Shown: positions 1-64,000 of the stretch, piece after piece
How positions within the stretch are numbered: position 1 is the stretch's first letter
Layout: each line of letters opens with the position of its first letter
From: an uncultured Bacteroidia bacterium
GTDB lineage: Bacteria; Bacteroidota; Bacteroidia; NS11-12g; UBA955
NCBI GenBank assembly: GCA_943789135.1
Contig: CALSSY010000004.1
Span: 62,726 to 126,725, forward strand
Direction of reading: 5' to 3'
DNA length: 64,000 nt
Position numbers and translations under genes: made by a program
The notes under the pieces: generated by a model
Told to the model about the DNA's origin: nothing
The model's database searches: none
What the model saw: only the letters and a program-made list of their open reading frames with translations

Positions 1-71
1 CCTTTCCTCCCAATACAATTCACATCTGTCATGTATCGATAAATTCAACCGAACCACCTCGATACGTAGTC

Positions 72-656
72 GTGAAATATGCGGATAGTTATTTTTTGGG
101 TCCGGCCAACGATTTCATGCAACTGGGTTTTGAATTGGATTCTTTGGAATATTTTATTATACCTAATGACGGAACCAATAAGTGGAATACCCTACGAGAA
201 ATTTATATAAAAGCAGCTTTAACCATTTTAAACAACCCCAATAAGAATCTGTCTGAGCTATTCAAGCCTAAACAACACATGAGAAAACCCATGTGGATTC
301 AACCTATTGTAAAAGCCAATAATATGAGATTGAGCTGCATGTATGTGGATTTACATGGGAATTGTTATTTCAATATTTCTAAAGACAAGTTCGAAGAATA
401 TCGAAAGAACAGAAAAGTTAGAGTACGAACGCAAATGGCAACGATTAATGGCATCATGAATGACTACAATGATATGCCAGAAGGTAGGCTGGTTGCCTTA
501 TTCGGTCATGGCGGCTTATTTCAATTGGCTCAAAACAGCGGAAATTGCAGCAAAAACATGGGTATTTATGAGGACCATACCATATTAATTGAATTTTATG
601 AAGAAGAAGAATATACACCGTTGGGTGAAAATGCACTTTCAAAAGAACAGAGTTGA
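72..656 (+). CDS. hypothetical protein (194 aa). No in-frame stop lies upstream, so the ORF may start before the window; I recognise no domain
   Basis: long ORF with a GTG start in the track; the 3' end overlaps the ABM-domain ORF in a different frame. Confidence 0.35.
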   Translation: MKYADSYFLGPANDFMQLGFELDSLEYFIIPNDGTNKWNTLREIYIKAALTILNNPNKNLSELFKPKQHMRKPMWIQPIVKANNMRLSCMYVDLHGNCYFNISKDKFEEYRKNRKVRVRTQMATINGIMNDYNDMPEGRLVALFGHGGLFQLAQNSGNCSKNMGIYEDHTILIEFYEEEEYTPLGENALSKEQS

Positions 657-906
657 TGAGTTTCTTCTAGTATTTGAATCATCTAAAGAAAAAATCAGGG
701 CAAGAAGTGGCTGCCTTTCCTTACAACTGATACAAGATCCTGATAGTCCTAATATTCTTTGTACAAGCAGCATTTGGGATTCAGAAGAGTCTTTAAATGA
801 CTATAGGAATAGTGCGCTATTTAAAGAAACTTGGTCGAAAACCAAACCTTTATTCCAAGAAAAGGCGAATGCCAAGACTTTTGTCCTTTTAGATTGGCAG
901 CCTTAG
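589..906 (+). CDS. antibiotic-biosynthesis-monooxygenase (ABM/Dabb) domain protein. The true start is probably the internal Met near 631, or the gene is fused by frameshift to the upstream ORF
   Basis: sequence 'DEFLLVFESSKEKIRARSGCLSLQLIQDPDSPNILCTSSIWDSEESLNDYRNSALFKE' matches the ABM ferredoxin-like fold pattern. Confidence 0.5.
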   Translation: MNFMKKKNIHRWVKMHFQKNRVDEFLLVFESSKEKIRARSGCLSLQLIQDPDSPNILCTSSIWDSEESLNDYRNSALFKETWSKTKPLFQEKANAKTFVLLDWQP

Positions 907-942
907 TCAATCCATTTACCAGGATTGAGAATTCCATTTGGA

Positions 943-2292
943 TCAAAAGCTATGTTTTATCCCTTTCAATAAATGAAAGTGAGTAGGTGTCATTACAACG
1001 TCTAAAAAATCTTTTTGCACAAAACCAACCCCGTGCTCACCACTTATGGTACCACCAACGGATTGACAATATTCAAATATCTTACGAATTCCTTTTGGAA
1101 CTTCATTTTTCCAATTTTCTTCTGACATATTGTCTTTTAAAATATTAATATGAAGATTTCCATCGCCTGCATGACCGTAACATACGGATCTAAATCCAAA
1201 GTAACATCCGTATCCTTTACTACACGAAGTAGTTCTGGCAACTTTGAACGAGGAACAACCGTGTCTTCTTCTTTATAAATAGATTGTTGCTTTACCAATT
1301 CTCCTATTGACCGTCTTGCCGACCACCAATCATTGGCCATATCTGCATTATTCGGAATATAAACGTTAAGAGCGCCTTGATTCTCAAAAAAGGGATATAT
1401 GGATTCTGCTTGATTCATCAAATCTTCTTGACTGTCACCTTCTAAAACGAGCAACATATAAAAAGGCATCTTCTGTGGTTTGAGGAAATTGTAAATTTTT
1501 ATGCTTTAAAACAATATCAATTCCATTTCTCTCCATAAGCTCTATTCCGGAAGGTTTAAAACCATTTTTCAAAATTTCACTTACCGTTTTTGCCGCAGTC
1601 TCAGCTTGATCAAAGCTAATAAGCATTAATAGTTCATGGTCTACCTTAGGTGTAATTTTCAAAACCGCTTTCGTGATAATACCCAACATCCCTTCACTAC
1701 CAACCATCAAATGAGTTAATGTGAATCCCGTTGAATTTTTCAACGTATTCGCGCCAGTCCAAATGATGTCTCCATTGGGAAGTACAATTTCTAAATTTAA
1801 AACGTAATCGCGAGTAGTACCGTATTTAACCGCTTTTGGACCTCCTGCACCATGTGCGATATTACCGCCAATGGTACTTGATCCCATACTTGCTGGGTCT
1901 GGCGGATAGGTAAATCCGTGTGGCTCTAAAGCTTGTTTTAAATGTTGATTAACCACACCGGGTTCAACAGTAACTTGAAAATTATCGGTATCGATATTCA
2001 AAATTTGATTGAGATTCTTTGTGGATAAAGCAATACCGCCATTTACTGGCAAACAAGCACCAGACAAACCAGTACCTGCTCCTCGTGTATAAACGGGTAT
2101 TCTATTGACATTACACAACTTTAAAATTTCTGAAATCTGTGCAGCATCTGAGGGAAAAAGAACCAATTCTGGGGGAAAACTCAAATCTTCGGTATAATCG
2201 CTTGAAGCGTTTTTTAATGATTCAAAATCATCGGCATAATTATTAGGCCCTACGATACTTTTCAATTGTTCTATCGATTCTTGTGCGATCAT
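943..2292 (-). pseudogene. FAD-linked oxidase (GlcD / D-lactate dehydrogenase-like) split into three frames: 1435..2292, 1137..1469 and 943..1128
   Basis: the N-terminal FAD-binding domain is in the first ORF, the C-terminal oxidase domain is in the next two ORFs, and a 'GEHGVG' motif is present; the three contiguous segments sit in different frames. Confidence 0.7.
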
Positions 2293-2353
2293 TTAAACAA
2301 ATATATCGAATATTGTAAGTAATACGCACGTTTGCATTTGTCATTCATCTTAA

Positions 2354-3562
2354 GTGATCAAAAGAAATACGGTTATATTAACCATGCGAAGCAATCGAGT
2401 TCGACTGATTACGGCAATTCTCTTTATATCTGTTTACATGTTAAGCGCATTAGCTTGGTGGGCTTTCGCACTAACGCGTAATCAGGAAATCATCTACCAA
2501 AAAGAAATCAAATTACTGGAAATGAAAAAGGAATGGGCTTATGACTACACCTTCCACTTCAGTAAAACGCTCAACCAAAACGTCAATACAAAAAGAAACA
2601 TGGGTTAAATTTAAAGATGAACGAATTCTAACGGATACATCAGCACTAAAATTAGCTGTAAATCAGTTGTTTCCAGAAATTCATGTTTTTTTTATGACAA
2701 TTGGGCAACAAAATGATACAGAATTACGTCTTACATAGACAAGCAACTTCAGGAAGATCTTCACCATACACTTTTGTCTAAAAAACGGGCTTGGATTTGG
2801 GAAGGATTAACCTTGGGATTGATTACTTTAATGATAGCGGCAGCGATGTTTTTTTACGTAGATAAAATCATTCGATTGAATTCTCAGCAAAACAACTTTT
2901 TTGTTAGCCGTTACTCATGAACTAAAAACACCTATTTCAGCTGCAAAATTGGCGCTACAAACCATTATCAGGAACGATAAACCTCAATTAATCCCAAAAT
3001 TAATTGACATGGCCAATGCCAATATTTTGCGTCTTTCTCGAATGGTTGACCAAATCTTATTGGCGACTAAATTTGAAAGCAAATTTACAGACCCAGTATT
3101 CAGTTCATTACAAGTTAGCGAATTGATTCAAAACTCTATAACAGGATTGGAACTACCCGCATCCAAAAGAGATCTAATTACCATCGTTCAAAATGAGGAA
3201 ATAGAATTTGAAGCGGATGAATACTATGATGGCCATCGTGATTCGAAACTTAGTTACGAATGCCTTCAAATACGGCACGGACAATATGCCTGTGGAGTTA
3301 CGCGTGGAAAAATCTAAGTCGGGATTCAAGATTTGCGTGAGCGACCAAGGTATGGGGATCAGCGATGCCGACAAGAAACGCATTTTTGAAAAGTTCTATC
3401 GAGTAGGTGAAGAAAAAACACGCATCTCAGCCTGGTAGTGGTCTGGGATTGTATCTTGTGAAAAAAATCACCGAAATCCATTCTGGCAAAGTGAGTGTGA
3501 CTGATAACTCACCCCAAGGAACCAAGTTCATTCTAACATTCAACCAAAGCAACCAATCTAGC
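2354..3562 (+). pseudogene. two-component sensor histidine kinase broken by at least three frameshifts; it has a TM N-terminus, a HisKA domain with the H-box 'THELKTP', and a HATPase_c domain
   Basis: ORFs 2354-2608, 2541-2738, 2901-3317, 3208-3438 and 3407-3560 carry consecutive parts of one HK in different frames; a TGA/ATG overlap ('gcATGAca') at the junction with the response regulator indicates translational coupling. Confidence 0.7.
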
Positions 3563-4290
3563 ATGACAAAAGTACTCAGAATTTTACTGGTAGAAGACGA
3601 AGCCGATTTAGCTGAATTGATCAAAATCAACCTTGAATTAGACGGCTACAAAGTCTCCGTCGCCGTAATCACGGGGCTATCGCTATTCAGCGACTTAAAG
3701 TCGGAGAGCTTTGATCTCGATTATTATGGATATCATGATGCCTAGTATGGATGGCATCACCGCAACACAACAGCATATTCGCCTGACCAACAACGATATT
3801 CCCATCATGATTTTGTCGGCGAGCAACAGCTCAAAAGACCGCATTGCGGGACTTAAAGGCAGGCGCCGATGATTATATGAGTAAACCGTTTCGAGCTTGG
3901 AGGAAATGATGTTGCGCGTTCAGAAGCTAATCCGCACGCACGCAACAACATTTACCCAGATTGACCCTTCAAGAATATTCGTTTTGGACGGTAATTTCAT
4001 AGACTTTCAATTCTTACAAGGCGTCCAGTAAAAATGGCGAGTTCAAACTCACTAAAAAAGGAAGCTCAGCTTGCTTGAAGTTGCTTGATTGAAAAGAAGA
4101 ATCAGGTTGTTACTCGTGAAGAAATCCTGAAAGACCGTTTGGGGTTATACCGTATTTCCCTAGTACCCGCACGATTGATAACTTCATTCTCGCCTTCCGA
4201 AAGTACTTCGAAGACGATGCCAAGAACCCGAAATACTTTCTTAAGCATGCGCGGTGTGGGTTACAAATACTCGGAAAACGGCGACTAGTC
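3563..4290 (+). pseudogene. OmpR-family response regulator broken by multiple frameshifts; the receiver begins 'MTKVLRILLVEDE' and the winged-helix ends 'RGVGYKY'
   Basis: the receiver N-terminus is at 3563, a DIMMP-like segment and an 'AGADDYMSKPF' segment appear in shifted frames at 3720-3900, and the trans_reg_C end is in ORF 4085-4288. Confidence 0.65.
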
Positions 4291-4296
4291 AGCCAA

Positions 4297-5566
4297 TTAA
4301 TGCGATTTGCAATATCGCATGAGCCGCACGAACATGTGCGGTGCTCCATGCGGCTTGGAAATTAAACCCTCCGGTAATACCCCATCAATATCCAGCATCT
4401 CCCCTATGGCATACATAATGTGCAGGTTGTTGCTTAAATGAACCGTTTCCGGATTTAATTCGGATCCAAATCTGAATTCCACCCGCAGTCACAAACTCTT
4501 CTTTGTAGGTGGTTCTGCCTGTCTACAGTGAAATTTCGTGCGTATCATATTCTCAATCAAGGCGATTTCGTTCGTCTTTCTTTAATATCTCGTACACGTT
4601 CTTATCTAAATCGGAATCCCTGCCTTTTGCAATGAATCCAATTCCCACAATCTTGTCGAGCAAGTCCAAAAGCCGACTGCATTTCGTGCTGTTTTGGAGT
4701 TTGTTTAACTCTAGCCATGAGAATTCAGTAACCGTTCCCGTACTTGATCCTCATTCTTTTCGCCAATCCACCCTACTTGCACTGTTGCTATTATAATTTA
4801 AATTGCTCAAACAGATCTACGCGCATGCCAAGCACTGAAGAGGCTAAAACCGCTGGTCCACTCAATCCCCAATGGGTTATTAGAACCGGTCCCTCATAGT
4901 CTGGCTTTAAAACCTTCGTATTTATACGACCCTTATTGACCGAAAGTCCGGTTAATTGATGCAAATCCCTATCTGCAATATTTAATGTAAAAATTGAAGG
5001 AACGAAGTAGTGGTTTCTACTGCAAAATTATCTTTTAACCATTTAGTTTTAGCCAACGTTAACCCCCCAATGGCCAATACTAAATATTGGGTTTGTACCA
5101 CATCTCCATTAGAAGTTTCTAATTGCCACTCTAGATTCTCAAATTTGGCTAGTTCCAAACTACAATTAGATCTTAGTTTTCCACCAAGATTAATAAATGT
5201 TTCTTCTAGGCATTTGGCTATTGTTTCTGAACTATTTGAAATGGGAAACATGCGTTGATCCGACTCAGTCTTAAGAATAACTCCCTTAGATTCGAACCAA
5301 TCTATTGTATTTTGAACACCAAATGCGTTTAATTTATGTCGTAAATATTTTCCTCCTCTGGGATATTTTTTTATCAAATTACGATTTTCCCTTAAGTCAT
5401 GGGTCACATTACACCTACCTCCTCCACTTATTCTTACTTTGGAGAGAATCTTTGATGATTTCTCCCATATTTCAACGTTTAACTTAGGGTTATTAATCAA
5501 CAATTCACAAGCACAAAAAAATCCCGAAGCACCTCCACCTATAATTACAACGTCTAAATTTTGCAT
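4297..5566 (-). pseudogene. HI0933-family FAD-dependent flavoprotein (aminoacetone-oxidase-like); the N-terminal 194 aa are intact and the C-terminal half is frameshifted
   Basis: 'VVIIGGGASGFFCA' dinucleotide-binding motif and 'GGGRCNVTH' are present; the C-terminal fragment 'IGEMLDIDGV' lies in ORF 4297-4482 in another frame. Confidence 0.65.
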
Positions 5567-6437
5567 TAGATTAGTTTATAGTTTTTATAGGCACCAATTC
5601 GTATTCCAAATAATTTTTCAAACCAATAAAGAAACCATGTTTTGGGCGTAAACTTTTTACGATGAGGATCTATCGCAATATCCCAATTAATTGATTCTAT
5701 TCTTTTTTTCATTAATAATGGATGTGTACCTGTGAAATTTACTAAACTATCAATTTCCGAATAATCGAACTCGTTGGTATCCTGCACCATCTTTTTGATT
5801 TGATTATCATCGTGCCACAGTCTATGAAATTGCTGTTGCTTTATTTGCTGTTTTTCAGGATGTTTCACCCAACCATAATGATAAACCGTTGCTCCGGTTA
5901 TTTTACCCGAAGTTTTTTGTCGTCATTGGTGCGAAAACCTTGGGCATCTTTCCATGATTTAATTTGGAGCCCTTGTCTAATTATTCTTATTTCATTTTGA
6001 TACCACCTGCGTGAATCACCTACATAATCGTAGGTCCCATAAAAATGCGTATAATCAAACAACAAGGCTTCTACCCTCTTGTCAGTTCGATATTTCTCCA
6101 TGGTTTCTTTGATTTTCTCTAAATCCTTTTCATGAATACACTCATCTGCTTGAATATAAAAACACCAATCTGAATTTGGATCAGTGGCAGCTAAAGCCTT
6201 ATTCGTTTCATCAGCCAGTACCCTTCCCCCTTCTCTTAAGTTATCATCCCAAACTGTATCGATAATTTTTAATTGGGGAATTTCCAATCCAGCGATATAC
6301 TCACGAGTTCCATCATCGCTATTACCAACGGCAACGACAATTTCATCGCATAATGGCGCAATTGATTTCAAGCTTTCACCTATAGGATAGTCAGCTTTAA
6401 TTACATTTCTTGCAATGGCAAATCCAGATACTTTCAT
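5566..6437 (-). CDS. family-2 glycosyltransferase split by one frameshift near 5868-5898 (N-terminal part 5898-6437, C-terminal part 5566-5868)
   Basis: the conserved Bacteroidota GT2 N-terminus is 'MKVSGFAIARN..DYPI'; the two abutting ORFs cover what would be one protein of about 290 aa. Confidence 0.6.
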
Positions 6438-6479
6438 TATCGAATGGTTATTTCGGCATCGTGTTTTACGCTCATCTCA

Positions 6480-9400
6480 TCAAACATTTCCGAACTTCGG
6501 GTGTATAAGCAATTTTATTGACGACACCAAGGTGATACCCATTTCTTCATCTGGATCTGAAAAGCTGAACCAAACCGAAGTATTTCCAGGAAATTGATGC
6601 ATAACATCTTCAACAGTTTGATGCCTGCCATCAAAAAGATCTGAAGGTCTCATGTATACTTTTACATTTCTAACTAGATTATTTGGATTTATTTCAGAGG
6701 CTAATTTTACGGATTTATATGAAACAAGAGAACGTGTTCCGTCTCGAGTTGGCTCTACCGTACCTGAGATCAATAAAACATAATCGCGCGTCAAGTAAGA
6801 CTTATACTGCATGAACGTATCTCGGTAAAACGAAATCTCTGTGGATCCGGAATAATCCATCAAGGTCATTCTACCGTATGGAACACCAGATTGCCCCATT
6901 ATTTCTCTCGCAGCAGTTACAATACCCATCATACGAAACTCAAGTCTATCCTTATCATCAAATGCCCGAACAAATTCTTGAATGGGCGTTGGATTAATAA
7001 GTTCATGGAGGAATTTATGACCATCCAGTGGATGCCGACTCAAGAATACTCCTACTAGCTCTTCTTCAATTTTTAATTCTTCTAGGAGAGTCATGCGCTC
7101 AACAGGTGGTAATTTGGGTTCTTGTTCTACACTGTTGGATTCACCTCCTCCAAAAAGCCCCATCTGTCCACTCAATTTGTCTGCCTGTACTTTCTGTCCA
7201 TATCGCACTGCGAGTTCAATTCCATTTTTACCTTGCTGATCATTAGCAATATATTGAGCTCGATGATACCTATCGTCAAAATCAAATACCCCAGCCTTCG
7301 CCATGTTTTCGAGATTTCTTTTATTTACAGCTCTTAAATTGACACGGGAAGTCAACTCAAATATGCTAGAATAAGGTCCATTTTTATCTCTATCCGCTAA
7401 AATTTCATCAACCGCGTTTTCACCTACTCCTTTTACGGCGTTCATTCCAAAACGGATTTCTCCTGTTTTGGTGACCGTAAATGCCGATCGACTCTCATTG
7501 ATATCTGGCCCCAGCACCTTCATGCCCATTCTGTGGCATTCTTCCATGTAAAACGTGATTTTTTTAATATCACCCATATTGCTTTTAAGCACAGCTGCCA
7601 TAAATTGAGCCGGATAATGTGCCTTTAAATAGGCCGTTTGAAACGCTATAACCGCGTAACACGTAGAATGGGATTTGTTAAACGCATATTGGGCAAACTC
7701 CTCCCAGTCGCTGTAAATCTTATGTAGAACTTTTTCTGGATAACCCTTTGCAAGAGCACCCTCCATGAATTCAGATTTAAGCTTGTCAATAATGTCTTTT
7801 TTCTTTTTACCCATTGCTTTTCTCAAGACATCGGCCTTGCCTTTTGAAAAACCGGCAATTTTCTGACTCAGCAACATTACCTGCTCCTGATAAACCGTTA
7901 TACCATAGGTTTCTTTGAGATATTCTTCCATTTCGGGCAAATCGTAAACAACAGGTTTCCGTCCGTGTTTACGGTCTACAAATTCAGGAATATACTTCAT
8001 TGGACCTGGACGATAAAGAGCATTCATAGCAATCAAGTCACCAAATTGAGTTGGCTTTAAATCGCGCATGTATTTTTGCATGCCGGCACTTTCAAACTGA
8101 AAAATACCGTTTGTTTCTCCACGTTGAAATAACTCATAGGTTATTTCATCATCCAGCGGAATTTGCTCAATATCGATTATGGTACCTGTTGTTTCTTTAA
8201 CAAGTTTAATGGCATCCTTCAATATACTCAGAGTACTTAATCCCAAGAAATCCATTTTGAGCAATCCGGCTTCTTCAATCTGAGTTACATCATATTGAAC
8301 CTGCATCCAAGGCGAGTCCTTACTTCTCGCTACGGGAACCAATTCATCAATATCTTGGGGTGCAATTATGATTCCACATGCGTGTACGCCAGTATTTCTG
8401 ACACTTCCTTCTAATTTCTCAGCATCGTGAAGTACTTTCGTCGCCGGCTCTTTACCTTGATATATTCGTTGCAATTCACGAACGTTATCAATTTCCTCAG
8501 GTTTTAAATTTACGCTATCATCTTTTGCTAGGGAATCAGGATTTACATGAAACAGCTTCTTTAATTTCATGTTATTGGGAATCAATTTCGCCAACTTGTC
8601 GGTTTCCGACAATGGATATTGCAAAACCCTACCTACGTCTCGAATGGCACTTTTAGCTGCCATTGTTCCATAAGTGATAATTTGAGCGATTCTTCTTTCT
8701 CCGTATTTTTTGGCAACATACTCGATTACTCGGTCCCTACCTTGATCGTCAAAGTCAATATCGACGTCGGGCATGCTTACCCTTTCTGGATTTAAAAAAC
8801 GCTCAAAAAGCAAATCGTACTTAACCGGATCAACATTCGTAATCCCCAAAACGTAAGCGACCAAACTTCCTGCTGCAGAACCCCTTCCTGGACCAACCCA
8901 AACACCCATTTCTCTTGCCGCAGTAGTAAAATCTTGCACAATCAAGAAATAGCCTTCGTAACCCGACTCACAAATGGTATTAAGTTCAAATTCCAAACGC
9001 TCTTCTACGGGCTGAGGAATCACACCCCCATATCTTTTACGCGTGCCTTCATAGGCCAAATGGCGCAGATATGCTTTCATATCCATAAAACCTTCAGGAA
9101 TGGTATAATTGGGCAATACGATATCCCTATTTAAATCAGGGGTATTGATAGTATCAATGAGTTTATTGGTATTTTCAATGGCTTCAGGAATGTCCTTAAA
9201 AAGTTCGGCCATTTCTTCCTGAGTTTTAAAGAAGAATTCCTCATTGGGAAAGCCAAAACGATATCCTTTTCCGCTTTCCTCGTTTGTTGCTTTTGGCGTG
9301 GCTTGAAATTCTGAAGTATTGATGCAAAGCAATATATCATGGGCATTTGCATCTTGTTGATCTATATAATGCGAATCGTTCGTTGCAATTATCGAGACGT

Positions 9401-10016
9401 CGTACTTTTTAGCAAACTTTATGAGCACTTGATTTACGTCTTCCTGACTTAAACCCGTGTTGTCAATATTTTCCAATCCATGTCGCTGAAGTTCAACATA
9501 GAAATCATCACCGAACAATTCATGCCACTCCACAAATAACTTTTCAGCTTCTTCTTCACCCTTGAATAATATGGCTTGAGGTATTTCTGCACCGATACAA
9601 CAAGAGGTTGCAATTAATCCCTCAGAATATTGTTTTAAAAGTTCTTTATCAATTCTTGGATATTTACTGTAAAGGCCTTCTAAATAACCCAATGAGCAAA
9701 GCTTACTCAGATTTTTATAGCCGGTTTCGTTTTTAGCTAACAGTAATTGATGGTAACGTTTGTCTTTTTTTCCTTGAGAAAAGGATTTCTCAAATCGATC
9801 GTGTACCATGTAAAACTCACAACCGATAATCGGTTTAATTCCTTGCTTCGTGCTTTCTACGTAAAAATCAAAGGCACCAAACATATTCCCATGATCCGTA
9901 ATCGCAACGGCGGGCATGTTATCTGCTTTAGCTTTGGAGATGAGTTTCTTTACCTCAGCAGCTCCATCGAGCAATGAATATTGGGTATGAACGTGTAAGT
10001 GTGAAAACGAAGGCAT
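6480..10016 (-). CDS. dnaE: DNA polymerase III alpha subunit
   Basis: 1178-aa ORF with a PHP-domain N-terminus 'HLHVHTQYSLLDGA', a polymerase core and an OB fold; intact. Confidence 0.95.
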   Translation of the reverse strand: MPSFSHLHVHTQYSLLDGAAEVKKLISKAKADNMPAVAITDHGNMFGAFDFYVESTKQGIKPIIGCEFYMVHDRFEKSFSQGKKDKRYHQLLLAKNETGYKNLSKLCSLGYLEGLYSKYPRIDKELLKQYSEGLIATSCCIGAEIPQAILFKGEEEAEKLFVEWHELFGDDFYVELQRHGLENIDNTGLSQEDVNQVLIKFAKKYDVSIIATNDSHYIDQQDANAHDILLCINTSEFQATPKATNEESGKGYRFGFPNEEFFFKTQEEMAELFKDIPEAIENTNKLIDTINTPDLNRDIVLPNYTIPEGFMDMKAYLRHLAYEGTRKRYGGVIPQPVEERLEFELNTICESGYEGYFLIVQDFTTAAREMGVWVGPGRGSAAGSLVAYVLGITNVDPVKYDLLFERFLNPERVSMPDVDIDFDDQGRDRVIEYVAKKYGERRIAQIITYGTMAAKSAIRDVGRVLQYPLSETDKLAKLIPNNMKLKKLFHVNPDSLAKDDSVNLKPEEIDNVRELQRIYQGKEPATKVLHDAEKLEGSVRNTGVHACGIIIAPQDIDELVPVARSKDSPWMQVQYDVTQIEEAGLLKMDFLGLSTLSILKDAIKLVKETTGTIIDIEQIPLDDEITYELFQRGETNGIFQFESAGMQKYMRDLKPTQFGDLIAMNALYRPGPMKYIPEFVDRKHGRKPVVYDLPEMEEYLKETYGITVYQEQVMLLSQKIAGFSKGKADVLRKAMGKKKKDIIDKLKSEFMEGALAKGYPEKVLHKIYSDWEEFAQYAFNKSHSTCYAVIAFQTAYLKAHYPAQFMAAVLKSNMGDIKKITFYMEECHRMGMKVLGPDINESRSAFTVTKTGEIRFGMNAVKGVGENAVDEILADRDKNGPYSSIFELTSRVNLRAVNKRNLENMAKAGVFDFDDRYHRAQYIANDQQGKNGIELAVRYGQKVQADKLSGQMGLFGGGESNSVEQEPKLPPVERMTLLEELKIEEELVGVFLSRHPLDGHKFLHELINPTPIQEFVRAFDDKDRLEFRMMGIVTAAREIMGQSGVPYGRMTLMDYSGSTEISFYRDTFMQYKSYLTRDYVLLISGTVEPTRDGTRSLVSYKSVKLASEINPNNLVRNVKVYMRPSDLFDGRHQTVEDVMHQFPGNTSVWFSFSDPDEEMGITLVSSIKLLIHPKFGNV

Positions 10017-10087
10017 AGGAATAAACCCAAAATTAAGTCATTCCCGTTTAGCATTGAAGCGTGTGAAGAAGTTTTGAAAAAGTTCTT

Positions 10088-10648
10088 TTATGGAATTTCA
10101 ATTGGTTCCGAAGAATTCTCTGGAGCCTCTTGATATTCATAAAATATAGTATCTCCAGACAACCCATTTTCTGTGTAAGGAAGCATCCAAAATGGTTTAT
10201 CCTTTTTGTAAAACCCTTCTTCCTTCAACCAACCTGTTTGATAATAAGATTGATATGGCCCCTGATAATAGGATTCACCCGTTCTTGGGTCGGTAAACAT
10301 GGTAAATCGAGACATGCGTTGTCCATTTGGATAAAAATTCTCTGTCCAAACTTCATGAGCACCTTCATATTTTGAAGCGTTCAATAAACTTCCACTCTTG
10401 TTGTAGGTAAGGATATATTTCACCGAATCTCCTAGGTAAAAACGCTTTTCCTGCAATGTACCGTCCTCTCTTTTTGCTTCATCTAAAATGGCCACTTTGA
10501 TTTTCACCAAACTATCTAATTCTGTTTGATTAAAAATATAAGGCACATATCGTTTATCGCTTTCCTCTCCTGAACAGGAGCTCAATAAACATAGAGAAAC
10601 CAATAAACCCGAGAAAAATACATTCAACCCTTTTTTCATATGACACAA
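10088..10648 (-). CDS. lipoprotein with MORN/YwqK-like repeats
   Basis: signal peptide with lipobox 'LSSCSG'; repeated aromatic/Gly motifs. Confidence 0.5.
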   Translation of the reverse strand: MCHMKKGLNVFFSGLLVSLCLLSSCSGEESDKRYVPYIFNQTELDSLVKIKVAILDEAKREDGTLQEKRFYLGDSVKYILTYNKSGSLLNASKYEGAHEVWTENFYPNGQRMSRFTMFTDPRTGESYYQGPYQSYYQTGWLKEEGFYKKDKPFWMLPYTENGLSGDTIFYEYQEAPENSSEPIEIP

Positions 10649-10730
10649 AATTAGCCTTGAAAGTTGAAAGTTTTCACTTTATCCTCAAAAAGGCACTATT
10701 TACACACAGACAGGCCTCATTGTTTTCGGT

Positions 10731-11822
10731 TTGATTTATTTTCGTAATGTGCGTGTATCCGAACTCAAACTTTACCACTTTAAAAACCACAGCGAAAATT
10801 CATGGTCTTTTTGCGATAAGATCAATGCTTTCGCTGGTTTAAATGGAGTTGGCAAAACCAATATTTTGGATGCGCTGTATTATTTAAGTACCACTAAGAG
10901 TTATTTCAATCATAGCGACCAACAACTTATTCTTTTTGGGGAGAAGGAAGCTTCGGTTTTTGCTAAAATTCAAAAAGACCAAGAATATGAAATACTGGGC
11001 AGTTTTGGAGAGACTAGAAAAAAAACTTTCAAAAAAAATGGCAAAGCATACTCTCGATTGGTGGATCATATTGGTTTTTTACAAGCGGTTTTCATAACGC
11101 CCTATGATGTAGATTTGGTATTCGAAGGTTCAGAAGAGAGACGAAAATTCATAGATTTTACAATCAGCCAATTAAACAAAGAATACCTCAACGATCTTTT
11201 AGAATATCGTAAGGTTTTAGACCAACGAAATGCTTTTTTAAAGAGTTTAGAAGGGCGATTGATAGATACACTTTTATTAGAAAGCTTTAATCGTACTTTA
11301 ATACCCGTTGGAACAAGAATTTATGAAAATCGCAAAAAGTTCCTTGCCGATTTTTTGCATATTTTTCAAGAAATTCACGATACTTTGGCTCAATCTGAAA
11401 CAAATGTTTCTTTAAAGTATGAGTCTGGATTAAATGAATCAACATTTGATTTACTTCTAAAAGAAAATTCACAACGTGACGTGTTCGCACAGCGAACTAC
11501 ACAAGGCATTCATAAAGACGATTTAACCTTTGACATCAATGCAATGCCCTTGAAAAAATTCGGATCTCAAGGTCAAATAAAAACATTTGTAGTAGCGCTT
11601 AAGTTGGCTCAATACCAATATTTAAAACGCCAATCCAATGACCTCCCTATCCTTCTTTTGGATGATATTTTCGAGAAAATAGATGCCTCGCGCTCTCAGA
11701 GATTAATGGAAATGGTATGTTCAGAAGATTACGGTCAAATTTTCATTAGTGATACTCACGGACAACGAATTAAAGAACACTTCGAACCTTTTGAAGTGGC
11801 CTTTAAATTATTCGAGTTGTAA
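10731..11822 (+). CDS. recF: DNA replication and repair protein RecF
   Basis: Walker A 'GLNGVGKTNILDA' and an SMC-like signature near the C-terminus. Confidence 0.9.
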   Translation: MIYFRNVRVSELKLYHFKNHSENSWSFCDKINAFAGLNGVGKTNILDALYYLSTTKSYFNHSDQQLILFGEKEASVFAKIQKDQEYEILGSFGETRKKTFKKNGKAYSRLVDHIGFLQAVFITPYDVDLVFEGSEERRKFIDFTISQLNKEYLNDLLEYRKVLDQRNAFLKSLEGRLIDTLLLESFNRTLIPVGTRIYENRKKFLADFLHIFQEIHDTLAQSETNVSLKYESGLNESTFDLLLKENSQRDVFAQRTTQGIHKDDLTFDINAMPLKKFGSQGQIKTFVVALKLAQYQYLKRQSNDLPILLLDDIFEKIDASRSQRLMEMVCSEDYGQIFISDTHGQRIKEHFEPFEVAFKLFEL

Positions 11823-11843
11823 CCAAGAGCCTGCTGAAATTTA

Positions 11844-12965
11844 TCAGTTGAAAATTCCGACCATTAAATCCAAGTCTTTAAAAGGAAGTCCAAATTTTTG
11901 TGCCAGTTGTTTATTGGTTAAACTCCCTTTATACATATAGGTTCCACGCCTTAACCCTTTGTTAATTTTCAAGGCTTCAGCAAATCCGCCTTGGGTTACA
12001 ATTTCTTCCAACATGGGAGTAAAAATATTGCTAAGGGCATAGCTCGCTGTTCGGCTAACACGAGATGGAATATTGGGTACACAATAGTGAATCACATCAT
12101 ACTTTTTGAATACCGGATTTTCGTGAGATGTCAATTGTGATGTTTCGAAATTTCCGCCACGATCAATAGCAATATCGATAACTACTGAATTGGGCTTCAT
12201 TGAGGCTATCATTTCTTTGGTTACCACAACAGGACTTCTGTGGTGTTTACCAGAATAGGCCCCTATCAACACATCCGCCCGTTGAACTGCAGATTGAAGA
12301 GCCTGAGGTTGAATCGTTGATGTGTATATGTGATGACCGAATGACTTTTGTAATCGTCTCAAACGATACACATCATTATCAAAAATTTTAACATTCGCTC
12401 CTAAACCAGTCGCTGCCTTAGTCGCGAACTCTCCTACAGCACCAGCTCCTAAAATCACAACTTGTGTTGGTGGAACACCTGCAAAACCACCAAGTAATTC
12501 ACCTTTACCAATGTGTGTATTATTCAAATATTCCGCAGCTATCATAATTGAAGCCGTTCCAGCTATTTCACTCATTGCTCGAATAAGAGGCAACGCACCC
12601 GATTCATCTTCTATGAATTCATAGGCCATGGCGTGTATCTTTTTATCAAGTAGTTGTTTTAACAATACCCCATCTAATTGATTTATCTGCAATGCCGAAA
12701 TCAGCAGTTGACCTGGCTTCATAAAACCTAACTCCTCAAGTGTGGGAGGATCTATTTTTAAAACAACATCAGAAAGATATACCTCTCGAACATCGTCCGT
12801 TACGATAGCCCCATTTTCACTGTAAGCATGATCTGAAAAATTCGCATTCAAACCACAGCCCGATTGAATAATGATCTCATGCCCCAATCCAACTAAATAG
12901 CCAACTGCCGATGGAGTCAATGGAACACGATTCTCTTGAAAAGTAATTTCTTTAGGAATTCCCAT
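11844..12965 (-). CDS. ald: alanine dehydrogenase; the likely start is the internal Met in 'MGIPKEI' rather than the ORF-track start at 13070
   Basis: AlaDH/PNT N-terminal and NAD-binding domains; 'VVILGAGAVG' Rossmann motif. Confidence 0.85.
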   Translation of the reverse strand: MGIPKEITFQENRVPLTPSAVGYLVGLGHEIIIQSGCGLNANFSDHAYSENGAIVTDDVREVYLSDVVLKIDPPTLEELGFMKPGQLLISALQINQLDGVLLKQLLDKKIHAMAYEFIEDESGALPLIRAMSEIAGTASIMIAAEYLNNTHIGKGELLGGFAGVPPTQVVILGAGAVGEFATKAATGLGANVKIFDNDVYRLRRLQKSFGHHIYTSTIQPQALQSAVQRADVLIGAYSGKHHRSPVVVTKEMIASMKPNSVVIDIAIDRGGNFETSQLTSHENPVFKKYDVIHYCVPNIPSRVSRTASYALSNIFTPMLEEIVTQGGFAEALKINKGLRRGTYMYKGSLTNKQLAQKFGLPFKDLDLMVGIFN

Positions 12966-13216
12966 TCTCAAGGTATGGGCATGCAACTTCTTTTTTTGAA
13001 ATTGGACTTGTGTTTCGGTGGCGGATTGCAACACCGTTGAGGTGTTTGATATTGGGTCATTCATATCCAAACGAGTGTCTAATATTTAATTCAAAGGCAC
13101 AACATTCAATTCAATTATTCGCGCCTTTTCCACAAATATACAACAATTAACACGAGGTAATTGAGCCGCTAAAGTCGGAAAAAACGAGATTCATGTTGTA
13201 AATTGCGATTATTAAA

Positions 13217-14491
13217 ATGATACAATATTTTCAGACCGCCAAACGCTTGTCTATTTTCCTTTTTGGAAGTTTTATTTCAAGCACTGGTTGGGTATATGCA
13301 CAAGCACCAATTCTAAAACCCGATGCAAAAAGCGCAAATAATATTGCCCGTATCGATAGTCTAACACAAAATCTCTATTCGGAAATTCCTTCCCATATCA
13401 CCCCTGATTGGGTTGCTAATGACGAGATTAATGAATCCGTATTCAAGGAAGCTATGAAGATGTTGGGCAGTTCAATACCTTTTGAATACCATGAATTGGT
13501 TGAAGATCAAATTCGATATTTTGCCCGATTAAATCCGAGTTATTACGATCGTTTACACGAGCGAATGAGTTTGTATTTCCCGGTATTCGAGGAAATCCTT
13601 GATAAAAAAGGCTTACCCACCGAACTAAAATATGTTTCGGTAATTGAATCAGCATTGAACCCAAACGCCGTTTCATGGGCAGGTGCAACCGGATTGTGGC
13701 AATTCATGCCCTACACTGGGAAATACATGGGAATGACCATAAACTATTCTTTAGACGAACGCAAAAGCATTGTTACATCTACAGAGAAAGCATGTGAGTA
13801 CTTCTCCAATTCTCAAAGCTTGTTTGACAATTGGCTATTGAGTATTGCATCCTACAATTGCGGTGCTGGGAACGTGCAAAAAGCAATACGCAGAGCCGGT
13901 GGTGGAGATGACAAATCCTTTTGGGACATTCTTCCTTACCTCCCAAAAGAAACACGTTATTATGTGCCAAAATTCATCGCTATGACCTATGTTTTGAATT
14001 TTACGTCTCATGCCAATAGACCTGAATTCAACAATCAAACACAATTCTTGGTTCCAACACGTGTTGATAGCAGTCTGCATTTAGCTAAAATGTGCACTTA
14101 CTTGGCGGGAGATCAAAAATCTGATTTAATGTCGCTCAATTGCGAATTCATCAAACCCAATACGGGCAATGCAACTAACAATACCATTTTATTGCCTTAC
14201 ACCTATAGTATGTGTTTTATGGCTGAAAACGATTCATTGATGAATTATGCAGCTCTTAGTGAGGAAGATCTGAAATCATTACGTTACACCGGTCAAAAAA
14301 ATACACGATACTCAAATTCAAAAGGTCGCGTGCACGTTGTGCGCCGTGGCGAAACATTAAGTCATCTCTCCAACCGATACGGGGTATCGGTAAGAAGTAT
14401 CATGAAAGCAAACGGCCTACGCAATTCACGCATTCGAATCGGGCAACGACTTATAATTGGAGGTTATAAGCATACAAAAAATCATCCTTAA
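13217..14491 (+). CDS. membrane-bound lytic murein transglycosylase (SLT domain) with a C-terminal LysM domain
   Basis: signal peptide; SLT motif 'ESALNPNAVSWAGATGLWQFMP'; C-terminal LysM 'HVVRRGETLSHLSNRYGVSV'. Confidence 0.8.
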   Translation: MIQYFQTAKRLSIFLFGSFISSTGWVYAQAPILKPDAKSANNIARIDSLTQNLYSEIPSHITPDWVANDEINESVFKEAMKMLGSSIPFEYHELVEDQIRYFARLNPSYYDRLHERMSLYFPVFEEILDKKGLPTELKYVSVIESALNPNAVSWAGATGLWQFMPYTGKYMGMTINYSLDERKSIVTSTEKACEYFSNSQSLFDNWLLSIASYNCGAGNVQKAIRRAGGGDDKSFWDILPYLPKETRYYVPKFIAMTYVLNFTSHANRPEFNNQTQFLVPTRVDSSLHLAKMCTYLAGDQKSDLMSLNCEFIKPNTGNATNNTILLPYTYSMCFMAENDSLMNYAALSEEDLKSLRYTGQKNTRYSNSKGRVHVVRRGETLSHLSNRYGVSVRSIMKANGLRNSRIRIGQRLIIGGYKHTKNHP

Positions 14492-14499
14492 TCTCAGGA

Positions 14500-15069
14500 A
14501 TGAAACATATTGTAATTTTTGCATCTGGTTCTGGCAGTAACGCGGAAATAATCATCAATAATTTACACCAAACAAGCTTGGTTGTTGATCGCATATATTG
14601 CAACAATCCAAAAGCTGGTGTTATCCAAAGAGCCGCTAAATATGATATACCCGTTTGTTTGATTTCCAAAGAAGAATGGAATGAGCCAACTGAATCCACT
14701 TGGTATACACTTTTGGAAAAGGGCCGTCCCGATTTAATCGTATTAGCCGGATTTCTTTGGAAGATACCGAATTTTCTTATTGAAAATTTTCCGGAAAAAA
14801 TCATCAATTTACATCCCTCATTGCTTCCCAAATATGGGGGGAAAGGCATGTATGGACTGCACGTACATCAAGCTGTGCTTGATAACCATGATGATTCAAC
14901 AGGAATAACCATACATTACGTGAATTCGGAATACGATGAGGGTGGGATTATTTTCCAAGCTAAAATGGATGTCAATCCTTCAAAAACCGCTGAACACCTA
15001 GCAGAACGAATTCATTTATTGGAGCACGAACATTTCTCCAAAGTGATTGATATCGTGTTAAATAAATAA
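14500..15069 (+). CDS. purN: phosphoribosylglycinamide formyltransferase
   Basis: 'IVIFASGSGSN' N-terminus and formyl-transferase fold; about 190 aa. Confidence 0.85.
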   Translation: MKHIVIFASGSGSNAEIIINNLHQTSLVVDRIYCNNPKAGVIQRAAKYDIPVCLISKEEWNEPTESTWYTLLEKGRPDLIVLAGFLWKIPNFLIENFPEKIINLHPSLLPKYGGKGMYGLHVHQAVLDNHDDSTGITIHYVNSEYDEGGIIFQAKMDVNPSKTAEHLAERIHLLEHEHFSKVIDIVLNK

Positions 15070-15151
15070 TTGATTTCACAAGATTTACCCAAAGAATACA
15101 CACATAAAGCCACACTCAATTTGATGATGTAGTTTTGTAAAGAAGAAAATC

Positions 15152-16303
15152 ATGAAAACATCAAAGCATATCGAAACCAATGTGCTCCATGCGGGCATTG
15201 AGCCAGATCCAAGTACAGGAGCCATTATGACTCCTATTTTTCAAACAAGTACCTATGTGCAATCTGCACCAGGAGAACATAAAGGTTATGAATATGCACG
15301 TACACAAAACCCCACACGAGATGTGTTGCAAAAGAACATTGCAGCATTAGAACAAATGAATCACGGACTGTGTTTCAGCACGGGAATGGGCGCTGTGGAT
15401 GCTTGTATTAAACTATTGTCTCCAGGCGATGAAGTCATAGCCACTAACGATTTATACGGCGGTAGTTACAGAATATTCACTACAATTTTCGCCAAAATGG
15501 GAATTAAATTCCATTTTGTAGATATGAGCAATCCTGATAATGTGAAAGCAGTAATTACGGCCAATACAAAAATGATTTGGGTTGAAACTCCAACAAATCC
15601 ATTGCTCCGAATAATTGATATTGAAGCCGTTTCGGCAATTGGACATGAAGCCAACGCTATCGTTGTAGTTGACAATACATTTTCTTCTCCATATTTACAA
15701 AATCCTTCATTGTGGGGAGCCGATATTGTCATGCATTCGGCAACAAAATATATAAATGGACATAGCGATGTTGTTATGGGTATATTATGTGTGAACGATT
15801 CCGAATTACACCAAAGATTGGCGTTCATTCAAAACACATGCGGTGCGACTCCTGGACCCCAAGATTGTTTCTTGGTATTACGAGGAATTAAAACCCTTCA
15901 TATTAGAATGCAAAGACACTGTGAAAACGGTCGTTCAATCGCAGAATTCCTAAACAATCATCCTAAAGTGGATTTGGTCTATTGGCCAGGTTTTGAATCT
16001 CATCCAAACCATAGCGTAGCTGCCAAACAAATGAGAGATTTCGGCGGTATGATTTCCTTCACATTAAAAGGCGACAATATGGATGATGCTGTTTCGGTGT
16101 TAAAGAAAACTGAACTGTTTTCTTTGGCGGAAAGCTTGGGAGGTGTGGAAAGCCTTATTGGACACCCAGCTTCAATGACCCATGGAAGTATTCCACGTGA
16201 GGAAAGACTTAAGAATGGTTTGAAAGACAGTTTGATTCGATTAAGTGTTGGAATCGAACATATCGACGATTTGATTGAAGATTTGAAACAAGCAATCGGA
16301 TAA
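15152..16303 (+). CDS. PLP-dependent Cys/Met-metabolism enzyme (cystathionine gamma-synthase / beta-lyase family)
   Basis: PLP-lysine motif 'HSATKYINGHSD'; 383 aa. Confidence 0.8.
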   Translation: MKTSKHIETNVLHAGIEPDPSTGAIMTPIFQTSTYVQSAPGEHKGYEYARTQNPTRDVLQKNIAALEQMNHGLCFSTGMGAVDACIKLLSPGDEVIATNDLYGGSYRIFTTIFAKMGIKFHFVDMSNPDNVKAVITANTKMIWVETPTNPLLRIIDIEAVSAIGHEANAIVVVDNTFSSPYLQNPSLWGADIVMHSATKYINGHSDVVMGILCVNDSELHQRLAFIQNTCGATPGPQDCFLVLRGIKTLHIRMQRHCENGRSIAEFLNNHPKVDLVYWPGFESHPNHSVAAKQMRDFGGMISFTLKGDNMDDAVSVLKKTELFSLAESLGGVESLIGHPASMTHGSIPREERLKNGLKDSLIRLSVGIEHIDDLIEDLKQAIG

Positions 16304-16321
16304 ACCTTTATTAAATAAAAG

Positions 16322-16357
16322 AAAAAGGTGTTTGGGTAATCAAACACCTTTTTTTAT
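16322..16357. terminator. bidirectional rho-independent terminator between the convergent metC-like and TIGR02757 genes
   Basis: perfect hairpin 'aaaaaggtgtttg-ggtaat-caaacaccttttt' flanked by A/T runs. Confidence 0.8.
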
Positions 16358-16360
16358 AGA

Positions 16361-17134
16361 TTAAATCTGACTTTTACTTACCCCTATACCAAATAAGGCA
16401 AAATCATATTTAACGGGATCAATTGGATCCAAAAGTCTAAGTGAACAATCTAGTTCCCTTAGTGCTCTAGCATCATTCTGTTTACGGGAAAGCAAACCTA
16501 ATTGACGAGCCACATTACCAGAATGCACGTCTAAAGGACACGATAATTGACTGGGTTGAATAATGTCGTTCCAGATACCTAAATCAACCCCCGAAACATC
16601 TTTTCTAACAAACCACCGCAACATCATATTCAAACGTTTTGCAGCCGAACCTTTAGAGGGGTCCGAAACATGTTTTTCAGACCTTTGAAGGTGGTCCAAT
16701 TCGAAAAACACTTTGCGAAAATTCACAATACATTCATTTAAATACGGCTCGTTTTTTTTACCACCGAACAACCCTTTCATCCCATTATGGTTGATATAAA
16801 TGTTTCTTAAGGATTTGAAAAAATACTGTAAATCGTGTTCGTTGAAGGTGCGATGAACGAAAGGCATTAATATTTCTTGGTGTCTCCATTTACTTTCCAT
16901 CACAAATTCAAAGGGTGAATGACCCATTCTTTCGATGATTTTTCGGGCATTTGATAAAATGGATTTGCGATTCCCCCACGCTATGGTAGCCGCAAAAAAT
17001 CCAGATATTTCCTGATCTTCGGGCAAATCGAACAGATGCGGAATTTGCAACGGGTCAAACTCAATGAACTCAGGCCTTTGAAATTCATAAACTTTTTCAT
17101 CGAGGTACTCTTTCAGAATTGAATCAATCTCCAC
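16361..17134 (-). CDS. TIGR02757 / DUF2400 family conserved hypothetical protein
   Basis: 257-aa ORF of the Bacteroidota-wide conserved type; recalled family assignment. Confidence 0.5.
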   Translation of the reverse strand: MEIDSILKEYLDEKVYEFQRPEFIEFDPLQIPHLFDLPEDQEISGFFAATIAWGNRKSILSNARKIIERMGHSPFEFVMESKWRHQEILMPFVHRTFNEHDLQYFFKSLRNIYINHNGMKGLFGGKKNEPYLNECIVNFRKVFFELDHLQRSEKHVSDPSKGSAAKRLNMMLRWFVRKDVSGVDLGIWNDIIQPSQLSCPLDVHSGNVARQLGLLSRKQNDARALRELDCSLRLLDPIDPVKYDFALFGIGVSKSQI

Positions 17135-17329
17135 CTTACGAACCTAGGATTTTGATATGAAATAGTTGTTCATGTTATCGAAAAAAGTAATTAACAATAT
17201 GAACTAAGCAATTTGAACGTTCCGGGGTATTGGTGGATTTCAAAAATTTCTTCCTTTAGAATCTATAATTTAAATTCTAATGTTAGTGTCTGCGACAAAG
17301 GTCACAGATAAATGTTGTAACTTTGTATC

Positions 17330-17647
17330 ATGGCATTAGAATTTACAAGCAGCAATTTCCAAAACGATGTTTTGGGTTCTGATAAACCCGTATTGGTAGA
17401 CTTTTGGGCGGAATGGTGTGGTCCTTGTCGAATGATTGGCCCAATCGTAGAAGAAATTCATAACGAATATGAAGGCAAAGCCGTTATTGGCAAATTAAAC
17501 GTTGATGAAAATCCCGATATCGCTATGAATTATGGCGTTAGAAGCATCCCTACCTTATTGGTATTTAAAGGTGGCGAAGTGGTTGATAAAATTGTAGGTG
17601 CAGTTCCTAAGCCTGTAATTGCACAGAAAATCGACGCTCAACTTTAA
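17330..17647 (+). CDS. trxA: thioredoxin
   Basis: 'WCGPC' active site; 105 aa. Confidence 0.95.
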   Translation: MALEFTSSNFQNDVLGSDKPVLVDFWAEWCGPCRMIGPIVEEIHNEYEGKAVIGKLNVDENPDIAMNYGVRSIPTLLVFKGGEVVDKIVGAVPKPVIAQKIDAQL

Positions 17648-17665
17648 TCATAACAATTTTTCTAT

Positions 17666-17704
17666 AAAAGGCTACCTGAATCAATGAGGTAGCCTTTTTT
17701 ATTG
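17666..17704 (+). terminator. rho-independent terminator of trxA
   Basis: 'aaaaggctacct-gaatcaatg-aggtagcctttttt'. Confidence 0.8.
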
Positions 17705-17804
17705 GTTCAAAAAGTCGAATTTGACCTTTTAGATTGAATAACTTTATCTGCCTAATAAATCCCTGAAGCATAAGACTTCAGGAACTTTTGATTAAATTTA
17801 GACC

Positions 17805-18710
17805 ATGAAAATCGAAGATGTAATGTCCTATTCAAATCTATCCTTTTTGGCAGAAAAAGCTATGGAGGGATTTGTAACCGGAATTCATCATAGTCCTTTA
17901 CATGGTTTTTCTGTTGAATTTGCCGAACACAGACCCTATAATCAAGGTGAAAATATCAAAAATCTAGATTGGAAATTATTAGCTAAAACCGAAAAAAAAT
18001 ACATCAAGCAATACATTGAAGAAACCAACTTGAGGTGCCATTTCTGGATAGATGGCTCCGGAAGTATGCGATTCCCAGAGAAAACCGAACAAAAACTAAA
18101 ATTCGCATTATTAGCAGCCAGTGGAATGGCTACATTTCTTTCATAAACAGCGCGATGCATTCAGATTTAATGTATACTCTGAAAACGAACTTCTTTGGGA
18201 ATCCGATTTAAAGTCTACTCGCGCACATTTGCATTTTTGTATTGAACAATTAAAACCTCTTTGGGAAGGCAGAAAGAAAGCATCAATCCAATCGGATTTT
18301 GAGTTTAGCTCTTTATTGAAAGGTATAAACGCAGAAACATGATTGTCATACTGAGTGATTTTCTCTTTTTGCCCGACGGCGAACAGGAATCACAATTCTG
18401 GGACACGCTCTCCTATCTGCATTTTCTAAAGTGCGAGGTGTTATTATTGCACATTACAGATCATTCCCAAGAAAGATTTTTAGAACTTGGCGACCAACCA
18501 ATTAAGTTCATAGATTTAGAAACCCAATTGGATGTGAAATTACACCCTTCGGAATATGCCAATATTTTCAAAGAATCGGAATTGAAGCGAATTGCTAATT
18601 TAAAAGACAAAGCAAACAGTCTCGGAGTTCGATATTACGATTGTGATGTATCCGAAGACTTAGAAAATGCTCTACAGTATTTTTATATGGAGCGTCAACG
18701 TTTGACTTAA
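17805..18710 (+). pseudogene. DUF58 (MoxR-associated, vWA-like) protein split into three frames: 17805-18146, 18121-18342 and 18339-18710
   Basis: the three contiguous ORFs carry consecutive DUF58 segments; the '..IVILSDF' motif is in the third. Confidence 0.65.
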
Positions 18711-20065
18711 CGATCGCGCTCAAACATCAATCTTTGTGCATTTATTTCTCTGATTTCACCATTATCCAGACTCAATGTGCCGTTAACCCAAACCTTATCG
18801 ATGGTATGAGCGAAATGCGTATTTTCCAAAGGAGACCATCCACATTTGTATAGTAGTGATTCTTTAGTCACTTGTGTCTGAACGCCCGGATTCACTAAAA
18901 CTAAATCGGCAAAATACCCTTCACGGATGAAACCGCGATCTATCATTTTATAGGCTATTGCAACATTATGTGACATTTTCTCAACTACTTTTTCAATAGT
19001 GATTTTCCCTTGCTTGACTTTTTCAAGCATCAATAGCAATGGATGTTGCACAAGCGGTAAACCGGCATGACAATCCAAATAATTATCTGCAAATTTTTCG
19101 TTTACAGCATGCGGCGCGTGATCGGTTGCAATAACATCCAAACGATCGTCAAGAAGTGCATCCCATAGCGCATCTTGATCCGATTGCTTTTTTATTGCTG
19201 GATTGCATTTGATCTGATTATTATATTGTGCATAATCGGCATCAGAAAAATGCAGATGATGCACACAAACCTCAGATGTTATACGTTTTTCAGTTAATGG
19301 AATATCGTTTCTAAATAAATGCGTTTCGATTTCTGAAGTAATATGTAAAATATGCAACCGACTATGATATTTACGAGCAAGTTCAACCGCCAATGATGAA
19401 CTCAAATAACAAGCGGTAGCATCACGAATTATTGGATGTTCTGACGGAGGAATTCCATTAGGGAAGCGATTCTTGGCATCCTCTAATCTCGCTTTAACAC
19501 GTGTTTCACATTCACAATGAGTAGCTATTAAGGTTGGAACATCTCGAAACATTGCTTCCAATACAGGAGCGTCATCAACCAACATATTACCGGTACTGCT
19601 TCCCATGAATATTTTAACCCCACATACATTTTCCGTGTTGATTTGTTTTAAAACATCTAGATTTTGATTGGTACCACCTAGATAAAACGAATAGTTCACC
19701 GCTGATTTTGCTGCACCGATTTGATATTTAGCTTCTAGCTTTTCAAAATCTGTAGTTTGAGGAACCACATTAGGCATTTCCATATACGATGTAACACCTC
19801 CATGCAATGCAGCACGACTTTCGGTATAAATTTCCGCTTTATGGGTTAAACCAGGTTCGCGAAAATGAACTTGATCATCAATTACACCTGGCATTAAAAA
19901 CATCCCTTTGGCATCAACGACATGCACATCACCTTTGACTTCTATAGAACTAGCAATTTTCTCAATACGCTCTCCAACAATCAAGACATCAACGGCCGTT
20001 ATTTTTCCTTCATTGACAACTTGGGCATTTTTAATTATTGTTTTTTTCATGTTAATCAGATTCAA
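18707..20065 (-). CDS. dihydroorotase-like cyclic amidohydrolase
   Basis: 'GVIDDQVHFREPG' metal-binding region, and the amidohydrolase fold; 452 aa. Confidence 0.7.
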   Translation of the reverse strand: MNLINMKKTIIKNAQVVNEGKITAVDVLIVGERIEKIASSIEVKGDVHVVDAKGMFLMPGVIDDQVHFREPGLTHKAEIYTESRAALHGGVTSYMEMPNVVPQTTDFEKLEAKYQIGAAKSAVNYSFYLGGTNQNLDVLKQINTENVCGVKIFMGSSTGNMLVDDAPVLEAMFRDVPTLIATHCECETRVKARLEDAKNRFPNGIPPSEHPIIRDATACYLSSSLAVELARKYHSRLHILHITSEIETHLFRNDIPLTEKRITSEVCVHHLHFSDADYAQYNNQIKCNPAIKKQSDQDALWDALLDDRLDVIATDHAPHAVNEKFADNYLDCHAGLPLVQHPLLLMLEKVKQGKITIEKVVEKMSHNVAIAYKMIDRGFIREGYFADLVLVNPGVQTQVTKESLLYKCGWSPLENTHFAHTIDKVWVNGTLSLDNGEIREINAQRLMFERDR

Positions 20066-20268
20066 ATTTACTAAATAGAAGTCGGTCTCATTTTCCTAAT
20101 TTTTTCGGAAAATACCTTTGAAAAGTATCTACTCACAAAACAAATGGGCTTTTTACCAAATCAAATGAAATCGAATGTAAGTTGTTAGTAATTTTACTAA
20201 ACGATTGATTAGCGAGTATTAAATTTTATCGGCTAAACATTCCGCAAACAACTTTTTAACTGTTATTT

Positions 20269-20670
20269 ATGAATACAGACCACTTGAACGAAGAGGAATT
20301 GGCACACCTAATAATCGGAAAATCGATTGAAATACATAAACTTATTGGTCCCGGATTGGATAAATCTTGCTATTTCGAATGCATGAAATGGGAATTGGAA
20401 CAGGAAGGTATTAACTTCCAATCGGATATCGAATTCGACATTATCTACAAAGGGCAAATTCTGGAGAAAACCAATAACATTGATTTCATCATAGCTGATT
20501 CTGTGATTTTTAATATGGTAGCATCGAGTGAAATCCCCGAATCAGAAGTTCAGCGCACTTTAAAAATAGTCAGAAATAACAATTATCGTTTGGGATTGGT
20601 CATAAATTTCCATTCAACATTGCTTAAAAATGGTATCCGTCGCGTAAGCAATAATAAACAAGCTAATTAA
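20269..20670 (+). CDS. GxxExxY family protein
   Basis: 'GPGLDKSCYFECMKWELEQEGINF' plus a C-terminal 'GLVINFHSTLLKNGIRR' matches the GxxExxY pattern. Confidence 0.7.
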   Translation: MNTDHLNEEELAHLIIGKSIEIHKLIGPGLDKSCYFECMKWELEQEGINFQSDIEFDIIYKGQILEKTNNIDFIIADSVIFNMVASSEIPESEVQRTLKIVRNNNYRLGLVINFHSTLLKNGIRRVSNNKQAN

Positions 20671-20694
20671 TCGAACGAGAAATAAGGCGGCTTT

Positions 20695-23181
20695 CTACCG
20701 AAGCAAGGTAAAGTCTCCAAATAATGTGCGACGTTGATTGTCACAACCTACCCATGTTATTTTGAATACATATACACCCTCTTGTGCAGGAATTCCGTTG
20801 ATATAACCGTCCCAATTTCCGTCGGGATGATTGTATTCAGCTAACTTTTCACCCCAGCGATTGTATAACCACAATCTGTATTCAGCTCCTTTAACTTGAT
20901 ATTTATTTGAAGGAAATAGGTCATTCAATCCATCACCATTTGGGGTGAACGCATTTGGCATGTAAATATCTGAGGGAAATAAATCCTTACGTTTATTTAT
21001 CCAAACGGAATCTCTACTGCGACATCCATTTGTAGAAACAATTTCTACAGTATATAATCCGGAATCGTACGCCGTAGTTTTTTGAGTTTTGTTGCCATTA
21101 TTCCAAGAGTACGAACGCATTCCAAAACCAGCATCTAAAACTGGATTTTCCGATAAACAAATGGTGGTATCGGGACCTAAATTAAGTAATGGGCTATTGA
21201 ATAATCTCACCATTAAGGAATCTCGCTCTACACATCCATTCTGTGTCACTACACTTATTTTCAACATTCCCGACTCTCTCAATCTATAGGATTGATTAGG
21301 AATTTCATCGTTCCAAATTACACTTTTAAAATCCGACCTAGGTGCTGTTATCAACGTATCAATGATATCGCAAAAACTCAAATCTGGACCCAACTCCAAT
21401 TCCCTAGGATAAAATACAAAATCAAAATCATCTGTAGTTGAACAAAGTCCTACCGTTGCCTTAACCGTATAATTTCCGGACTTATTAGTTGTCATAGTTG
21501 GTCCAGTTAATCCGTTACTCCAAGAAATACTTGCTGTAGGATCGTTATAGATCGCGGTAAAGATCATTGGAACATCGGCGCAACCAATGGTATCGTTTAC
21601 TTGCACGGTTACTTCGGGGAACTGATCAACGCGCACGCTATCTATACTTTTGCAACCGTTTATGGTCGTAACATTCACATAATACCAACCCTTTTGATTT
21701 ATTATCTGACTACGATTATTAACACCATTAGACCATGTAAATGATGCATTTGGTATATCTTCAGCACCTATTGGATGGTTGAACGTTTCATCGCTGCAAA
21801 ATAGTGTATCGCCAAAAGCTCTGGCAATATCCCGATCAACATCAACTTGTATGGTATCGTACCATGTGCATGTCTTTTGTGAAACACCAAGGATATATTG
21901 ACCATCTGTATTCACAACAATGGAATCAGAGGTTGATCCTGTATTCCAGATATAACCGTCTCCTTTAATATCTGACTTCAATACAATTTGGTCACCAGGG
22001 CAGATAATGGTATCATTTGGCAGAGTAGGAATTACAGGCTCTATTACATTTACTGTCAATCTAAATGTATCCGAACAATTGTTTTTAAAGGCAACTAGTG
22101 TAACAACATATTCCCCAGCCTTCGGGAATTTAAAGCTTGGTTTGGTTTGATTGGATGTATCATCCTCGCGATTCTCAACACCAAAATCCCAAAAATACCG
22201 TTGTGCTCCTTGGCTGTAATTCGTAAATAGATATTCATATCCACAAATGAATTTAGGGGCAAAAAATGATGACATCACATTAATTACACAAGCTTGTACA
22301 TTAAATTGATAGTCTCGAATGGTTTCGTTTATAAAAACTCCGTTACGGTATTCTTTCACAGATATACCTACAACAAACTGGCCTGCCTGTGTGGGTGTCA
22401 ATGTTAAAAAACCCGTTGACGAATCAATTCGCATTTTAGGAAAACCATTTATTGGATCATTAGCGGTGTAAGCGTTCTTCCAGGAAATTAAATCGAAAGG
22501 TGGTCTATCCATAGTTCCACTCGCACCATCATCGGGTCTTGGGAAGTCTCTATTCCCCCCTGTGTAAGGCGTGGTTAAGCTGTAAACCAAAGAGTCCCCA
22601 TCTGCATCTTTGGCACTGTGATCGAACCTAAGTGCGGTATTGGTGCATAAAAAATTAGGAGGTAACTCTTTAAAAACTGCAGAAGAGTTATTACCAACAT
22701 CATTAGCATTTGGAATGAACGTCCAATAATTGGCACCTGTCCCCCCTGGATCTGTAATATTGGTTATTGTACCATTACGGCAACATCTTTGAAATGAAAT
22801 GTAATAGCCCCCAGTTCTTGGAGATAGGGTTACCGTTCTTTCATACCAATAATGATCAACACAAGCATTTGGCTGCACAGCAATGCAGTTGTAGTTTGTT
22901 TTTGTAATGCGTTGTGGACCACTTCTGCTTACAGATACCGGATAACCTGGCACCATTTTTCGCGTATTTCCATAAAAAATCGCAAATAACGCATTTCTGT
23001 CAGATTCTACAGCTTGAGGGTTGCCATTGATACAATCAATATATAAGTCTAGTCTGAGTTTATATTGGTTATTGCCAAGATAGGTATAGGTCATTTCCCC
23101 ACCCACAATGTGAGTTGCATCCACCTTTTGAAATAATAAAAAAAGGAGACAAGCGAAAAATCTTAGGAAACGCCTTAGCAT
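20695..23181 (-). CDS. gliding-motility-associated / T9SS type-B C-terminal sorting-domain surface protein with Ig/PKD-like repeats
   Basis: signal peptide; C-terminal 'YMPNAFTPNGDGLND...FKITWVGCD' CHU_C-type CTD. Confidence 0.8.
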   Translation of the reverse strand: MLRRFLRFFACLLFLLFQKVDATHIVGGEMTYTYLGNNQYKLRLDLYIDCINGNPQAVESDRNALFAIFYGNTRKMVPGYPVSVSRSGPQRITKTNYNCIAVQPNACVDHYWYERTVTLSPRTGGYYISFQRCCRNGTITNITDPGGTGANYWTFIPNANDVGNNSSAVFKELPPNFLCTNTALRFDHSAKDADGDSLVYSLTTPYTGGNRDFPRPDDGASGTMDRPPFDLISWKNAYTANDPINGFPKMRIDSSTGFLTLTPTQAGQFVVGISVKEYRNGVFINETIRDYQFNVQACVINVMSSFFAPKFICGYEYLFTNYSQGAQRYFWDFGVENREDDTSNQTKPSFKFPKAGEYVVTLVAFKNNCSDTFRLTVNVIEPVIPTLPNDTIICPGDQIVLKSDIKGDGYIWNTGSTSDSIVVNTDGQYILGVSQKTCTWYDTIQVDVDRDIARAFGDTLFCSDETFNHPIGAEDIPNASFTWSNGVNNRSQIINQKGWYYVNVTTINGCKSIDSVRVDQFPEVTVQVNDTIGCADVPMIFTAIYNDPTASISWSNGLTGPTMTTNKSGNYTVKATVGLCSTTDDFDFVFYPRELELGPDLSFCDIIDTLITAPRSDFKSVIWNDEIPNQSYRLRESGMLKISVVTQNGCVERDSLMVRLFNSPLLNLGPDTTICLSENPVLDAGFGMRSYSWNNGNKTQKTTAYDSGLYTVEIVSTNGCRSRDSVWINKRKDLFPSDIYMPNAFTPNGDGLNDLFPSNKYQVKGAEYRLWLYNRWGEKLAEYNHPDGNWDGYINGIPAQEGVYVFKITWVGCDNQRRTLFGDFTLLR

Positions 23182-23255
23182 TTTAACAAATATAACAATT
23201 TATGTGGGTATTTGTTAGGTGTTCCCGCTGCTGTTAACGGAATAAAGCTGCGCAA

Positions 23256-23735
23256 TTATTGAAGATAAACATTTAAATCTTCAGGATTCTCATTTTCGAA
23301 AAGCACGTGATCTTGAAGCGTGGTAGCAATACTTAAACCTACGTAATTAGCTGAAATTGGATAACTCCGATGCTCTCGAACCGCTAAAAATGCAGTTTCA
23401 AGCGAAGAAACCCCATTATTCATGCACGTCATGGCGGCAATAAAAGCCGTTTTACCAGAATTAAGTACATCATCTACGATAATGATGTTTTCGGCTTTAT
23501 AATCGTGTTTAGCCATTTCTTGAGTTACGTTAATTTGCTCTAAAGACACGATTAAATTCGGTAAAATTTCGTTCAAACCATGTTGGATTAATTTCGCTAA
23601 AAAACTACCGCGTTCATTCAAACCTAACAATAAAAGGCTCGATTTGTCGACATGATTTTCAGCTATTTGCAAAATCATTCTCTTTAGGGTAATACGGATT
23701 TCAGAATCCCTTAGAACTATTTGTTTTGCATTCAT
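23256..23735 (-). CDS. phosphoribosyltransferase family protein
   Basis: PRPP-binding motif 'IIIVDDVLNSGKTA'. Confidence 0.7.
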   Translation of the reverse strand: MNAKQIVLRDSEIRITLKRMILQIAENHVDKSSLLLLGLNERGSFLAKLIQHGLNEILPNLIVSLEQINVTQEMAKHDYKAENIIIVDDVLNSGKTAFIAAMTCMNNGVSSLETAFLAVREHRSYPISANYVGLSIATTLQDHVLFENENPEDLNVYLQ

Positions 23736-23761
23736 TTCAATTCGAATTTAGTTTTTTATAA

Positions 23762-24262
23762 TTAGAGTTCGTGCTCACCCTTCAGATTTTTTTCTAAACG
23801 CGTAAGATATCTCCGGCGTTGATACCAAATAGAAACTTCATTCATCATTTCCTCGTTTAAATACCAGTCGCTCTTATTTTCGGTTTTTCCGTGGATCTCC
23901 ATTAATTGATTATCCAAACCATTTATTAAAGCGTGAATGGCACCTTCTATTCTTACCCTATCTGAATTTTCCTTGATGTTATCAATTTCCTCACTTAACT
24001 CCATGGCTTCCATTAAAAAATCCATTCCAATCAAATTGGTATTTGGCGGCCAGGTGCCATAATGTTTTAAAATTTGAGACATCCTACTTTCATCGCTTTT
24101 CAGCAATGAATAAGCTTGGTTTGCCCATTCTGAAATTTCAGGGTCATTACCTAAATCTGGGTGACCGTTTTTTTGCAACTGAATATAACTTTTTCTTAAT
24201 GCTGCTAAATCCAGTATTGGTTTGGGTTCAATATTCAATATTTCAAAGGGATTTTTATCCAT
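23762..24262 (-). CDS. J-domain co-chaperone (HscB-like)
   Basis: N-terminal J-like domain with an HPD tripeptide ('NGHPDL'); 166 aa. Confidence 0.55.
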   Translation of the reverse strand: MDKNPFEILNIEPKPILDLAALRKSYIQLQKNGHPDLGNDPEISEWANQAYSLLKSDESRMSQILKHYGTWPPNTNLIGMDFLMEAMELSEEIDNIKENSDRVRIEGAIHALINGLDNQLMEIHGKTENKSDWYLNEEMMNEVSIWYQRRRYLTRLEKNLKGEHEL

Positions 24263-25605
24263 TAGAAACCCAGAGCACGAGAAATATCAACCCAGAAAAT
24301 AAAGACAAACAAACTCAATAATACAGCCATCCCAATAAGTTGACCAATATACAATACCTTTTCGTTGACCGGTCTTCTGGTGATCATTTCGTAAAGTAGG
24401 AACATAACATGACCGCCATCTAAAGCAGGAATCGGCAATATATTCATTAAAGCCAAAGCCAGACTTATGGTGGCTGTTAGAGTCCAGAAGTTTATCCAAT
24501 CCCATGTAGGTCCATACATTTGTGCAATACCAATTGGACCAGCAAGTGAATTTTTAGCATTTACTTTACCCGAAACCACTTTTCCGAGACCTTTTGCGTT
24601 TGCAGCAATTAACTCGTAACTCTTTTGCGTACCTAAAATCAAAGATTTGCCTGCTGAATATGAAATTTTCTTTTCAGCGCCTTCAAAACCATTGATGTTG
24701 GGCTGGAAACCTAATGTTCCCGATTCGCTGATGGTTATGTAGGTTTTCCTGATTTCTCCATCTGGCGATTTCAAAGTAAATTCTGCGGTTTGTCCCGCTT
24801 TTTTAGTTAAGATTTCTTTGAATTCAAAGAAAGATCCAAAACTCATAGAGTCTATCAGAACAAATGCATCTCCGTCTACGACGCCTGCTTTATCCGCTGG
24901 ACTTCCTCCAACTACTCGTTTTACATCAAATTTATAACGAGGAGCAATCAATGGTAAATCGCTCGACATTGAAAAAGAATTCTCAATATCACTAGGTAGG
25001 TTAACTGTAACAGTTTGGTTATCACGAATAAGTGTAACTTCCTTTTTGTTGTTAGTTAAAAATTCAGGACTCAAAAAAGCACCCATTAAGTTTTCAACCT
25101 GTTCTCCATTAAGTGCTTGTATTTGATCACCGGTTTGCAATCCCCATTTTTGTGCAACGGGACTTACATAAATTCCACCGCGCTCATTTATTGCAGAGGT
25201 TGGTACAAACGTTTCTCCCTGTGAAAATGTTAATCCGGAAATAATTACAATCCCTAAAATAACGTTTACCACTACTCCACCAATCATTACAATCAATCGT
25301 TGCCATGCTGGTTTCGATCTAAACTCCCATGGTTCAGGCTCAGATTTCAATTGTTCTTTATCCAAGCTTTCATCAACCATTCCGGCTATTTTTACATAAC
25401 CACCTAATGGCAACCAACCTATTCCGTATTCTGTATCCCCTTTTTTGAATTTAAAAAGTTTAACACCGAAGGCATCAAAAAACAGATAAAACTTTTCAAC
25501 TTTTATGCCGAAAGCTCGTGCAGCTAAAAAATGACCCAATTCATGAAGGGTTACAAGTAGCCCAAGAGCGGCAAAAAATTGTACTAGGGTTATTAGGGTA
25601 TTCAT
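24262..25605 (-). CDS. rseP: RIP (site-2) zinc metalloprotease RseP
   Basis: 'HELGHFLAARAFG' HExxH motif, PDZ domain, TM helices. Confidence 0.9.
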   Translation of the reverse strand: MNTLITLVQFFAALGLLVTLHELGHFLAARAFGIKVEKFYLFFDAFGVKLFKFKKGDTEYGIGWLPLGGYVKIAGMVDESLDKEQLKSEPEPWEFRSKPAWQRLIVMIGGVVVNVILGIVIISGLTFSQGETFVPTSAINERGGIYVSPVAQKWGLQTGDQIQALNGEQVENLMGAFLSPEFLTNNKKEVTLIRDNQTVTVNLPSDIENSFSMSSDLPLIAPRYKFDVKRVVGGSPADKAGVVDGDAFVLIDSMSFGSFFEFKEILTKKAGQTAEFTLKSPDGEIRKTYITISESGTLGFQPNINGFEGAEKKISYSAGKSLILGTQKSYELIAANAKGLGKVVSGKVNAKNSLAGPIGIAQMYGPTWDWINFWTLTATISLALALMNILPIPALDGGHVMFLLYEMITRRPVNEKVLYIGQLIGMAVLLSLFVFIFWVDISRALGF

Positions 25606-25677
25606 ATACGTTCTTAAACTACAAAATTAGGCATTCAAGGTGTACTGCATGTAAGCTTTCGCAAAAAACACAAATAA

Positions 25678-26112
25678 TCAAGACGAAATGCGTTTTTCCA
25701 TGAAATAATGGGGAATTCCAACTTCTATGAATTTTTCCCCTAAAATGGAATAATCTCTCCTTAAATAAAAGTCGCAAGCCGTTTCTCTAGCATGTAAGAT
25801 TATCCTTTCTACCGCATTGGATGCCGCCCAATTCTCAATAAATGCGACCATTTCATTTCCGTATCCCAATCCTTGAAAGTTAGGATGAACTGCAACTTGT
25901 CTCATCTTAAAGGAACTATTAGCCAAGTCAACCATTTGCGCAGTAGCAATTATCACATCATCTAATTCGACAACAAAGTGAATGCATTCTTCTTCGCTTT
26001 GTAAATCTTGAGTTGAAAAAATCAACCCTAATGGCGCTCTTAAGACTAAATCACGAAGCGCCAAAGCTTGATAATATTCAACCGATTTATACGATACGAT
26101 TTTTACATTCAT
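25678..26112 (-). CDS. GNAT family N-acetyltransferase
   Basis: acetyl-CoA binding 'QGLGYGNEMV' motif. Confidence 0.7.
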   Translation of the reverse strand: MNVKIVSYKSVEYYQALALRDLVLRAPLGLIFSTQDLQSEEECIHFVVELDDVIIATAQMVDLANSSFKMRQVAVHPNFQGLGYGNEMVAFIENWAASNAVERIILHARETACDFYLRRDYSILGEKFIEVGIPHYFMEKRISS

Positions 26113-26113
26113 T

Positions 26114-28378
26114 TTATTTTGCCCGGTCTTGGGCTTCACAAACAGCCAAGGCTACCATATTCATTATTTCTCTAACTGTAGAACTGTGATGCAAAATATG
26201 AACCGTTTTATTCATACCAAGTAGCACAGGACCAATGGCTTCGCTTCCGCCCATTGTTCGAAGAAGTTGGTAGGCAGAATTTGCCGCATTCAAATCCGGA
26301 AAAATAAAGGTATTGGCTGCTTCTTTCCCTAATTTATTGAATGGATAAAGCTCTTGTCTTTGTTCGCCATCGAAGGCAAAAACTGGCTGCATTTCACCGT
26401 CTATTAAAATATGCGGATCGCTCTCATGCAATCTTTTTACCACGCGTCGAATTTTTTCAGGTGATTGGCCGTTGTTTGAGCCAAAATTAGAATATGAAAT
26501 CATCGCTATTTTTGGTTCAATTTGGAAAGACTTCACACGCGTGTATACGTTTTTCACTAAACGATATAGTGACTCTTCATCTAATTCAACATTTACCGTG
26601 GTATCGGCAAAAAACATAGGACCCGATTTGCTCATCATAATGTGCATTCCAGCAATTCGTTGAGTCTCAGGGCTCATACCAATAGACGCTAAAGCCGGCT
26701 TAAGGGCCAATGGATAACTTCGGGTCAATCCCGAAATAAAAACATCGGCTTCTCCCGTTTCAACCATCATTGAACCAAAGTAATTCCGATTTCTCATTTG
26801 GTATTCCGCTTCATATCGGGTTATGCCCTTTCTTCCGCGTTTTTCAAATAACATTTGACCAAACTTATTCCGCATTTCCTCTTCCCTTCTTGGATCAATA
26901 ATAATCACTTCGGGAATATTAATATTGTTCTCAGCCATCATTTTTTCAATGACCTCTGGCTTTCCAAGTAAAATTGGTGTCGCAATTTTATCATTGTAAC
27001 AGCCTTGAGCTGCACGTAAAATTCTCACGTTATCGGCCTCCGCAAATACCACTTTCTTCGGTCCACGTTTGGCTTTAATCATCAAACGATTTACAAAATC
27101 ATTATCAATTCCAAGTCGTTTGCGAAGTTCATTCTTATACGCTTCCCAGTCCTGAATTGGCGCTTTTGCCACTCCGCTTTCCATAGCTGCTAGAGCAACA
27201 GCAGGAGCAACCGTGGTAATCAAACGTGGATCCATTGGTTTTGGGATGATATAATTAGGCCCGAATGCCATATTGGCTTCGTTATATGCCATCATTACTA
27301 CTTCAGGCACAGGTTCATGGGCAAGCGAGGCAATGGCACGAACCGCAGCCAACTTCATTGCTTCGTTTATCTCCGTTGCACGAACATCTAAGGCACCTCT
27401 AAAAATAAATGGGAAACCCAATACGTTATTCACCTGGTTGGGATAATCACTCCTACCGGTTGCCATAATAATATCTTTTCGAGTTTGAATCGCTAAATGA
27501 TAATCGATTTCCGGGGTCGGATTGGCCATTGCAAATACAATGGGATTAGCAGCCATAGATAATATCATTTCGGGCGTAAGAATATTCCCTTTACTCAATC
27601 CCACAAAAACTTCGGCTCCTGCCAAAGCTTCTTCTAAAGTATGTATGTCACGATCGGTAGCAAATTGAGATTTATACTTATCTAAATTTTCTCGATCCGA
27701 ACGAATCACGCCTTTAGAATCGAGCATAACAATATTCTCAATTTTGGCACCTAATGCTACAAAGAGTTTTGTACATGCTATTGCACTTGCTCCTGCACCA
27801 TTAACCACCATTTTAACCTCTCCAATTTTTTTATCTACAATTTGAAGGGCATTAATTAATCCAGCACCTGAAATGATAGCCGTTCCATGCTGATCATCAT
27901 GCATTATCGGAATATTGAGCTCGGCTTTAAGTCTTTCCTCTATTTCAAAACTCTCGGGAGCTTTAATATCTTCAAGATTGATACCCCCAAATGTTGGCTC
28001 GAGTGCTTTTACTGTTCTAATAAAGTCTTCAACATTAGCACAATCCAATTCAATATCAAAAACGTCTATATCCGCGAAAAGCTTGAACAAAACGCCCTTA
28101 CCTTCCATAACTGGCTTACTGGCTTCTGGACCTATGTTTCCTAATCCTAAGACTGCGGTTCCATCAGATATAACGGCTACAAGATTGCCTTTGGCTGTAT
28201 ACTTATAAACGTCTTCTTTATTTTCCGCAATGCGCTCGCAAGGTTCTGCTACCCCAGGCGAGTATGCCAATGCTAAATCAAATTGTGTTCGTGTAGGTTT
28301 GGTTGATACCACTTCAATCTTCCCAGGCCTTCCTTCTGCGTGGTAAGACAATGCATCGAAATATTTTTTATTTGCCAT
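26114..28378 (-). CDS. maeB: NADP-dependent malic enzyme (malic enzyme domain plus PTA-like domain)
   Basis: 754 aa; malic enzyme N/NAD domains followed by a phosphate-acetyltransferase-like C-terminus. Confidence 0.9.
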
Positions 28379-28486
28379 TGCAGGGGCAAATATAACCGAT
28401 TCGGGTTATTGTCAGATTGACAATACTCCCATTTTAATGCAATGGCCTCAATATTGGTCAGAACAGATTATGGTAACGTTTTTCTA

Positions 28487-28876
28487 TCACAAGCGAACTA
28501 ACTGGCCTTTTCTCTTTATTATGTTTTTATAATCCCATTGAATTTTAACGGATTTGTCTAACCAACCAATTAATAAATCCTTATCAATTTCCTCAACTGC
28601 ATTGTAGTAAAACGATGCATCACGGAACTTCCCATGGGTAATAATCAATTCGGGCTCGTCGAAATCTGCACCACTCCAAAACATCAACCTCAATCCTTTC
28701 TTTTGTTTACTATAACCCACTATTGGGTTGCCGGCTAAAAACCATACGGGATGTCTGTGCCATACCTTTGATTCTGATTCTACAAGATGCTCACTTATGA
28801 TTTGTTCCAATTTGTTACAAATTAGATTGTAAGGTAAAAGTTGCTCATTATTGTATTTTTGAATTTCTTGGTTCAT
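28487..28876 (-). CDS. DUF1801 (YdhG-like) domain protein
   Basis: 129-aa ORF with a recalled DUF1801 pattern. Confidence 0.45.
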   Translation of the reverse strand: MNQEIQKYNNEQLLPYNLICNKLEQIISEHLVESESKVWHRHPVWFLAGNPIVGYSKQKKGLRLMFWSGADFDEPELIITHGKFRDASFYYNAVEEIDKDLLIGWLDKSVKIQWDYKNIIKRKGQLVRL

Positions 28877-28972
28877 CTTTTTTTTTTTGCGAAAAAATCC
28901 CTGGCAAAGTAATCACCAAAAAAAATAGATTCAAGTTCATTTACCTTATTTGGATTCATCGTATAAAGGTTC

Positions 28973-30985
28973 ATGAAATCGATAATAAAAATTGCCACAA
29001 TCACTAGTATGGGTTTGTTATCCGCCTTAGGATTCTCTGAACTTCAGAAAGAGAAGATCATCATTAAAAAGACCGATCTAATCCAAAAATCAAATTCTTC
29101 AGATTTTGAGGATTCAACTTCAAAGCAATTGGTTAACGTCAATAATGAAAAATCCATTCCCAGGATTTTTCATTTGAAAAAAAAGGTCAAGGACTCGACC
29201 AAATTACTTTACCTATTAGATACCACTGGAATTATTTGGGATTACGCTGAAAGTGATGATTTTGGCAATGTCGATTTCAACATAAAAAAACCGGGAACTT
29301 ACAGGGTTGCAAAAATGAACGGTGCAAAGGTAATTTGGTCAAAACGCGCATTATTTTCGGACGGAATCAATTCAATAAAAATCGGCACAAATGGGAAAGA
29401 AAGCATTCATACAATGCGCAATTTTTCTGGCTCCATTGCAAAAAGGCATTTAACCCTTGAGGATGGCGCAGCTCCTGCTCCAACTTCGCTATCTCGAGTT
29501 AAGGATATGTCTATTAGCCATTTTGCCGATGAAATTGCGATCGAAGATGCCGAAACCGAAGAAACTATGGTAAAAACTTCCGAGAAAATAGAAGTATCGA
29601 CTGTATCTGAAGAAAAAACATCAAAGAAAAGTGAAAAGGCCAAAGCAGGCGTAATGACTGCGGGTATTTGGAATGATTTAGAAAATTGGGACCGTTTTAA
29701 TAAAACCCTGCAAGATGAGAAAATACACGCCAATCAATGGAATTGGAAAATGGACAATCGAAGATATGCTATTGAAATTACCGATAAAAACGGCAATCCC
29801 GCTATTGATATAGCTTTACAACTACGGAACGAAGATGGAAGTATATTTTGGACGGCCAGAACTGATAATCGAGGATTTGCAGAACTATGGTATGCGCCCT
29901 ATTTAACAGAATTAAAAGATCTACCCCATGATTTTTTACTGTATGCTCAATATGGAGAAAGACCTTTTACCAAATTGGGTAAAGTTGGTTCTGACGGGGA
30001 TGTGCGGAACTCCTTTCGAATTAATTTCGAAAAATCAACTCCAAAAAATGTCGACATATGTTTTGTCGTCGATGCTACCGGATCCATGGGAGATGAAATC
30101 AAATACCTAAAAGAAGAATTAATGGAATTGATGCTAAGAAGTTCCGAAATGACACCTTGTTCTGATTTGAGATTATCTACGGTTTTTTACCGAGATAATC
30201 GGGATGCCTACACGGCCATTCATGCGCCTTTCACCTCAAGATTTGAAGACGCCGTTGATTTTGTTCAATCACAAGGTGCAGGTGGTGGTGGAGATTACCC
30301 AGAGGCCGTAGATGCTGGATTAGAAGAAGCCATTGAAAAGCTCGAATGGAGTAAAAATGCCCTTACACGTTTGTGCTTCTTGGTATTAGATGCTCCACCG
30401 CACAAAGAAAAAAAGAGTGAAATTGAGCGATTGACCAAAGAATACGCCGCACAAGGGATAAAAATAATTCCCATTGCAGCAAGTGGCATTGATAAACCAA
30501 CGGAGTTCTTGATGAAACGCATGGCTGCCATAACTTCAGGTGACTACATCTATATTACCGATCACTCTGGAGTTGGCAATTCTCACATCAAGCCATCTGG
30601 TGTTACAAGCGATATTGACCTTTTAAAAAATCAACTAGAAAAAGTAATTCGTAAATACACCGTTAATAAAGAATGTGACAAAGAACCTAAACCTTACAAT
30701 CCAGATCCTCAAACAATAATTTTTGGAAACGATCAAATTGTAATTCAATGTTTTCCAAATCCTGCAACATCTTTTATCAGTATTAATAGCAATACCAAGA
30801 TGAATAATGTACTCGTATATGGAATTAACGGACAATTGATTAAAAAGGTAGAAAGCATCAATACAGATACCTATCGTTTAGATGTTAGAGACATCGCAAA
30901 AGGCATGTATATTTTAAAAGCCAATACCGACAATCAAACCTTCACAACTAAAATATTAATCTTGAACTCTCAAGGGATTGATTGA
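28973..30985 (+). CDS. secreted von Willebrand factor A domain protein with a T9SS type-A C-terminal sorting domain
   Basis: signal peptide; MIDAS motif 'VVDATGSMGDEI'; C-terminal 'QCFPNPATSFISIN...' por-secretion tail. Confidence 0.75.
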   Translation: MKSIIKIATITSMGLLSALGFSELQKEKIIIKKTDLIQKSNSSDFEDSTSKQLVNVNNEKSIPRIFHLKKKVKDSTKLLYLLDTTGIIWDYAESDDFGNVDFNIKKPGTYRVAKMNGAKVIWSKRALFSDGINSIKIGTNGKESIHTMRNFSGSIAKRHLTLEDGAAPAPTSLSRVKDMSISHFADEIAIEDAETEETMVKTSEKIEVSTVSEEKTSKKSEKAKAGVMTAGIWNDLENWDRFNKTLQDEKIHANQWNWKMDNRRYAIEITDKNGNPAIDIALQLRNEDGSIFWTARTDNRGFAELWYAPYLTELKDLPHDFLLYAQYGERPFTKLGKVGSDGDVRNSFRINFEKSTPKNVDICFVVDATGSMGDEIKYLKEELMELMLRSSEMTPCSDLRLSTVFYRDNRDAYTAIHAPFTSRFEDAVDFVQSQGAGGGGDYPEAVDAGLEEAIEKLEWSKNALTRLCFLVLDAPPHKEKKSEIERLTKEYAAQGIKIIPIAASGIDKPTEFLMKRMAAITSGDYIYITDHSGVGNSHIKPSGVTSDIDLLKNQLEKVIRKYTVNKECDKEPKPYNPDPQTIIFGNDQIVIQCFPNPATSFISINSNTKMNNVLVYGINGQLIKKVESINTDTYRLDVRDIAKGMYILKANTDNQTFTTKILILNSQGID

Positions 30986-31002
30986 TCAAGAATAACTATA
31001 GA

Positions 31003-31049
31003 TGCGATTTTCGCGAAAAAATCATCAAATATTAATCGCGAAAATCGCA
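31003..31049. promoter_or_regulatory. dyad-symmetric element upstream of fumC: 13-bp perfect inverted repeat 'tgcgattttcgcg' / 'cgcgaaaatcgca', whose first arm overlaps the self-palindrome 'ttttcgcgaaaa' (31008-31019)
   Basis: read directly from the sequence; located between the vWA stop at 30985 and the fumC start at 31105. Confidence 0.4.
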
Positions 31050-31104
31050 CCTATGTCTTGAGAGATTTAGAGTTCTGCTCGGGGTGCTGTATTTTTGCAC
31101 CACT

Positions 31105-32517
31105 ATGACAGCATTTCGTATTGAACACGATACCATGGGCGAGGTACAAGTGCCTGCAGATGCCCTGTGGGGAGCCCAAACTGAAAGAAGTAGAAATAAT
31201 TTCAAAATTGGTCCTGAAGGAAGCATGCCAATTGAGATTATTCGTGCTTTTGCAATCTTAAAAAAATGTGCGGCAAAGGCGAATAATCAATTAGGAGTAT
31301 TGTCAAACGAAAAATTCGAATTAATCGCTGCGGCAGCCGATGAAATAATTGCTGGAAAGCATGACAATCAATTTCCGTTGGTTATTTGGCAAACTGGAAG
31401 TGGCACTCAAAGCAATATGAACATGAATGAGGTTATTGCCAATCTTGCTCATGTTATGAATGGTGGTAAATTAACGGATGAAAACAAGGTATTACATCCA
31501 AACGATGACGTAAACAAAAGTCAAAGCAGTAACGACACGTTTCCAACAGCTATGAGCATCGCTGTTTTCAAGCAAGTCGTGGATTACACGTTACCAGGTT
31601 TACAAGCACTTAAAACCACCTTAAAACATAAGTCTAGAGAGTTTCAAGATATCGTAAAGATTGGTCGTACACATTTCATGGATGCAACGCCATTAACATT
31701 GGGGCAAGAGTTTAGCGGTTATGTAACACAACTTGATAACGGTATAGCTTCTATTAATCGTTCCTTACCCGTTGCAGCAGAATTGGCATTAGGTGGAACT
31801 GCTGTTGGTACAGGATTGAATACCCCCAAGGGATATTCGAATCTGGTTGCTCAGTTCATTGCAGAAGAAAGTGGTCTTCCATTGGTTAGTGCAGAAAATA
31901 AATTTGAAGCCCTAGCGGCTCACGATGCAATGGTAGAACTTCACGGTGCGATAAAACGCGCTGCGGTAAGTGCCTTTAAAATTGCAAATGATATTAGAAT
32001 GCTCAGTTCTGGTCCAAGAAGCGGAATTGGTGAAATTATCATCCCTGAGAACGAACCAGGTTCTTCCATTATGCCAGGGAAGGTCAATCCTACCCAACCT
32101 GAGGCCTTAACTATGGTTTGTGCTCAAATATTAGGTAATGATGTTGCCGTTTCTTTTGCTGGAACCCAAGGACATTTTGAACTTAATGTTTTCAAACCTG
32201 TTATTGCTGCTAATGTATTGCAAAGTGCACGACTTTTGGGACAAGCTTGTTTGAGTTTTAACGATAATTGTGCAGTAGGAATTGAACCCAATCACGAAAA
32301 TATCAAACGTTTAGTTGACCAAAGCTTAATGTTGGTTACGGCTTTAAATCCGCATATTGGCTATGAAAATGCCGCTAAAATTGCAAAGAAAGCGCATAAA
32401 GAAGGAACCACTCTTAAGGAAGCAGCCTTAACATTGGAATTACTTACCGAAGAACAATTCAACGAATGGGTACGTCCAGAAAATATGGTTGGCGATCCTT
32501 CTGAATCTATAAAATAA
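31105..32517 (+). CDS. fumC: class II fumarate hydratase
   Basis: '[13 protein letters not shown]' signature; start at 'MTAFRIEHD'. Confidence 0.95.
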
Positions 32518-33354
32518 ATGAATCCCATCCCTTTTCTTGAAGGACCTATGGGTAAAATCCCCATAACCCAACCTGTGGTTATGGGGATTTTGAATATCAC
32601 TCCCGACTCATTTTATGCGGGAAGTAGATTTTCAAATAATTCTCATTGTTTAAATGTTGCTGCAAAAATGCTCGAAGAAGGAGCATTAATTCTGGACATC
32701 GGGGGACAAAGTTCTCGACCGGGCTCGGAACGTATTTCTGCCGAAGATGAATGGAATCGAATCGCTCCTGCTGTATCAGCGCTAAAAAAGGAATTTCCAA
32801 CGGCGTGGATCAGTGTAGACACCTATTACTCTGAGGTGGCAATTAAAGCCATATCGGAAGGGGTGGATATCATTAACGACATCTCTTTTGGAGAAGATGA
32901 TAATAAAATGTTCTCAACCCTTGCCAATCAGAATATAACCTACATTGGAATGCATAAAATTGGCGATCCCAAAACCATGCAAAACAATGCAGAATATGCC
33001 AATGTTACGTCAAACGTATTGCATTATCTTCAGCAGAAGGTATCTGAAGCCCAAAAAATTGGCCTAAATAATATATGGGTCGATCCGGGTTTTGGTTTTG
33101 CTAAAACTCCTCAGCAGAACTTTCAATTATTGAGAGAATTAAATCAAATTAGCACTTGGAATCCTTCCCTTTTAGTTGGAATTTCCCGTAAAAGCATGAT
33201 ATATAAAACCCTTGAAATATCAGCAGATGATGCATTAAATGGGACGAGCTTTTTACATGCTGAAGCCCTGAATAACGGAGCTAAGATTTTGCGTGTTCAC
33301 GATGTAAAGCCTGCAGTTGAATGCATTACTTTATGGCAAAATTTATATACATGA
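32518..33354 (+). CDS. folP: dihydropteroate synthase
   Basis: pterin-binding 'ILNITPDSF' N-terminus; 278 aa. Confidence 0.9.
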   Translation: MNPIPFLEGPMGKIPITQPVVMGILNITPDSFYAGSRFSNNSHCLNVAAKMLEEGALILDIGGQSSRPGSERISAEDEWNRIAPAVSALKKEFPTAWISVDTYYSEVAIKAISEGVDIINDISFGEDDNKMFSTLANQNITYIGMHKIGDPKTMQNNAEYANVTSNVLHYLQQKVSEAQKIGLNNIWVDPGFGFAKTPQQNFQLLRELNQISTWNPSLLVGISRKSMIYKTLEISADDALNGTSFLHAEALNNGAKILRVHDVKPAVECITLWQNLYT

Positions 33355-33404
33355 ACTAAGCAAGTATCCACCTACATCGTAATAAATTAACTACTTTTGT
33401 AACC

Positions 33405-34061
33405 ATGTCTAAGATTATAGCTCCATCCATACTCTCTGCAGATTTTGCTCATTTAGGGCGCGACATTGAAATGATTAATAATTCAGATGCCGAATGGTTT
33501 CATGTCGACGTAATGGATGGCGTTTTTGTGCCCAATATTTCCTTTGGGTTTCCAGTGATGAAATCATTAAAAAAACATGCACAGAAAACGTTAGATGTGC
33601 ATTTGATGATTGTCCAACCGGAAAGATATATTCAAGATTTTGCGGATGCCGGAGCAGATGTATTAACGGTTCACTTAGAAGCCAGCACCCATTTACACAG
33701 AACGCTTCAACAAATTAAAAATGCAGGAATGAAAGCGGGCGTGGCTCTTAATCCACATACTTCTATTTATGCTTTAATGGATGTTTTAGAAGAAATAGAC
33801 TTGGTTTGTTTAATGAGTGTGAATCCTGGATTTGGGGGTCAGAAATTCATCCCACAAACCCTTAAGAAAACCCAAACCTTAAAAAATGAAATTTCACGAC
33901 TTGGTTGCAATACCTTGATTGAAATTGACGGAGGCGTGTCTTTACAGAATGCAGGTGATTTATTCCGCGCAGGCGCCGATGTTCTTGTGGCAGGAAACAC
34001 GGTATTTTCATCCGACAATCCGACTCAAACCATTACGGATTTATTGAATTGTTCAAAATAA
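33405..34061 (+). CDS. rpe: ribulose-phosphate 3-epimerase
   Basis: 'APSILSADF' start and 'HVDVMDG' motif. Confidence 0.9.
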   Translation: MSKIIAPSILSADFAHLGRDIEMINNSDAEWFHVDVMDGVFVPNISFGFPVMKSLKKHAQKTLDVHLMIVQPERYIQDFADAGADVLTVHLEASTHLHRTLQQIKNAGMKAGVALNPHTSIYALMDVLEEIDLVCLMSVNPGFGGQKFIPQTLKKTQTLKNEISRLGCNTLIEIDGGVSLQNAGDLFRAGADVLVAGNTVFSSDNPTQTITDLLNCSK

Positions 34062-36524
34062 ACCACCATACGGCTCGTTATTACTGCGTGAGTCGTTGGT
34101 TCATTGCCTTAATTGGCCTGCTTTATTTTCAAAACATTAGTGCTCAAAATGAGTATCGTGCAATCGTAGATGGCCATCCCCTCACCTTTGGCCCTATAGA
34201 AATCCGCGATGCATCAGGCAAGGTTTTGACATACACCGGAAAAAACTCAGAATTTGAAATACGTATACCCTATCCTTCTTTTTTGATTTTTGGATACATT
34301 GAAGATGAGAAGGTTTTCGGTCATTATGCTGATTTACGTGAAGGAATTGATACCATCACCTATGGTTTGGGTCTTGATCTCATTGGAACGGTGGAAATTT
34401 CTGCAGGATCGGACAATGCATTCATGGAGGAGATTCGACCAAGAGAATTGGCATTGAATGTTGGTGTTGGTTCCAATATTGAAAATATCATCAAAACTTT
34501 GGGTGGGGTTAGCAGTAGCAACGAACTTTCATCCCAATTTAGCGTTAGAGGCGGAAACTTTGATGAGAACCTTATTTATGTTAATGATATCGAAATTTAC
34601 CGGCCACAGCTTATTCAAAACGGACAACAAGAAGGATTGAGTTTTATCAACCCTGCTATGGTTGATAGAATCAAATTCAGCGCAGGTGGTTTTGCCGCAC
34701 AATACGGAGATAAAATGAGTTCTGTATTGGATGTGGCTTATGTAAGACCTGACTCAACTCGGTTTCAAGCAACCTTGGGTACCATGTTGAATTCAGCAAG
34801 TTTAGAAGGATCAAAAGGATCCGTATCTGGCATTTTCAGTTTTAGGCATTTTACCAATAGTTTATTGACCAGCACATTGAATACGGATGGCACGTATAAT
34901 ATGAACTTTGCGGATGTTCAATCCTTCATTACTTGGGAAATCAATCGCAATTGGTCTTTAGACTTTTTGGGGAACTACGCTAGAAATGCATTTCAGTTGC
35001 GCCCTGAAAGTCGTACTACGGAATTCGGAACCATTCAAGCCGCCTATCAATTGAACGTGTATATGGCGGGACAAGAAAACCTAAACTATGAATATCAGCT
35101 GGGAGCCTTAACCCTAAATTATAGACCAAGTTTATGGGCTAAATACAAATGGATTACCAGTGTTACCTCTATTAATGAAGAAGAATATTTCGATATTCAA
35201 GGTGCCTATAGCCTCAGTGAACTCGATAGAGATCTTGGATCGAGTAATCTAGGAAAACCCGTTCGTACCTTAGGATATGGCTATTACTTGGATCACGGCC
35301 GAAATCGAATGCAATCTCGCATTTTGAATTTTTCCCATTTAGGGGAACTAGGAAAAAAAACCTCTCGTACTCAGGTAAAATACGGAATTAGATTCAATAA
35401 AGAAATTATTGACGATCGTTATTACGAGTGGCTTTATATGGATAGTGCTGACTACAATATTGCCCCATGGAGTAGCAGTATCGATAGCATTGTTTTAGAT
35501 GATGTAGTTCGTGCTAATAATTCTATCAGCAGAAATCGTCTGAGTAGTTATATTCAAGCCAAACAAATTCTGGATCGCCAAAAAAACTTTTGGATGGTAG
35601 CAGGAATACGTCAAAGTTGGGAAAGTATCAGTAAACAATGGCTTTGGATGCCCCGATTGGCTTTTTTCTATGAACCGCATAAGAATTACAATCTAAGAGC
35701 ACCAGATAGTCTAAAGAGAACTCCTAGTACATACAGGTTGGCAGTAGGAGCCTATCATCAAGCGCCCTTTTACCGGGAAATGCGTAATTTCAACGGAGCG
35801 TTAAACTTGAATTTGAAGGCTCAAGAATCGTGGCATGTTGTTTTAGGTATGGATAAAATAGTAACCCTTTGGGGTAAAAAATTCAAATACTCAACCGAAG
35901 CCTATTTCAAGCAATTGAATAATTTAGATCCGTATTTATACGATAATATTCGAATACGTTATTATGCAAACAATGCATCTAATGGATATGCTATTGGTTT
36001 TGATAACAGGCTATATGGCCAATTTAATAAAGGGTTAGAAAGCTGGTTTACGTTGAGCTTACTTCAGAGTAAGGAAAGAATTTCATACACAGATGAAAAT
36101 GGAATTGCACAAACAAGCGATTGGTTGCGAAGGCCAACAGATAGGCGCTTTGAATTTTGCTGCAATTTTCCAAGACCGTCTTCCTCAAAACCCAAGTGTT
36201 CGCGTAAATTTAACTTTAAATATTGGCACAGCGGTACCCTATTATTTGGATGGAGATGCGAGATATTCGAATACACCAAGCCTTGTTCCGGCGTATCGCA
36301 GGGTTGATATTGGATTTAGTAAGGTTTTTCGAAAGAATGGAGACAAGCCTAATAAAGCAAAATGGGTTAAAGAATCGTGGGTAAGTCTTGACATATTCAA
36401 CCTGTTAGACATCAATAACGTCATTGCATACAGCTGGGTAAAAGACCTCAATAATGCACGGTATGGCGTTCCCGAATATCTAACAGGTAGAATGTTGAAT
36501 TTACGTTGGTTCTTAGCTTTTTAA
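34049..36524 (+). CDS. TonB-dependent outer-membrane receptor, interrupted by one frameshift near 36140-36160 (ORFs 34049-36307 and 36093-36524)
   Basis: plug-domain motif 'FSAGGFAAQYGDKMSSVLDV'; the barrel terminates in '...NLRWFLAF' (C-terminal Phe) in the second frame. Confidence 0.7.
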
Positions 36525-36525
36525 C

Positions 36526-39500
36526 TTAGTTTGGAGTTTCCTCTTTAGTTGAAGTTGCCTCAGTTAATTTCGTTTCACAATCTTTTAGTTGACCTTTCAA
36601 CGTGCTGATCTCAGCATTCAATTTTGAAATTTCAGCGTTGTTCGTTTTAATGATCTCTCCTAATTTACCCATATCTTCATCCATTGAAATGATTTGACGC
36701 TTCAAATCTTCATATTTAGAATCTGCCAGATTTTTTGCCTTTTCAGTCTCTGCTAATTTTGCCTCTATTTCAGATAACTTTTTGGCACATTTATCCGAAA
36801 TCAAGGTACAACCGCTGATTTGATTGTCCTTTTTCTTAATTTCCTCTTTTAGTCTATTGATTTCAGCTGTTAATTCTGCAGAATTGTCACCAGCGGCAAG
36901 CTTTATTTCCAATTCTGAGGCACGAGCCTCTAATTCAGATACCTTTTTAGTCAACTCATCGTTTTTCGCTTTTAATGTTAAGCAAGATGTATTCTGTTGC
37001 TTGAGTTCTTCAACTTGAGAAGCCAACTTCGCTTTTTCAACTTCTAGAGCTTTAATTTTTGCCTCAGCCGCGCTCAAAGCCGCTTTGGATTTTGCTAATT
37101 CCGATTCACATTCTTTACAATCAGAACCAGTTGCTATCTTTTCCTCTAGAATGCTAATTTTAGATTTTAATTTTGAGATTTCATCTTGTAGGGGTTTTGG
37201 ATCTACCAATGATGCTTTCTCTTTTTGACAAATAGCAAGGGCCGCCTTTAATTTTTCTAATTCCGCTTTTATAGGCTCGCAATCGATTGTAGATGCTTTT
37301 TCTTTTTCTAAGACTTCAATTTTTGCTTTTAGCTTGGTGATTTCGTCGGTGTAAACGCTTATTTCACTATTCGATTTTTTTGCCTCTTCTAAAGCGATCT
37401 CTACTTTATTTTTTTCTTCAACCAAATTGGATTGCTCCGATTTGAGTTTAGAAATTTCCGCTTCTAAAGTTGAAATTTTAGACTTGTATGGTGTGCAATC
37501 TTCTTTAGATGCTTTCAATTTTACAATCTCAGCTTCTAACGCAGCAATTTTTGTTTTGTATGGCGTACAATCTTCGCTTATTGCAATTGAAGCGTTTATT
37601 TTGGCCTTTAAGGTTTCCACTTCTTTTTCTAAATCCGCAATCTTCACTTTTAATGGAGCGCAGTCTTCTTTTGAACTTTCTGATGCCGATAACTTTGATT
37701 TAACGGATGCTAGTTCTGCTTCTAGTGTTGAGATTTTATTTTTATACGGAGTGCAATCTTCTTTGGCTTTTAATGCTGATGCGAGTTGAACTTTTACAGC
37801 CGCAAGCTCCGCTTCTAATTCTGCTGACTTCACCTTATAAGGAGTACAATCCTCAACAGGATCTTTGGTCATATCAATATCAGCAGACTTACGTAATTTC
37901 TCATTTTCCAACTTCAACGCGGCTATTTGTGCATTGAGTGTGGCAATTTCAGCTTTCTGTTTTACTTGATTCTCATCACAAATTTGCTTTTCTCTGGAAA
38001 GTGCATCCAAAGCATCTTTGCATTTTTGAGCTTGATTTTTTGCCTCTGCAGCCTCTATGGCGGCATCTTTTGCCTTTTTCTCAGAAGCACTAGCCTCTAT
38101 TTGCGCTTTTTTTGTTTTAGCCTTTTCCGTTTCTAATTCCAAGGCAATTTGTGCATTTTTCTGAGTTTCTTCCTTCCATTTCTTTTCTAATTCCGCAATT
38201 TTGTCATCACAAGGTTGTTTTATGGCCTCTCCAGACAGTCTATCTACTTGATCCTTTAATATCTTGTTTTCTCCCTCAACTTCGGATTTTGCTTTTTTCA
38301 ATAACGCAATTTCGGCCTGCAATTTATCTAGGTAATCCTGCAAATTTTTCTTCTCCTCATCACACTTCTTTTGAAGCGCTATGTTTGATTTTTTTGCTTC
38401 ATCCAATTCAAGAACAACCTTGTTTCGAATGCTTTTAATCAATTCAATTTCAGCCTTTAATTTATTTAATTCTGGTGTGCAATCAATAGTAACCGTATCT
38501 ACTTTGGGTAGGCTAGGATTTTTTTCTTTCGCCAAATTTATCAATCTCTGACGCTCTTCTTCCCATTGCTTTTCTTTTAGAGCGATTTCGGCGTTTTTCT
38601 TTTTAATTTCGGATTCCAGCGTTTGTTGGGATTTTTTACATTTTTCACTTTCTAATTTTAGAATTCCCAAACGATCCGTGCATTCTTTTTGTGCTTTTTC
38701 TGCTTCTTGACGCAATGTTATTATGGATTTCTCTTTTTCGTCAAGTTCCTTTTTTAACTTATCATTTTCTGCCTCCAAAGCAATTTCAGAATCTCCTTTC
38801 TCTTCATCGCGAATCGTGGTCGTTTCTTTTTTCTTTTCAATAATCGTATCACGCTCAATTTTTACGATTCGAATCTGCTGGGTATCGCGCTCAATCAGTG
38901 TGTCGTAAAATGTTTCTTTTTGCAAATAAGAATAACGTTTCGTGCGTTTGTCACACCCACCAATTTTAGATCGAACTCCAAAATAGAAACTTCCTCCTGA
39001 ATAACTCTCATTTTGAACATATTGACTTAAACCAAGTAGATTATCTGTACCAATAATCACAGGGCCGATACGTCCATAAACACCCATATGTAAATCGGTA
39101 TAGTCATTTGCAACGGTAATAGGAAAGCCGTACTCTAATTGTTCGCTTTGCCATCTGGGTGTAATATTAAAATAAGAAGCTCTTCTCAAACCCACGGAAT
39201 TACGGCGTTTCAAATTCTGGGTCCAGTACGCCCCAATATGAATGTGTCCATTAAGGTTTTGGTCAAATTGCAAATTAAATGCCATGGGTGTGGTACTTAT
39301 AATATCATCATTCTCCACAGCACCTAAAACAGAAAAAAGACGATTATCAAGATCATTAAGTCTGTCATCGCCGGAATTTTGAGCACTTTGAATGATTTTT
39401 GGATCGATTACCCAATTATTATTAGCCATAGATACGATTTCCGAACCCTGTCCCCAATAACTGAGAAAGCCTATATCCGTAAAACTTGCCCCAATTTTCC

Positions 39501-40416
39501 AATTGTATTGTTGTGAAATTTCGCGATCACAAAAAGAGGAATTTAGCTTGGGCTTTCCTCCGGATGGTCTATTTTCATATACAATACCCAAATCAATTCC
39601 CGTTCCCGCACCCTCAATAAAATCGAAACTCATTCCTAGAGGTCGGTTTAATGTATTCATAGAACCATAAGAACTTCTATATAGTCTCCCGTTAAATTGG
39701 TTGATATCGATCGACTTAGCATCTTGTGAGATATTAAAATTTAGATTGTCGCTTCCTAAATGAGCCATTCCCATTCCTATCAATAATTTAGCGGTTACAC
39801 CCCATTTCCAAACATGAATATCATCGGTTTGAGCTATTCCAGCTATATTCATGAACCATTCTTGATATTTTTCTGTGTTAATTGAAAATTCATTTTGATT
39901 TATAGTTTTTCCAGCAAGTTTATTGATTTCAGGAAGCCCATATCGCAAAATACCACCCATTTCACCATTAACTCCGTTTACCGAAAATCCAGAAACCTCT
40001 TTAACTCCAAAACCAAAGGTGCCTACTTCATCAATAGGAATGAATATGGATGGACCATTAACTTCAGACAGATAATTCAATTTAAAGTCGACAGCATTGT
40101 TAAGGGGCAGCCAATTCTGTTGAAATGCCAGAGATCCATTAATATCCGCGTATTGATCCGGATAACTTTCATTTATCCAAGCGCCCAATCGAAAAGGAGC
40201 CGCATAAACCATAAAATTATTTTCAAGCGAAACTGAAGCTCCCCACCAATTTATGTAAGCTCTATTTGACGGATTTGTTCTAGAAAGAGCTGGATTTAAA
40301 CTGTAAGAATAAGGACTGTTGTAATCACCGACCACCAAACCCATGGCATGTTGAGATTTTAAAGGCGAAGCACTTAAAACTAAATAAGTTAAAAATATTG
40401 AGAGAATTCGTTTCAT
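36526..40416 (-). CDS. 1296-aa protein. The N-terminal ~470 aa are an outer-membrane beta-barrel-like domain (possibly PorP/SprF-like), followed by an ~800-aa coiled coil built from tandem Cys-containing repeats '(E)DCTPYKxKI..LEAE'
   Basis: signal peptide; aromatic/Gly-rich alternating N-domain; heptad-rich Lys/Glu/Ala region with at least 9 repeat units each starting DC(T/E/K)P. Confidence 0.6.
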   Translation of the reverse strand: MKRILSIFLTYLVLSASPLKSQHAMGLVVGDYNSPYSYSLNPALSRTNPSNRAYINWWGASVSLENNFMVYAAPFRLGAWINESYPDQYADINGSLAFQQNWLPLNNAVDFKLNYLSEVNGPSIFIPIDEVGTFGFGVKEVSGFSVNGVNGEMGGILRYGLPEINKLAGKTINQNEFSINTEKYQEWFMNIAGIAQTDDIHVWKWGVTAKLLIGMGMAHLGSDNLNFNISQDAKSIDINQFNGRLYRSSYGSMNTLNRPLGMSFDFIEGAGTGIDLGIVYENRPSGGKPKLNSSFCDREISQQYNWKIGASFTDIGFLSYWGQGSEIVSMANNNWVIDPKIIQSAQNSGDDRLNDLDNRLFSVLGAVENDDIISTTPMAFNLQFDQNLNGHIHIGAYWTQNLKRRNSVGLRRASYFNITPRWQSEQLEYGFPITVANDYTDLHMGVYGRIGPVIIGTDNLLGLSQYVQNESYSGGSFYFGVRSKIGGCDKRTKRYSYLQKETFYDTLIERDTQQIRIVKIERDTIIEKKKETTTIRDEEKGDSEIALEAENDKLKKELDEKEKSIITLRQEAEKAQKECTDRLGILKLESEKCKKSQQTLESEIKKKNAEIALKEKQWEEERQRLINLAKEKNPSLPKVDTVTIDCTPELNKLKAEIELIKSIRNKVVLELDEAKKSNIALQKKCDEEKKNLQDYLDKLQAEIALLKKAKSEVEGENKILKDQVDRLSGEAIKQPCDDKIAELEKKWKEETQKNAQIALELETEKAKTKKAQIEASASEKKAKDAAIEAAEAKNQAQKCKDALDALSREKQICDENQVKQKAEIATLNAQIAALKLENEKLRKSADIDMTKDPVEDCTPYKVKSAELEAELAAVKVQLASALKAKEDCTPYKNKISTLEAELASVKSKLSASESSKEDCAPLKVKIADLEKEVETLKAKINASIAISEDCTPYKTKIAALEAEIVKLKASKEDCTPYKSKISTLEAEISKLKSEQSNLVEEKNKVEIALEEAKKSNSEISVYTDEITKLKAKIEVLEKEKASTIDCEPIKAELEKLKAALAICQKEKASLVDPKPLQDEISKLKSKISILEEKIATGSDCKECESELAKSKAALSAAEAKIKALEVEKAKLASQVEELKQQNTSCLTLKAKNDELTKKVSELEARASELEIKLAAGDNSAELTAEINRLKEEIKKKDNQISGCTLISDKCAKKLSEIEAKLAETEKAKNLADSKYEDLKRQIISMDEDMGKLGEIIKTNNAEISKLNAEISTLKGQLKDCETKLTEATSTKEETPN
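37430..37880. repeat. imperfect tandem DNA repeats of about 75-95 bp inside the coiled-coil gene ('cttgtatggcgtacaatcttc' family)
   Basis: at least five recurring copies encode the EDCTPYK units; they also create the spurious plus-strand ORF 37427-37789 containing repeated 'LYGVQSSL'. Confidence 0.7.
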
Positions 40417-40587
40417 TATAATGTTGTTGTTATCACAAAAATAAGGCCAATTAATAAGTTAAACGTAACGACTGCCTTCCTTAATTGTAAAATTTCCAGA
40501 AAATAACGCATCCGTTTATCGGGTATTCAATTAGTTAAACGAAGTAACAAACCATAATTTCAGGAGCCCATACTACCTTTGTTTTGA

Positions 40588-42330
40588 ATGAAAACGTTTT
40601 TGAAATACTTCCTAACCTTCGTTATTGGGATTTTAGTTGGACTTGCTGGATTGGTGGTTATCGGCCTTCTTGTAATTGCCAGCGCCGACTTCTCAAAAGA
40701 GAAGCCCGAAACACCTTCTAATGGAATTCTTAAAATTCAACTGCCTGTAGACTTAAGCGAAAAAGGTTCTGAGGAATCTATAACAAAAATTATTGGAAAT
40801 ATTTCTGGTAACAATTCTATTTCATTGAATGAGTTACGTGAAAAAATCAAAGCCGCAGCTACCGACAGCCGCATAGTAGCCATAAGTTTGGACGCTGGTA
40901 TGTTCAGCGGCGGTTTAGCCAAAGCACAAGAAATACGCCAATGCATAGATTCCTTTCAAAAATCGGGTAAACCAGTTTGGTGTTACAGCGAAAATTATTC
41001 AGAGTTGGGATTTTATATAGCCAGCACCTGTGATAAGGTTTTTGCCAATCCAAAAGGCGTTTCTGAGTTCAATGGTTTTTCAAGCGGTATAGTTATGTAC
41101 AAAGGCATGCTGGACAAATTAGGAATTGATGTTCAGGTTTTTAAAGTTGGAAAATTCAAAGGTGCGGTAGAGCCCTATACCCAAGAAAAATTATCTGATA
41201 ACAACCGCGATCAAATAGAGGCCTATTTAGGAAGTTTGTTCAACAATCAATTGAATCAAATTGCATCTGATCGAGTACTAAACCGCGATTCATTGGAATC
41301 TTTCGCTCTTTATGGGAATTCCTATTTAATGGCCAATTGCATGAAAGCAGGACTCATAGATTCACTGACTTATTACGATCAGTTTGAATCTTTCCTCAAA
41401 TCAAAACATAAAGATTTTAAATGGGTTGAATCGAAAAATTATAATGGAAATGAATCAGAATACGAATATGTAGAAGATAAAATTGCAGTTGTATTTTTAG
41501 AGGGTGAGATAATTCCAGGTAGGTCCGAATCAGAGGGTCAAATTGCGAGTGATGATGTATGTAAGTTGTTACGTAAAATCAAGAATGACGATAACATTAA
41601 AGCCGTTGTATTGCGAATCAACAGCCCAGGTGGCAGCTCTGTAGCAAGCGATCTTATTGCACGTGAAATTTCTTTGATCAAAGAAAAGAAGCCGGTAATT
41701 GCCTCATTTAGTAATGTTGCTGCCTCCGGAGGATATTACATTGCCTGTTTAGCCGATAGTATATTCGCCGATAGAAATTCCATCACGGGTTCAATTGGAG
41801 TTTTTGCTTTAATTCCTAACACGGGTAAACTATATGGTGGAACATTGGGTTTGAATTATGAATCTGTCAATAGCGGTCCCCAATCTGAATTGTGGAGACC
41901 TGATAAACCACTATCAGAATCTCAAAAACGCATCATGCAAAAGATGGTAGATGGCGTGTATGAAGATTTCACTCAAATCGTTTCTAGAGGCAGGAATTTA
42001 GAAATCAACAGAGTAAAAGAAATTGCTGAAGGCAAAGTTTATTCGGGGGTTCAAGCCAAAGAAATTGGACTAATAGACGGATTCGGGGGGCTAGAATACA
42101 GCATTCAAGCTGCTGCAAAAAAAGCAAAAATAAAAGCTTACCGCATAAGTGAATATCCTAAAGATAAAGATCCGTTTGAACAATTATTCTCCGCTTTAGA
42201 AATGAATACCTATTTGCAATCGAATTTGCAAAAAAATCCAGTAGGAAAAGTTCTATTGAAAAGCACGGAACAGTGGAACTCTATTCAAGGAATTCAAATG
42301 CGAATACCTTGGTCGACCGATTACCAATAA
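40588..42330 (+). CDS. sppA: signal peptide peptidase SppA (67K type)
   Basis: two ClpP/crotonase-like S49 domains, N-terminal TM, 580 aa. Confidence 0.85.
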   Translation: MKTFLKYFLTFVIGILVGLAGLVVIGLLVIASADFSKEKPETPSNGILKIQLPVDLSEKGSEESITKIIGNISGNNSISLNELREKIKAAATDSRIVAISLDAGMFSGGLAKAQEIRQCIDSFQKSGKPVWCYSENYSELGFYIASTCDKVFANPKGVSEFNGFSSGIVMYKGMLDKLGIDVQVFKVGKFKGAVEPYTQEKLSDNNRDQIEAYLGSLFNNQLNQIASDRVLNRDSLESFALYGNSYLMANCMKAGLIDSLTYYDQFESFLKSKHKDFKWVESKNYNGNESEYEYVEDKIAVVFLEGEIIPGRSESEGQIASDDVCKLLRKIKNDDNIKAVVLRINSPGGSSVASDLIAREISLIKEKKPVIASFSNVAASGGYYIACLADSIFADRNSITGSIGVFALIPNTGKLYGGTLGLNYESVNSGPQSELWRPDKPLSESQKRIMQKMVDGVYEDFTQIVSRGRNLEINRVKEIAEGKVYSGVQAKEIGLIDGFGGLEYSIQAAAKKAKIKAYRISEYPKDKDPFEQLFSALEMNTYLQSNLQKNPVGKVLLKSTEQWNSIQGIQMRIPWSTDYQ

Positions 42331-42353
42331 TTGTCGATATTAAGGGCATAAAC

Positions 42354-42395
42354 AGGAAACTTTAAAGCTAGCAAAAGTTTCCTACTCCTCTTTTT
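42354..42395 (+). terminator. rho-independent terminator of sppA
   Basis: 'aggaaacttt-aaagctagca-aaagtttcct' followed by 'ctcctcttttt'. Confidence 0.75.
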
Positions 42396-42412
42396 CCTAT
42401 TTTTGCGGCGGT

Positions 42413-43015
42413 TTGAAGGAAATCACCCTAAAGATACAGCATGTCGCGACTCAATTGTTTTTCCGTTCTGGGATAAAACAGGTCTCGATGGATGACCTAT
42501 CGAAAAAGCTTAAAATTTCAAAAAAGACCCTTTACCATTGTTTTGGTAATAAAAATGAATTGGTACGACAAACCGTTCAACAACATTTCGCCTACATAGA
42601 AACTAGACTTGATGAAATCAGTCACATGCACATTTCTGCGGTAGGACGCATGGTAAAAGCTGCATCCTTTGCGGTTGAAGAACTATCTAAAGTCAACCCC
42701 TCTATGATTCAAGATCTTCATAAATACCATCCTGAGGTACATGAAGAGTTATTGGTTTTGCGAAAAAAAACCATCAAAGAACTAATGATAAAAAACATCA
42801 TTGATGGTAGGCAACACGGATATTATCGTTTGGATTTCAATTACGAGTTAATCAGTGAATTATTCGCGCAACAAATCATATATATCACCGAAAATTGGGC
42901 TCAAAACAACGCCCAAGAAGCGGCTCAGGGAGTATTCGAATATGCCATTTATCATTTAAGAGGAATTTCTACTAACAAGGGAATCACAGAACTAAGCACA
43001 ATACAATTATCATGA
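42413..43015 (+). CDS. TetR/AcrR family transcriptional regulator
   Basis: N-terminal HTH 'VSMDDLSKKLKISKKTLYHCF'. Confidence 0.85.
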   Translation: MKEITLKIQHVATQLFFRSGIKQVSMDDLSKKLKISKKTLYHCFGNKNELVRQTVQQHFAYIETRLDEISHMHISAVGRMVKAASFAVEELSKVNPSMIQDLHKYHPEVHEELLVLRKKTIKELMIKNIIDGRQHGYYRLDFNYELISELFAQQIIYITENWAQNNAQEAAQGVFEYAIYHLRGISTNKGITELSTIQLS

Positions 43016-44415
43016 AAGTATATAAACGCATACTAATTGCTTGCGCCTTTTGGGCTAGTACAAACGTCCATTCGCAATCCTTGGACTCATCCAAGATTGT
43101 TGCGATAACGGGACAAACAGTAAAAGTTGGAATGAGTTTAAAAGAGGCTATTAATTATGCCCTTCAAAACAATCCTGAGCTCAAAAAATCAAAATTTGAT
43201 GTTTCAATCTCTAAGGAAACCGTTAAACAAACCGTTGCAATTGGATTGCCGCAAGTAACGGCATCTGGAGGTTACCAGCATTACACGCGAATCCCAGGGA
43301 ACTGGATTAAGAACTTCGCCCCTACTCCAGGAGCTCCAGAATATATCTTTTTGCAATTTCAGCAACAGATTAATAGTTCGGCCACATTAGGCGTTAATCA
43401 GTTAATCTTTGATGGTTCTTACTTAGTGGGGTTAAAAGCAACCAAACAATTTGTGGATATGAGCCGCTTTTTAGAAGCAAAAACTGAGTATGATGTTCAG
43501 GTTAATGTTTCTAAAGCTTATTTAATGGTTGCAAGCACACGCATGAATATCGCTTTACTTGAAAGTAATATATCCGTTTTGGAAAAAAGCACTTCAGATG
43601 TAAAAGCATTATTTGAAGAAGGATTTTCTGAAGAATTGGATTATAAAAGACTTCAATTATCTCTGAACAACTTGAAAGTTCAAAAGCAGAAGTTAGAGAA
43701 TACAGTTGATATGCTCATGAATGTTTTGAAATTGCAAATGGGCATGGATTTAACGGAAACGCTTGAATTAAGTGATGACATCGAGAGTATAGATTCTTAT
43801 ATAAGAATGAGCGACATTGCTAATTCAAGTAGTTGGTCTCCAAGTCTAAGACCTGAATTTCAAGTATTGAATCAAGCAATTACACTCGGTAAATTAGATA
43901 AAAAGCGCTACCAAATGGGGTTTCTCCCCAAACTTGTAGGATTCTACCAACATCAGCAAATGACGATGAGACCTGAATTCAATTTCTTTGAAAGCAATCT
44001 TACTCCTAATAACAATTGGATTCCTTCAGATCTATTTGGATTACAAGTTCAATGGACACTATTCGATGGATTAAATGCGCAATCAAAAATCCGAGAAGTG
44101 CAATATAAAATTGACAAAGCTGAGGTGGATTTAAAATCATTTGAAAATGCGGCTTCTATGGAATGGAAAAATGCCCAAAACACTTACAATGTCCAGCTAC
44201 AACAAGCTGCATTGCAAAAGGAAAACATGGATCTAGCTCAAGACATTTACAATAAAACTCAGATTAAATTCCAAGAAGGTGTTGGGAGTACCCTTGAAAT
44301 GACACAAGCCGAATCGGAATTAAAAAATGCCCAAGTAAACTATTTAAACGCAGTTTACGATTTAGTACTTGCAAAAATTGATTATCACAAAGCCATTGGA
44401 AAACCACTTAACTAA
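43012..44415 (+). CDS. TolC-family outer-membrane efflux protein
   Basis: signal peptide; two OEP repeats. Confidence 0.85.
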   Translation: MKVYKRILIACAFWASTNVHSQSLDSSKIVAITGQTVKVGMSLKEAINYALQNNPELKKSKFDVSISKETVKQTVAIGLPQVTASGGYQHYTRIPGNWIKNFAPTPGAPEYIFLQFQQQINSSATLGVNQLIFDGSYLVGLKATKQFVDMSRFLEAKTEYDVQVNVSKAYLMVASTRMNIALLESNISVLEKSTSDVKALFEEGFSEELDYKRLQLSLNNLKVQKQKLENTVDMLMNVLKLQMGMDLTETLELSDDIESIDSYIRMSDIANSSSWSPSLRPEFQVLNQAITLGKLDKKRYQMGFLPKLVGFYQHQQMTMRPEFNFFESNLTPNNNWIPSDLFGLQVQWTLFDGLNAQSKIREVQYKIDKAEVDLKSFENAASMEWKNAQNTYNVQLQQAALQKENMDLAQDIYNKTQIKFQEGVGSTLEMTQAESELKNAQVNYLNAVYDLVLAKIDYHKAIGKPLN

Positions 44416-44416
44416 C

Positions 44417-45559
44417 ATGAAAAACGCCATATTTTTTAGCGCCGCTCTTAGCGTCGTTTTCTTAGCCTCATGTGGAGGAGCCGAAAAAACCACAGATGCA
44501 CAAGCGCAGGAGGAATTGAAAAACATTCAATCACAAATTGCTGAATTACAAAAAAAAGAACAAGCTTTATTAATGCAAATTGGGGGCAATGAATCTGCTC
44601 GAACAAAATTAGTTGAAACCCAAACGGTCGCATTAGCAACATTTACCAATGACCTAACGGTAGAAGGAATGGTTGATGCGCAAAATAGCACCATCGCTAC
44701 CTCTAAGGTGCCAGCAACAGTTACCGCAATTTTAGTGAAAGTGGGTCAACAAGTAAGTGCAGGTCAAGCATTAGCCAAACTGGATAATACATCCCTTGTG
44801 CAAAGCAAACGCGAATTGGAACAACAGTATGACTTTGCTAAAACTTTGTATGAAAAACAATTAAGACTTTGGAAAAAAGGCGTTGGCACTGAAGTTCAGT
44901 ATTTAAGCGCAAAGAATCAAATGGAAGCTCTTGCAAAAAGTTTGAATACGCTGAACTCAAACATCGACATGTACACAATTAAGTCTCCTATTGATGGAAG
45001 TATTGAAGCTATTGATATCAAGATTGGTCAAGTTGCCGCTCCTGGAATGCCGTACTTTAAAGTTGTGAATGTTTCGATGATTAAGGCTGTAGCAGAAGTA
45101 TCAGAAGCTTATGCAGGAAGTGTCCATCAAGGAGATGACGTTGAAATAATTTTCCCAGATTTAGAGAAATCCATCAAAAGTAAAATTGGATTTGCGTCTA
45201 AATTCATAGATCCCTTAAACCGCACGTTCAAAGTTGAAATACCATTAATTGGTTTAAAAGATATAAAACCGAATATGATTGCTCGTTTGAAAATCACTGA
45301 ATATGAAAAGAACAACACGATTGTCGTGCCTTCTAATTGTGTTCAAGTAACAGAAAATGAAGCTTTTGTTATGGTTGCAAAAGAGATCGAAGGAAAAGTA
45401 GTGGCTCAAAAACAAATAGTGAAATTAGGTCTAGCCAATAAGAACTCAACAGAAGTTACAGAAGGTTTAGAAATTGGTGAAAATCTGATTATTAATGGAT
45501 TCCAGGAATTAGCCGAAGGACAAGTTTTGACAATAAAAAAGGCAACTGACAATGGCTAA
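44417..45559 (+). CDS. efflux RND periplasmic adaptor (membrane fusion protein) lipoprotein; the likely start is 'MKNAIFF'
   Basis: lipobox 'LASCGG'; HlyD/biotin-lipoyl/beta-barrel domains. Confidence 0.85.
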   Translation: MKNAIFFSAALSVVFLASCGGAEKTTDAQAQEELKNIQSQIAELQKKEQALLMQIGGNESARTKLVETQTVALATFTNDLTVEGMVDAQNSTIATSKVPATVTAILVKVGQQVSAGQALAKLDNTSLVQSKRELEQQYDFAKTLYEKQLRLWKKGVGTEVQYLSAKNQMEALAKSLNTLNSNIDMYTIKSPIDGSIEAIDIKIGQVAAPGMPYFKVVNVSMIKAVAEVSEAYAGSVHQGDDVEIIFPDLEKSIKSKIGFASKFIDPLNRTFKVEIPLIGLKDIKPNMIARLKITEYEKNNTIVVPSNCVQVTENEAFVMVAKEIEGKVVAQKQIVKLGLANKNSTEVTEGLEIGENLIINGFQELAEGQVLTIKKATDNG

Positions 45560-48500
45560 ATTCAAAGAATTCAAACCCACAAGTTGGAGTATTGACAATC
45601 GGACAAGTATCTACATACTGACAATATTCATCAGTATTGCGGGTATCTTTTCCTATATCAAGCTTCCAAAAGAACAGTTTCCGGATATCGTTATCCCAAC
45701 AATCTACGTTCAGACCATTTATCCAGGTTCTGCCCCTAAGGATATCGAAAACTTAATTACCAAACCCATTGAAAAGAAAATCGGGTCTATCTCAGGTGTA
45801 AAGAAATTAAAAAGTCAATCTTTACAGGATTTCAGTATCATCACGGTTGAATTTGGAACTGATGTTGATGTGGCCGTTGCGAAAAGCAAGGTTAAAGACG
45901 AAGTAGACAAGGCCAAACAAGATTTACCTTCCGATTTAAGAAACGATCCAACCGTTCAAGAAGTAAACTTCAGTGATATGCCAATCCTGTATGTTAATAT
46001 TTCTGGTGATTACAGTCTACAAGATTTAAAGCGTTATGCCGAACTGGCAAAAGACAGAATTGAATCCTTGTCCAGTATCACTCGAGTAGACATGGTGGGT
46101 GCATTAGATCGTGAAATGCAGGTTAATTTAAACTTGACCAAGATGATCGCTGCGGGCATTACGCTCGATGATGTTTCTAGGGCCATTCAATATGAAAATG
46201 CACGTATTTCCGGAGGAAACGTGGATATCGGCAATATGAAACGCTCCATTAGTGTTAGTGGTGAATTCAAAAATAAATTCGAACTTGAAAATTTAGTCAT
46301 ACGAGGTAATTTAGGCGCAACGCTCTATTTAAAAGACATTGCAGAAATCAAAGATGGATTCAAGGAAAAGGAAAGTTATGCGCGTTTAGAAGGAAAGAAT
46401 GTAATTACTTTAAATATCGTAAAGCGTGCAGGTGAAAACCTGATTGAAGCATCTGATAAATGCCGTGAAATTGTTGCCGAACTTAAAACCAACGGTCAAT
46501 ACCCAGAAAAATTAAATGTGGTATTTACCGGTGACCAAAGTACCAAAACAAGGACAACGGTTCACGACCTTATCAATACCATTATCATTGGTTTTATTTT
46601 GGTAACCCTCATTTTAATGTTTTTCATGGGTGCTACCAACGCCATCTTCGTTGGTCTTTCAGTTCCCCTCTCCTGCTTTGTTGCCTTTTTAATCATGCCA
46701 ACCATAGGGTTTAGCTTGAACTTCATTGTTTTGTTTTCATTTTTACTGGCTTTGGGAATTGTTGTTGACGACGCTATTGTTGTTGTTGAGAACACCCATA
46801 GAATATATCATGAAGAGAATATCAGCATAGTTAAAGCGGCCAAGAAAGCGGCAGGTGAAGTGTTCCTTCCCGTTTTTTCAGGAACTTTAACCACTTTAGC
46901 CCCATTTTTCCCTTTGGCATTCTGGCAAGGTGTCGTAGGTAAATTCATGTATTTCCTACCTGTAACCCTGATTATTACCCTTCTTGCTTCGTTATTGGTT
47001 GCTTACATAATCAATCCTGTTTTTGCTGTTGATTTTATGCAGAAAGACAGCAAGCCCGAAAAAGGAGCTTGGAAATCATCAAAATTTAGAAAAACGAGCA
47101 TTGTATTTGCTGTATTAACCCTTTTGGGATATGGAATAGGATTCGGAGTTGGTAATCTTATTTTGTTATTTTATCTGATATATGCTGTACATAAAGTTTG
47201 GTTAAAAGGTGTAATTTATCGCTTTCAAACACAAAGATGGCCAAAGGTTCAAAATGCATATAAAAACCTTATTGCATGGACCTTATCTGGAAAAAGATCC
47301 GCATTGATACTATTGTCTACCATTGGATTATTGATTTTTTCCTTTGTCATTACAGCAATCCGAAAACCAGGTGTAATTTTCTTCCCACAGGCAGATCCTA
47401 ACTTTACTTATGTGTATTTAACGCTTCCAGAAGGAACTAGCGCCAAACATACAGACAGCATTGTAAAAATTGCTGAAGAACGGGTATTTCAAATCCTTAA
47501 TACCAATCAAAACAGAGACTTGGTGGAAAGTGTGATATCCAACGTTGCTGTTGGAGCTACGGATCCCAATAGTGGTGATCGCTCCATTAAAAGTAATAAA
47601 GGAAAAATCACAGTAGCATTTACGGAATTTTCAGAACGAAACGGTAGAAGCACCCGTAAATTATTGGAAGATATCCGAGCGGGCTTAACCGATTTTGCCG
47701 GTGTGGAATTGGTAGTCGAGCAAGAAAGTAACGGGCCACCAGTAGGAAAAGCCATAAATATTGAAATTCGCGGTGATGAATTTGATATTTTGGTTAAAAC
47801 AGGTGCTGAATTAAAGCAATTCCTAGATGAAAAGAATATATCAGGTGTGGAAGAGTTGAAGAGTGACTTCATAAGCTCTAAACCAGAATTAATTGTTCAT
47901 ATTGACAGAGAACGCGCCAATCGATTTGGAATTAGCACCTCTCAAATCGGAATGGCATTAAGAAATTCTATTTTTGGTGCAGAGGCATCTAAATTCAAAG
48001 ATGCCAATGACGATTATCCCATTATGGTGCGCTTGGAAAAAGCAACGAGTAATGATCTGAATGAACTCCTCAACATGAGAATCACGTACCGTGATATGAT
48101 TTCAGGTGGTATGTTAAGACAAATTCCACTTTCTGCGGTTGCAGATGTGCGTTATAACAACACATTTGGAGGAATTAACCGTCTGAATCAAAAGCGTGTT
48201 ATTACATTATCGTCAAATGTACTTTCAGGATATGCGCCTAATGAAGTAGTTGCTAAGGTTACAGAAGCGATAAAACAATATGGACAACCAGAAGGATTAG
48301 AAATTGCCCTTACAGGAGAACAAGAGGAACAAGCAGAAACTGCAGCCTTCTTATCTACAGCTATGATGGCGGCAATTGCCTTAATTATTGTCATATTAGT
48401 TACCCAGTTCAATTCTATTTCTAAGCCGATAATTATTTTAAGTGAAGTTTTCTTCTCTGTGATTGGAGTGCTTTTAGGATTTGCCATTTTTGATATGGAT

Positions 48501-48956
48501 TTCTCAGTAATCATGAGTGGCGTCGGTATAGTGGCCTTGATAGGTATCGTTGTACGAAACGGTATTCTAATTGTAGAATTTGCCGACCATATGAGAAGTC
48601 AGGGAATGCCTTTGAAAGAAGCTTTGATTGAAGCAGGTAGAACGCGTATGACTCCCGTATTATTAACAGCTGCCAGTACTATACTGGGATTAATTCCATT
48701 AGCTGTTGGTTTAAATATGGATTTCGTAACCTTATTTTCTGAATTAAATCCTCATATTTTCTTTGGTGGAGATAGTGTTGCGTTTTGGGGGCCTTTAAGC
48801 TGGACCATGATTTTTGGTTTAGGTTTTGCAACCATACTCACATTATTCATCGTTCCCAACTTGTATTATCTAAATGAAAAGGTAAAAGCAAAAATTTATT
48901 CTTGGGTAGGTGTATCCTATAATCCAGACAAGGAATTAAGACCTGGTAAAAAGTAA
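45552..48956 (+). CDS. efflux RND transporter permease (AcrB/HAE1-like) with an ~90-aa C-terminal extension
   Basis: 12-TM AcrB architecture; 1134 aa. Confidence 0.9.
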   Translation: MAKFKEFKPTSWSIDNRTSIYILTIFISIAGIFSYIKLPKEQFPDIVIPTIYVQTIYPGSAPKDIENLITKPIEKKIGSISGVKKLKSQSLQDFSIITVEFGTDVDVAVAKSKVKDEVDKAKQDLPSDLRNDPTVQEVNFSDMPILYVNISGDYSLQDLKRYAELAKDRIESLSSITRVDMVGALDREMQVNLNLTKMIAAGITLDDVSRAIQYENARISGGNVDIGNMKRSISVSGEFKNKFELENLVIRGNLGATLYLKDIAEIKDGFKEKESYARLEGKNVITLNIVKRAGENLIEASDKCREIVAELKTNGQYPEKLNVVFTGDQSTKTRTTVHDLINTIIIGFILVTLILMFFMGATNAIFVGLSVPLSCFVAFLIMPTIGFSLNFIVLFSFLLALGIVVDDAIVVVENTHRIYHEENISIVKAAKKAAGEVFLPVFSGTLTTLAPFFPLAFWQGVVGKFMYFLPVTLIITLLASLLVAYIINPVFAVDFMQKDSKPEKGAWKSSKFRKTSIVFAVLTLLGYGIGFGVGNLILLFYLIYAVHKVWLKGVIYRFQTQRWPKVQNAYKNLIAWTLSGKRSALILLSTIGLLIFSFVITAIRKPGVIFFPQADPNFTYVYLTLPEGTSAKHTDSIVKIAEERVFQILNTNQNRDLVESVISNVAVGATDPNSGDRSIKSNKGKITVAFTEFSERNGRSTRKLLEDIRAGLTDFAGVELVVEQESNGPPVGKAINIEIRGDEFDILVKTGAELKQFLDEKNISGVEELKSDFISSKPELIVHIDRERANRFGISTSQIGMALRNSIFGAEASKFKDANDDYPIMVRLEKATSNDLNELLNMRITYRDMISGGMLRQIPLSAVADVRYNNTFGGINRLNQKRVITLSSNVLSGYAPNEVVAKVTEAIKQYGQPEGLEIALTGEQEEQAETAAFLSTAMMAAIALIIVILVTQFNSISKPIIILSEVFFSVIGVLLGFAIFDMDFSVIMSGVGIVALIGIVVRNGILIVEFADHMRSQGMPLKEALIEAGRTRMTPVLLTAASTILGLIPLAVGLNMDFVTLFSELNPHIFFGGDSVAFWGPLSWTMIFGLGFATILTLFIVPNLYYLNEKVKAKIYSWVGVSYNPDKELRPGKK

Positions 48957-48978
48957 AGGTTTGTTTAAGTTGATAGAT

Positions 48979-49010
48979 AAAGGCCACCCATGGGTGGCCT
49001 TTATTGTTAT
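48979..49010. terminator. bidirectional terminator: perfect 24-nt palindrome 'aaaggccacccatgggtggccttt' followed by a T tract
   Basis: read directly from the sequence, immediately after the RND stop. Confidence 0.75.
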
Positions 49011-49237
49011 ATATACATCAACAACGCTAGATACAATGTAATACCATTAATAAACACTGCTGTTCCCCCTTTACCTGCGAATCCATACAAACCACTGAAA
49101 ATTCAGACTCAAACCATGTAAAGTTTCACGTTACACGACTATCACAAAATCGATTCATGGAACATCGAAACCTGAATTTTATGGATTCAATAACGGTGAA
49201 TTTCATTATACGTATAATCCACAAAGGTATAAAACAG

Positions 49238-49270
49238 AAAAGCCACCCATAGGGTGGCTTTTCTGTTTGG
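49238..49270. terminator. bidirectional terminator 'aaaagccaccc-ata-gggtggctttt', related in sequence to the hairpin at 48979
   Basis: 11-bp stem with a 3-nt loop and U tracts on both sides; lies just 3' of the minus-strand gene 49283-50212. Confidence 0.7.
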
Positions 49271-49282
49271 TATTGATAATGA

Positions 49283-50212
49283 TTATCTAAGATTAAACGT
49301 ATTTTTTTGACGCAACAATCCGCGTGTCCAAAGTTCAGTGGTATATCTACCTTTCTTTAGTTTACCCGAAAGATTACCACGATCTGGGAATTTCCATTTT
49401 ACCTTTTGGAGTGCCCCATCAAAGGTTACTCCCTCTCTCAAAGTAAAAATGAGACTCTTATCTTTAAGGGTTTTGTTATTCACGGATAATACACCGCCAT
49501 CTGGATCAATCAAACGGATTGTAACCTCTTCATCAACAACTTCCGTTACCATTGGATTTTCCAAGATATCGAACGTAATAAGAAACTGATTTACTTTTTT
49601 CGCCTTATCAGCTATTTTCTTTTTCTTATCGTAAGCACTTGTTATAAGCGTACCAAATTGAGGTATTGCTCCACGCTCCAATCTCTCTTTTAATTCGGTA
49701 TTTTCAATACCCAAGGCCTCTTTTTCATTAACAGCTACTTCTTTATCCGCAACAGCCTGGTTACGCTCAATTATCAAGGTATCCAACTGAGCCGTCAAGT
49801 CTTTGATTTTTACCTTAGCATCTGCCAATTGCTTTCTAATTCCACTAAGATTTACATTTTTTGTATTTCTTTCAATATTGATATCTCCGCCTTCTCCAGT
49901 TGAAATTTGCACCAATTGACGACGCAATCTATTAACCTCTCTGTAAGCGGCAATAACTCGAGGATTATTAGGGCCTTCAAGTTCAGTAACCTTATTTACC
50001 AAGGAAGCATTTTCTTCTTGTAAGATCATAACTACGTTGTTAAGGGAGTCTTCAATTCGAAGAAGTTCGCGTTGTAAGGAGTCGCGCATTGCGACCAATT
50101 CAAGTTCTTTCTCAGCAATAGAGTCTTTGTTGTCGTAATACAAATAAGTATTTGTACCGGCTGATAACAGCAGAAGAATCAACAAAATAATGATTACACC
50201 TGTTCTTTTCAT
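49283..50212 (-). CDS. membrane-anchored coiled-coil protein with a C-terminal beta-rich domain (hypothetical)
   Basis: N-terminal TM 'GVIIILLILLLL'; about 180 aa of heptad-rich sequence. Confidence 0.5.
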   Translation of the reverse strand: MKRTGVIIILLILLLLSAGTNTYLYYDNKDSIAEKELELVAMRDSLQRELLRIEDSLNNVVMILQEENASLVNKVTELEGPNNPRVIAAYREVNRLRRQLVQISTGEGGDINIERNTKNVNLSGIRKQLADAKVKIKDLTAQLDTLIIERNQAVADKEVAVNEKEALGIENTELKERLERGAIPQFGTLITSAYDKKKKIADKAKKVNQFLITFDILENPMVTEVVDEEVTIRLIDPDGGVLSVNNKTLKDKSLIFTLREGVTFDGALQKVKWKFPDRGNLSGKLKKGRYTTELWTRGLLRQKNTFNLR

Positions 50213-50247
50213 GAAAATATTCTCTCTGCAATATTACACAATAATAA

Positions 50248-51570
50248 CTACTTATGTATAGTCTGAATATGTCTATGCAAATCACCAACATTATTTGAAT
50301 TGAAAATCAAATGTTTACGTTCATCCCAAAATAAGAATTGCGGTATTTGTTGCAATCTTAATTTTTCTGCTATACTGGAATTACAAAAGCCCTGAATTAC
50401 ATTTATGTCGTAGCGACGGTTGTAGTACGAAACATATTTACCACTGCCACCAAAATTTAAAAACACCCAATTTATTTCATTGTTGTATTTTCTACTTAAT
50501 TCATGGATATACGAAGAATCGCGAATGAAATCTTGATTTTCAGCACTCCAAATAACCAAAATGGTTTTTTTATCACCTATTTTCCTAGAATTTAAACGTC
50601 GTTGATTTTTCTCAGCTGTGCAAAATTTGAATCGGGGTAATACTGAACCGTTCAATAAACTTTTTTGCGTTTTATCACATTTTAATCTGGGAACAAGGGT
50701 AATTCGATTGGATAAATTACTTGTACTATCAAAACTTAATGAAAAAGCATATCCCAACCAAGCAAAGTTGGCATCTTTTCCAACAGCAACCTTATTCTGG
50801 GAGCTTAGCGTATTACTACTTCCTGGCGAAATCAACCATTGATCTATTCCAGCATCACTAAATTTCCCGTTTGAATTGGCGTCTAAAACGCCAATGAGAA
50901 GGGTATCACTTCTAAATAAGAAAGGTGCATATCGGATATTAACCCGTTCTACTTTAAATGAATTCCTAGTGCCAATAAAATTTCGACTCCCTTGCATTTC
51001 ACCAATAGACAAATCATTCATCTTAGAAAAGCGATAGAATTTATTTTCTGGAAAAACACGAATACGAACACCCGATGACAACCCATTTTCATCCGAAAAA
51101 GAAATCGGACCTTTCGATCTGCCTTTAACAAGAATTTCAGGTTTTTCATCCGTGAAATCCAAATTGTGATTTCTATCAAGCCATATTCTAACGCTTAATT
51201 TACGATGCCAATAATGACCACCTTCAATTAAAAATAAGATTCTTTTGGGTTCCCATACTGAAGATTCATGATGCTGAAAGAAATATCCATAACTCAAATC
51301 TCCTTCATGCTCAGGCACTTTAATTTGAATTGAATCCGCACTTTGATTGTAATCCGCACCGGCCAGATCTAAATAACCATGCACCCAATCACCATTAAGA
51401 GCAAATAAAGGCACTAAGCCCATTGAACTTTTACTCGCTAAATCCGTACCAATTGAATCCAAGGAAGCCTGAACCGTATAATCAGACTGAGCCAATTGAG
51501 GTAATTGAGCCGTTAACTGGCTGAAAAAAAGAAAGGATAAACCGTAAAAAAGTCTAATAAATTTCAACAT
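50248..51570 (-). CDS. secreted protein with a C-terminal thioredoxin-like (TlpA/redoxin-like) fold that lacks a CxxC motif
   Basis: signal peptide; C-terminal 'KKTILVIWSAENQDF...WVFLNFGG' resembles a redoxin fold with 'WSAEN' where WCxxC would sit. Confidence 0.45.
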   Translation of the reverse strand: MLKFIRLFYGLSFLFFSQLTAQLPQLAQSDYTVQASLDSIGTDLASKSSMGLVPLFALNGDWVHGYLDLAGADYNQSADSIQIKVPEHEGDLSYGYFFQHHESSVWEPKRILFLIEGGHYWHRKLSVRIWLDRNHNLDFTDEKPEILVKGRSKGPISFSDENGLSSGVRIRVFPENKFYRFSKMNDLSIGEMQGSRNFIGTRNSFKVERVNIRYAPFLFRSDTLLIGVLDANSNGKFSDAGIDQWLISPGSSNTLSSQNKVAVGKDANFAWLGYAFSLSFDSTSNLSNRITLVPRLKCDKTQKSLLNGSVLPRFKFCTAEKNQRRLNSRKIGDKKTILVIWSAENQDFIRDSSYIHELSRKYNNEINWVFLNFGGSGKYVSYYNRRYDINVIQGFCNSSIAEKLRLQQIPQFLFWDERKHLIFNSNNVGDLHRHIQTIHK

Positions 51571-51573
51571 TTT

Positions 51574-51729
51574 TTATTTACAAAATCGCACGAACATCAC
51601 GATAATAGCAAATAAAAACATGAAAATAGAAATCTTGTTGATACCGTGCATCATCCTAAGATTGAAGTTGGGCTTATCCCCTTTCGTCTTTTTAAAGGAG
51701 AGATACTCCCATATCTTTTTTAAGATCAT
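51574..51729 (-). CDS. 51-aa tail-anchored small membrane protein (MILKKIWEYLSFKKTKGDKPNFNLRMMHGINKISIFMFLFAIIVMFVRFCK). It is not in the ORF track because it is under 60 aa
   Basis: translated by hand; it sits 14 nt after the lon stop and 4 nt before the next gene's start, so tight operon spacing supports it. Confidence 0.35.
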   Translation of the reverse strand: MILKKIWEYLSFKKTKGDKPNFNLRMMHGINKISIFMFLFAIIVMFVRFCK

Positions 51730-51742
51730 GCTCAAATATAGT

Positions 51743-54118
51743 TTATTTGGACTTTCTGGATGATAAATCTATCGGATTCTTTACTTTTTCGTCAGTTAAG
51801 GCTAAATCCAATACTTCAAACATGTTATTGACAAAATGAAAAGACATTCCTTCAACGTAGTCCGGCTTTATATCTAATATGTCTTTTTCATTTTGTTTAC
51901 AAAGTATCACCTCTTTAATGCCAGCGCGTTTTGCCGCTAATATTTTCTCTTTGATACCGCCAACGGGTAAAACTTTACCTCTAAGTGTTATTTCTCCCGT
52001 CATTGCCAATTTATTCTTCACTTTTCTTTGGGTAAACAACGAAGCAAGAGCGGTTAGTATCGTTACACCAGCAGATGGTCCATCTTTAGGAATTGAACCC
52101 GCAGGAAAGTGAATATGGACATTCCATTGATCAAAAATCGCCGTATCCAATTCTAAATATTGAGCATGTGCCTTTAAAAAAGTATGCGCCAACGAAGTAC
52201 TTTCCTTCATCACTTCACCTAACTGACCTGTAACTTTCAATTCGCCTTTACCCGGAGTCAATGTGCTTTCTACAAAGAGTACACTTCCACCCATAGGGCT
52301 CCAAGCTAAACCAGCAACAACACCTGCTGTTTGATTGTTTTCGTATAATTCGGGTTCTAGCTTTTCAGGTCCTAAAATGGTTTCGATTTCACCTTGACTT
52401 AATGTTTTCTTATAGGATTCTCCTGACGCCTCTTGTTTAGCGGAAGCACGGGCAAGCGATGCTATTTTCTTTTCGAGGCCACGAACTCCACTTTCTCTGG
52501 TGTACTGTTCAATTATTAATTGCAGGCCGGCATCTGAAATTTTAAATTGAGTGCTTTTTAATCCGTGGGCTTTTCTTTGCTTGGGAATTAAATAGGTTTT
52601 TGCAATTTGTAATTTCTCTTCAACACTATATCCATGCAAATCGATAATTTCCATACGATCAAGTAATGCAGGTTGTATCGTATCCAAAGAATTGGCAGTA
52701 GCGACGAATAAGACTTTACTTAAATCGTAATCGTATTCTAAATAGTTATCGTAAAACGTGGCATTCTGTTCAGGGTCTAAAACCTCTAAAAGTGCAGAAC
52801 TTGGATCGCCTCGAAAGTCACGACCTAATTTATCAATTTCATCAAGCACAAAAACGGGATTTGAAGAACCCACCTTCTTGATATTTTGAATTACTCTGCC
52901 TGGCATGGCTCCTATATAGGTTTTACGGTGTCCACGAATCTCAGACTCATCATGAAGTCCTCCGAGACTCATTCGAACATATTTTCTACCTAATGCTCTA
53001 GCGATACTCTTCCCTAATGAAGTTTTACCTACACCTGGAGGTCCATGTAAACAAATAATCGGGGATTTCAAATCACCTTTAAGCTTAAGCACCGCCAGAT
53101 ATTCAAGTATACGAACCTTTACTTTATCCAATCCAAAATGATCTTCATCAAGTACTTTAGCGGCCCTAATTAAATCAAAATTATCATCGGTAAAGGTATC
53201 CCAAGGAAGGTCCAAAAGCAATTGAACATAGTTCAATCCCACAGAATAATCAGGTGAGGCGGGATTGATACGCCCCAATCGATCTAATTCTTTGTTGAAG
53301 TGTTCGCGAACCTCTTTCTTCCATGATTTCTTCGGCACCCTTTTAAGGCGTAGGTTTTCTATTTCCTTATCGGGCGATTCCGCGCCCAACTCCTCTTGAA
53401 TAGCTCGCATCTGCTGATGCTAGAAAATACTCTCGCTGTTGCTTGTCGATATCGGTTCTGAACCTTACTCTGAATTTGATCTTTCAATTCCAGCATCTGC
53501 AACTCCTTCGTGACATGCTCTAAGTACTCGGTGGGCTCTTGCACTTTGGTGAGATAAGACTCCAGATATTTCTTGCTTCTCGCCTACTGGAATATTCAGG
53601 TTTGATGCCACAAAGTGAATTAAGGAAACACACTCGAGTCAATATTCCGAATGGCAATCGAGGCCTCCGATGGAATGTTCGGTGACAAGTTGATGATATT
53701 ATTGGAAATATCCTTAATGCTGTCTATAATCGCTTTATACTCCTTGTCTTCTTTGAATGTCAAGGTCGGGATAATGCCGATACCTCCGCCTTCATGTAGG
53801 GCTCGGCTTGGGTTAGAGTCTCCTAACTTGCACGCGTCGCTTTACCTTGAATAATCACCGTTGTGGTTCCATCGGGCATGCGCATCAATTTGATGATTAT
53901 CTTAGCCAATACCCCAATAGCATAAACATCCTGCCAACCCTGGATCTTCTACCTCGGCGTTTCTTTGGGAAACTACGGCGATGGTTTTGTCTCCCTTGCT
54001 CGGCGTCTTTGATCAGTTTGATGCTCTTATCCCGGCCGACGGTTATTGGGAAAATCACCCCTGGAAACAATACCGTATTCTTTATGGCCAAGACGGGAAG
54101 TTCGCTGGGAATTTCCAT
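51743..54118 (-). pseudogene. lon: ATP-dependent Lon protease. The C-terminal 555 aa (AAA+ and S16 protease) are intact; the N-terminal ~250 aa (LON substrate-binding domain, 53410-54118) are broken by at least four frameshifts
   Basis: Walker A 'GPPGVGKTS' and catalytic 'PKDGPSAG' are in ORF 51743-53410; the N-terminus 'LPVLAIKNTVLFPGVIFPITVGRDKSIKLIKDA' is in ORF 53897-54118, and intervening fragments sit in other frames. Confidence 0.75.
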
Positions 54119-54440
54119 TTTATTGCTCTCGTCTTCTTCCTGCTTTCGAAAACAACGGCAAGAAACTCCGGCGTTCCGTCTACGTTATCCTCCTCATTCA
54201 TAAAGTCAAAGAAGGTCTCTTTCTGTTTAAACATCTCTTTTCGTATTATTCAAGGCTTATGCCAAACTGCAAATATCCACGAAAAACTAAAACAATTGAC
54301 CCTAAATTCTCTTTATTTCCCCTTTAGTGTCAGTATATCCGCCATTTTGACACATACAAAGAAAACAAAAGGCGACACAAAACTTTCATTTGCAATTGTT
54401 GTATAAATTGGGGAATTTGCACCCACAAAAATAAATTAAA

Positions 54441-55301
54441 ATGAAACATATGAATTTAAAAACTTGGATGTTGCTGTTGCCTTTATCCGCAATGGCGTTA
54501 TTGTCCTCTTGTGGAGGAGAAGAAGAGGTTCCAAAGCCTACCGCATCTATCACCATAACGGGCGATAAGATTTCGGGTAACGAAGTAGAGGTAGTATCCG
54601 ATATTGTTATTACTGCTTCTGCAACAGCGGGTTCAGAAAGTTTAAAGTCAGTTAAATTTTCAGTTAAAATTAACGGAGCTGCTGCTATCACTGTTTTGGA
54701 TACGGCTGTTATAAGCAAAAGCTTTACGGTAGTATCTCCTACAACAGCCTTGGGTTCAACCGGTGATGATGTGGAATACATTGTAACTGCGATGGATGCA
54801 AATGGAACTGAAGCAAGTGCAAGTACTAAATTATCTGTGGTTCCCAAATTATTGAGTTTGGATGGATCTGCGAACCAGATTGTTTACAACTCAAATGCGC
54901 AAGGACAAAATATCGCTTATGATTTGGTCGCTGGATTTGCATTGGCAAAAGGTTCGGCTCCTATCGATCAAGACATCAAAGATGCAACTGGTGCAACCGA
55001 GGTTCAGTGGTCTAAGAAATGGACTTCTGGAAACGGAACCAAGTTTATAAAAATCACTGCTAACGACTGGAACAATTCACGCAGCACCACTTATCTTTAC
55101 AACTTATATAAAGCCAATAAAGACAAAATGACTACCGAAATCACTTTCGAAGAAAAAGATGTGATTTTAGCTAAATCAACTCAGGATGTTGAATTTAACA
55201 TTTATATAATTCAAATCGACAAGGTAACCGATTTGCCTGCCGTTGGAAATAACAACGATTTCGCACAGTTTAGCGTGAAAGGAATCAATTATCCCAAATA
55301 A
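54441..55301 (+). CDS. lipoprotein with an Ig-like/Thr-Ala-rich region (hypothetical)
   Basis: lipobox 'LLSSCGG'; 286 aa. Confidence 0.5.
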   Translation: MKHMNLKTWMLLLPLSAMALLSSCGGEEEVPKPTASITITGDKISGNEVEVVSDIVITASATAGSESLKSVKFSVKINGAAAITVLDTAVISKSFTVVSPTTALGSTGDDVEYIVTAMDANGTEASASTKLSVVPKLLSLDGSANQIVYNSNAQGQNIAYDLVAGFALAKGSAPIDQDIKDATGATEVQWSKKWTSGNGTKFIKITANDWNNSRSTTYLYNLYKANKDKMTTEITFEEKDVILAKSTQDVEFNIYIIQIDKVTDLPAVGNNNDFAQFSVKGINYPK

Positions 55302-55330
55302 TAATCAAACTATTTTTGGTATTATTTACA

Positions 55331-55358
55331 AAAGCCCTCGACGATGTCGGGGGTTTTT
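55331..55358 (+). terminator. rho-independent terminator of the lipoprotein gene
   Basis: 'ccctcgac-gat-gtcggggg' (one G.U pair) followed by 'ttttt'. Confidence 0.65.
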
Positions 55359-55393
55359 GCTTATTTTGAACTTTCATTCAAAGATCGAATCAA

Positions 55394-56378
55394 GTGGAAT
55401 CAAATATTAAGAAGATTGCTGTCTTTACTTCAGGTGGAGACGCCCCCGGAATGAATGCCTGTGTGAGAGCAGCCGTGCGTACTTGTATATATTTTGGCAT
55501 AGATGTCTACGGCATAACCGGTGGTTATGACGGCATGATAAACAACCGTATTTCTCCCATGTCAGCATCTAGTGTTGGGAATATCATTCAGTACGGTGGT
55601 ACCATACTTAAATCAGCGCGTTCAAAGGAGTTTCGCACACCCGAGGGTCGCAAAATTGCCTATGATAACCTAAAATCTCACAATATTGATGCACTTGTGG
55701 CTATCGGTGGAGACGGAACCTACACGGGAGCCTTGAAATTCTCAGAAGAATACGGCATTCCCGTTATCGGATGTCCAGGTACCATCGACAATGACTTAGC
55801 CGGCACTGATTACACCATTGGATTCGATACCGCCACAAATACAGCCGTAGATGCAATCGATAAAATTCGCGACACAGCCGATGCGCACAATCGTGTGTTT
55901 TTCGTGGAAGTGATGGGGAGACATTCGGGACACATCGCGTTAAATGCAGCATTAGCAGGTGGAGCCGAAGGGGTTTTTATTCCGGAAAAAGAAAACGAAT
56001 TTGAAGATTTGATTAGTTTTCACAAGAACAAAAGAAGAGAGAAGCAATTCTCCATTTTTGTGGTTGCCGAAGGCGATGAACAAGGCCGTGCATATGGCAT
56101 TGGCAAATGCCTATCAGCAACATTTCCCTGAAGCAGATACACGCGTTACCGTTTTAGGCCATATTCAACGAGGCGGTAAACCAAGTGCCAATGATCGAAT
56201 CTTGGCTTCAAGATTAGGAGCACATGCGGTGAAGGGACTAATAGAAGGTAAAAAAGGAGTTGCAGTAGGCGTCATTAACCACGAAATCGTATTTACCAAA
56301 TTTGAAGAAGCCATTTACGGTAAAAAAGAAATAAGTGAAAATCTTTGGATTATGAACGGCATTTTAACCCGTTCGTAA
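55394..56378 (+). CDS. pfkA: ATP-dependent 6-phosphofructokinase, interrupted by a 1-bp insertion at about 56093
   Basis: '[12 protein letters not shown]' and 'GGDGT' motifs; frame A ends '..EGDEQGRA' and frame B continues '[28 protein letters not shown]'; the extra 't' is in 'gcaTatggc'. Confidence 0.8.
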
Positions 56379-56390
56379 AATACCAAAACC

Positions 56391-58052
56391 ATGCTCAAGC
56401 GCCTGCTGATATCACATTATGCACTCTTGGACCATTTAGAAATGGAACTTACAGAAGGCATGACTACCATCACCGGAGAAACCGGTGCAGGTAAATCAAT
56501 ATTACTGGGAGCAATTGGACTCATTTTAGGGCAACGGGCCGACACAAGTGTTGTTTCAACCGGTCATGAAAAGTGCATAATTGAGGGACATTTCGATATT
56601 AAGAAATTATCGCTTCAAGATTTTTTCGAAACCCAAGATTTGGATTACACCGATATTTGTATTTTTCGGAGGGAAATATCCAAAACAGGTAAATCGAGGG
56701 CTTTTATTAACGATACCCCAGTAACTTTGCCAGTGCTAAAGGAATTGGGGAGCCAATTGGTCGAAATCCAAACCCAACATACGAGCCACATGATGGCTCA
56801 AACGGATGTTCAACGTGAATTACTCGATGCGCTATTAATAAACCCTTCGATCCTCGAAAATTATAAAAAGAGTTTCGAACGATTCGAAACGACTTCGAGG
56901 TTGTTATCAGACTCAGAAAACCAATTAAAAAACATCATTAAAGAACGCGATTTTAATCAGTTTCAACTACAGGAAATTCAAATTCTCAAATTACTAGAAG
57001 GCGAAGAAACCTCGATTGAACAAGAAATAAATACCTTATCGCAAGCCGAAGAAATCAAAGAACATTTCAGCCAAGTGGCAATCGGCTTATCCGATGGCGA
57101 ACTAAATGTTCGCAGTTTAATTGGACAATTATATAATTTGATAAAAACATTTGAAGATTTAAAACCGGAGTTTGCAGATTTTAAACAACGATTAAAATCG
57201 ATATCAATTGAGGTTGATGACTTAGCCAACGAAGCAATTAATATTTCTGAAAAAACAGAGCAAAATCCCGAGCGATTGTTTGAGCTTAACGAACGTTTTG
57301 ATAAAATACAACAATTATTACGTAAACATGGGGTTAATACTTGTGTCGAACTACTAGAAATTGCCGAAGCGCTTCAAAAACACCTTTCTTCCACTGAAAC
57401 ACTCGAGAATACAATTGAAAAATTGCGAACTGAGCTGTCGGATTTAAAAACAACATGTACCTATCTCGCAAAAAATCTGCATCTCGAACGAATAAATGCC
57501 GGTGAAGAGTTATCGAACAAGTCCGTTGAAATTTTGAAGAAATTAAACATGCCTTACTCGCAGGTTGGCTTTGAAATTGAATTGAATCTAGATCAGATGA
57601 ATACTTTCGGGGCCGATGAAATCAAACTCTTGTTTACCGCAAATCCTGGAACCCAACTTCAAGCAGTTAGCGAAATTGCATCTGGGGGTGAATTATCCCG
57701 TTTAAATTTCGCTTTTAGAAGTATCATTTCCGAAAAGAAATTGCTCCCAACCCTTATTTATGATGAAGCAGATACAGGAATCAGTGGCGAAGTGGCAGCC
57801 AAATTGGGGCATTTATTTCGAGAATTGGGTAAGCGGCACCAAATTTTATGCATTAGCCATTTGCCACAGGTTGCCGCAGCAGGCAATCAACAATGGGAGG
57901 TGGTAAAGGTTCAAGACGCCAATAGCACGCGCAGTGAGGTTCGTTATTTAAACGAATCCGAACGTCCGTTAAGTATTGCTAAAATGCTTTCAGGTTCCGA
58001 AATGACGGAAGCAGCTATGAATCATGCCGCTCATTTACTATCGGGACATTAA
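56391..58052 (+). CDS. recN: DNA repair protein RecN
   Basis: Walker A 'GETGAGKSIL', coiled-coil middle, C-terminal signature; 553 aa, intact. Confidence 0.9.
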   Translation: MLKRLLISHYALLDHLEMELTEGMTTITGETGAGKSILLGAIGLILGQRADTSVVSTGHEKCIIEGHFDIKKLSLQDFFETQDLDYTDICIFRREISKTGKSRAFINDTPVTLPVLKELGSQLVEIQTQHTSHMMAQTDVQRELLDALLINPSILENYKKSFERFETTSRLLSDSENQLKNIIKERDFNQFQLQEIQILKLLEGEETSIEQEINTLSQAEEIKEHFSQVAIGLSDGELNVRSLIGQLYNLIKTFEDLKPEFADFKQRLKSISIEVDDLANEAINISEKTEQNPERLFELNERFDKIQQLLRKHGVNTCVELLEIAEALQKHLSSTETLENTIEKLRTELSDLKTTCTYLAKNLHLERINAGEELSNKSVEILKKLNMPYSQVGFEIELNLDQMNTFGADEIKLLFTANPGTQLQAVSEIASGGELSRLNFAFRSIISEKKLLPTLIYDEADTGISGEVAAKLGHLFRELGKRHQILCISHLPQVAAAGNQQWEVVKVQDANSTRSEVRYLNESERPLSIAKMLSGSEMTEAAMNHAAHLLSGH

Positions 58053-58083
58053 TAGATGTGAAGGAATTTTAATGCTTATTATC

Positions 58084-58558
58084 CTATGATTGCGTTATCT
58101 TTTCGTATTCATAATCGCGGTTTATTGCATTGTTTTTTGCGGCTTGTGTAGCAAGAAAATCGCAACGTTCATTTTCAGGCACTCCGGCATGACCCTTGAC
58201 CCAATTGAAATTTAATATGAAACGGTTTTGAAACCTTGAGATATTCTAACCAAAGATCCACATTCTTTACATTTTTGAATCCTTTTTTCACCCAATTACC
58301 AAGCCAGTTTTTGGAAATTGCATCACATACATATTTTGAGTCTGTGTAGATAGAAACCGGAATCTCGGGTTTATTTATTTGCCGTAACGCCACAATCACA
58401 GCCAAAAGTTCCATCCTATTGTTGGTGGTTAAAACAAATCCTTCGGATAATTCTTTTCGATGCTTCCCGTAAATTAAAACAGCACCGTATCCCCCAGGAC
58501 CTGGATTTCCCAAAGCAGCACCATCCGTGTAGATTATGATATCCGACATATCTAGCAA
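58084..58558 (-). CDS. rnhA: ribonuclease HI with a 1-bp insertion at about 58205 that shifts the last ~40 codons
   Basis: '[17 protein letters not shown]' N-terminus; the frame ends '..HIKFQ', and the +1 frame continues '[18 protein letters not shown]...' down to a TAG at 58084. Confidence 0.8.
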
Positions 58559-58609
58559 ACTTATGTCCTTTATTTCGGTGTGCGTAAAAAAAGGATTAAC
58601 GCCCTGTGG

Positions 58610-59867
58610 ATTTCGATACTTTTGCAGATATGGATATTGAAGTAATCACCATTGGCGATGAATTACTAATCGGTCAAACGAGTGGATACCAATAGCGTCT
58701 ATCTTGCGCACAGGTACTTGCCCCGTTGGGCCTTGAATATTTCAAGAAAGACGTGCAATTACGCGATCACCAAGGAAGCCATTATTTCCTCCTTAAACGA
58801 GGGATCGTTTACTCGTGTGGATTTCTAATTATCGTAACTGGGGGTTTAGGTCCTACCAATGACGATATAACCAAATCCGTTCTTACAATCCTATTTCCAA
58901 TTGCGGAACCCGAATTGATCATTCTGTATTGGAACATTTAAAAGTAATTTTCAAAGATCGTGACCCGCAATTGTTTGAGATTAATAAAATGCAGGCGAAT
59001 CTGCCCGATGTGCTGAAACACTTTTTAATTCACAGGGAACAGCACCCGGAATGTGGTTTGAGCGAAATGGCAAATATTTGGCGGCAATGCCCGGTGTACC
59101 AGGTGAAGTAAAAGCCATCACCGAAGAGTCACTTATTCCTAAAATAAATGCGCTTTTCACACTCCCCTCTACCCTTCATAGAACGCTTACTACCGCGTTA
59201 ATTCCTGAGAGCCTAATTTCTCAAAAATTACAAAATTTCGAATCAAATATACCCGGTTGCGGTCTTGCGTATTTACCAAGTCACAATATGGTTAAATTGC
59301 GATTAACCCGCTTGGACCCCAATTTGCCAATTGAAACTTTTAACTCTCATTGGGAATTACTAAAGAATGAATTGGGTGATTGGATTTTTTGTGCCCAAGA
59401 CCTAAGTATGGCTGAATGGGTTATTCAAACAGCTAAAGACCATTCATTGAAAATTGCAACGGCCGAAAGTTGTACAGGTGGTTTTATCGCCAACCAAATC
59501 GTTCAAGTTACTGGTGCATCCTCCGTTTTTTTAGGAAGTATTGTAGCTTATGACAACAGTGTCAAAAACTGATTTACTCGGAGTTAATCCCGAAACCATT
59601 GAAAAACATGGTGCTGTAAGTCCAGAAGTTGCAGTCCAAATGGTGGAAGGCGTATGTGCTAAATTGAATTCCGGTATTGGAATCGCCACGACAGGAATTG
59701 CAGGTCCGACAAATGGTACCACCGAAAAGCCAACGGGTACAATATATATTGCAGTAAAGTTCAAGAATGAAATAACCGTCCAAAAATATGTCTTACGTGG
59801 GGGTAGATTGGACTTCATGATTCGAGCCATGAATTCTGCGATGAAACAACTAAAAGAATTGCTTTGA
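58610..59867 (+). pseudogene. cinA: competence/damage-inducible protein CinA, broken by at least four frameshifts
   Basis: 'ITIGDELLIGQT' N-terminus at 58610, and 'VTGGLGPTNDDITK', 'MWFERNGKYLAAMPGVPGEV' and the C-terminal CinA domain 'TAESCTGGFIANQI' spread over ORFs 58726-58941, 58929-59111, 59051-59572 and 59550-59867. Confidence 0.75.
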
Positions 59868-59914
59868 TTTACTCTTCGGATAAGGATTAAGCGTTATCTT
59901 TGTGTTTCATATTT

Positions 59915-61451
59915 ATGACTGAAAAAATCCTCATTTATGACTTTGGATCTCAATACACCCAGTTGATAGCCCGAAGATTGCGTGAAATTAATGTTTATTG
60001 CGAAATCCATCCTTTTAACAGTGAAGTAAAGCCTGATGAAATAACCAAAGGTGTTATTCTTTCAGGAAGTCCGTGTTCAGTTAATGATGAAAATCCTCCT
60101 CAAATTGACTTAATGTCTTTATTTGAAAAAGTGCCCGTACTCGGCGTTTGCTATGGAGCTCAATATATGGCAAAAATGGCCGGCGGTCAGGTTGATAAAA
60201 GCAATCATCGCGAATACGGACGTGCCAAGATGCTTCAAACAGGTATCAGCAATGATCTTCTCGATGGTTTGAGTTATGAAAGTCAAGTTTGGATGAGTCA
60301 TGGTGATACCATAGGTACCTTACCCAATGAATTTGAAATCATTGCCAAATCAGATTCTATTCCCGTTGCCGGATTTAAATGGAACGGACAACCCAATCCG
60401 GTGTATGGTATCCAATTCCACCCTGAGGTGTATCACAGCACGGAAGGATTGGATTTATTGAAAAACTTTGCATTGAATATTTGCGATTGTAAAGCAGATT
60501 GGACCCCAGGACATTTCATCAACGACACCGTTTCAAGTTTAAGAGAAACTCTCGGTGATGACAAAGTTATATTGGGTCTTTCTGGGGGTGTGGATAGTTC
60601 AGTTGCTGCAGCCTTATTGAATCAGGCAATTGGTGATAATCTTACGTGTATATTCATCGATAATGGTCTTCTCAGAAAAAATGAGTTCCAAGAAGTTCAA
60701 GAAAATTATAAAAGTATGAACTTGAATTTATTGGCAATTGATGCATCTGAAGAATTTTATCAGCGAATTGGCCGGAAAAAGCGATCCTGAAGAAAAAAGA
60801 AAAACCATTGGACGTGTTTTCATTGAGGTTTTTCAACGAGAAGCCGCTAAAATTAAAGGAGCTTCTTGGCTCGCTCAAGGAACCATTTATCCAGATGTTA
60901 TTGAAAGCGTAAGTGTCAACGGTCCCTCAGTTACGATAAAATCGCACCACAATGTTGGTGGATTGCCTGAGAAGATGAATTTAAAGGTTATTGAGCCTTT
61001 ACGTGCATTATTCAAGGATGAAGTGCGTAGAGTGGGTAAGGCGATGAATTTAGGCCATACACTACTTGGTCGACACCCATTCCCGGGGCCCGGCCTTGCA
61101 ATTCGTATTTTGGGCGATATTACTCCCGAGAAAGTGGCATTATTACAAGAAGCAGACTATATTTATACTCAGATATTAAGAAAAACAGATTGGTACGATA
61201 AAATTTGGCAAGCAGGAGCTATTTTATTACCTGTGCATAGTGTTGGTGTTATGGGAGATGAAAGAACATACGAACAAGTTGTTGCTTTGCGTGCAGTAAG
61301 CAGTACTGACGGTATGACAGCAGATTGGGTTCACATCCCTTACGAAATACTTGCTGAAATTTCAAATTCAATCATCAATCAAGTAAAAGGAATCAATCGC
61401 GTGGTTTACGATATTAGCTCAAAACCACCTGCAACTATTGAATGGGAATAA
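59915..61451 (+). CDS. guaA: GMP synthase (glutamine-hydrolysing), interrupted by a 1-bp insertion at about 60758 in a T4 run
   Basis: GATase 'GVCYGAQ', ATP-PPase '[10 protein letters not shown]'; frame A '..DASEEF' then frame B '[15 protein letters not shown]...' to the C-terminal 'IEWE'. Confidence 0.85.
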
Positions 61452-61453
61452 AA

Positions 61454-62564
61454 TGAAACTAAAATCGCGCCTTTTTTTAGCTTTATGCATCTTTTGCTTA
61501 AAAAGTGAACTCGTGCACAAGCACCAATCAATCTGAATGTGGGCGTACTCCTTCCCTTCTACAGCGATACAACATCATCACTTTCTCAACAGCAAATTTC
61601 ACAAGCCGCTTTGGATTATTATGCAGGTTTGAGAATTGCCGCTGAAGATTTAAACAAATGGAATGTTTCAATAAACTTGAGAGTTTGGGATCTTCAAAAG
61701 ATGAGCGATTCTGCGCTAATTTTACTGCCTAAAAGCGCGGAATTTCAATCATTAGACATATTTTTTGGGCCTATAACACAGAAGCCTGTTGATCTAATTT
61801 CTACCAACCTTCAACAAACAGATTTTCTATGGGTTTCGCCACTTACCAATCTTAAACTTCCAAAAATTGTTCAGAATGTCAACTTTTTCGGTCATGACTC
61901 ACTGAGAATAAAAGGTCTTGTTAATCAGTTAAAATTATCATATCCAGAACATACGTTTTGCCTAATAGTAGACAAGAAGAATCAATCTCTTGTAAAGTAT
62001 TACAAGAAGGAACTTAAAAAAGCTAAGATTGCTTATACCGAACATTTTGTATCTGGGAATAAAGTAAGTCCTAGAATAACAACAAAGACAGAATCATTGA
62101 TTTTACTTAATGTTGGAACGAGTTCTTTCAGCCGTTTGGCACAGTTTTCAAATGTTTCTAGAAAAGTAGATAGCTATATTGTAGGAGATTTTAACTGGTT
62201 TGACGATTTGTCCGCAGCTGAAGAGATTGATGAAACAAAAATCATCTACCCCAGCATGAATTTTATTAGTGGCCTCGACAGTTCTGCTCTTCGATTCACG
62301 GAAACATTTATTAAAACCGAACGCGCAGAACCAAGCAAGTTTGGATTTCAAGCATACGATCAATTAACCTTTTTAGGCGGACTTTTTGCAACTAATGGTC
62401 GTTTGGATTTAAATGATTTACCAAACGCACGATACAACGGATTGATCAATACTTTTGAATTGAAAAGATCGCACCCGCGTACTTTTGTTAATCAAGGTAT
62501 TCGTTTGATTAGAAACGAAAAGATTGAACTTGCCCCCGTTGAAGAGGACGAAACGACAAAATGA
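61454..62564 (+). CDS. periplasmic substrate-binding-protein-like hypothetical protein; its N-terminal signal-peptide region (61454-61540) is in a different frame from the main ORF
   Basis: an ATG at 61454 gives 'MKLKSRLFLALCIFCL', then shifts into '..AQAPINLNVGVLLPFYSD'. Confidence 0.4.
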
Positions 62565-63610
62565 TTTCGAGGCGACATCCCCGACATTATAATCAAGCCG
62601 TAAAAATTATTGAGGCTTACGATGGCAAAACACCATTTCCCATATACTTAAGCAATATTTTTAGGCAGAATAAAAATTGGGGAAGTAAGGACCGTAAATC
62701 CTACCGAGAACTTTGTTATTTGATTTTAAAAAACTTCCGACTATTTGAACATTCAGAGAATCCAATAGATTTACTACTTCAACTCGATTCAGATAGTTCT
62801 GACATATGACTTAGAACCCTATTTGGATTTACATTCGTTTATTTCGATACATTAATATAAACCAATTAGGTACATGGTTTCAACATATCCACCCACTTTC
62901 TATTACTCTTGGGAATTCGATTCTAGTTTATTGAATTTACAAGCCCGTTTGTTACCCGATATTCAAACTTGGATATTCGAAAAACAACCAAGCTTAAATT
63001 CGTTAATTGAAAATGGTAAAGGCATAATACAAGACATAGCGAGTACTCAAGTCATACAGTATTATTCGAATTATTTTACATCAAAGAGAGTTTGGGATTG
63101 TTGCGCTGGGGCCGGTGGAAAAGCACTAATGATTGCGCATTTAACTTCTCCATCAGAATTAATTTGTAGCGATATTCGACCACAAATTTTAGAAAATCTA
63201 AAATCGCGTTTTGAACTCAACCGAAAAAAAACTCCACAACTAGAGTAATCGACGTATCCAATACCCGATTCGAAATTACAGATATCCAACCCGAAATTAT
63301 TTTTGCAGATGTCCCATGCAGTGGAAGCGGCACATGGAGAAGGAATCCAGAAGTTTTAAAATACTTTGACGTTTCTAAAATAAACCATTTCAAACAACGT
63401 CAAAAACATATTCTTGGAACGCTCTCAACGTTAGGTTCAGCTGAATACATCATTTATTGTACGTGTTCAATCTTCAAAGGAGAAAATGAAGAGGTTATTT
63501 CAGAGTTTTTAAAAGAGAATTCGCAATTCCGCTGCGAAAGCATGATGTATCACGGTGAAATAGAGATACGGAAAATGTCCGTGGTGATTATTTATTCAGT
63601 GCTCTATTAA
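62561..63610 (+). pseudogene. RsmB/Sun-family SAM-dependent rRNA (cytosine-C5) methyltransferase, fragmented into 62561-62809, 62874-63248 and 63250-63610
   Basis: SAM-binding 'DCCAGAGGK' and catalytic 'DVPCSGSGTWRR' motifs lie in different frames. Confidence 0.6.
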
Positions 63611-63623
63611 AGCGCCATGTAAT

Positions 63624-64000
63624 TTAATAAGCCCATTTAACATAAATGGCGCCCCAGGTAAATCCACCACCAAATACACTAAGAATAAGGTTATCCCCTT
63701 TTTTGAATTTAGATTCGAAATCCCATAACAACAAGGGAAGCGTTCCTGCCGTTGTGTTGCCATATTTTTGTATGTTAATCAACACTTTAGAGGCATCTAA
63801 TCCCATGCGATTTGCAGTGGCATCAATAATTCGAAGATTTGCTTGATGTGGAACCAACCAATCAACATCATCCGATGTCAATCCATTTCTGGTCATAACA
63901 TCATAACTCACATCTGCCATGTTCGTAACGGCAAATTTAAAAACTGTTTTACCTTCTTGATACACATAATGCTGACGTGCATCAATAGTTTCATGAGTTG
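63624..64000 (-). CDS. fabH: beta-ketoacyl-ACP synthase III, C-terminal part (the gene continues beyond the window)
   Basis: C-terminal '[12 protein letters not shown]...[15 protein letters not shown]' motif. Confidence 0.8.

Follow-up and report, generated by a model that had tools for sequence, protein, structure and literature searches.

The window analysed here is a stretch of 64,000 nucleotides from an uncultured Bacteroidia bacterium, and the gene under study lies on its minus strand. The open reading frame at 36526..40416 encodes a protein of 1,296 aa from an ATG start and, as the sequence-only reading of this DNA had proposed, has a TonB-receptor-like gene convergent to it and sppA divergent from it. 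The features of this gene, referred to as the barrel–rod gene, and of its surroundings are as follows.

34049-36307, plus strand: Plug-domain TonB-receptor-like gene, convergent to the barrel–rod gene
36526..40416, minus strand: complete barrel–rod gene, 1,296 codons plus stop (open reading frame list and translation)
36553..36744, minus strand: conserved distal tip, residues 1225-1288 (LKRQIISMDEDMGKLGEIIK...KDC1280), a candidate partner-binding end
36553..38799, minus strand: segmented coiled-coil tail, residues 540-1288 (AlphaFold model and heptad assignment)
37414..37857, minus strand: five tandem EDCTPYKxK...LEAE modules, residues 854-1001 (module HMM)
38800..38952, minus strand: flexible linker, residues 489-539 (pLDDT <50 for residues 490-544)
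38953..40260, minus strand: DUF5723 beta-barrel, residues 53-488, its last third bracketed by the near-invariant Cys296 and Cys488
40261..40353, minus strand: N-terminal hatch/plug segment, residues 22-52 (short AlphaFold helices 25-28, 34-37 and 42-45)
40288..40296, minus strand: NPA motif, N41-P42-A43, a hallmark of the FadL-family hatch
40354..40416, minus strand: signal peptide, residues 1-21 (sequence; pLDDT <50 for residues 11-22)
40436..40443, minus strand: TATTTTTG, candidate -7 promoter element by consensus match only, 20 nt upstream of the ATG
40588-42330, plus strand: sppA/Peptidase_S49 gene, divergent from the barrel–rod gene

The candidate promoter element TATTTTTG fits TAnnTTTG, which we take to be the Bacteroidota -7 consensus. 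A sigma-70 scan gave no signal above background, and neither Rfam nor tRNA models matched anywhere in the window. The gene order sppA / barrel–rod gene / Plug gene / rpe / folP / fumC was kept down to 32% identity; in distant homologues the sppA/Plug synteny was gone and the neighbours were bamA, nusA or nusG, and the OmpA and SPOR sister proteins of the DUF5723 family were found in yet other gene contexts. Synteny with sppA and the Plug gene belongs to a larger housekeeping gene-order block that is lost in distant homologues, and the neighbours support no role for the protein. The first impression that no operon context is available from which to borrow a function thus held, since no conserved partner was found across the loci compared.

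Homology searches recovered 111 homologues, four with 92-99% identity and the others ranging down to 23%. The matches listed in two protein searches comprised at least about 150 clusters (90% identity), and Cys-rich coiled-coil tails occurred in ~35 of the best 150 representatives at 50% identity, with tail lengths that differed two-fold within the family. Wherever the source was named, the organism carried a MAG or "uncultured" label. The barrel–rod family is widespread and has never been studied. The first impression did not recognise the architecture as a characterised family; the barrel part belongs to DUF5723 (PF18990).

The predicted signal peptide consists of an MKR start followed by a hydrophobic core. 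Mature N-termini in Bacteroidota follow a "Q-rule", and the predicted mature N-terminus is Gln22, a residue shared by at least 90% of the 60 sequences aligned. The first Cys of the protein is residue 296 and the cleavage site carries no lipobox Cys, indicating that the protein is not a lipoprotein and that an Lpp-like reading fails. The DUF5723 HMM matched residues 61-458 (profile positions 20-376 of 376) and scored 92.6 bits (cut-off 26.8, E=5.4e-26), and the N-terminal ~490 aa are rich in Gly, Asn, Ser and aromatic residues. This score, above the Pfam gathering threshold, bears out the N-terminal outer-membrane barrel; the likeness to PorP/SprF proposed from "YSYSLNPAL" was not recovered, as neither Pfam nor NCBIfam returned PorP_SprF at E≤1. 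The FadL/PorV/BamG superfamily is characterised by a monomeric 14-stranded barrel, and the barrel here is predicted to adopt a FadL/TodX-type fold, with PorV and BamG as the nearest solved structures. At the sequence level it falls outside that superfamily, with no Pfam or NCBIfam match to FadL/Toluene_X or PorV HMMs at E≤1, and a PDB sequence search with the barrel found no match at E≤10. The superfamily's N-terminal hatch with a conserved NPA motif is present. Residues 31-60, with a mean identity of 85%, are conserved better than any other part of the protein, P42 was invariant, and N41 and A43 were conserved in at least 90% of the 60 sequences. The NPA motif of FadL has been described (PMC8407342), and the PDB holds FadL N33A, P34A and delta-NPA mutant entries. 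The NPA-bearing N-terminal segment probably forms a FadL-type hatch inside the barrel.

These features raise the question of whether the protein serves above all as a FadL-type channel that takes up hydrophobic compounds, in which the tail is an accessory that passes substrate to, or docks on, a periplasmic or inner-membrane partner, a role proposed for the helical C-terminal domains of Treponema pallidum FadL-like proteins (PMC8407342). Besides this precedent, the predicted FadL/TodX fold, the NPA motif (essential for FadL gating, and invariant at its proline), the hatch as the best-conserved region and the conserved distal tip of the tail all favour a channel. However, PorV and BamG share the fold and are not fatty-acid channels, even at E≤10 no PDB FadL was matched by sequence, a 750-residue rod with a predicted disulfide ladder far exceeds what a docking domain needs, and no transporter gene was consistently adjacent among the loci examined. 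We therefore regard a primary channel function as unlikely, although it is compatible with the rod model set out below. Quite improbable is a role as an envelope-machine accessory, with the barrel docked on BamA or SprA and its rod organising or spacing the machines, as BamG serves BAM and PorV serves the T9SS. PorV and BamG are the nearest solved folds, T9SS cargo genes exist in the genome, and uppS-bamA precedes the gene in one distant homologue; but a bamA neighbourhood occurred in only one of the seven loci examined, the PorV and FadL-family models gave no Pfam or NCBIfam match, and neither BamG nor PorV has such a tail.

The barrel is followed by the flexible linker, which contains conserved RDT(I/V) motifs (D511-T512 and D523-T524-I525). 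The Asp and Thr of these motifs were near-invariant in the homologue alignment and invariant in the distant-subfamily alignment, and a sequon scan showed that D-T-I fits the Bacteroidota O-glycosylation sequon as a sequence match. Beyond the linker, the AlphaFold model of residues 480-1296 (pLDDT 69.5, pTM 0.30) divided the tail into 13 helices of 19-109 residues each (540-630, 647-730, 736-844, 858-886, 889-915, 920-945, 951-969, 977-1012, 1019-1040, 1047-1069, 1073-1095, 1101-1174 and 1180-1288); at a pTM of 0.30, the packing of these helices carries no weight. The tail is composed of 17.6% K, 15.2% E, 11.6% A, 10.6% L and 2.6% C. A simple purpose-written Viterbi scoring, which is crude and not a calibrated predictor, assigned a coiled-coil register to 100% of residues 540-1296 versus 0.6% of residues 1-490. 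Hence the ~800 aa of near-continuous heptads read from the sequence were recovered, in 13 segments and not as a single unbroken helix. The estimated length of the rod is ~100 nm. SMC, Rad50, MAD, crescentin, ATG16 and other coiled-coil models of Pfam and NCBIfam all scored far below their curated cut-offs; these matches are compositional, and the named coiled-coil families were rejected as the identity of the tail. A PDB sequence search with the tail found no match at E≤0.01.

Conservation along the tail is uneven. Identity to the query across homologues was ~50% in residues 1231-1290 versus 16-33% in most of the tail, and Q1241, L1277 and C1280 were invariant, so that the tip stands as a candidate binding end. 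The C-terminus itself is coiled coil and ends ...KDCETKLTEATSTKEETPN. No match to a T9SS sorting domain (Por_Secre_tail or CHU_C) was found there; the same models matched neighbouring genes, indicating that they work in this genome, and the protein does not qualify as T9SS cargo. A surface fibre or adhesin stalk, in which the C-terminal tail leaves the cell by way of its own barrel or next to it in the inverse-autotransporter style of intimin and invasin, would agree with the order of an N-terminal barrel and a C-terminal extension seen in type Ve secretion. Moreover, ~100 nm is easier to place outside the cell than inside, and trimeric autotransporter adhesins typically have coiled-coil stalks. 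We consider this export distinctly unlikely. The protein did not present the type Ve hallmarks (12-stranded intimin-type barrel, Ig-like or lectin passenger, often an N-terminal LysM). Nor is it a trimeric autotransporter adhesin, as its barrel lies at the N-terminus and the YadA-type anchor, head and stalk domains were all missing.

The most regular feature of the tail is its Cys-initiated modules. Five strong modules, (K/S/V)EDC(T/A)P(Y/L)KxK, are placed at Cys857, 888, 919, 950 and 974 (spacing 31, 31, 31 and 24; module lengths 31, 31, 31, 24 and 31 aa) with module-HMM E values of 1e-15 to 1e-18, and looser Cys-initiated variants were located at 646, 736, 1046, 1100, 1145 and 1203. The Cys motifs noticed earlier are real and lie where they had been placed, and 9 of the 12 AlphaFold helix breaks sit at a Cys. 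The family consensus retains EDCTPYK. At the DNA level, the module copies are 60-75% identical and TRF detected no tandem array of module size; this degree of identity indicates that the duplications are old, and recent slippage or an assembly artefact was rejected on the same ground. With Cys scored neutrally, all 20 tail Cys fell in heptad positions a/d, whereas 20 tail positions picked at random averaged 5.7 and never exceeded 15 in 100,000 draws, indicating that the core placement is not due to chance. Furthermore, an alignment of 29 homologues, the check on which the significance of these residues had been made to depend, showed that Cys was kept in ~70-100% of aligned sequences at 646, 685, 736, 813, 857, 919, 950, 974, 1100, 1210 and 1280.

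The heptad composition carries the signature of a parallel two-stranded coiled coil at the level of sequence: position a holds I31, L24, N8 and K8, d holds L47, g holds E38 and e holds K39, and 40 attractive versus 10 repulsive g-to-e' pairs were counted, a trend repeated in 15 homologues. An antiparallel homodimer was rejected, because the conserved Cys positions would pair without symmetry. The signature also bears on whether the tail folds back on itself, its 13 helices packing against one another as antiparallel bundles of the spectrin or hairpin kind. The tail would then be a compact or shorter domain in the periplasm, and its Cys would form disulfides within the chain or simply fill the core as small hydrophobic residues. 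The helices are separated by short hinges, and a folded tail would be easier to fit in the periplasm. In addition, although Foldseek found no match to the tail model at E≤0.001, the nearest, non-significant neighbours of the monomer were generic antiparallel hairpins (SH3BP5, the RipA N-domain and Smc arms); as noted, the packing in this model is without weight. By contrast, the Glu at g and Lys at e and the attractive g-to-e' (+5) pairs, at least 4:1, are what parallel in-register pairing predicts, while antiparallel packing would put like charges together. Odd Cys counts in many family members and the lack of palindromic spacing of the conserved Cys likewise argue against a fold-back, which we hold to be an improbable, though not negligible, arrangement.

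A further reading of the Cys is that stacked thiolates, together with the Asp/Glu of "EDC", bind soft metals in a two- or three-stranded coil, so that the rod is a periplasmic metal buffer or sensor. Designed coiled coils with a/d Cys (TRI and CoilSer peptides) bind Hg, Cd, As and Pb, and the conservation of the E-D-C triad is stricter than a coiled coil would demand. However, the periplasm is oxidising, Ile at a, Leu at d and Asn/Lys at a favour dimers and hence only two thiolates per layer, and no metal-resistance genes are linked, the adjacent RND pump beyond sppA having its own TetR regulator. Metal binding is thus highly improbable.

Taken together, we infer that the protein is an outer-membrane barrel carrying a periplasmic, disulfide-locked, parallel two-chain rod that acts as a structural scaffold or tether, a reading to which we assign a probability of roughly 0.45. 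In this model, the Sec signal peptide is followed by a FadL/PorV/BamG-fold DUF5723 barrel, with its NPA segment kept, in the outer membrane. The last strand of an even-stranded barrel ends at the periplasmic side in all cases; here too it would do so, and after the ~50-residue flexible linker the ~750 residues of heptad repeats would remain in the periplasm. The tail would pair with the identical tail of a second molecule in a parallel, in-register, two-stranded coiled coil of 13 helical segments, most opening with a Cys and then a Thr-Pro helix cap. Since all Cys occupy core a/d positions, each would face its own copy in the partner chain, and periplasmic oxidation may then produce a ladder of up to ~20 inter-chain disulfides, which this core placement and the odd Cys counts in the family favour. 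The outcome would be a covalently locked ~100 nm rod tied to two barrels, which could serve the envelope as a scaffold or tether and bind a partner through its conserved distal tip. Against this model, a ~100 nm rod has no obvious place in the periplasm. As the rod is several times the width of the periplasm and its length varies two-fold, it would most likely extend beneath the outer membrane, following its inner face, or zig-zag at its hinges. Moreover, the hatch and the E-D-C-T-P-Y-K motif are conserved so strongly that they probably do more than anchor and staple. The overall interpretation first given to this DNA survives in part: a barrel joined to a Cys-patterned coiled coil stands, and the PorP/SprF likeness does not.

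On a wider view, the rods may form an outer-membrane-anchored, disulfide-cross-linked, intermediate-filament-like skeleton of ~100 nm per unit beneath the outer membrane of uncultured Bacteroidota, although we think this unlikely. Such a skeleton would stiffen or shape the envelope or provide a track for envelope machines, and the FadL-type hatch might couple it to an extracellular signal or ligand. We know of no beta-barrel-anchored periplasmic coiled-coil cytoskeleton, and to our knowledge Bacteroidota have no Braun's lipoprotein; their envelope machines (BAM, T9SS and gliding) depart from the Escherichia coli textbook picture. If the rod is periplasmic, it would represent a new way to build a mechanical structure below an outer membrane, and if the disulfides form, a natural coiled-coil disulfide "ladder" of interest to protein design. 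The strict core-position rule for Cys makes dimer versus monomer a sharp and cheap prediction.

Among known systems, the DUF5723-TSP3-OmpA and DUF5723-SPOR fusions share the barrel family (E=5e-26), the NPA hatch and the barrel-end Cys, and their C-terminal extensions start at the same point as here. Their tails, however, are 130-370 aa long without a coiled coil, finish with a peptidoglycan-binding domain and have none of their Cys at heptad a/d, whereas the present tail is a coiled coil of 750-800 aa without a recognisable peptidoglycan-binding domain. FadL/TodX/TbuX, PorV (the T9SS shuttle) and BamG (a Bacteroidota BAM subunit) lack a long C-terminal coiled coil and show no detectable sequence similarity to the protein, which matched none of their Pfam or NCBIfam families. 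The T. pallidum FadL-like proteins likewise place a presumed periplasmic helical extension after a FadL-fold barrel, but in a different phylum and as a small three-helix TPR-like bundle with neither a 100-nm rod nor a Cys ladder (PMC8407342). OmpM/SlpA and Lpp also combine an outer-membrane anchor with a periplasmic homo-oligomeric coiled coil that ties or spaces the envelope. These are trimers; in OmpM and SlpA the coiled coil precedes the barrel, and in Lpp it is anchored by a lipid. They terminate in an SLH domain or a covalent peptidoglycan link, lack a Cys ladder and have a more or less constant length that matches the periplasm. An OmpM/SlpA-type tether was rejected here, as no SLH match was found and the domain order is reversed. 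The phage i-spanin Rz, likewise a periplasmic coiled coil, is a homodimer with homotypic inter-chain disulfides formed via the host Dsb system, but it has an inner-membrane anchor, ~150 aa, two Cys, a lysis function and no homology to the barrel–rod protein. Finally, the intermediate-filament-like crescentin and FilP are cytoplasmic, without a membrane barrel and not Cys-rich, and the Rod_CreS and Filament models gave the homologues 19-22 bits, far below Pfam cut-offs of 40-100; they are likewise segmented heptad rods broken by short linkers.

The gene for the barrel-rod protein, a DUF5723 barrel joined by a flexible linker to a segmented coiled-coil tail (rod), was recovered by ORF listing and translation as a single minus-strand ORF of 1,296 codons with an ATG start, and is a real gene. 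It lies in an ordinary Bacteroidota chromosome (~37% GC; dnaE, recF, recN, fumC, folP, rpe, lon and rseP in the window). The features concerned are as follows.

36526-40416, minus strand: barrel-rod gene
38800-38952, minus strand: linker of the barrel-rod protein (residues 489-539), with two near-invariant RDT(I/V/Q) motifs; beta-hairpin at low confidence in AlphaFold
34049-36307, plus strand: Plug-domain gene, 752 aa, convergent with the barrel-rod gene; Plug match E=3.8e-9
40588-42330, plus strand: sppA (Peptidase_S49 family), divergent from the barrel-rod gene; 171 bp between starts
42413-48956, plus strand: RND efflux operon (TetR, outer-membrane factor, membrane-fusion protein, RND permease), just past sppA; syntenic in relatives
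28973-30985, plus strand: type IX secretion system (T9SS) cargo gene, VWA-domain protein that ends in a Por_Secre_tail domain
20695-23181, minus strand: T9SS cargo gene, PKD-domain protein that ends in a CHU_C domain

The two cargo genes indicated that the organism has a T9SS. The 440-aa ORF at 50248-51570 (minus) had no match in Pfam or NCBIfam, and the 309-aa ORF at 49283-50212 (minus) had none in NCBIfam. A 285-aa ORF at 1435-2292 (minus) matched glycolate oxidase GlcD over its N-terminal half only (profile positions 1-234 of 413); the gene may be split or truncated, or it may continue in a second ORF.

The first search returned 111 homologues of the barrel-rod protein, four with 92-99% identity and the others down to 23%; the relatives with an organism named in the source were all metagenome-assembled genomes (labelled Bacteroidia, Flavobacteriales or Bacteroidota). 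The gene order sppA / barrel-rod gene / Plug gene / rpe / folP / fumC is kept down to 32% identity and is a housekeeping gene order, and more distant homologues adjoin bamA, nusG or nusA instead. One relative has the gene of a 1,902-aa CHU_C protein (type IX secretion) between sppA and the barrel-rod gene (locus L011, 2243-7951), so the divergent pairing is not obligatory. The sequence-only reading had named a convergent TonB-dependent receptor gene and a divergent sppA as flanks and had seen no operon context; both flanks were found, and no neighbour of the query or its homologues was informative as to a functional partner. The Plug neighbour, for which Plug was the sole match and no NCBIfam family was found, may be an atypical TonB-dependent receptor; in the homologous loci the Plug match is only weak. 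A 143-aa ORF at 36093-36524 (plus) is probably spurious; it overlaps the Plug gene's 3' end and takes up the convergent gap as far as the barrel-rod stop codon. At a second locus (L018, 3631-11023), the gene of the distant homologue P0136 is the next one downstream of uppS-bamA, with 826 bp free of called genes in between; this adjacency, seen at one locus only, is notable in that BamG is among the nearest folds. TATTTTTG, 20 nt upstream of the barrel-rod ATG, matches TAnnTTTG, the -7 promoter consensus of Bacteroidota, as a pattern only.

The proposed N-terminal outer-membrane barrel was borne out by Pfam, which assigned residues 61-458 to DUF5723 (PF18990; 92.6 bits vs. a cut-off of 26.8). 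PorP/SprF, FadL and PorV gave no match at E<=1 in Pfam or NCBIfam. The string YSYSLNPAL, previously read as faintly PorP/SprF-like, holds the NPA motif N41-P42-A43, and PorP/SprF identity was rejected on this FadL-type motif together with the missing match. Among 60 sequences P42 never varies, while conservation of N41 and A43 reaches at least 90%; residues 31-60 form the best-conserved block of the whole protein (85% mean identity). A conserved NPA in the hatch, essential for gating, is the hallmark of FadL (PMC8407342), and crystal entries exist for FadL N33A, P34A and delta-NPA mutants. On this motif the barrel most likely belongs to the FadL/PorV/BamG fold class. Such high conservation would also suit a FadL-type channel whose tail serves for docking, one of the rival readings. 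With no Cys in its signal peptide, the protein is not a lipoprotein; Gln22 is near-invariant, in keeping with the tendency of Bacteroidota proteins to begin with Gln after signal-peptide cleavage. Cys296 is conserved in 30 of 30 sequences, as is Cys488, the last residue of the barrel.

Residues 490-544 had pLDDT <50 in AlphaFold. The linker carries RDT(Q/I) twice, with D523-T524 near-invariant, and the alignment of a distant subfamily shows a corresponding RDTVxxxxRDTVY with D and T invariant. In a sequon scan, D-T-I and D-T-V fit the O-glycosylation sequon of Bacteroidota, D-(S/T)-(A/I/L/V/M/T). The sequon would be compatible with an extracytoplasmic site, periplasm and surface alike.

A simple heptad Viterbi script of our own placed 100% of residues 540-1296 in coiled-coil registers (0.6% of the barrel). 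The claim of ~800 aa of near-continuous heptads thus held for coverage, but not for continuity: there were 18 register shifts, and the AlphaFold model of residues 480-1296 (36 sequences; pLDDT 69.5; pTM 0.30) contained 13 separate helices of 19-109 residues. Their ~672 helical residues give an extended length of ~100 nm at 0.15 nm per residue. In this model, 9 of the 12 helix breaks coincide with Cys (646, 736, 857, 888, 919, 950, 974, 1046 and 1100) in the sequence (E/S/I)-D-C-(T/E)-P, where a Thr-Pro helix cap comes right after Cys. With a module HMM, five strong tandem modules were detected across residues 854-1001 (E 1e-15 to 1e-18), the remainder of the at least nine previously counted being only looser variants. 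The copies are 60-75% identical in DNA, indicating old duplications rather than slippage, and several EDCTPYKxK...LE modules are retained in the family consensus. The distal tip (residues 1225-1288) is conserved, with Q1241, L1277 and C1280 invariant. The tail matched nothing in the PDB by sequence or fold, a search with the tail alone found only DUF5723 fusions, and named coiled-coil families were rejected, every score being far under threshold.

All 20 Cys of the query tail (about 2.5%; ~1.6-3% in homologous tails) fall at heptad a or d, Cys having been scored zero at every position, compared with a mean of 5.7 and a maximum of 15 for 20 random tail positions (100,000 draws). The same holds for 267 of 295 tail Cys in 18 homologues and for distant representatives with barrels 27-31% identical to the query (e.g. 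20/21, 19/20, 20/21 and 14/14); DUF5723 proteins with TSP3-OmpA tails, the negative control, have none at a/d. Moreover, the cysteine positions proved conserved across 29 homologues, 11 tail columns keeping Cys in ~70-100% of aligned sequences.

By the rules of Harbury, Woolfson and Alber, a two-stranded parallel coiled coil is classically recognized by Ile at a combined with Leu at d, and by Asn or Lys at a. The tail has Ile 31, Leu 24, Asn 8 and Lys 8 at a, Leu 47 at d, Glu 38 at g and Lys 39 at e. Its g(i) to e'(i+5) pairs are attractive in 40 cases vs. 10 repulsive (~2:1 to 22:1 in 15 homologues), a pattern that a parallel in-register homodimer predicts; in antiparallel pairing, like charges would meet. 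Odd tail Cys counts in many homologues (9, 11, 13, 15, 17, 21 and 23) make complete intramolecular pairing impossible there, whereas in a parallel homodimer each Cys faces its own copy, so that parity and indels are irrelevant. Among the best-conserved Cys, each level holds one rather than a CxxC, an arrangement that suits a dimer better than a trimer. From the charge pattern, the odd counts and the single levels we infer a putative ladder of homotypic inter-chain disulfides.

Barrels with an even strand number end in the periplasm. Among 142 newly listed representatives of barrel relatives, 88 are barrel-only and ~30 have tails of 130-370 aa; 8 of 13 sampled short tails carry TSP3 repeats and/or an OmpA peptidoglycan-binding domain, and a ninth carries SPOR. 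Such domains must be periplasmic, and we regard these architectures as the decisive comparative evidence. Pfam detected no T9SS C-terminal domain or autotransporter-type passenger domain in the tail. The hatch probably fills the barrel lumen, and in T. pallidum a FadL-like barrel with a helical, presumed periplasmic C-terminal extension has been proposed (PMC8407342). We therefore consider the rod probably periplasmic, with a probability of roughly 0.7-0.75.

In the reading we favor, two chains would be stapled covalently into a hinged rod ~100 nm long and attached to two barrels. The rod would run along the outer membrane or zig-zag under it and serve as a scaffold or tether of the envelope structure, and the conserved tip may bind a partner. 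Tail lengths from 408 to 916 aa in the family argue against a fixed-length periplasm-spanning ruler. The scaffold reading leaves the strong conservation of the NPA hatch and of E-D-C-T-P-Y-K unexplained, and this keeps rivals alive: besides the FadL-type channel, the protein might be a BAM or T9SS accessory, or its Cys layers might bind metal.

The architecture had not been recognized as a characterized family, and the literature likewise yielded no description of a DUF5723 barrel with a coiled-coil rod; DUF5723 appears in passing only, in two papers, as a P. gingivalis vesicle protein in one and a Brachyspira barrel model in the other, and no mention of PF18990 was found. Lpp, OmpM/SlpA and DcaP share the principle of an outer-membrane anchor with a periplasmic homo-oligomeric coiled coil, the spanin Rz already has a periplasmic coiled coil locked by homotypic disulfides, and DUF5723-OmpA fusions already join this barrel to a periplasmic tail. 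The novelty lies in how these features combine: a barrel of probable FadL fold with a coiled coil C-terminal to it, a rod three to four times as long as the periplasm is wide, and a strict, conserved rule that places every Cys in the coiled-coil core.

Follow-up and report, generated by a model that had tools for sequence, protein, structure and literature searches.

Frameshifted housekeeping genes in a Bacteroidia contig are very probably artefacts of the in-silico joining of two related populations

We find that the DNA analyzed here, a stretch of 64,000 nucleotides (the window), very probably belongs to an in-silico composite, in that its contig (190,095 bp, NCBI/ENA) appears to combine two Bacteroidia populations, referred to as lineages A and B, rather than to represent the DNA of one organism. 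With equally high confidence, we attribute the frameshifts in pfkA, rnhA, guaA, cinA, a lipoprotein gene and an rsmB-like methyltransferase gene to assembly artefacts of this composite, in which the lineages follow one another in the order B-A-B. The broken genes are no biological feature. The evidence comprises two parent lineages, a mosaic structure, joins that hold the exact union of both parents, mismatches resolved by one constant ranking of the bases, and tested lesions that all lie on one contig. Chimeric B-A-B joining is the dominant process in the window and was overlooked in a preliminary description that had flagged the stretch 55394-63610.

Lineages A and B share ~77% DNA identity and are colinear over this region in independent short-read assemblies, and they co-occur within two sequencing runs, ERR14949474 and ERR9769279. 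The comparison sets, drawn from other runs (Logan, ENA, JGI), comprised eight contigs for lineage A (L001-L008) and more than 12 for lineage B (including L017-L028), and the close-reference comparison covered the window outside positions 1-1576 and 18.8-40.4 kb. The identity profile follows lineage B to ~53.2 kb (100% over 40.4-53.2 kb), lineage A at 54.2-58.5 kb (100%, vs 75% to B), and lineage B again from ~59.0 kb (>99%). Over positions 40465-53200, the window differs from the lineage-B contig L017 by 30 substitutions, with neither insertions nor deletions. The lineage-A block carries a hypothetical 286-aa gene together with pfkA, recN and rnhA, and the 4-6 DNA differences that separate the window's recN from the A contigs are all synonymous. 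All A and B contigs that reach the affected genes hold them unbroken, in both lineages, at lengths of 822 aa for Lon, 327 for PfkA, 553 for RecN, 153/154 for RnhA, 429 for CinA, 511 for GuaA, 370/371 for the lipoprotein and 354/357 for the RsmB-like protein. Among the independent contigs compared, none of either lineage was recombinant or frameshifted. The features of the window are collected in Table 1.

Table 1 Coordinates of lineage blocks, blended zones and affected genes in the window.
Feature	Position	Strand	Remarks
Blended zone 3	3181-5000	.	Histidine-kinase, response-regulator and flavoprotein genes; outside the flagged stretch
DUF58 gene	17805-18710	+	301 aa in relatives; interrupted twice (T inserted at 18139, deletion at 18330)
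Clean lineage-B block	40465-53289	.	~99.8% identical to independent B contigs; zero indels
lon	51746-54234	-	822 aa in relatives; N-terminal third destroyed by zone 1
Blended zone 1	53290-54210	.	Overlap of left B piece and A piece, within lon
Lineage-A block	54211-58537	.	~99.8-100% identical to A contigs, ~75% to B contigs
pfkA	55394-56378	+	One extra G at 56096/56097; TATGGCA vs TATGCA in relatives
recN	56391-58052	+	Intact; protein identical to lineage A
rnhA	58084-58549	-	Extra G (+ strand; C on gene strand) at 58207
Blended zone 2	58538-58935	.	Overlap of A piece and right B piece
cinA	58630-59867	+	Zone-2 insertions, deletion at 59010, inserted C at 59563
guaA	59915-61451	+	Single additional C at 60761, within TTTTAT[C]AGCGAA
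Lipoprotein gene	61453-62564	+	370 aa; one G missing at 61512; signal peptide
rsmB-like methyltransferase gene	62561-63622	+	354 aa in lineage B; 7 indels in window

The transitions between the lineages are not sharp. In the anchored stretch around zone 1 (53284-54214), the window measures 931 nt vs 908 nt in each parent, i.e. 23 extra bases, while the parents themselves align without gaps at 208 differences. Reading this stretch as the combined sequence of both lineages left no base unexplained, with each base of both parents used and none novel; by comparison, the unexplained bases rose to 41-56 with third-lineage or randomised parents and to 49-55 with a single parent. The alleles are finely interleaved, with 83 parent switches across 202 informative sites in 920 bp, or approximately one per 11 bp. 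Zone 2, which spans the start of rnhA, the intergenic spacer and the 5' end of cinA, behaves in the same manner: its anchored stretch (58500-58984) has 485 nt vs parental lengths of 469 and 470 nt (~15 extra), and the union of A and B explains every base, vs 27-33 left over with one parent. At both joins, the parents are independent, colinear and intact, and the junction is longer than either of them.

The choice between alleles at mismatches depends on the base rather than on the parent. A priority of C>G>T>A was obeyed at 173 of 202 sites in zone 1 (p ~1e-26) and at 78 of 91 sites in zone 2 (p ~1e-12), and it is strand-asymmetric, with T taken at 47 of 55 A/T sites and C at 16 of 18 C/G sites. 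Substitutions up vs down this order numbered 82:4 and 74:3 in zone 1, 30:1 and 30:4 in zone 2, and 146:12 in zone 3, compared to near-symmetric counts outside the zones (12:13, 36:30, 8:4 and 15:19). Insertions vs deletions relative to the parents were 24:1, 23:0, 16:0 and 15:1 (the last two for zone 2), and 74:1 for zone 3. A forward simulation combining global alignment, precedence of a base over a gap, and the C>G>T>A order reproduced zone 1 to 98.4% and zone 2 to 96.9%. The zone 3 counts derive from comparison with L063, in which the zone 3 genes are intact (74 insertions, 1 deletion; 146 of 158 substitutions up the order); a search for a second parent of zone 3 did not find one.

These features suggest a simple course of events. 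A lineage-A piece of ~5.65 kb (53290-58935) would have been joined at both ends to lineage-B pieces, with one overlap falling within lon and the other where cinA begins. For each overlap, the software would have aligned the two divergent ends and then written a two-sequence consensus, in which a base always beats a gap, so that both alleles would be kept in tandem at each aligner gap pair. Mismatches would go to the higher-ranking base in C>G>T>A (read on this strand), the ranking that a tie-break running through A,T,G,C would be expected to produce. Merging of this kind would add the 23 and ~15 spurious bases and thereby shred lon and cinA, and a third overlap of the same type would lie at 3181-5000. 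The operation was probably an overlap merge at the contig level rather than another two-sequence consensus step. The single-base lesions in pfkA, rnhA, guaA, the lipoprotein gene and the rsmB-like gene would represent extra indel errors, carried by or introduced into lower-quality pieces.

We confirmed, by comparison with near-identical contigs and by repair of the proteins, that pfkA, rnhA and guaA are each interrupted by exactly one extra nucleotide, as the preliminary description had proposed, although the bases themselves had been misidentified. It had placed an extra T at about 56093 in pfkA, at about 58205 in rnhA, and in a T4 run at about 60758 in guaA, and had assigned two of the three lesions to T homopolymers; the true extra bases are G, G and C (Table 1), and none of the three lies in a T homopolymer. 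Orthologues of PfkA read GRAYALA instead of GRAMALA, those of RnhA read KFNWVKG instead of KFQWVKG, every relative shares the T4 run of guaA, and the correct restored reading of GuaA is EEFYSELAGK. The base added to rnhA corresponds to the G of lineage B, which stands next to the A of lineage A. The resulting open reading frame fragments are 55394-56131 and 56058-56378 for pfkA, 58558-58175 and ~58236-58087 for rnhA, and 59900-60790 and 60738-61451 for guaA. Removal of the single base yields a PfkA identical to that of the lineage-A contig L001 (327/327) and an RnhA identical to the lineage-A protein (154/154). Repaired GuaA and the repaired lipoprotein match the proteins of the lineage-B contig L027 at 509/511 and 365/370 positions, respectively, in a comparison with 99.5%-identical strains rather than the identical haplotype; with the window's own substitutions, neither has an exact copy elsewhere in the contig look-up.

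The interruption of the lipoprotein, which had no family match in Pfam, traces to a single missing G. For cinA and the rsmB-like gene, the preliminary description had counted at least four and at least two shifts, respectively, and had considered genuine decay. The shifts are real and more numerous, with ~14 insertions within 58630-58935 in cinA in addition to the deletion and the inserted C downstream, and, in the rsmB-like gene, five deletions (62846, 62850, 62888, 63240, 63565) flanked by two insertions (G at 62801, C at 63615), with L027 and L028 both differing from the window in the same way. Genuine decay does not hold for either gene, given that A and B each carry intact copies of the two; the independent copies of cinA are unbroken, with 429 aa in lineage A and a copy in L027 that is cut by the contig end at 402 aa. 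Both cinA and lon are wrecked by the blended joins. The breakage of lon, which lies just outside the flagged stretch, leaves tblastn pieces in two frames.

A contig look-up retrieved the intact form of PfkA from 31 contigs and that of RnhA from 11, vs one contig each for the truncated forms of 245 aa and 124 aa. The 291-aa product of guaA, the 173-aa product of cinA and the 555-aa fragment of Lon each occurred in a single contig, as did the 124-aa RsmB-like fragment, vs many contigs for the 354-aa form. The 113-aa DUF58 fragment and the zone 3 fragments were likewise found in one contig each, which is the same 190,095-bp contig, and this NCBI/ENA contig is the sole occurrence of all truncated products looked up. 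In taking the lesions for artefacts rather than gene losses, the preliminary description was right: a single assembly has them, and other assemblies of these populations carry the genes intact.

Isolated indels outside the joins number 11 in 59-64 kb vs 0 in 40.4-53.2 kb. The isolated indels, including these 11, are absent from the near-identical contigs, and 7 of the 11 are deletions, which a union of two sequences is unable to make, so a second source of error is needed; these indels may be additional errors in, or added to, lower-quality pieces. The eight isolated insertions lie in runs of 2, 1, 1, 1, 1, 2, 6 and 3 bases, and thus only one of them in a run of at least 4; at the pfkA, rnhA and guaA sites, the runs are 2, 1 and 1.

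We consider it unlikely that the damage arose at the level of reads, in a noisy assembly (long-read or hybrid) of mixed A and B polished with reads of both lineages, which would leave mixed-lineage consensus sequence where the parents switch, and residual indels elsewhere. The clustered and bidirectional isolated indels do resemble uneven polishing, and A and B were found together in runs ERR14949474 and ERR9769279; however, a noisy pile-up should not yield an exact union in which no base is new and none is missing, nor is a near-deterministic base priority expected from it, and the scarcity of insertions in homopolymers also argues against it. The reading offered in the preliminary description, i.e. 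ordinary and mainly homopolymer sequencing indels in the genuine sequence of a single organism, is distinctly unlikely. It fits single-base lesions that are missing from near-identical contigs and independent assemblies of the same population, and an insertion at 13179 that lengthens an A5 run, but the indels do not in general fall within homopolymers, the three flagged extra bases lie outside T runs, and the B-A-B switching, with its blended joins, accounts for most of the frameshifts in lon and cinA.

That a B genome imported ~4.3 kb of A, with joins shaped by heteroduplex repair and with reductive loss of lon, pfkA, rnhA, cinA, guaA and the rsmB-like gene, is very improbable: although a B-A-B mosaic with a GC-ward choice of alleles superficially resembles recombination with GC-biased repair, repair cannot add 23 and ~15 bases through tandem alleles, GC-biased conversion does not predict the preference for T over A and C over G, and the parent switches every ~11 bp. 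Preserved length, single-parent tracts, and a bias of GC vs AT only, symmetric within A/T and C/G, were not found. Nor has independent sampling yielded a recombinant or a lesion common to the population; cluster-mates of the truncated products are full length, and no sign of relaxed constraint is seen in or around the lesions, as repaired PfkA and RnhA do not differ from their intact counterparts and recN has exclusively synonymous changes. A narrower version, in which a B cell truly imported the 4.3-kb pfkA-recN-rnhA segment from A while the assembler garbled only the junctions and the isolated indels are errors, is highly doubtful; if true, it would represent a very recent exchange of core genes between populations. 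Programmed recoding, by +1 ribosomal frameshifting or transcriptional slippage that restores PfkA, RnhA and GuaA, has the single extra base per lesion as its sole point in favor and is exceedingly improbable, given that the orthologues in A, B and the more distant L009-L012 are single open reading frames without the extra base, that the sites (TATGGCA, AATTGAAA and TTATCAGC) carry no conserved shift motif, and that dozens of comparable lesions lie on the same contig.

The composite reading has precedents. Chimeric contigs between strains or species occur in metagenome assemblies and metagenome-assembled genomes, including via secondary overlap-layout-consensus merging, and the present case resembles them in that two co-occurring relatives are joined, the parents are separate in other assemblies, and the joins fall in conserved genes, although the overlaps accepted here are just ~77% identical. 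Chimeras from de Bruijn graphs typically change parent abruptly, at a k-mer common to both, in contrast to the blends of 0.4-1.8 kb seen here, which keep all parental bases under a fixed base priority. False pseudogenes made by indels are a known problem of error-prone long-read assemblies and, as here, involve single-base indels that split conserved housekeeping genes and are gone in accurate assemblies of that organism; the window differs in that its insertions lie mostly outside homopolymers, zero errors over 12.7 kb give way to a high density in adjoining blocks, and the worst-hit genes were damaged by blending, not by read noise. With natural recombination mosaics and GC-biased gene conversion, the window shares a foreign-lineage block in a colinear backbone and favored G/C alleles at the joins, and it departs from them in its extra bases, ~11-bp switching, T>A and C>G hierarchy, and the absence of the recombinant from independent sampling. 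Reductive genomes, such as those of obligate symbionts, also carry many frameshifted conserved genes, whereas the lesions here are not population-wide, and the sequence switches back and forth between shredded parts and intact stretches of 12.7 kb.

Because the signature seen in the window is simple and searchable, it could be used to screen further contigs of the same project for insertion-only blends that form the exact union of two relatives, for mismatches settled by a fixed ranking of the bases, and for lesions restricted to one contig. The worth of this contig is that of a quality warning on one public assembly, and not of a biological discovery. Taken at face value, it would lead to the false inferences that PfkA (glycolysis), GMP synthase, RNase HI and Lon have been lost, that the genome carries a heavy pseudogene load, that a gene transfer at 100% identity took place recently between the two populations, and that the mosaic junctions show a GC bias.

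We mapped open reading frames (ORFs) over 54-64 kb, where pfkA, rnhA and guaA each fell into a pair of overlapping ORFs that differ in frame, and cinA and an rsmB-like gene into several pieces each. tblastn with intact orthologues upheld these split genes and added two further damaged genes, lon and a lipoprotein gene whose N-terminus is out of frame. Independent copies came from two co-occurring Bacteroidia populations, lineages A and B, which are ~77% identical in DNA and colinear here. The window's RecN had exact matches on eight other contigs, all of lineage A (L001-L008; Logan assemblies of ERR14949xxx/ERR9769279 runs and JGI 3300004097), and these, where they reach the genes, encode intact PfkA (327 aa), RnhA (154 aa), CinA (429 aa), GuaA (511 aa), lipoprotein (371 aa), RsmB-like protein (357 aa) and Lon (822 aa). 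Lineage B (L017-L026), retrieved via a 440-aa protein encoded at 50248-51570, has intact Lon, PfkA, RecN and RnhA; its downstream reference (L027/L028), reached by way of P0001, a homologue of the lipoprotein, encodes a CinA that is end-cut but unbroken, as well as intact FabH, GuaA (511 aa), lipoprotein (370 aa) and RsmB-like protein (354 aa). Both lineages were assembled from single runs (L007 and L020 from ERR14949474; L006 and L022 from ERR9769279). The best match in a scan of species-representative genomes was a Bacteroidia MAG with 90% RecN identity. Alongside unclassified Bacteroidia MAGs, the gene neighbourhood was also seen, at only ~71% identity, in L010 (CAMBBZ010000020.1), a MAG labelled 'Chitinophaga pinensis'; this species label looks doubtful.

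Aligned to these copies, pfkA, rnhA and guaA were each confirmed to carry one extra base, as the preliminary description had proposed, yet the bases it named were wrong: instead of three T's, two of them in T homopolymers, they are G, G and C, and none of the three lies in a T run (see table). The T4 run of guaA is kept in all relatives. Deleting the extra base yields PfkA and RnhA identical to the lineage A proteins (327/327 and 154/154) and a GuaA identical to the B protein at 509/511 residues; for repaired GuaA and lipoprotein that retain the substitutions of the window, an exact-sequence look-up gave no match elsewhere. At 58207 the extra G is the B allele standing next to the A allele, and the base inserted at 60761 likewise equals the other lineage's allele, although two such cases among six insertions are a hint only and could be chance.

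Coordinates of mosaic segments and gene lesions in the window
Feature	Position	Strand	Observation	Lineage A	Lineage B	Window	Protein
Segment	40465-53200		100% B, no indels
Segment	53.2-54.2 kb		B identity drops while A identity climbs
Segment	54.2-58.5 kb		~75% B
Segment	from ~59.0 kb		99% B again
Spacer between 13070 and 13217	13179		extra A (A5 to A6), absent from L079 and L106
DUF58 gene	17805-18710		split by inserted T 18139 and compensating deletion 18330; 301 aa in L106 and many other contigs
lon	51746-54234	minus	broken, just upstream (tblastn with intact orthologues)
pfkA	56096/7		extra G	GCATAT-GCATTG		GCATATGGCATTG	GRAYALANAYQ
rnhA	58207	+	extra G	AATT-AAATTT	AATT-GAATTT	AATTGAAATTT	KFNWVKGH
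cinA	59010; 59563		isolated lesions: deletion; inserted C
guaA	60761		extra C	TTTTAT-CGAGAA	TTTTAT-AGCGAA	TTTTATCAGCGAA	EEFYSELAGK
Lipoprotein gene	61512		deletion
rsmB-like gene	62801; 62846, 62850, 62888, 63240, 63565; 63615		inserted G; five deletions; inserted C

The window proved to be a B-A-B mosaic. In a sliding comparison, the L001 lineage (A) matched it at ~77% over 46-53 kb and 59-64 kb and at ~100% over 54.2-58.5 kb, with graded transitions rich in window-only insertions on both flanks of the A block. Within that block, 55330-58525 is 99.8% identical to the A contig L007, the only differences being five substitutions and two inserted bases, of which pfkA and rnhA have one each; 59.0-64.0 kb is >99% identical to L027/L028. 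Many window-specific substitutions in the B block equal lineage A alleles, for which ancestral polymorphism accounts equally well, and we make no claim of cross-lineage bleed-through. In two runs containing both lineages, 55358 is the last position of the Logan B contigs (L020/L022) and 55330 the first of the A contigs (L006/L007), a 29-base overlap (55330-55358) upstream of pfkA that is presumably a k-mer shared at an assembly-graph branch; the overlap illustrates how readily A and B tangle during assembly.

The two joins, 53290-54210 in lon (zone 1) and 58538-58935 in rnhA/cinA (zone 2), are blended. Three-way alignments showed A and B alleles alternating every few bases, with 83 parent switches among 202 informative sites in zone 1, and extra bases where both alleles stand side by side. 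Which allele appears is set by the base and not by the parent, following the priority C>G>T>A at 173/202 sites in zone 1 and 78/91 in zone 2; the bias extends to A/T sites, resolved to T (47/55), and to C/G sites, resolved to C (16/18). Relative to either parent, indels in both zones are insertions only, and substitutions run up this order at 82:4, 74:3, 30:1 and 30:4; beyond the zones they are symmetric (12:13, 36:30, 8:4, 15:19). We then modelled each zone by dynamic programming as a union: no parental base may be skipped or reused, an aligned pair contributes one of its two bases, and a base without a partner is written out as it stands. With the true A and B parents, 0 bases remained unexplained in zone 1 (window 931 nt; parents 908 and 908 nt, aligned without gaps at 208 differences) and 0 in zone 2 (window 485 nt; parents 469 and 470 nt), compared with 49-55 and 27-33, respectively, for a single parent, and 41-56 when one parent was swapped for a third, more distant lineage (L010-L012) or a randomised pseudo-parent. 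Forward simulation by global alignment, "base beats gap" and C>G>T>A reproduced 98.4% of zone 1 and 96.9% of zone 2. The zones look as a two-sequence consensus with a fixed tie-break would write them.

A scan of metagenomes with DnaE provided close references for 1576-18797 (L063, L079, L106) and revealed a third zone of this kind at 3181-5000: relative to L063, insertions outnumber deletions by 74 to 1, and the C>G>T>A order is followed upwards by 146/158 substitutions. In this zone the genes for a histidine kinase, a response regulator and a flavoprotein are broken up, but L063 has them intact; the second parent of this zone was not found among 80 metagenome loci. A reference-free scan for further blended zones (low A, high C) was confounded by gene-strand effects and dropped. 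Elsewhere we observed a FAD-oxidase-like gene at 943-2292 in three pieces (943-1128, 1137-1469, 1435-2292), a glycosyltransferase-like gene at 5566-6437 in two (179 and 100 aa, against a 290-aa ORF in L063), and isolated indels relative to L063 at about 2200-2900 and 5000-6600. At 34049-36524, an ORF of 752 aa encoding a TonB-dependent receptor Plug domain and an ORF of 143 aa without a Pfam match overlap in different frames, so the receptor gene may have a further frameshift close to its 3' end; by Pfam, the overlapping ORF pairs at 25.7/26.1 kb and 72/589 represent separate genes rather than frameshifts. Exact look-ups of the 286-aa, 179-aa, DnaE and 278-aa products gave no match, and 1-1576 and 18.8-40.4 kb are thus without a close reference; judged by their ORF structure, they carry no heavy damage.

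By exact-sequence look-up, all truncated products tested occur on a single 190,095-bp contig (sources NCBI and ENA): PfkA (245 aa), GuaA (291 aa), Lon (555 aa, reaching into zone 1), RnhA (124 aa), CinA (173 aa), RsmB (124 aa), DUF58 (113 aa) and two zone 3 fragments. Repaired PfkA was found on 31 contigs and repaired RnhA on 11, and the fragments' cluster-mates are full length (Lon 822 aa, RsmB 354 aa, DUF58 301 aa, GuaA 511 aa). The artefacts therefore sit in the deposited record, which already reads plain A/C/G/T at these sites, and nowhere else. These results bear out the earlier view of the lesions as errors rather than gene loss, since the genes are intact in independent contigs and the lesions lie on one contig only. 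Short CinA products P0081 and P0082 (218 and 155 aa) on two other ENA contigs (79,141 and 53,800 bp) share a 90% cluster with the 173-aa fragment from the window; damage of this kind may be present in sibling assemblies.

Homopolymer sequencing error, previously favoured as the cause, gives way to a chimeric merge as the main source: only 1/8 isolated insertions falls within a run of at least 4 bases, that at 13179. At every indel site covered by both L027 and L028, which come from different runs, the two contigs match each other and differ from the window. A pile-up of many noisy reads should not result in an exact union either. Recombination, mismatch repair and GC-biased conversion do not yield the pattern of the zones, and we rejected programmed frameshifting and reductive evolution as explanations, along with GC-biased gene conversion. 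From the exactness of these unions, each of two clean sequences, we infer that A and B pieces were merged by overlap at the contig level. As bases are never lost in such a union, another source of error must lie behind the isolated deletions. Indel density ranges from 0 in 12.7 kb (40.4-53.2 kb) to 11 in 5 kb (59-64 kb), which is consistent with source contigs of unequal quality having been patched together. A mild up-order substitution bias against near-identical contigs (58:30 for L079 over 8426-15400, p=0.004; 21:9 for L017 over 40465-53200, p=0.04) hints that same-lineage strain contigs may have been merged with the same tie-break rule. The broken genes are errors, arising mainly from the chimeric, blended merge of contigs from two populations, and not a biological feature.
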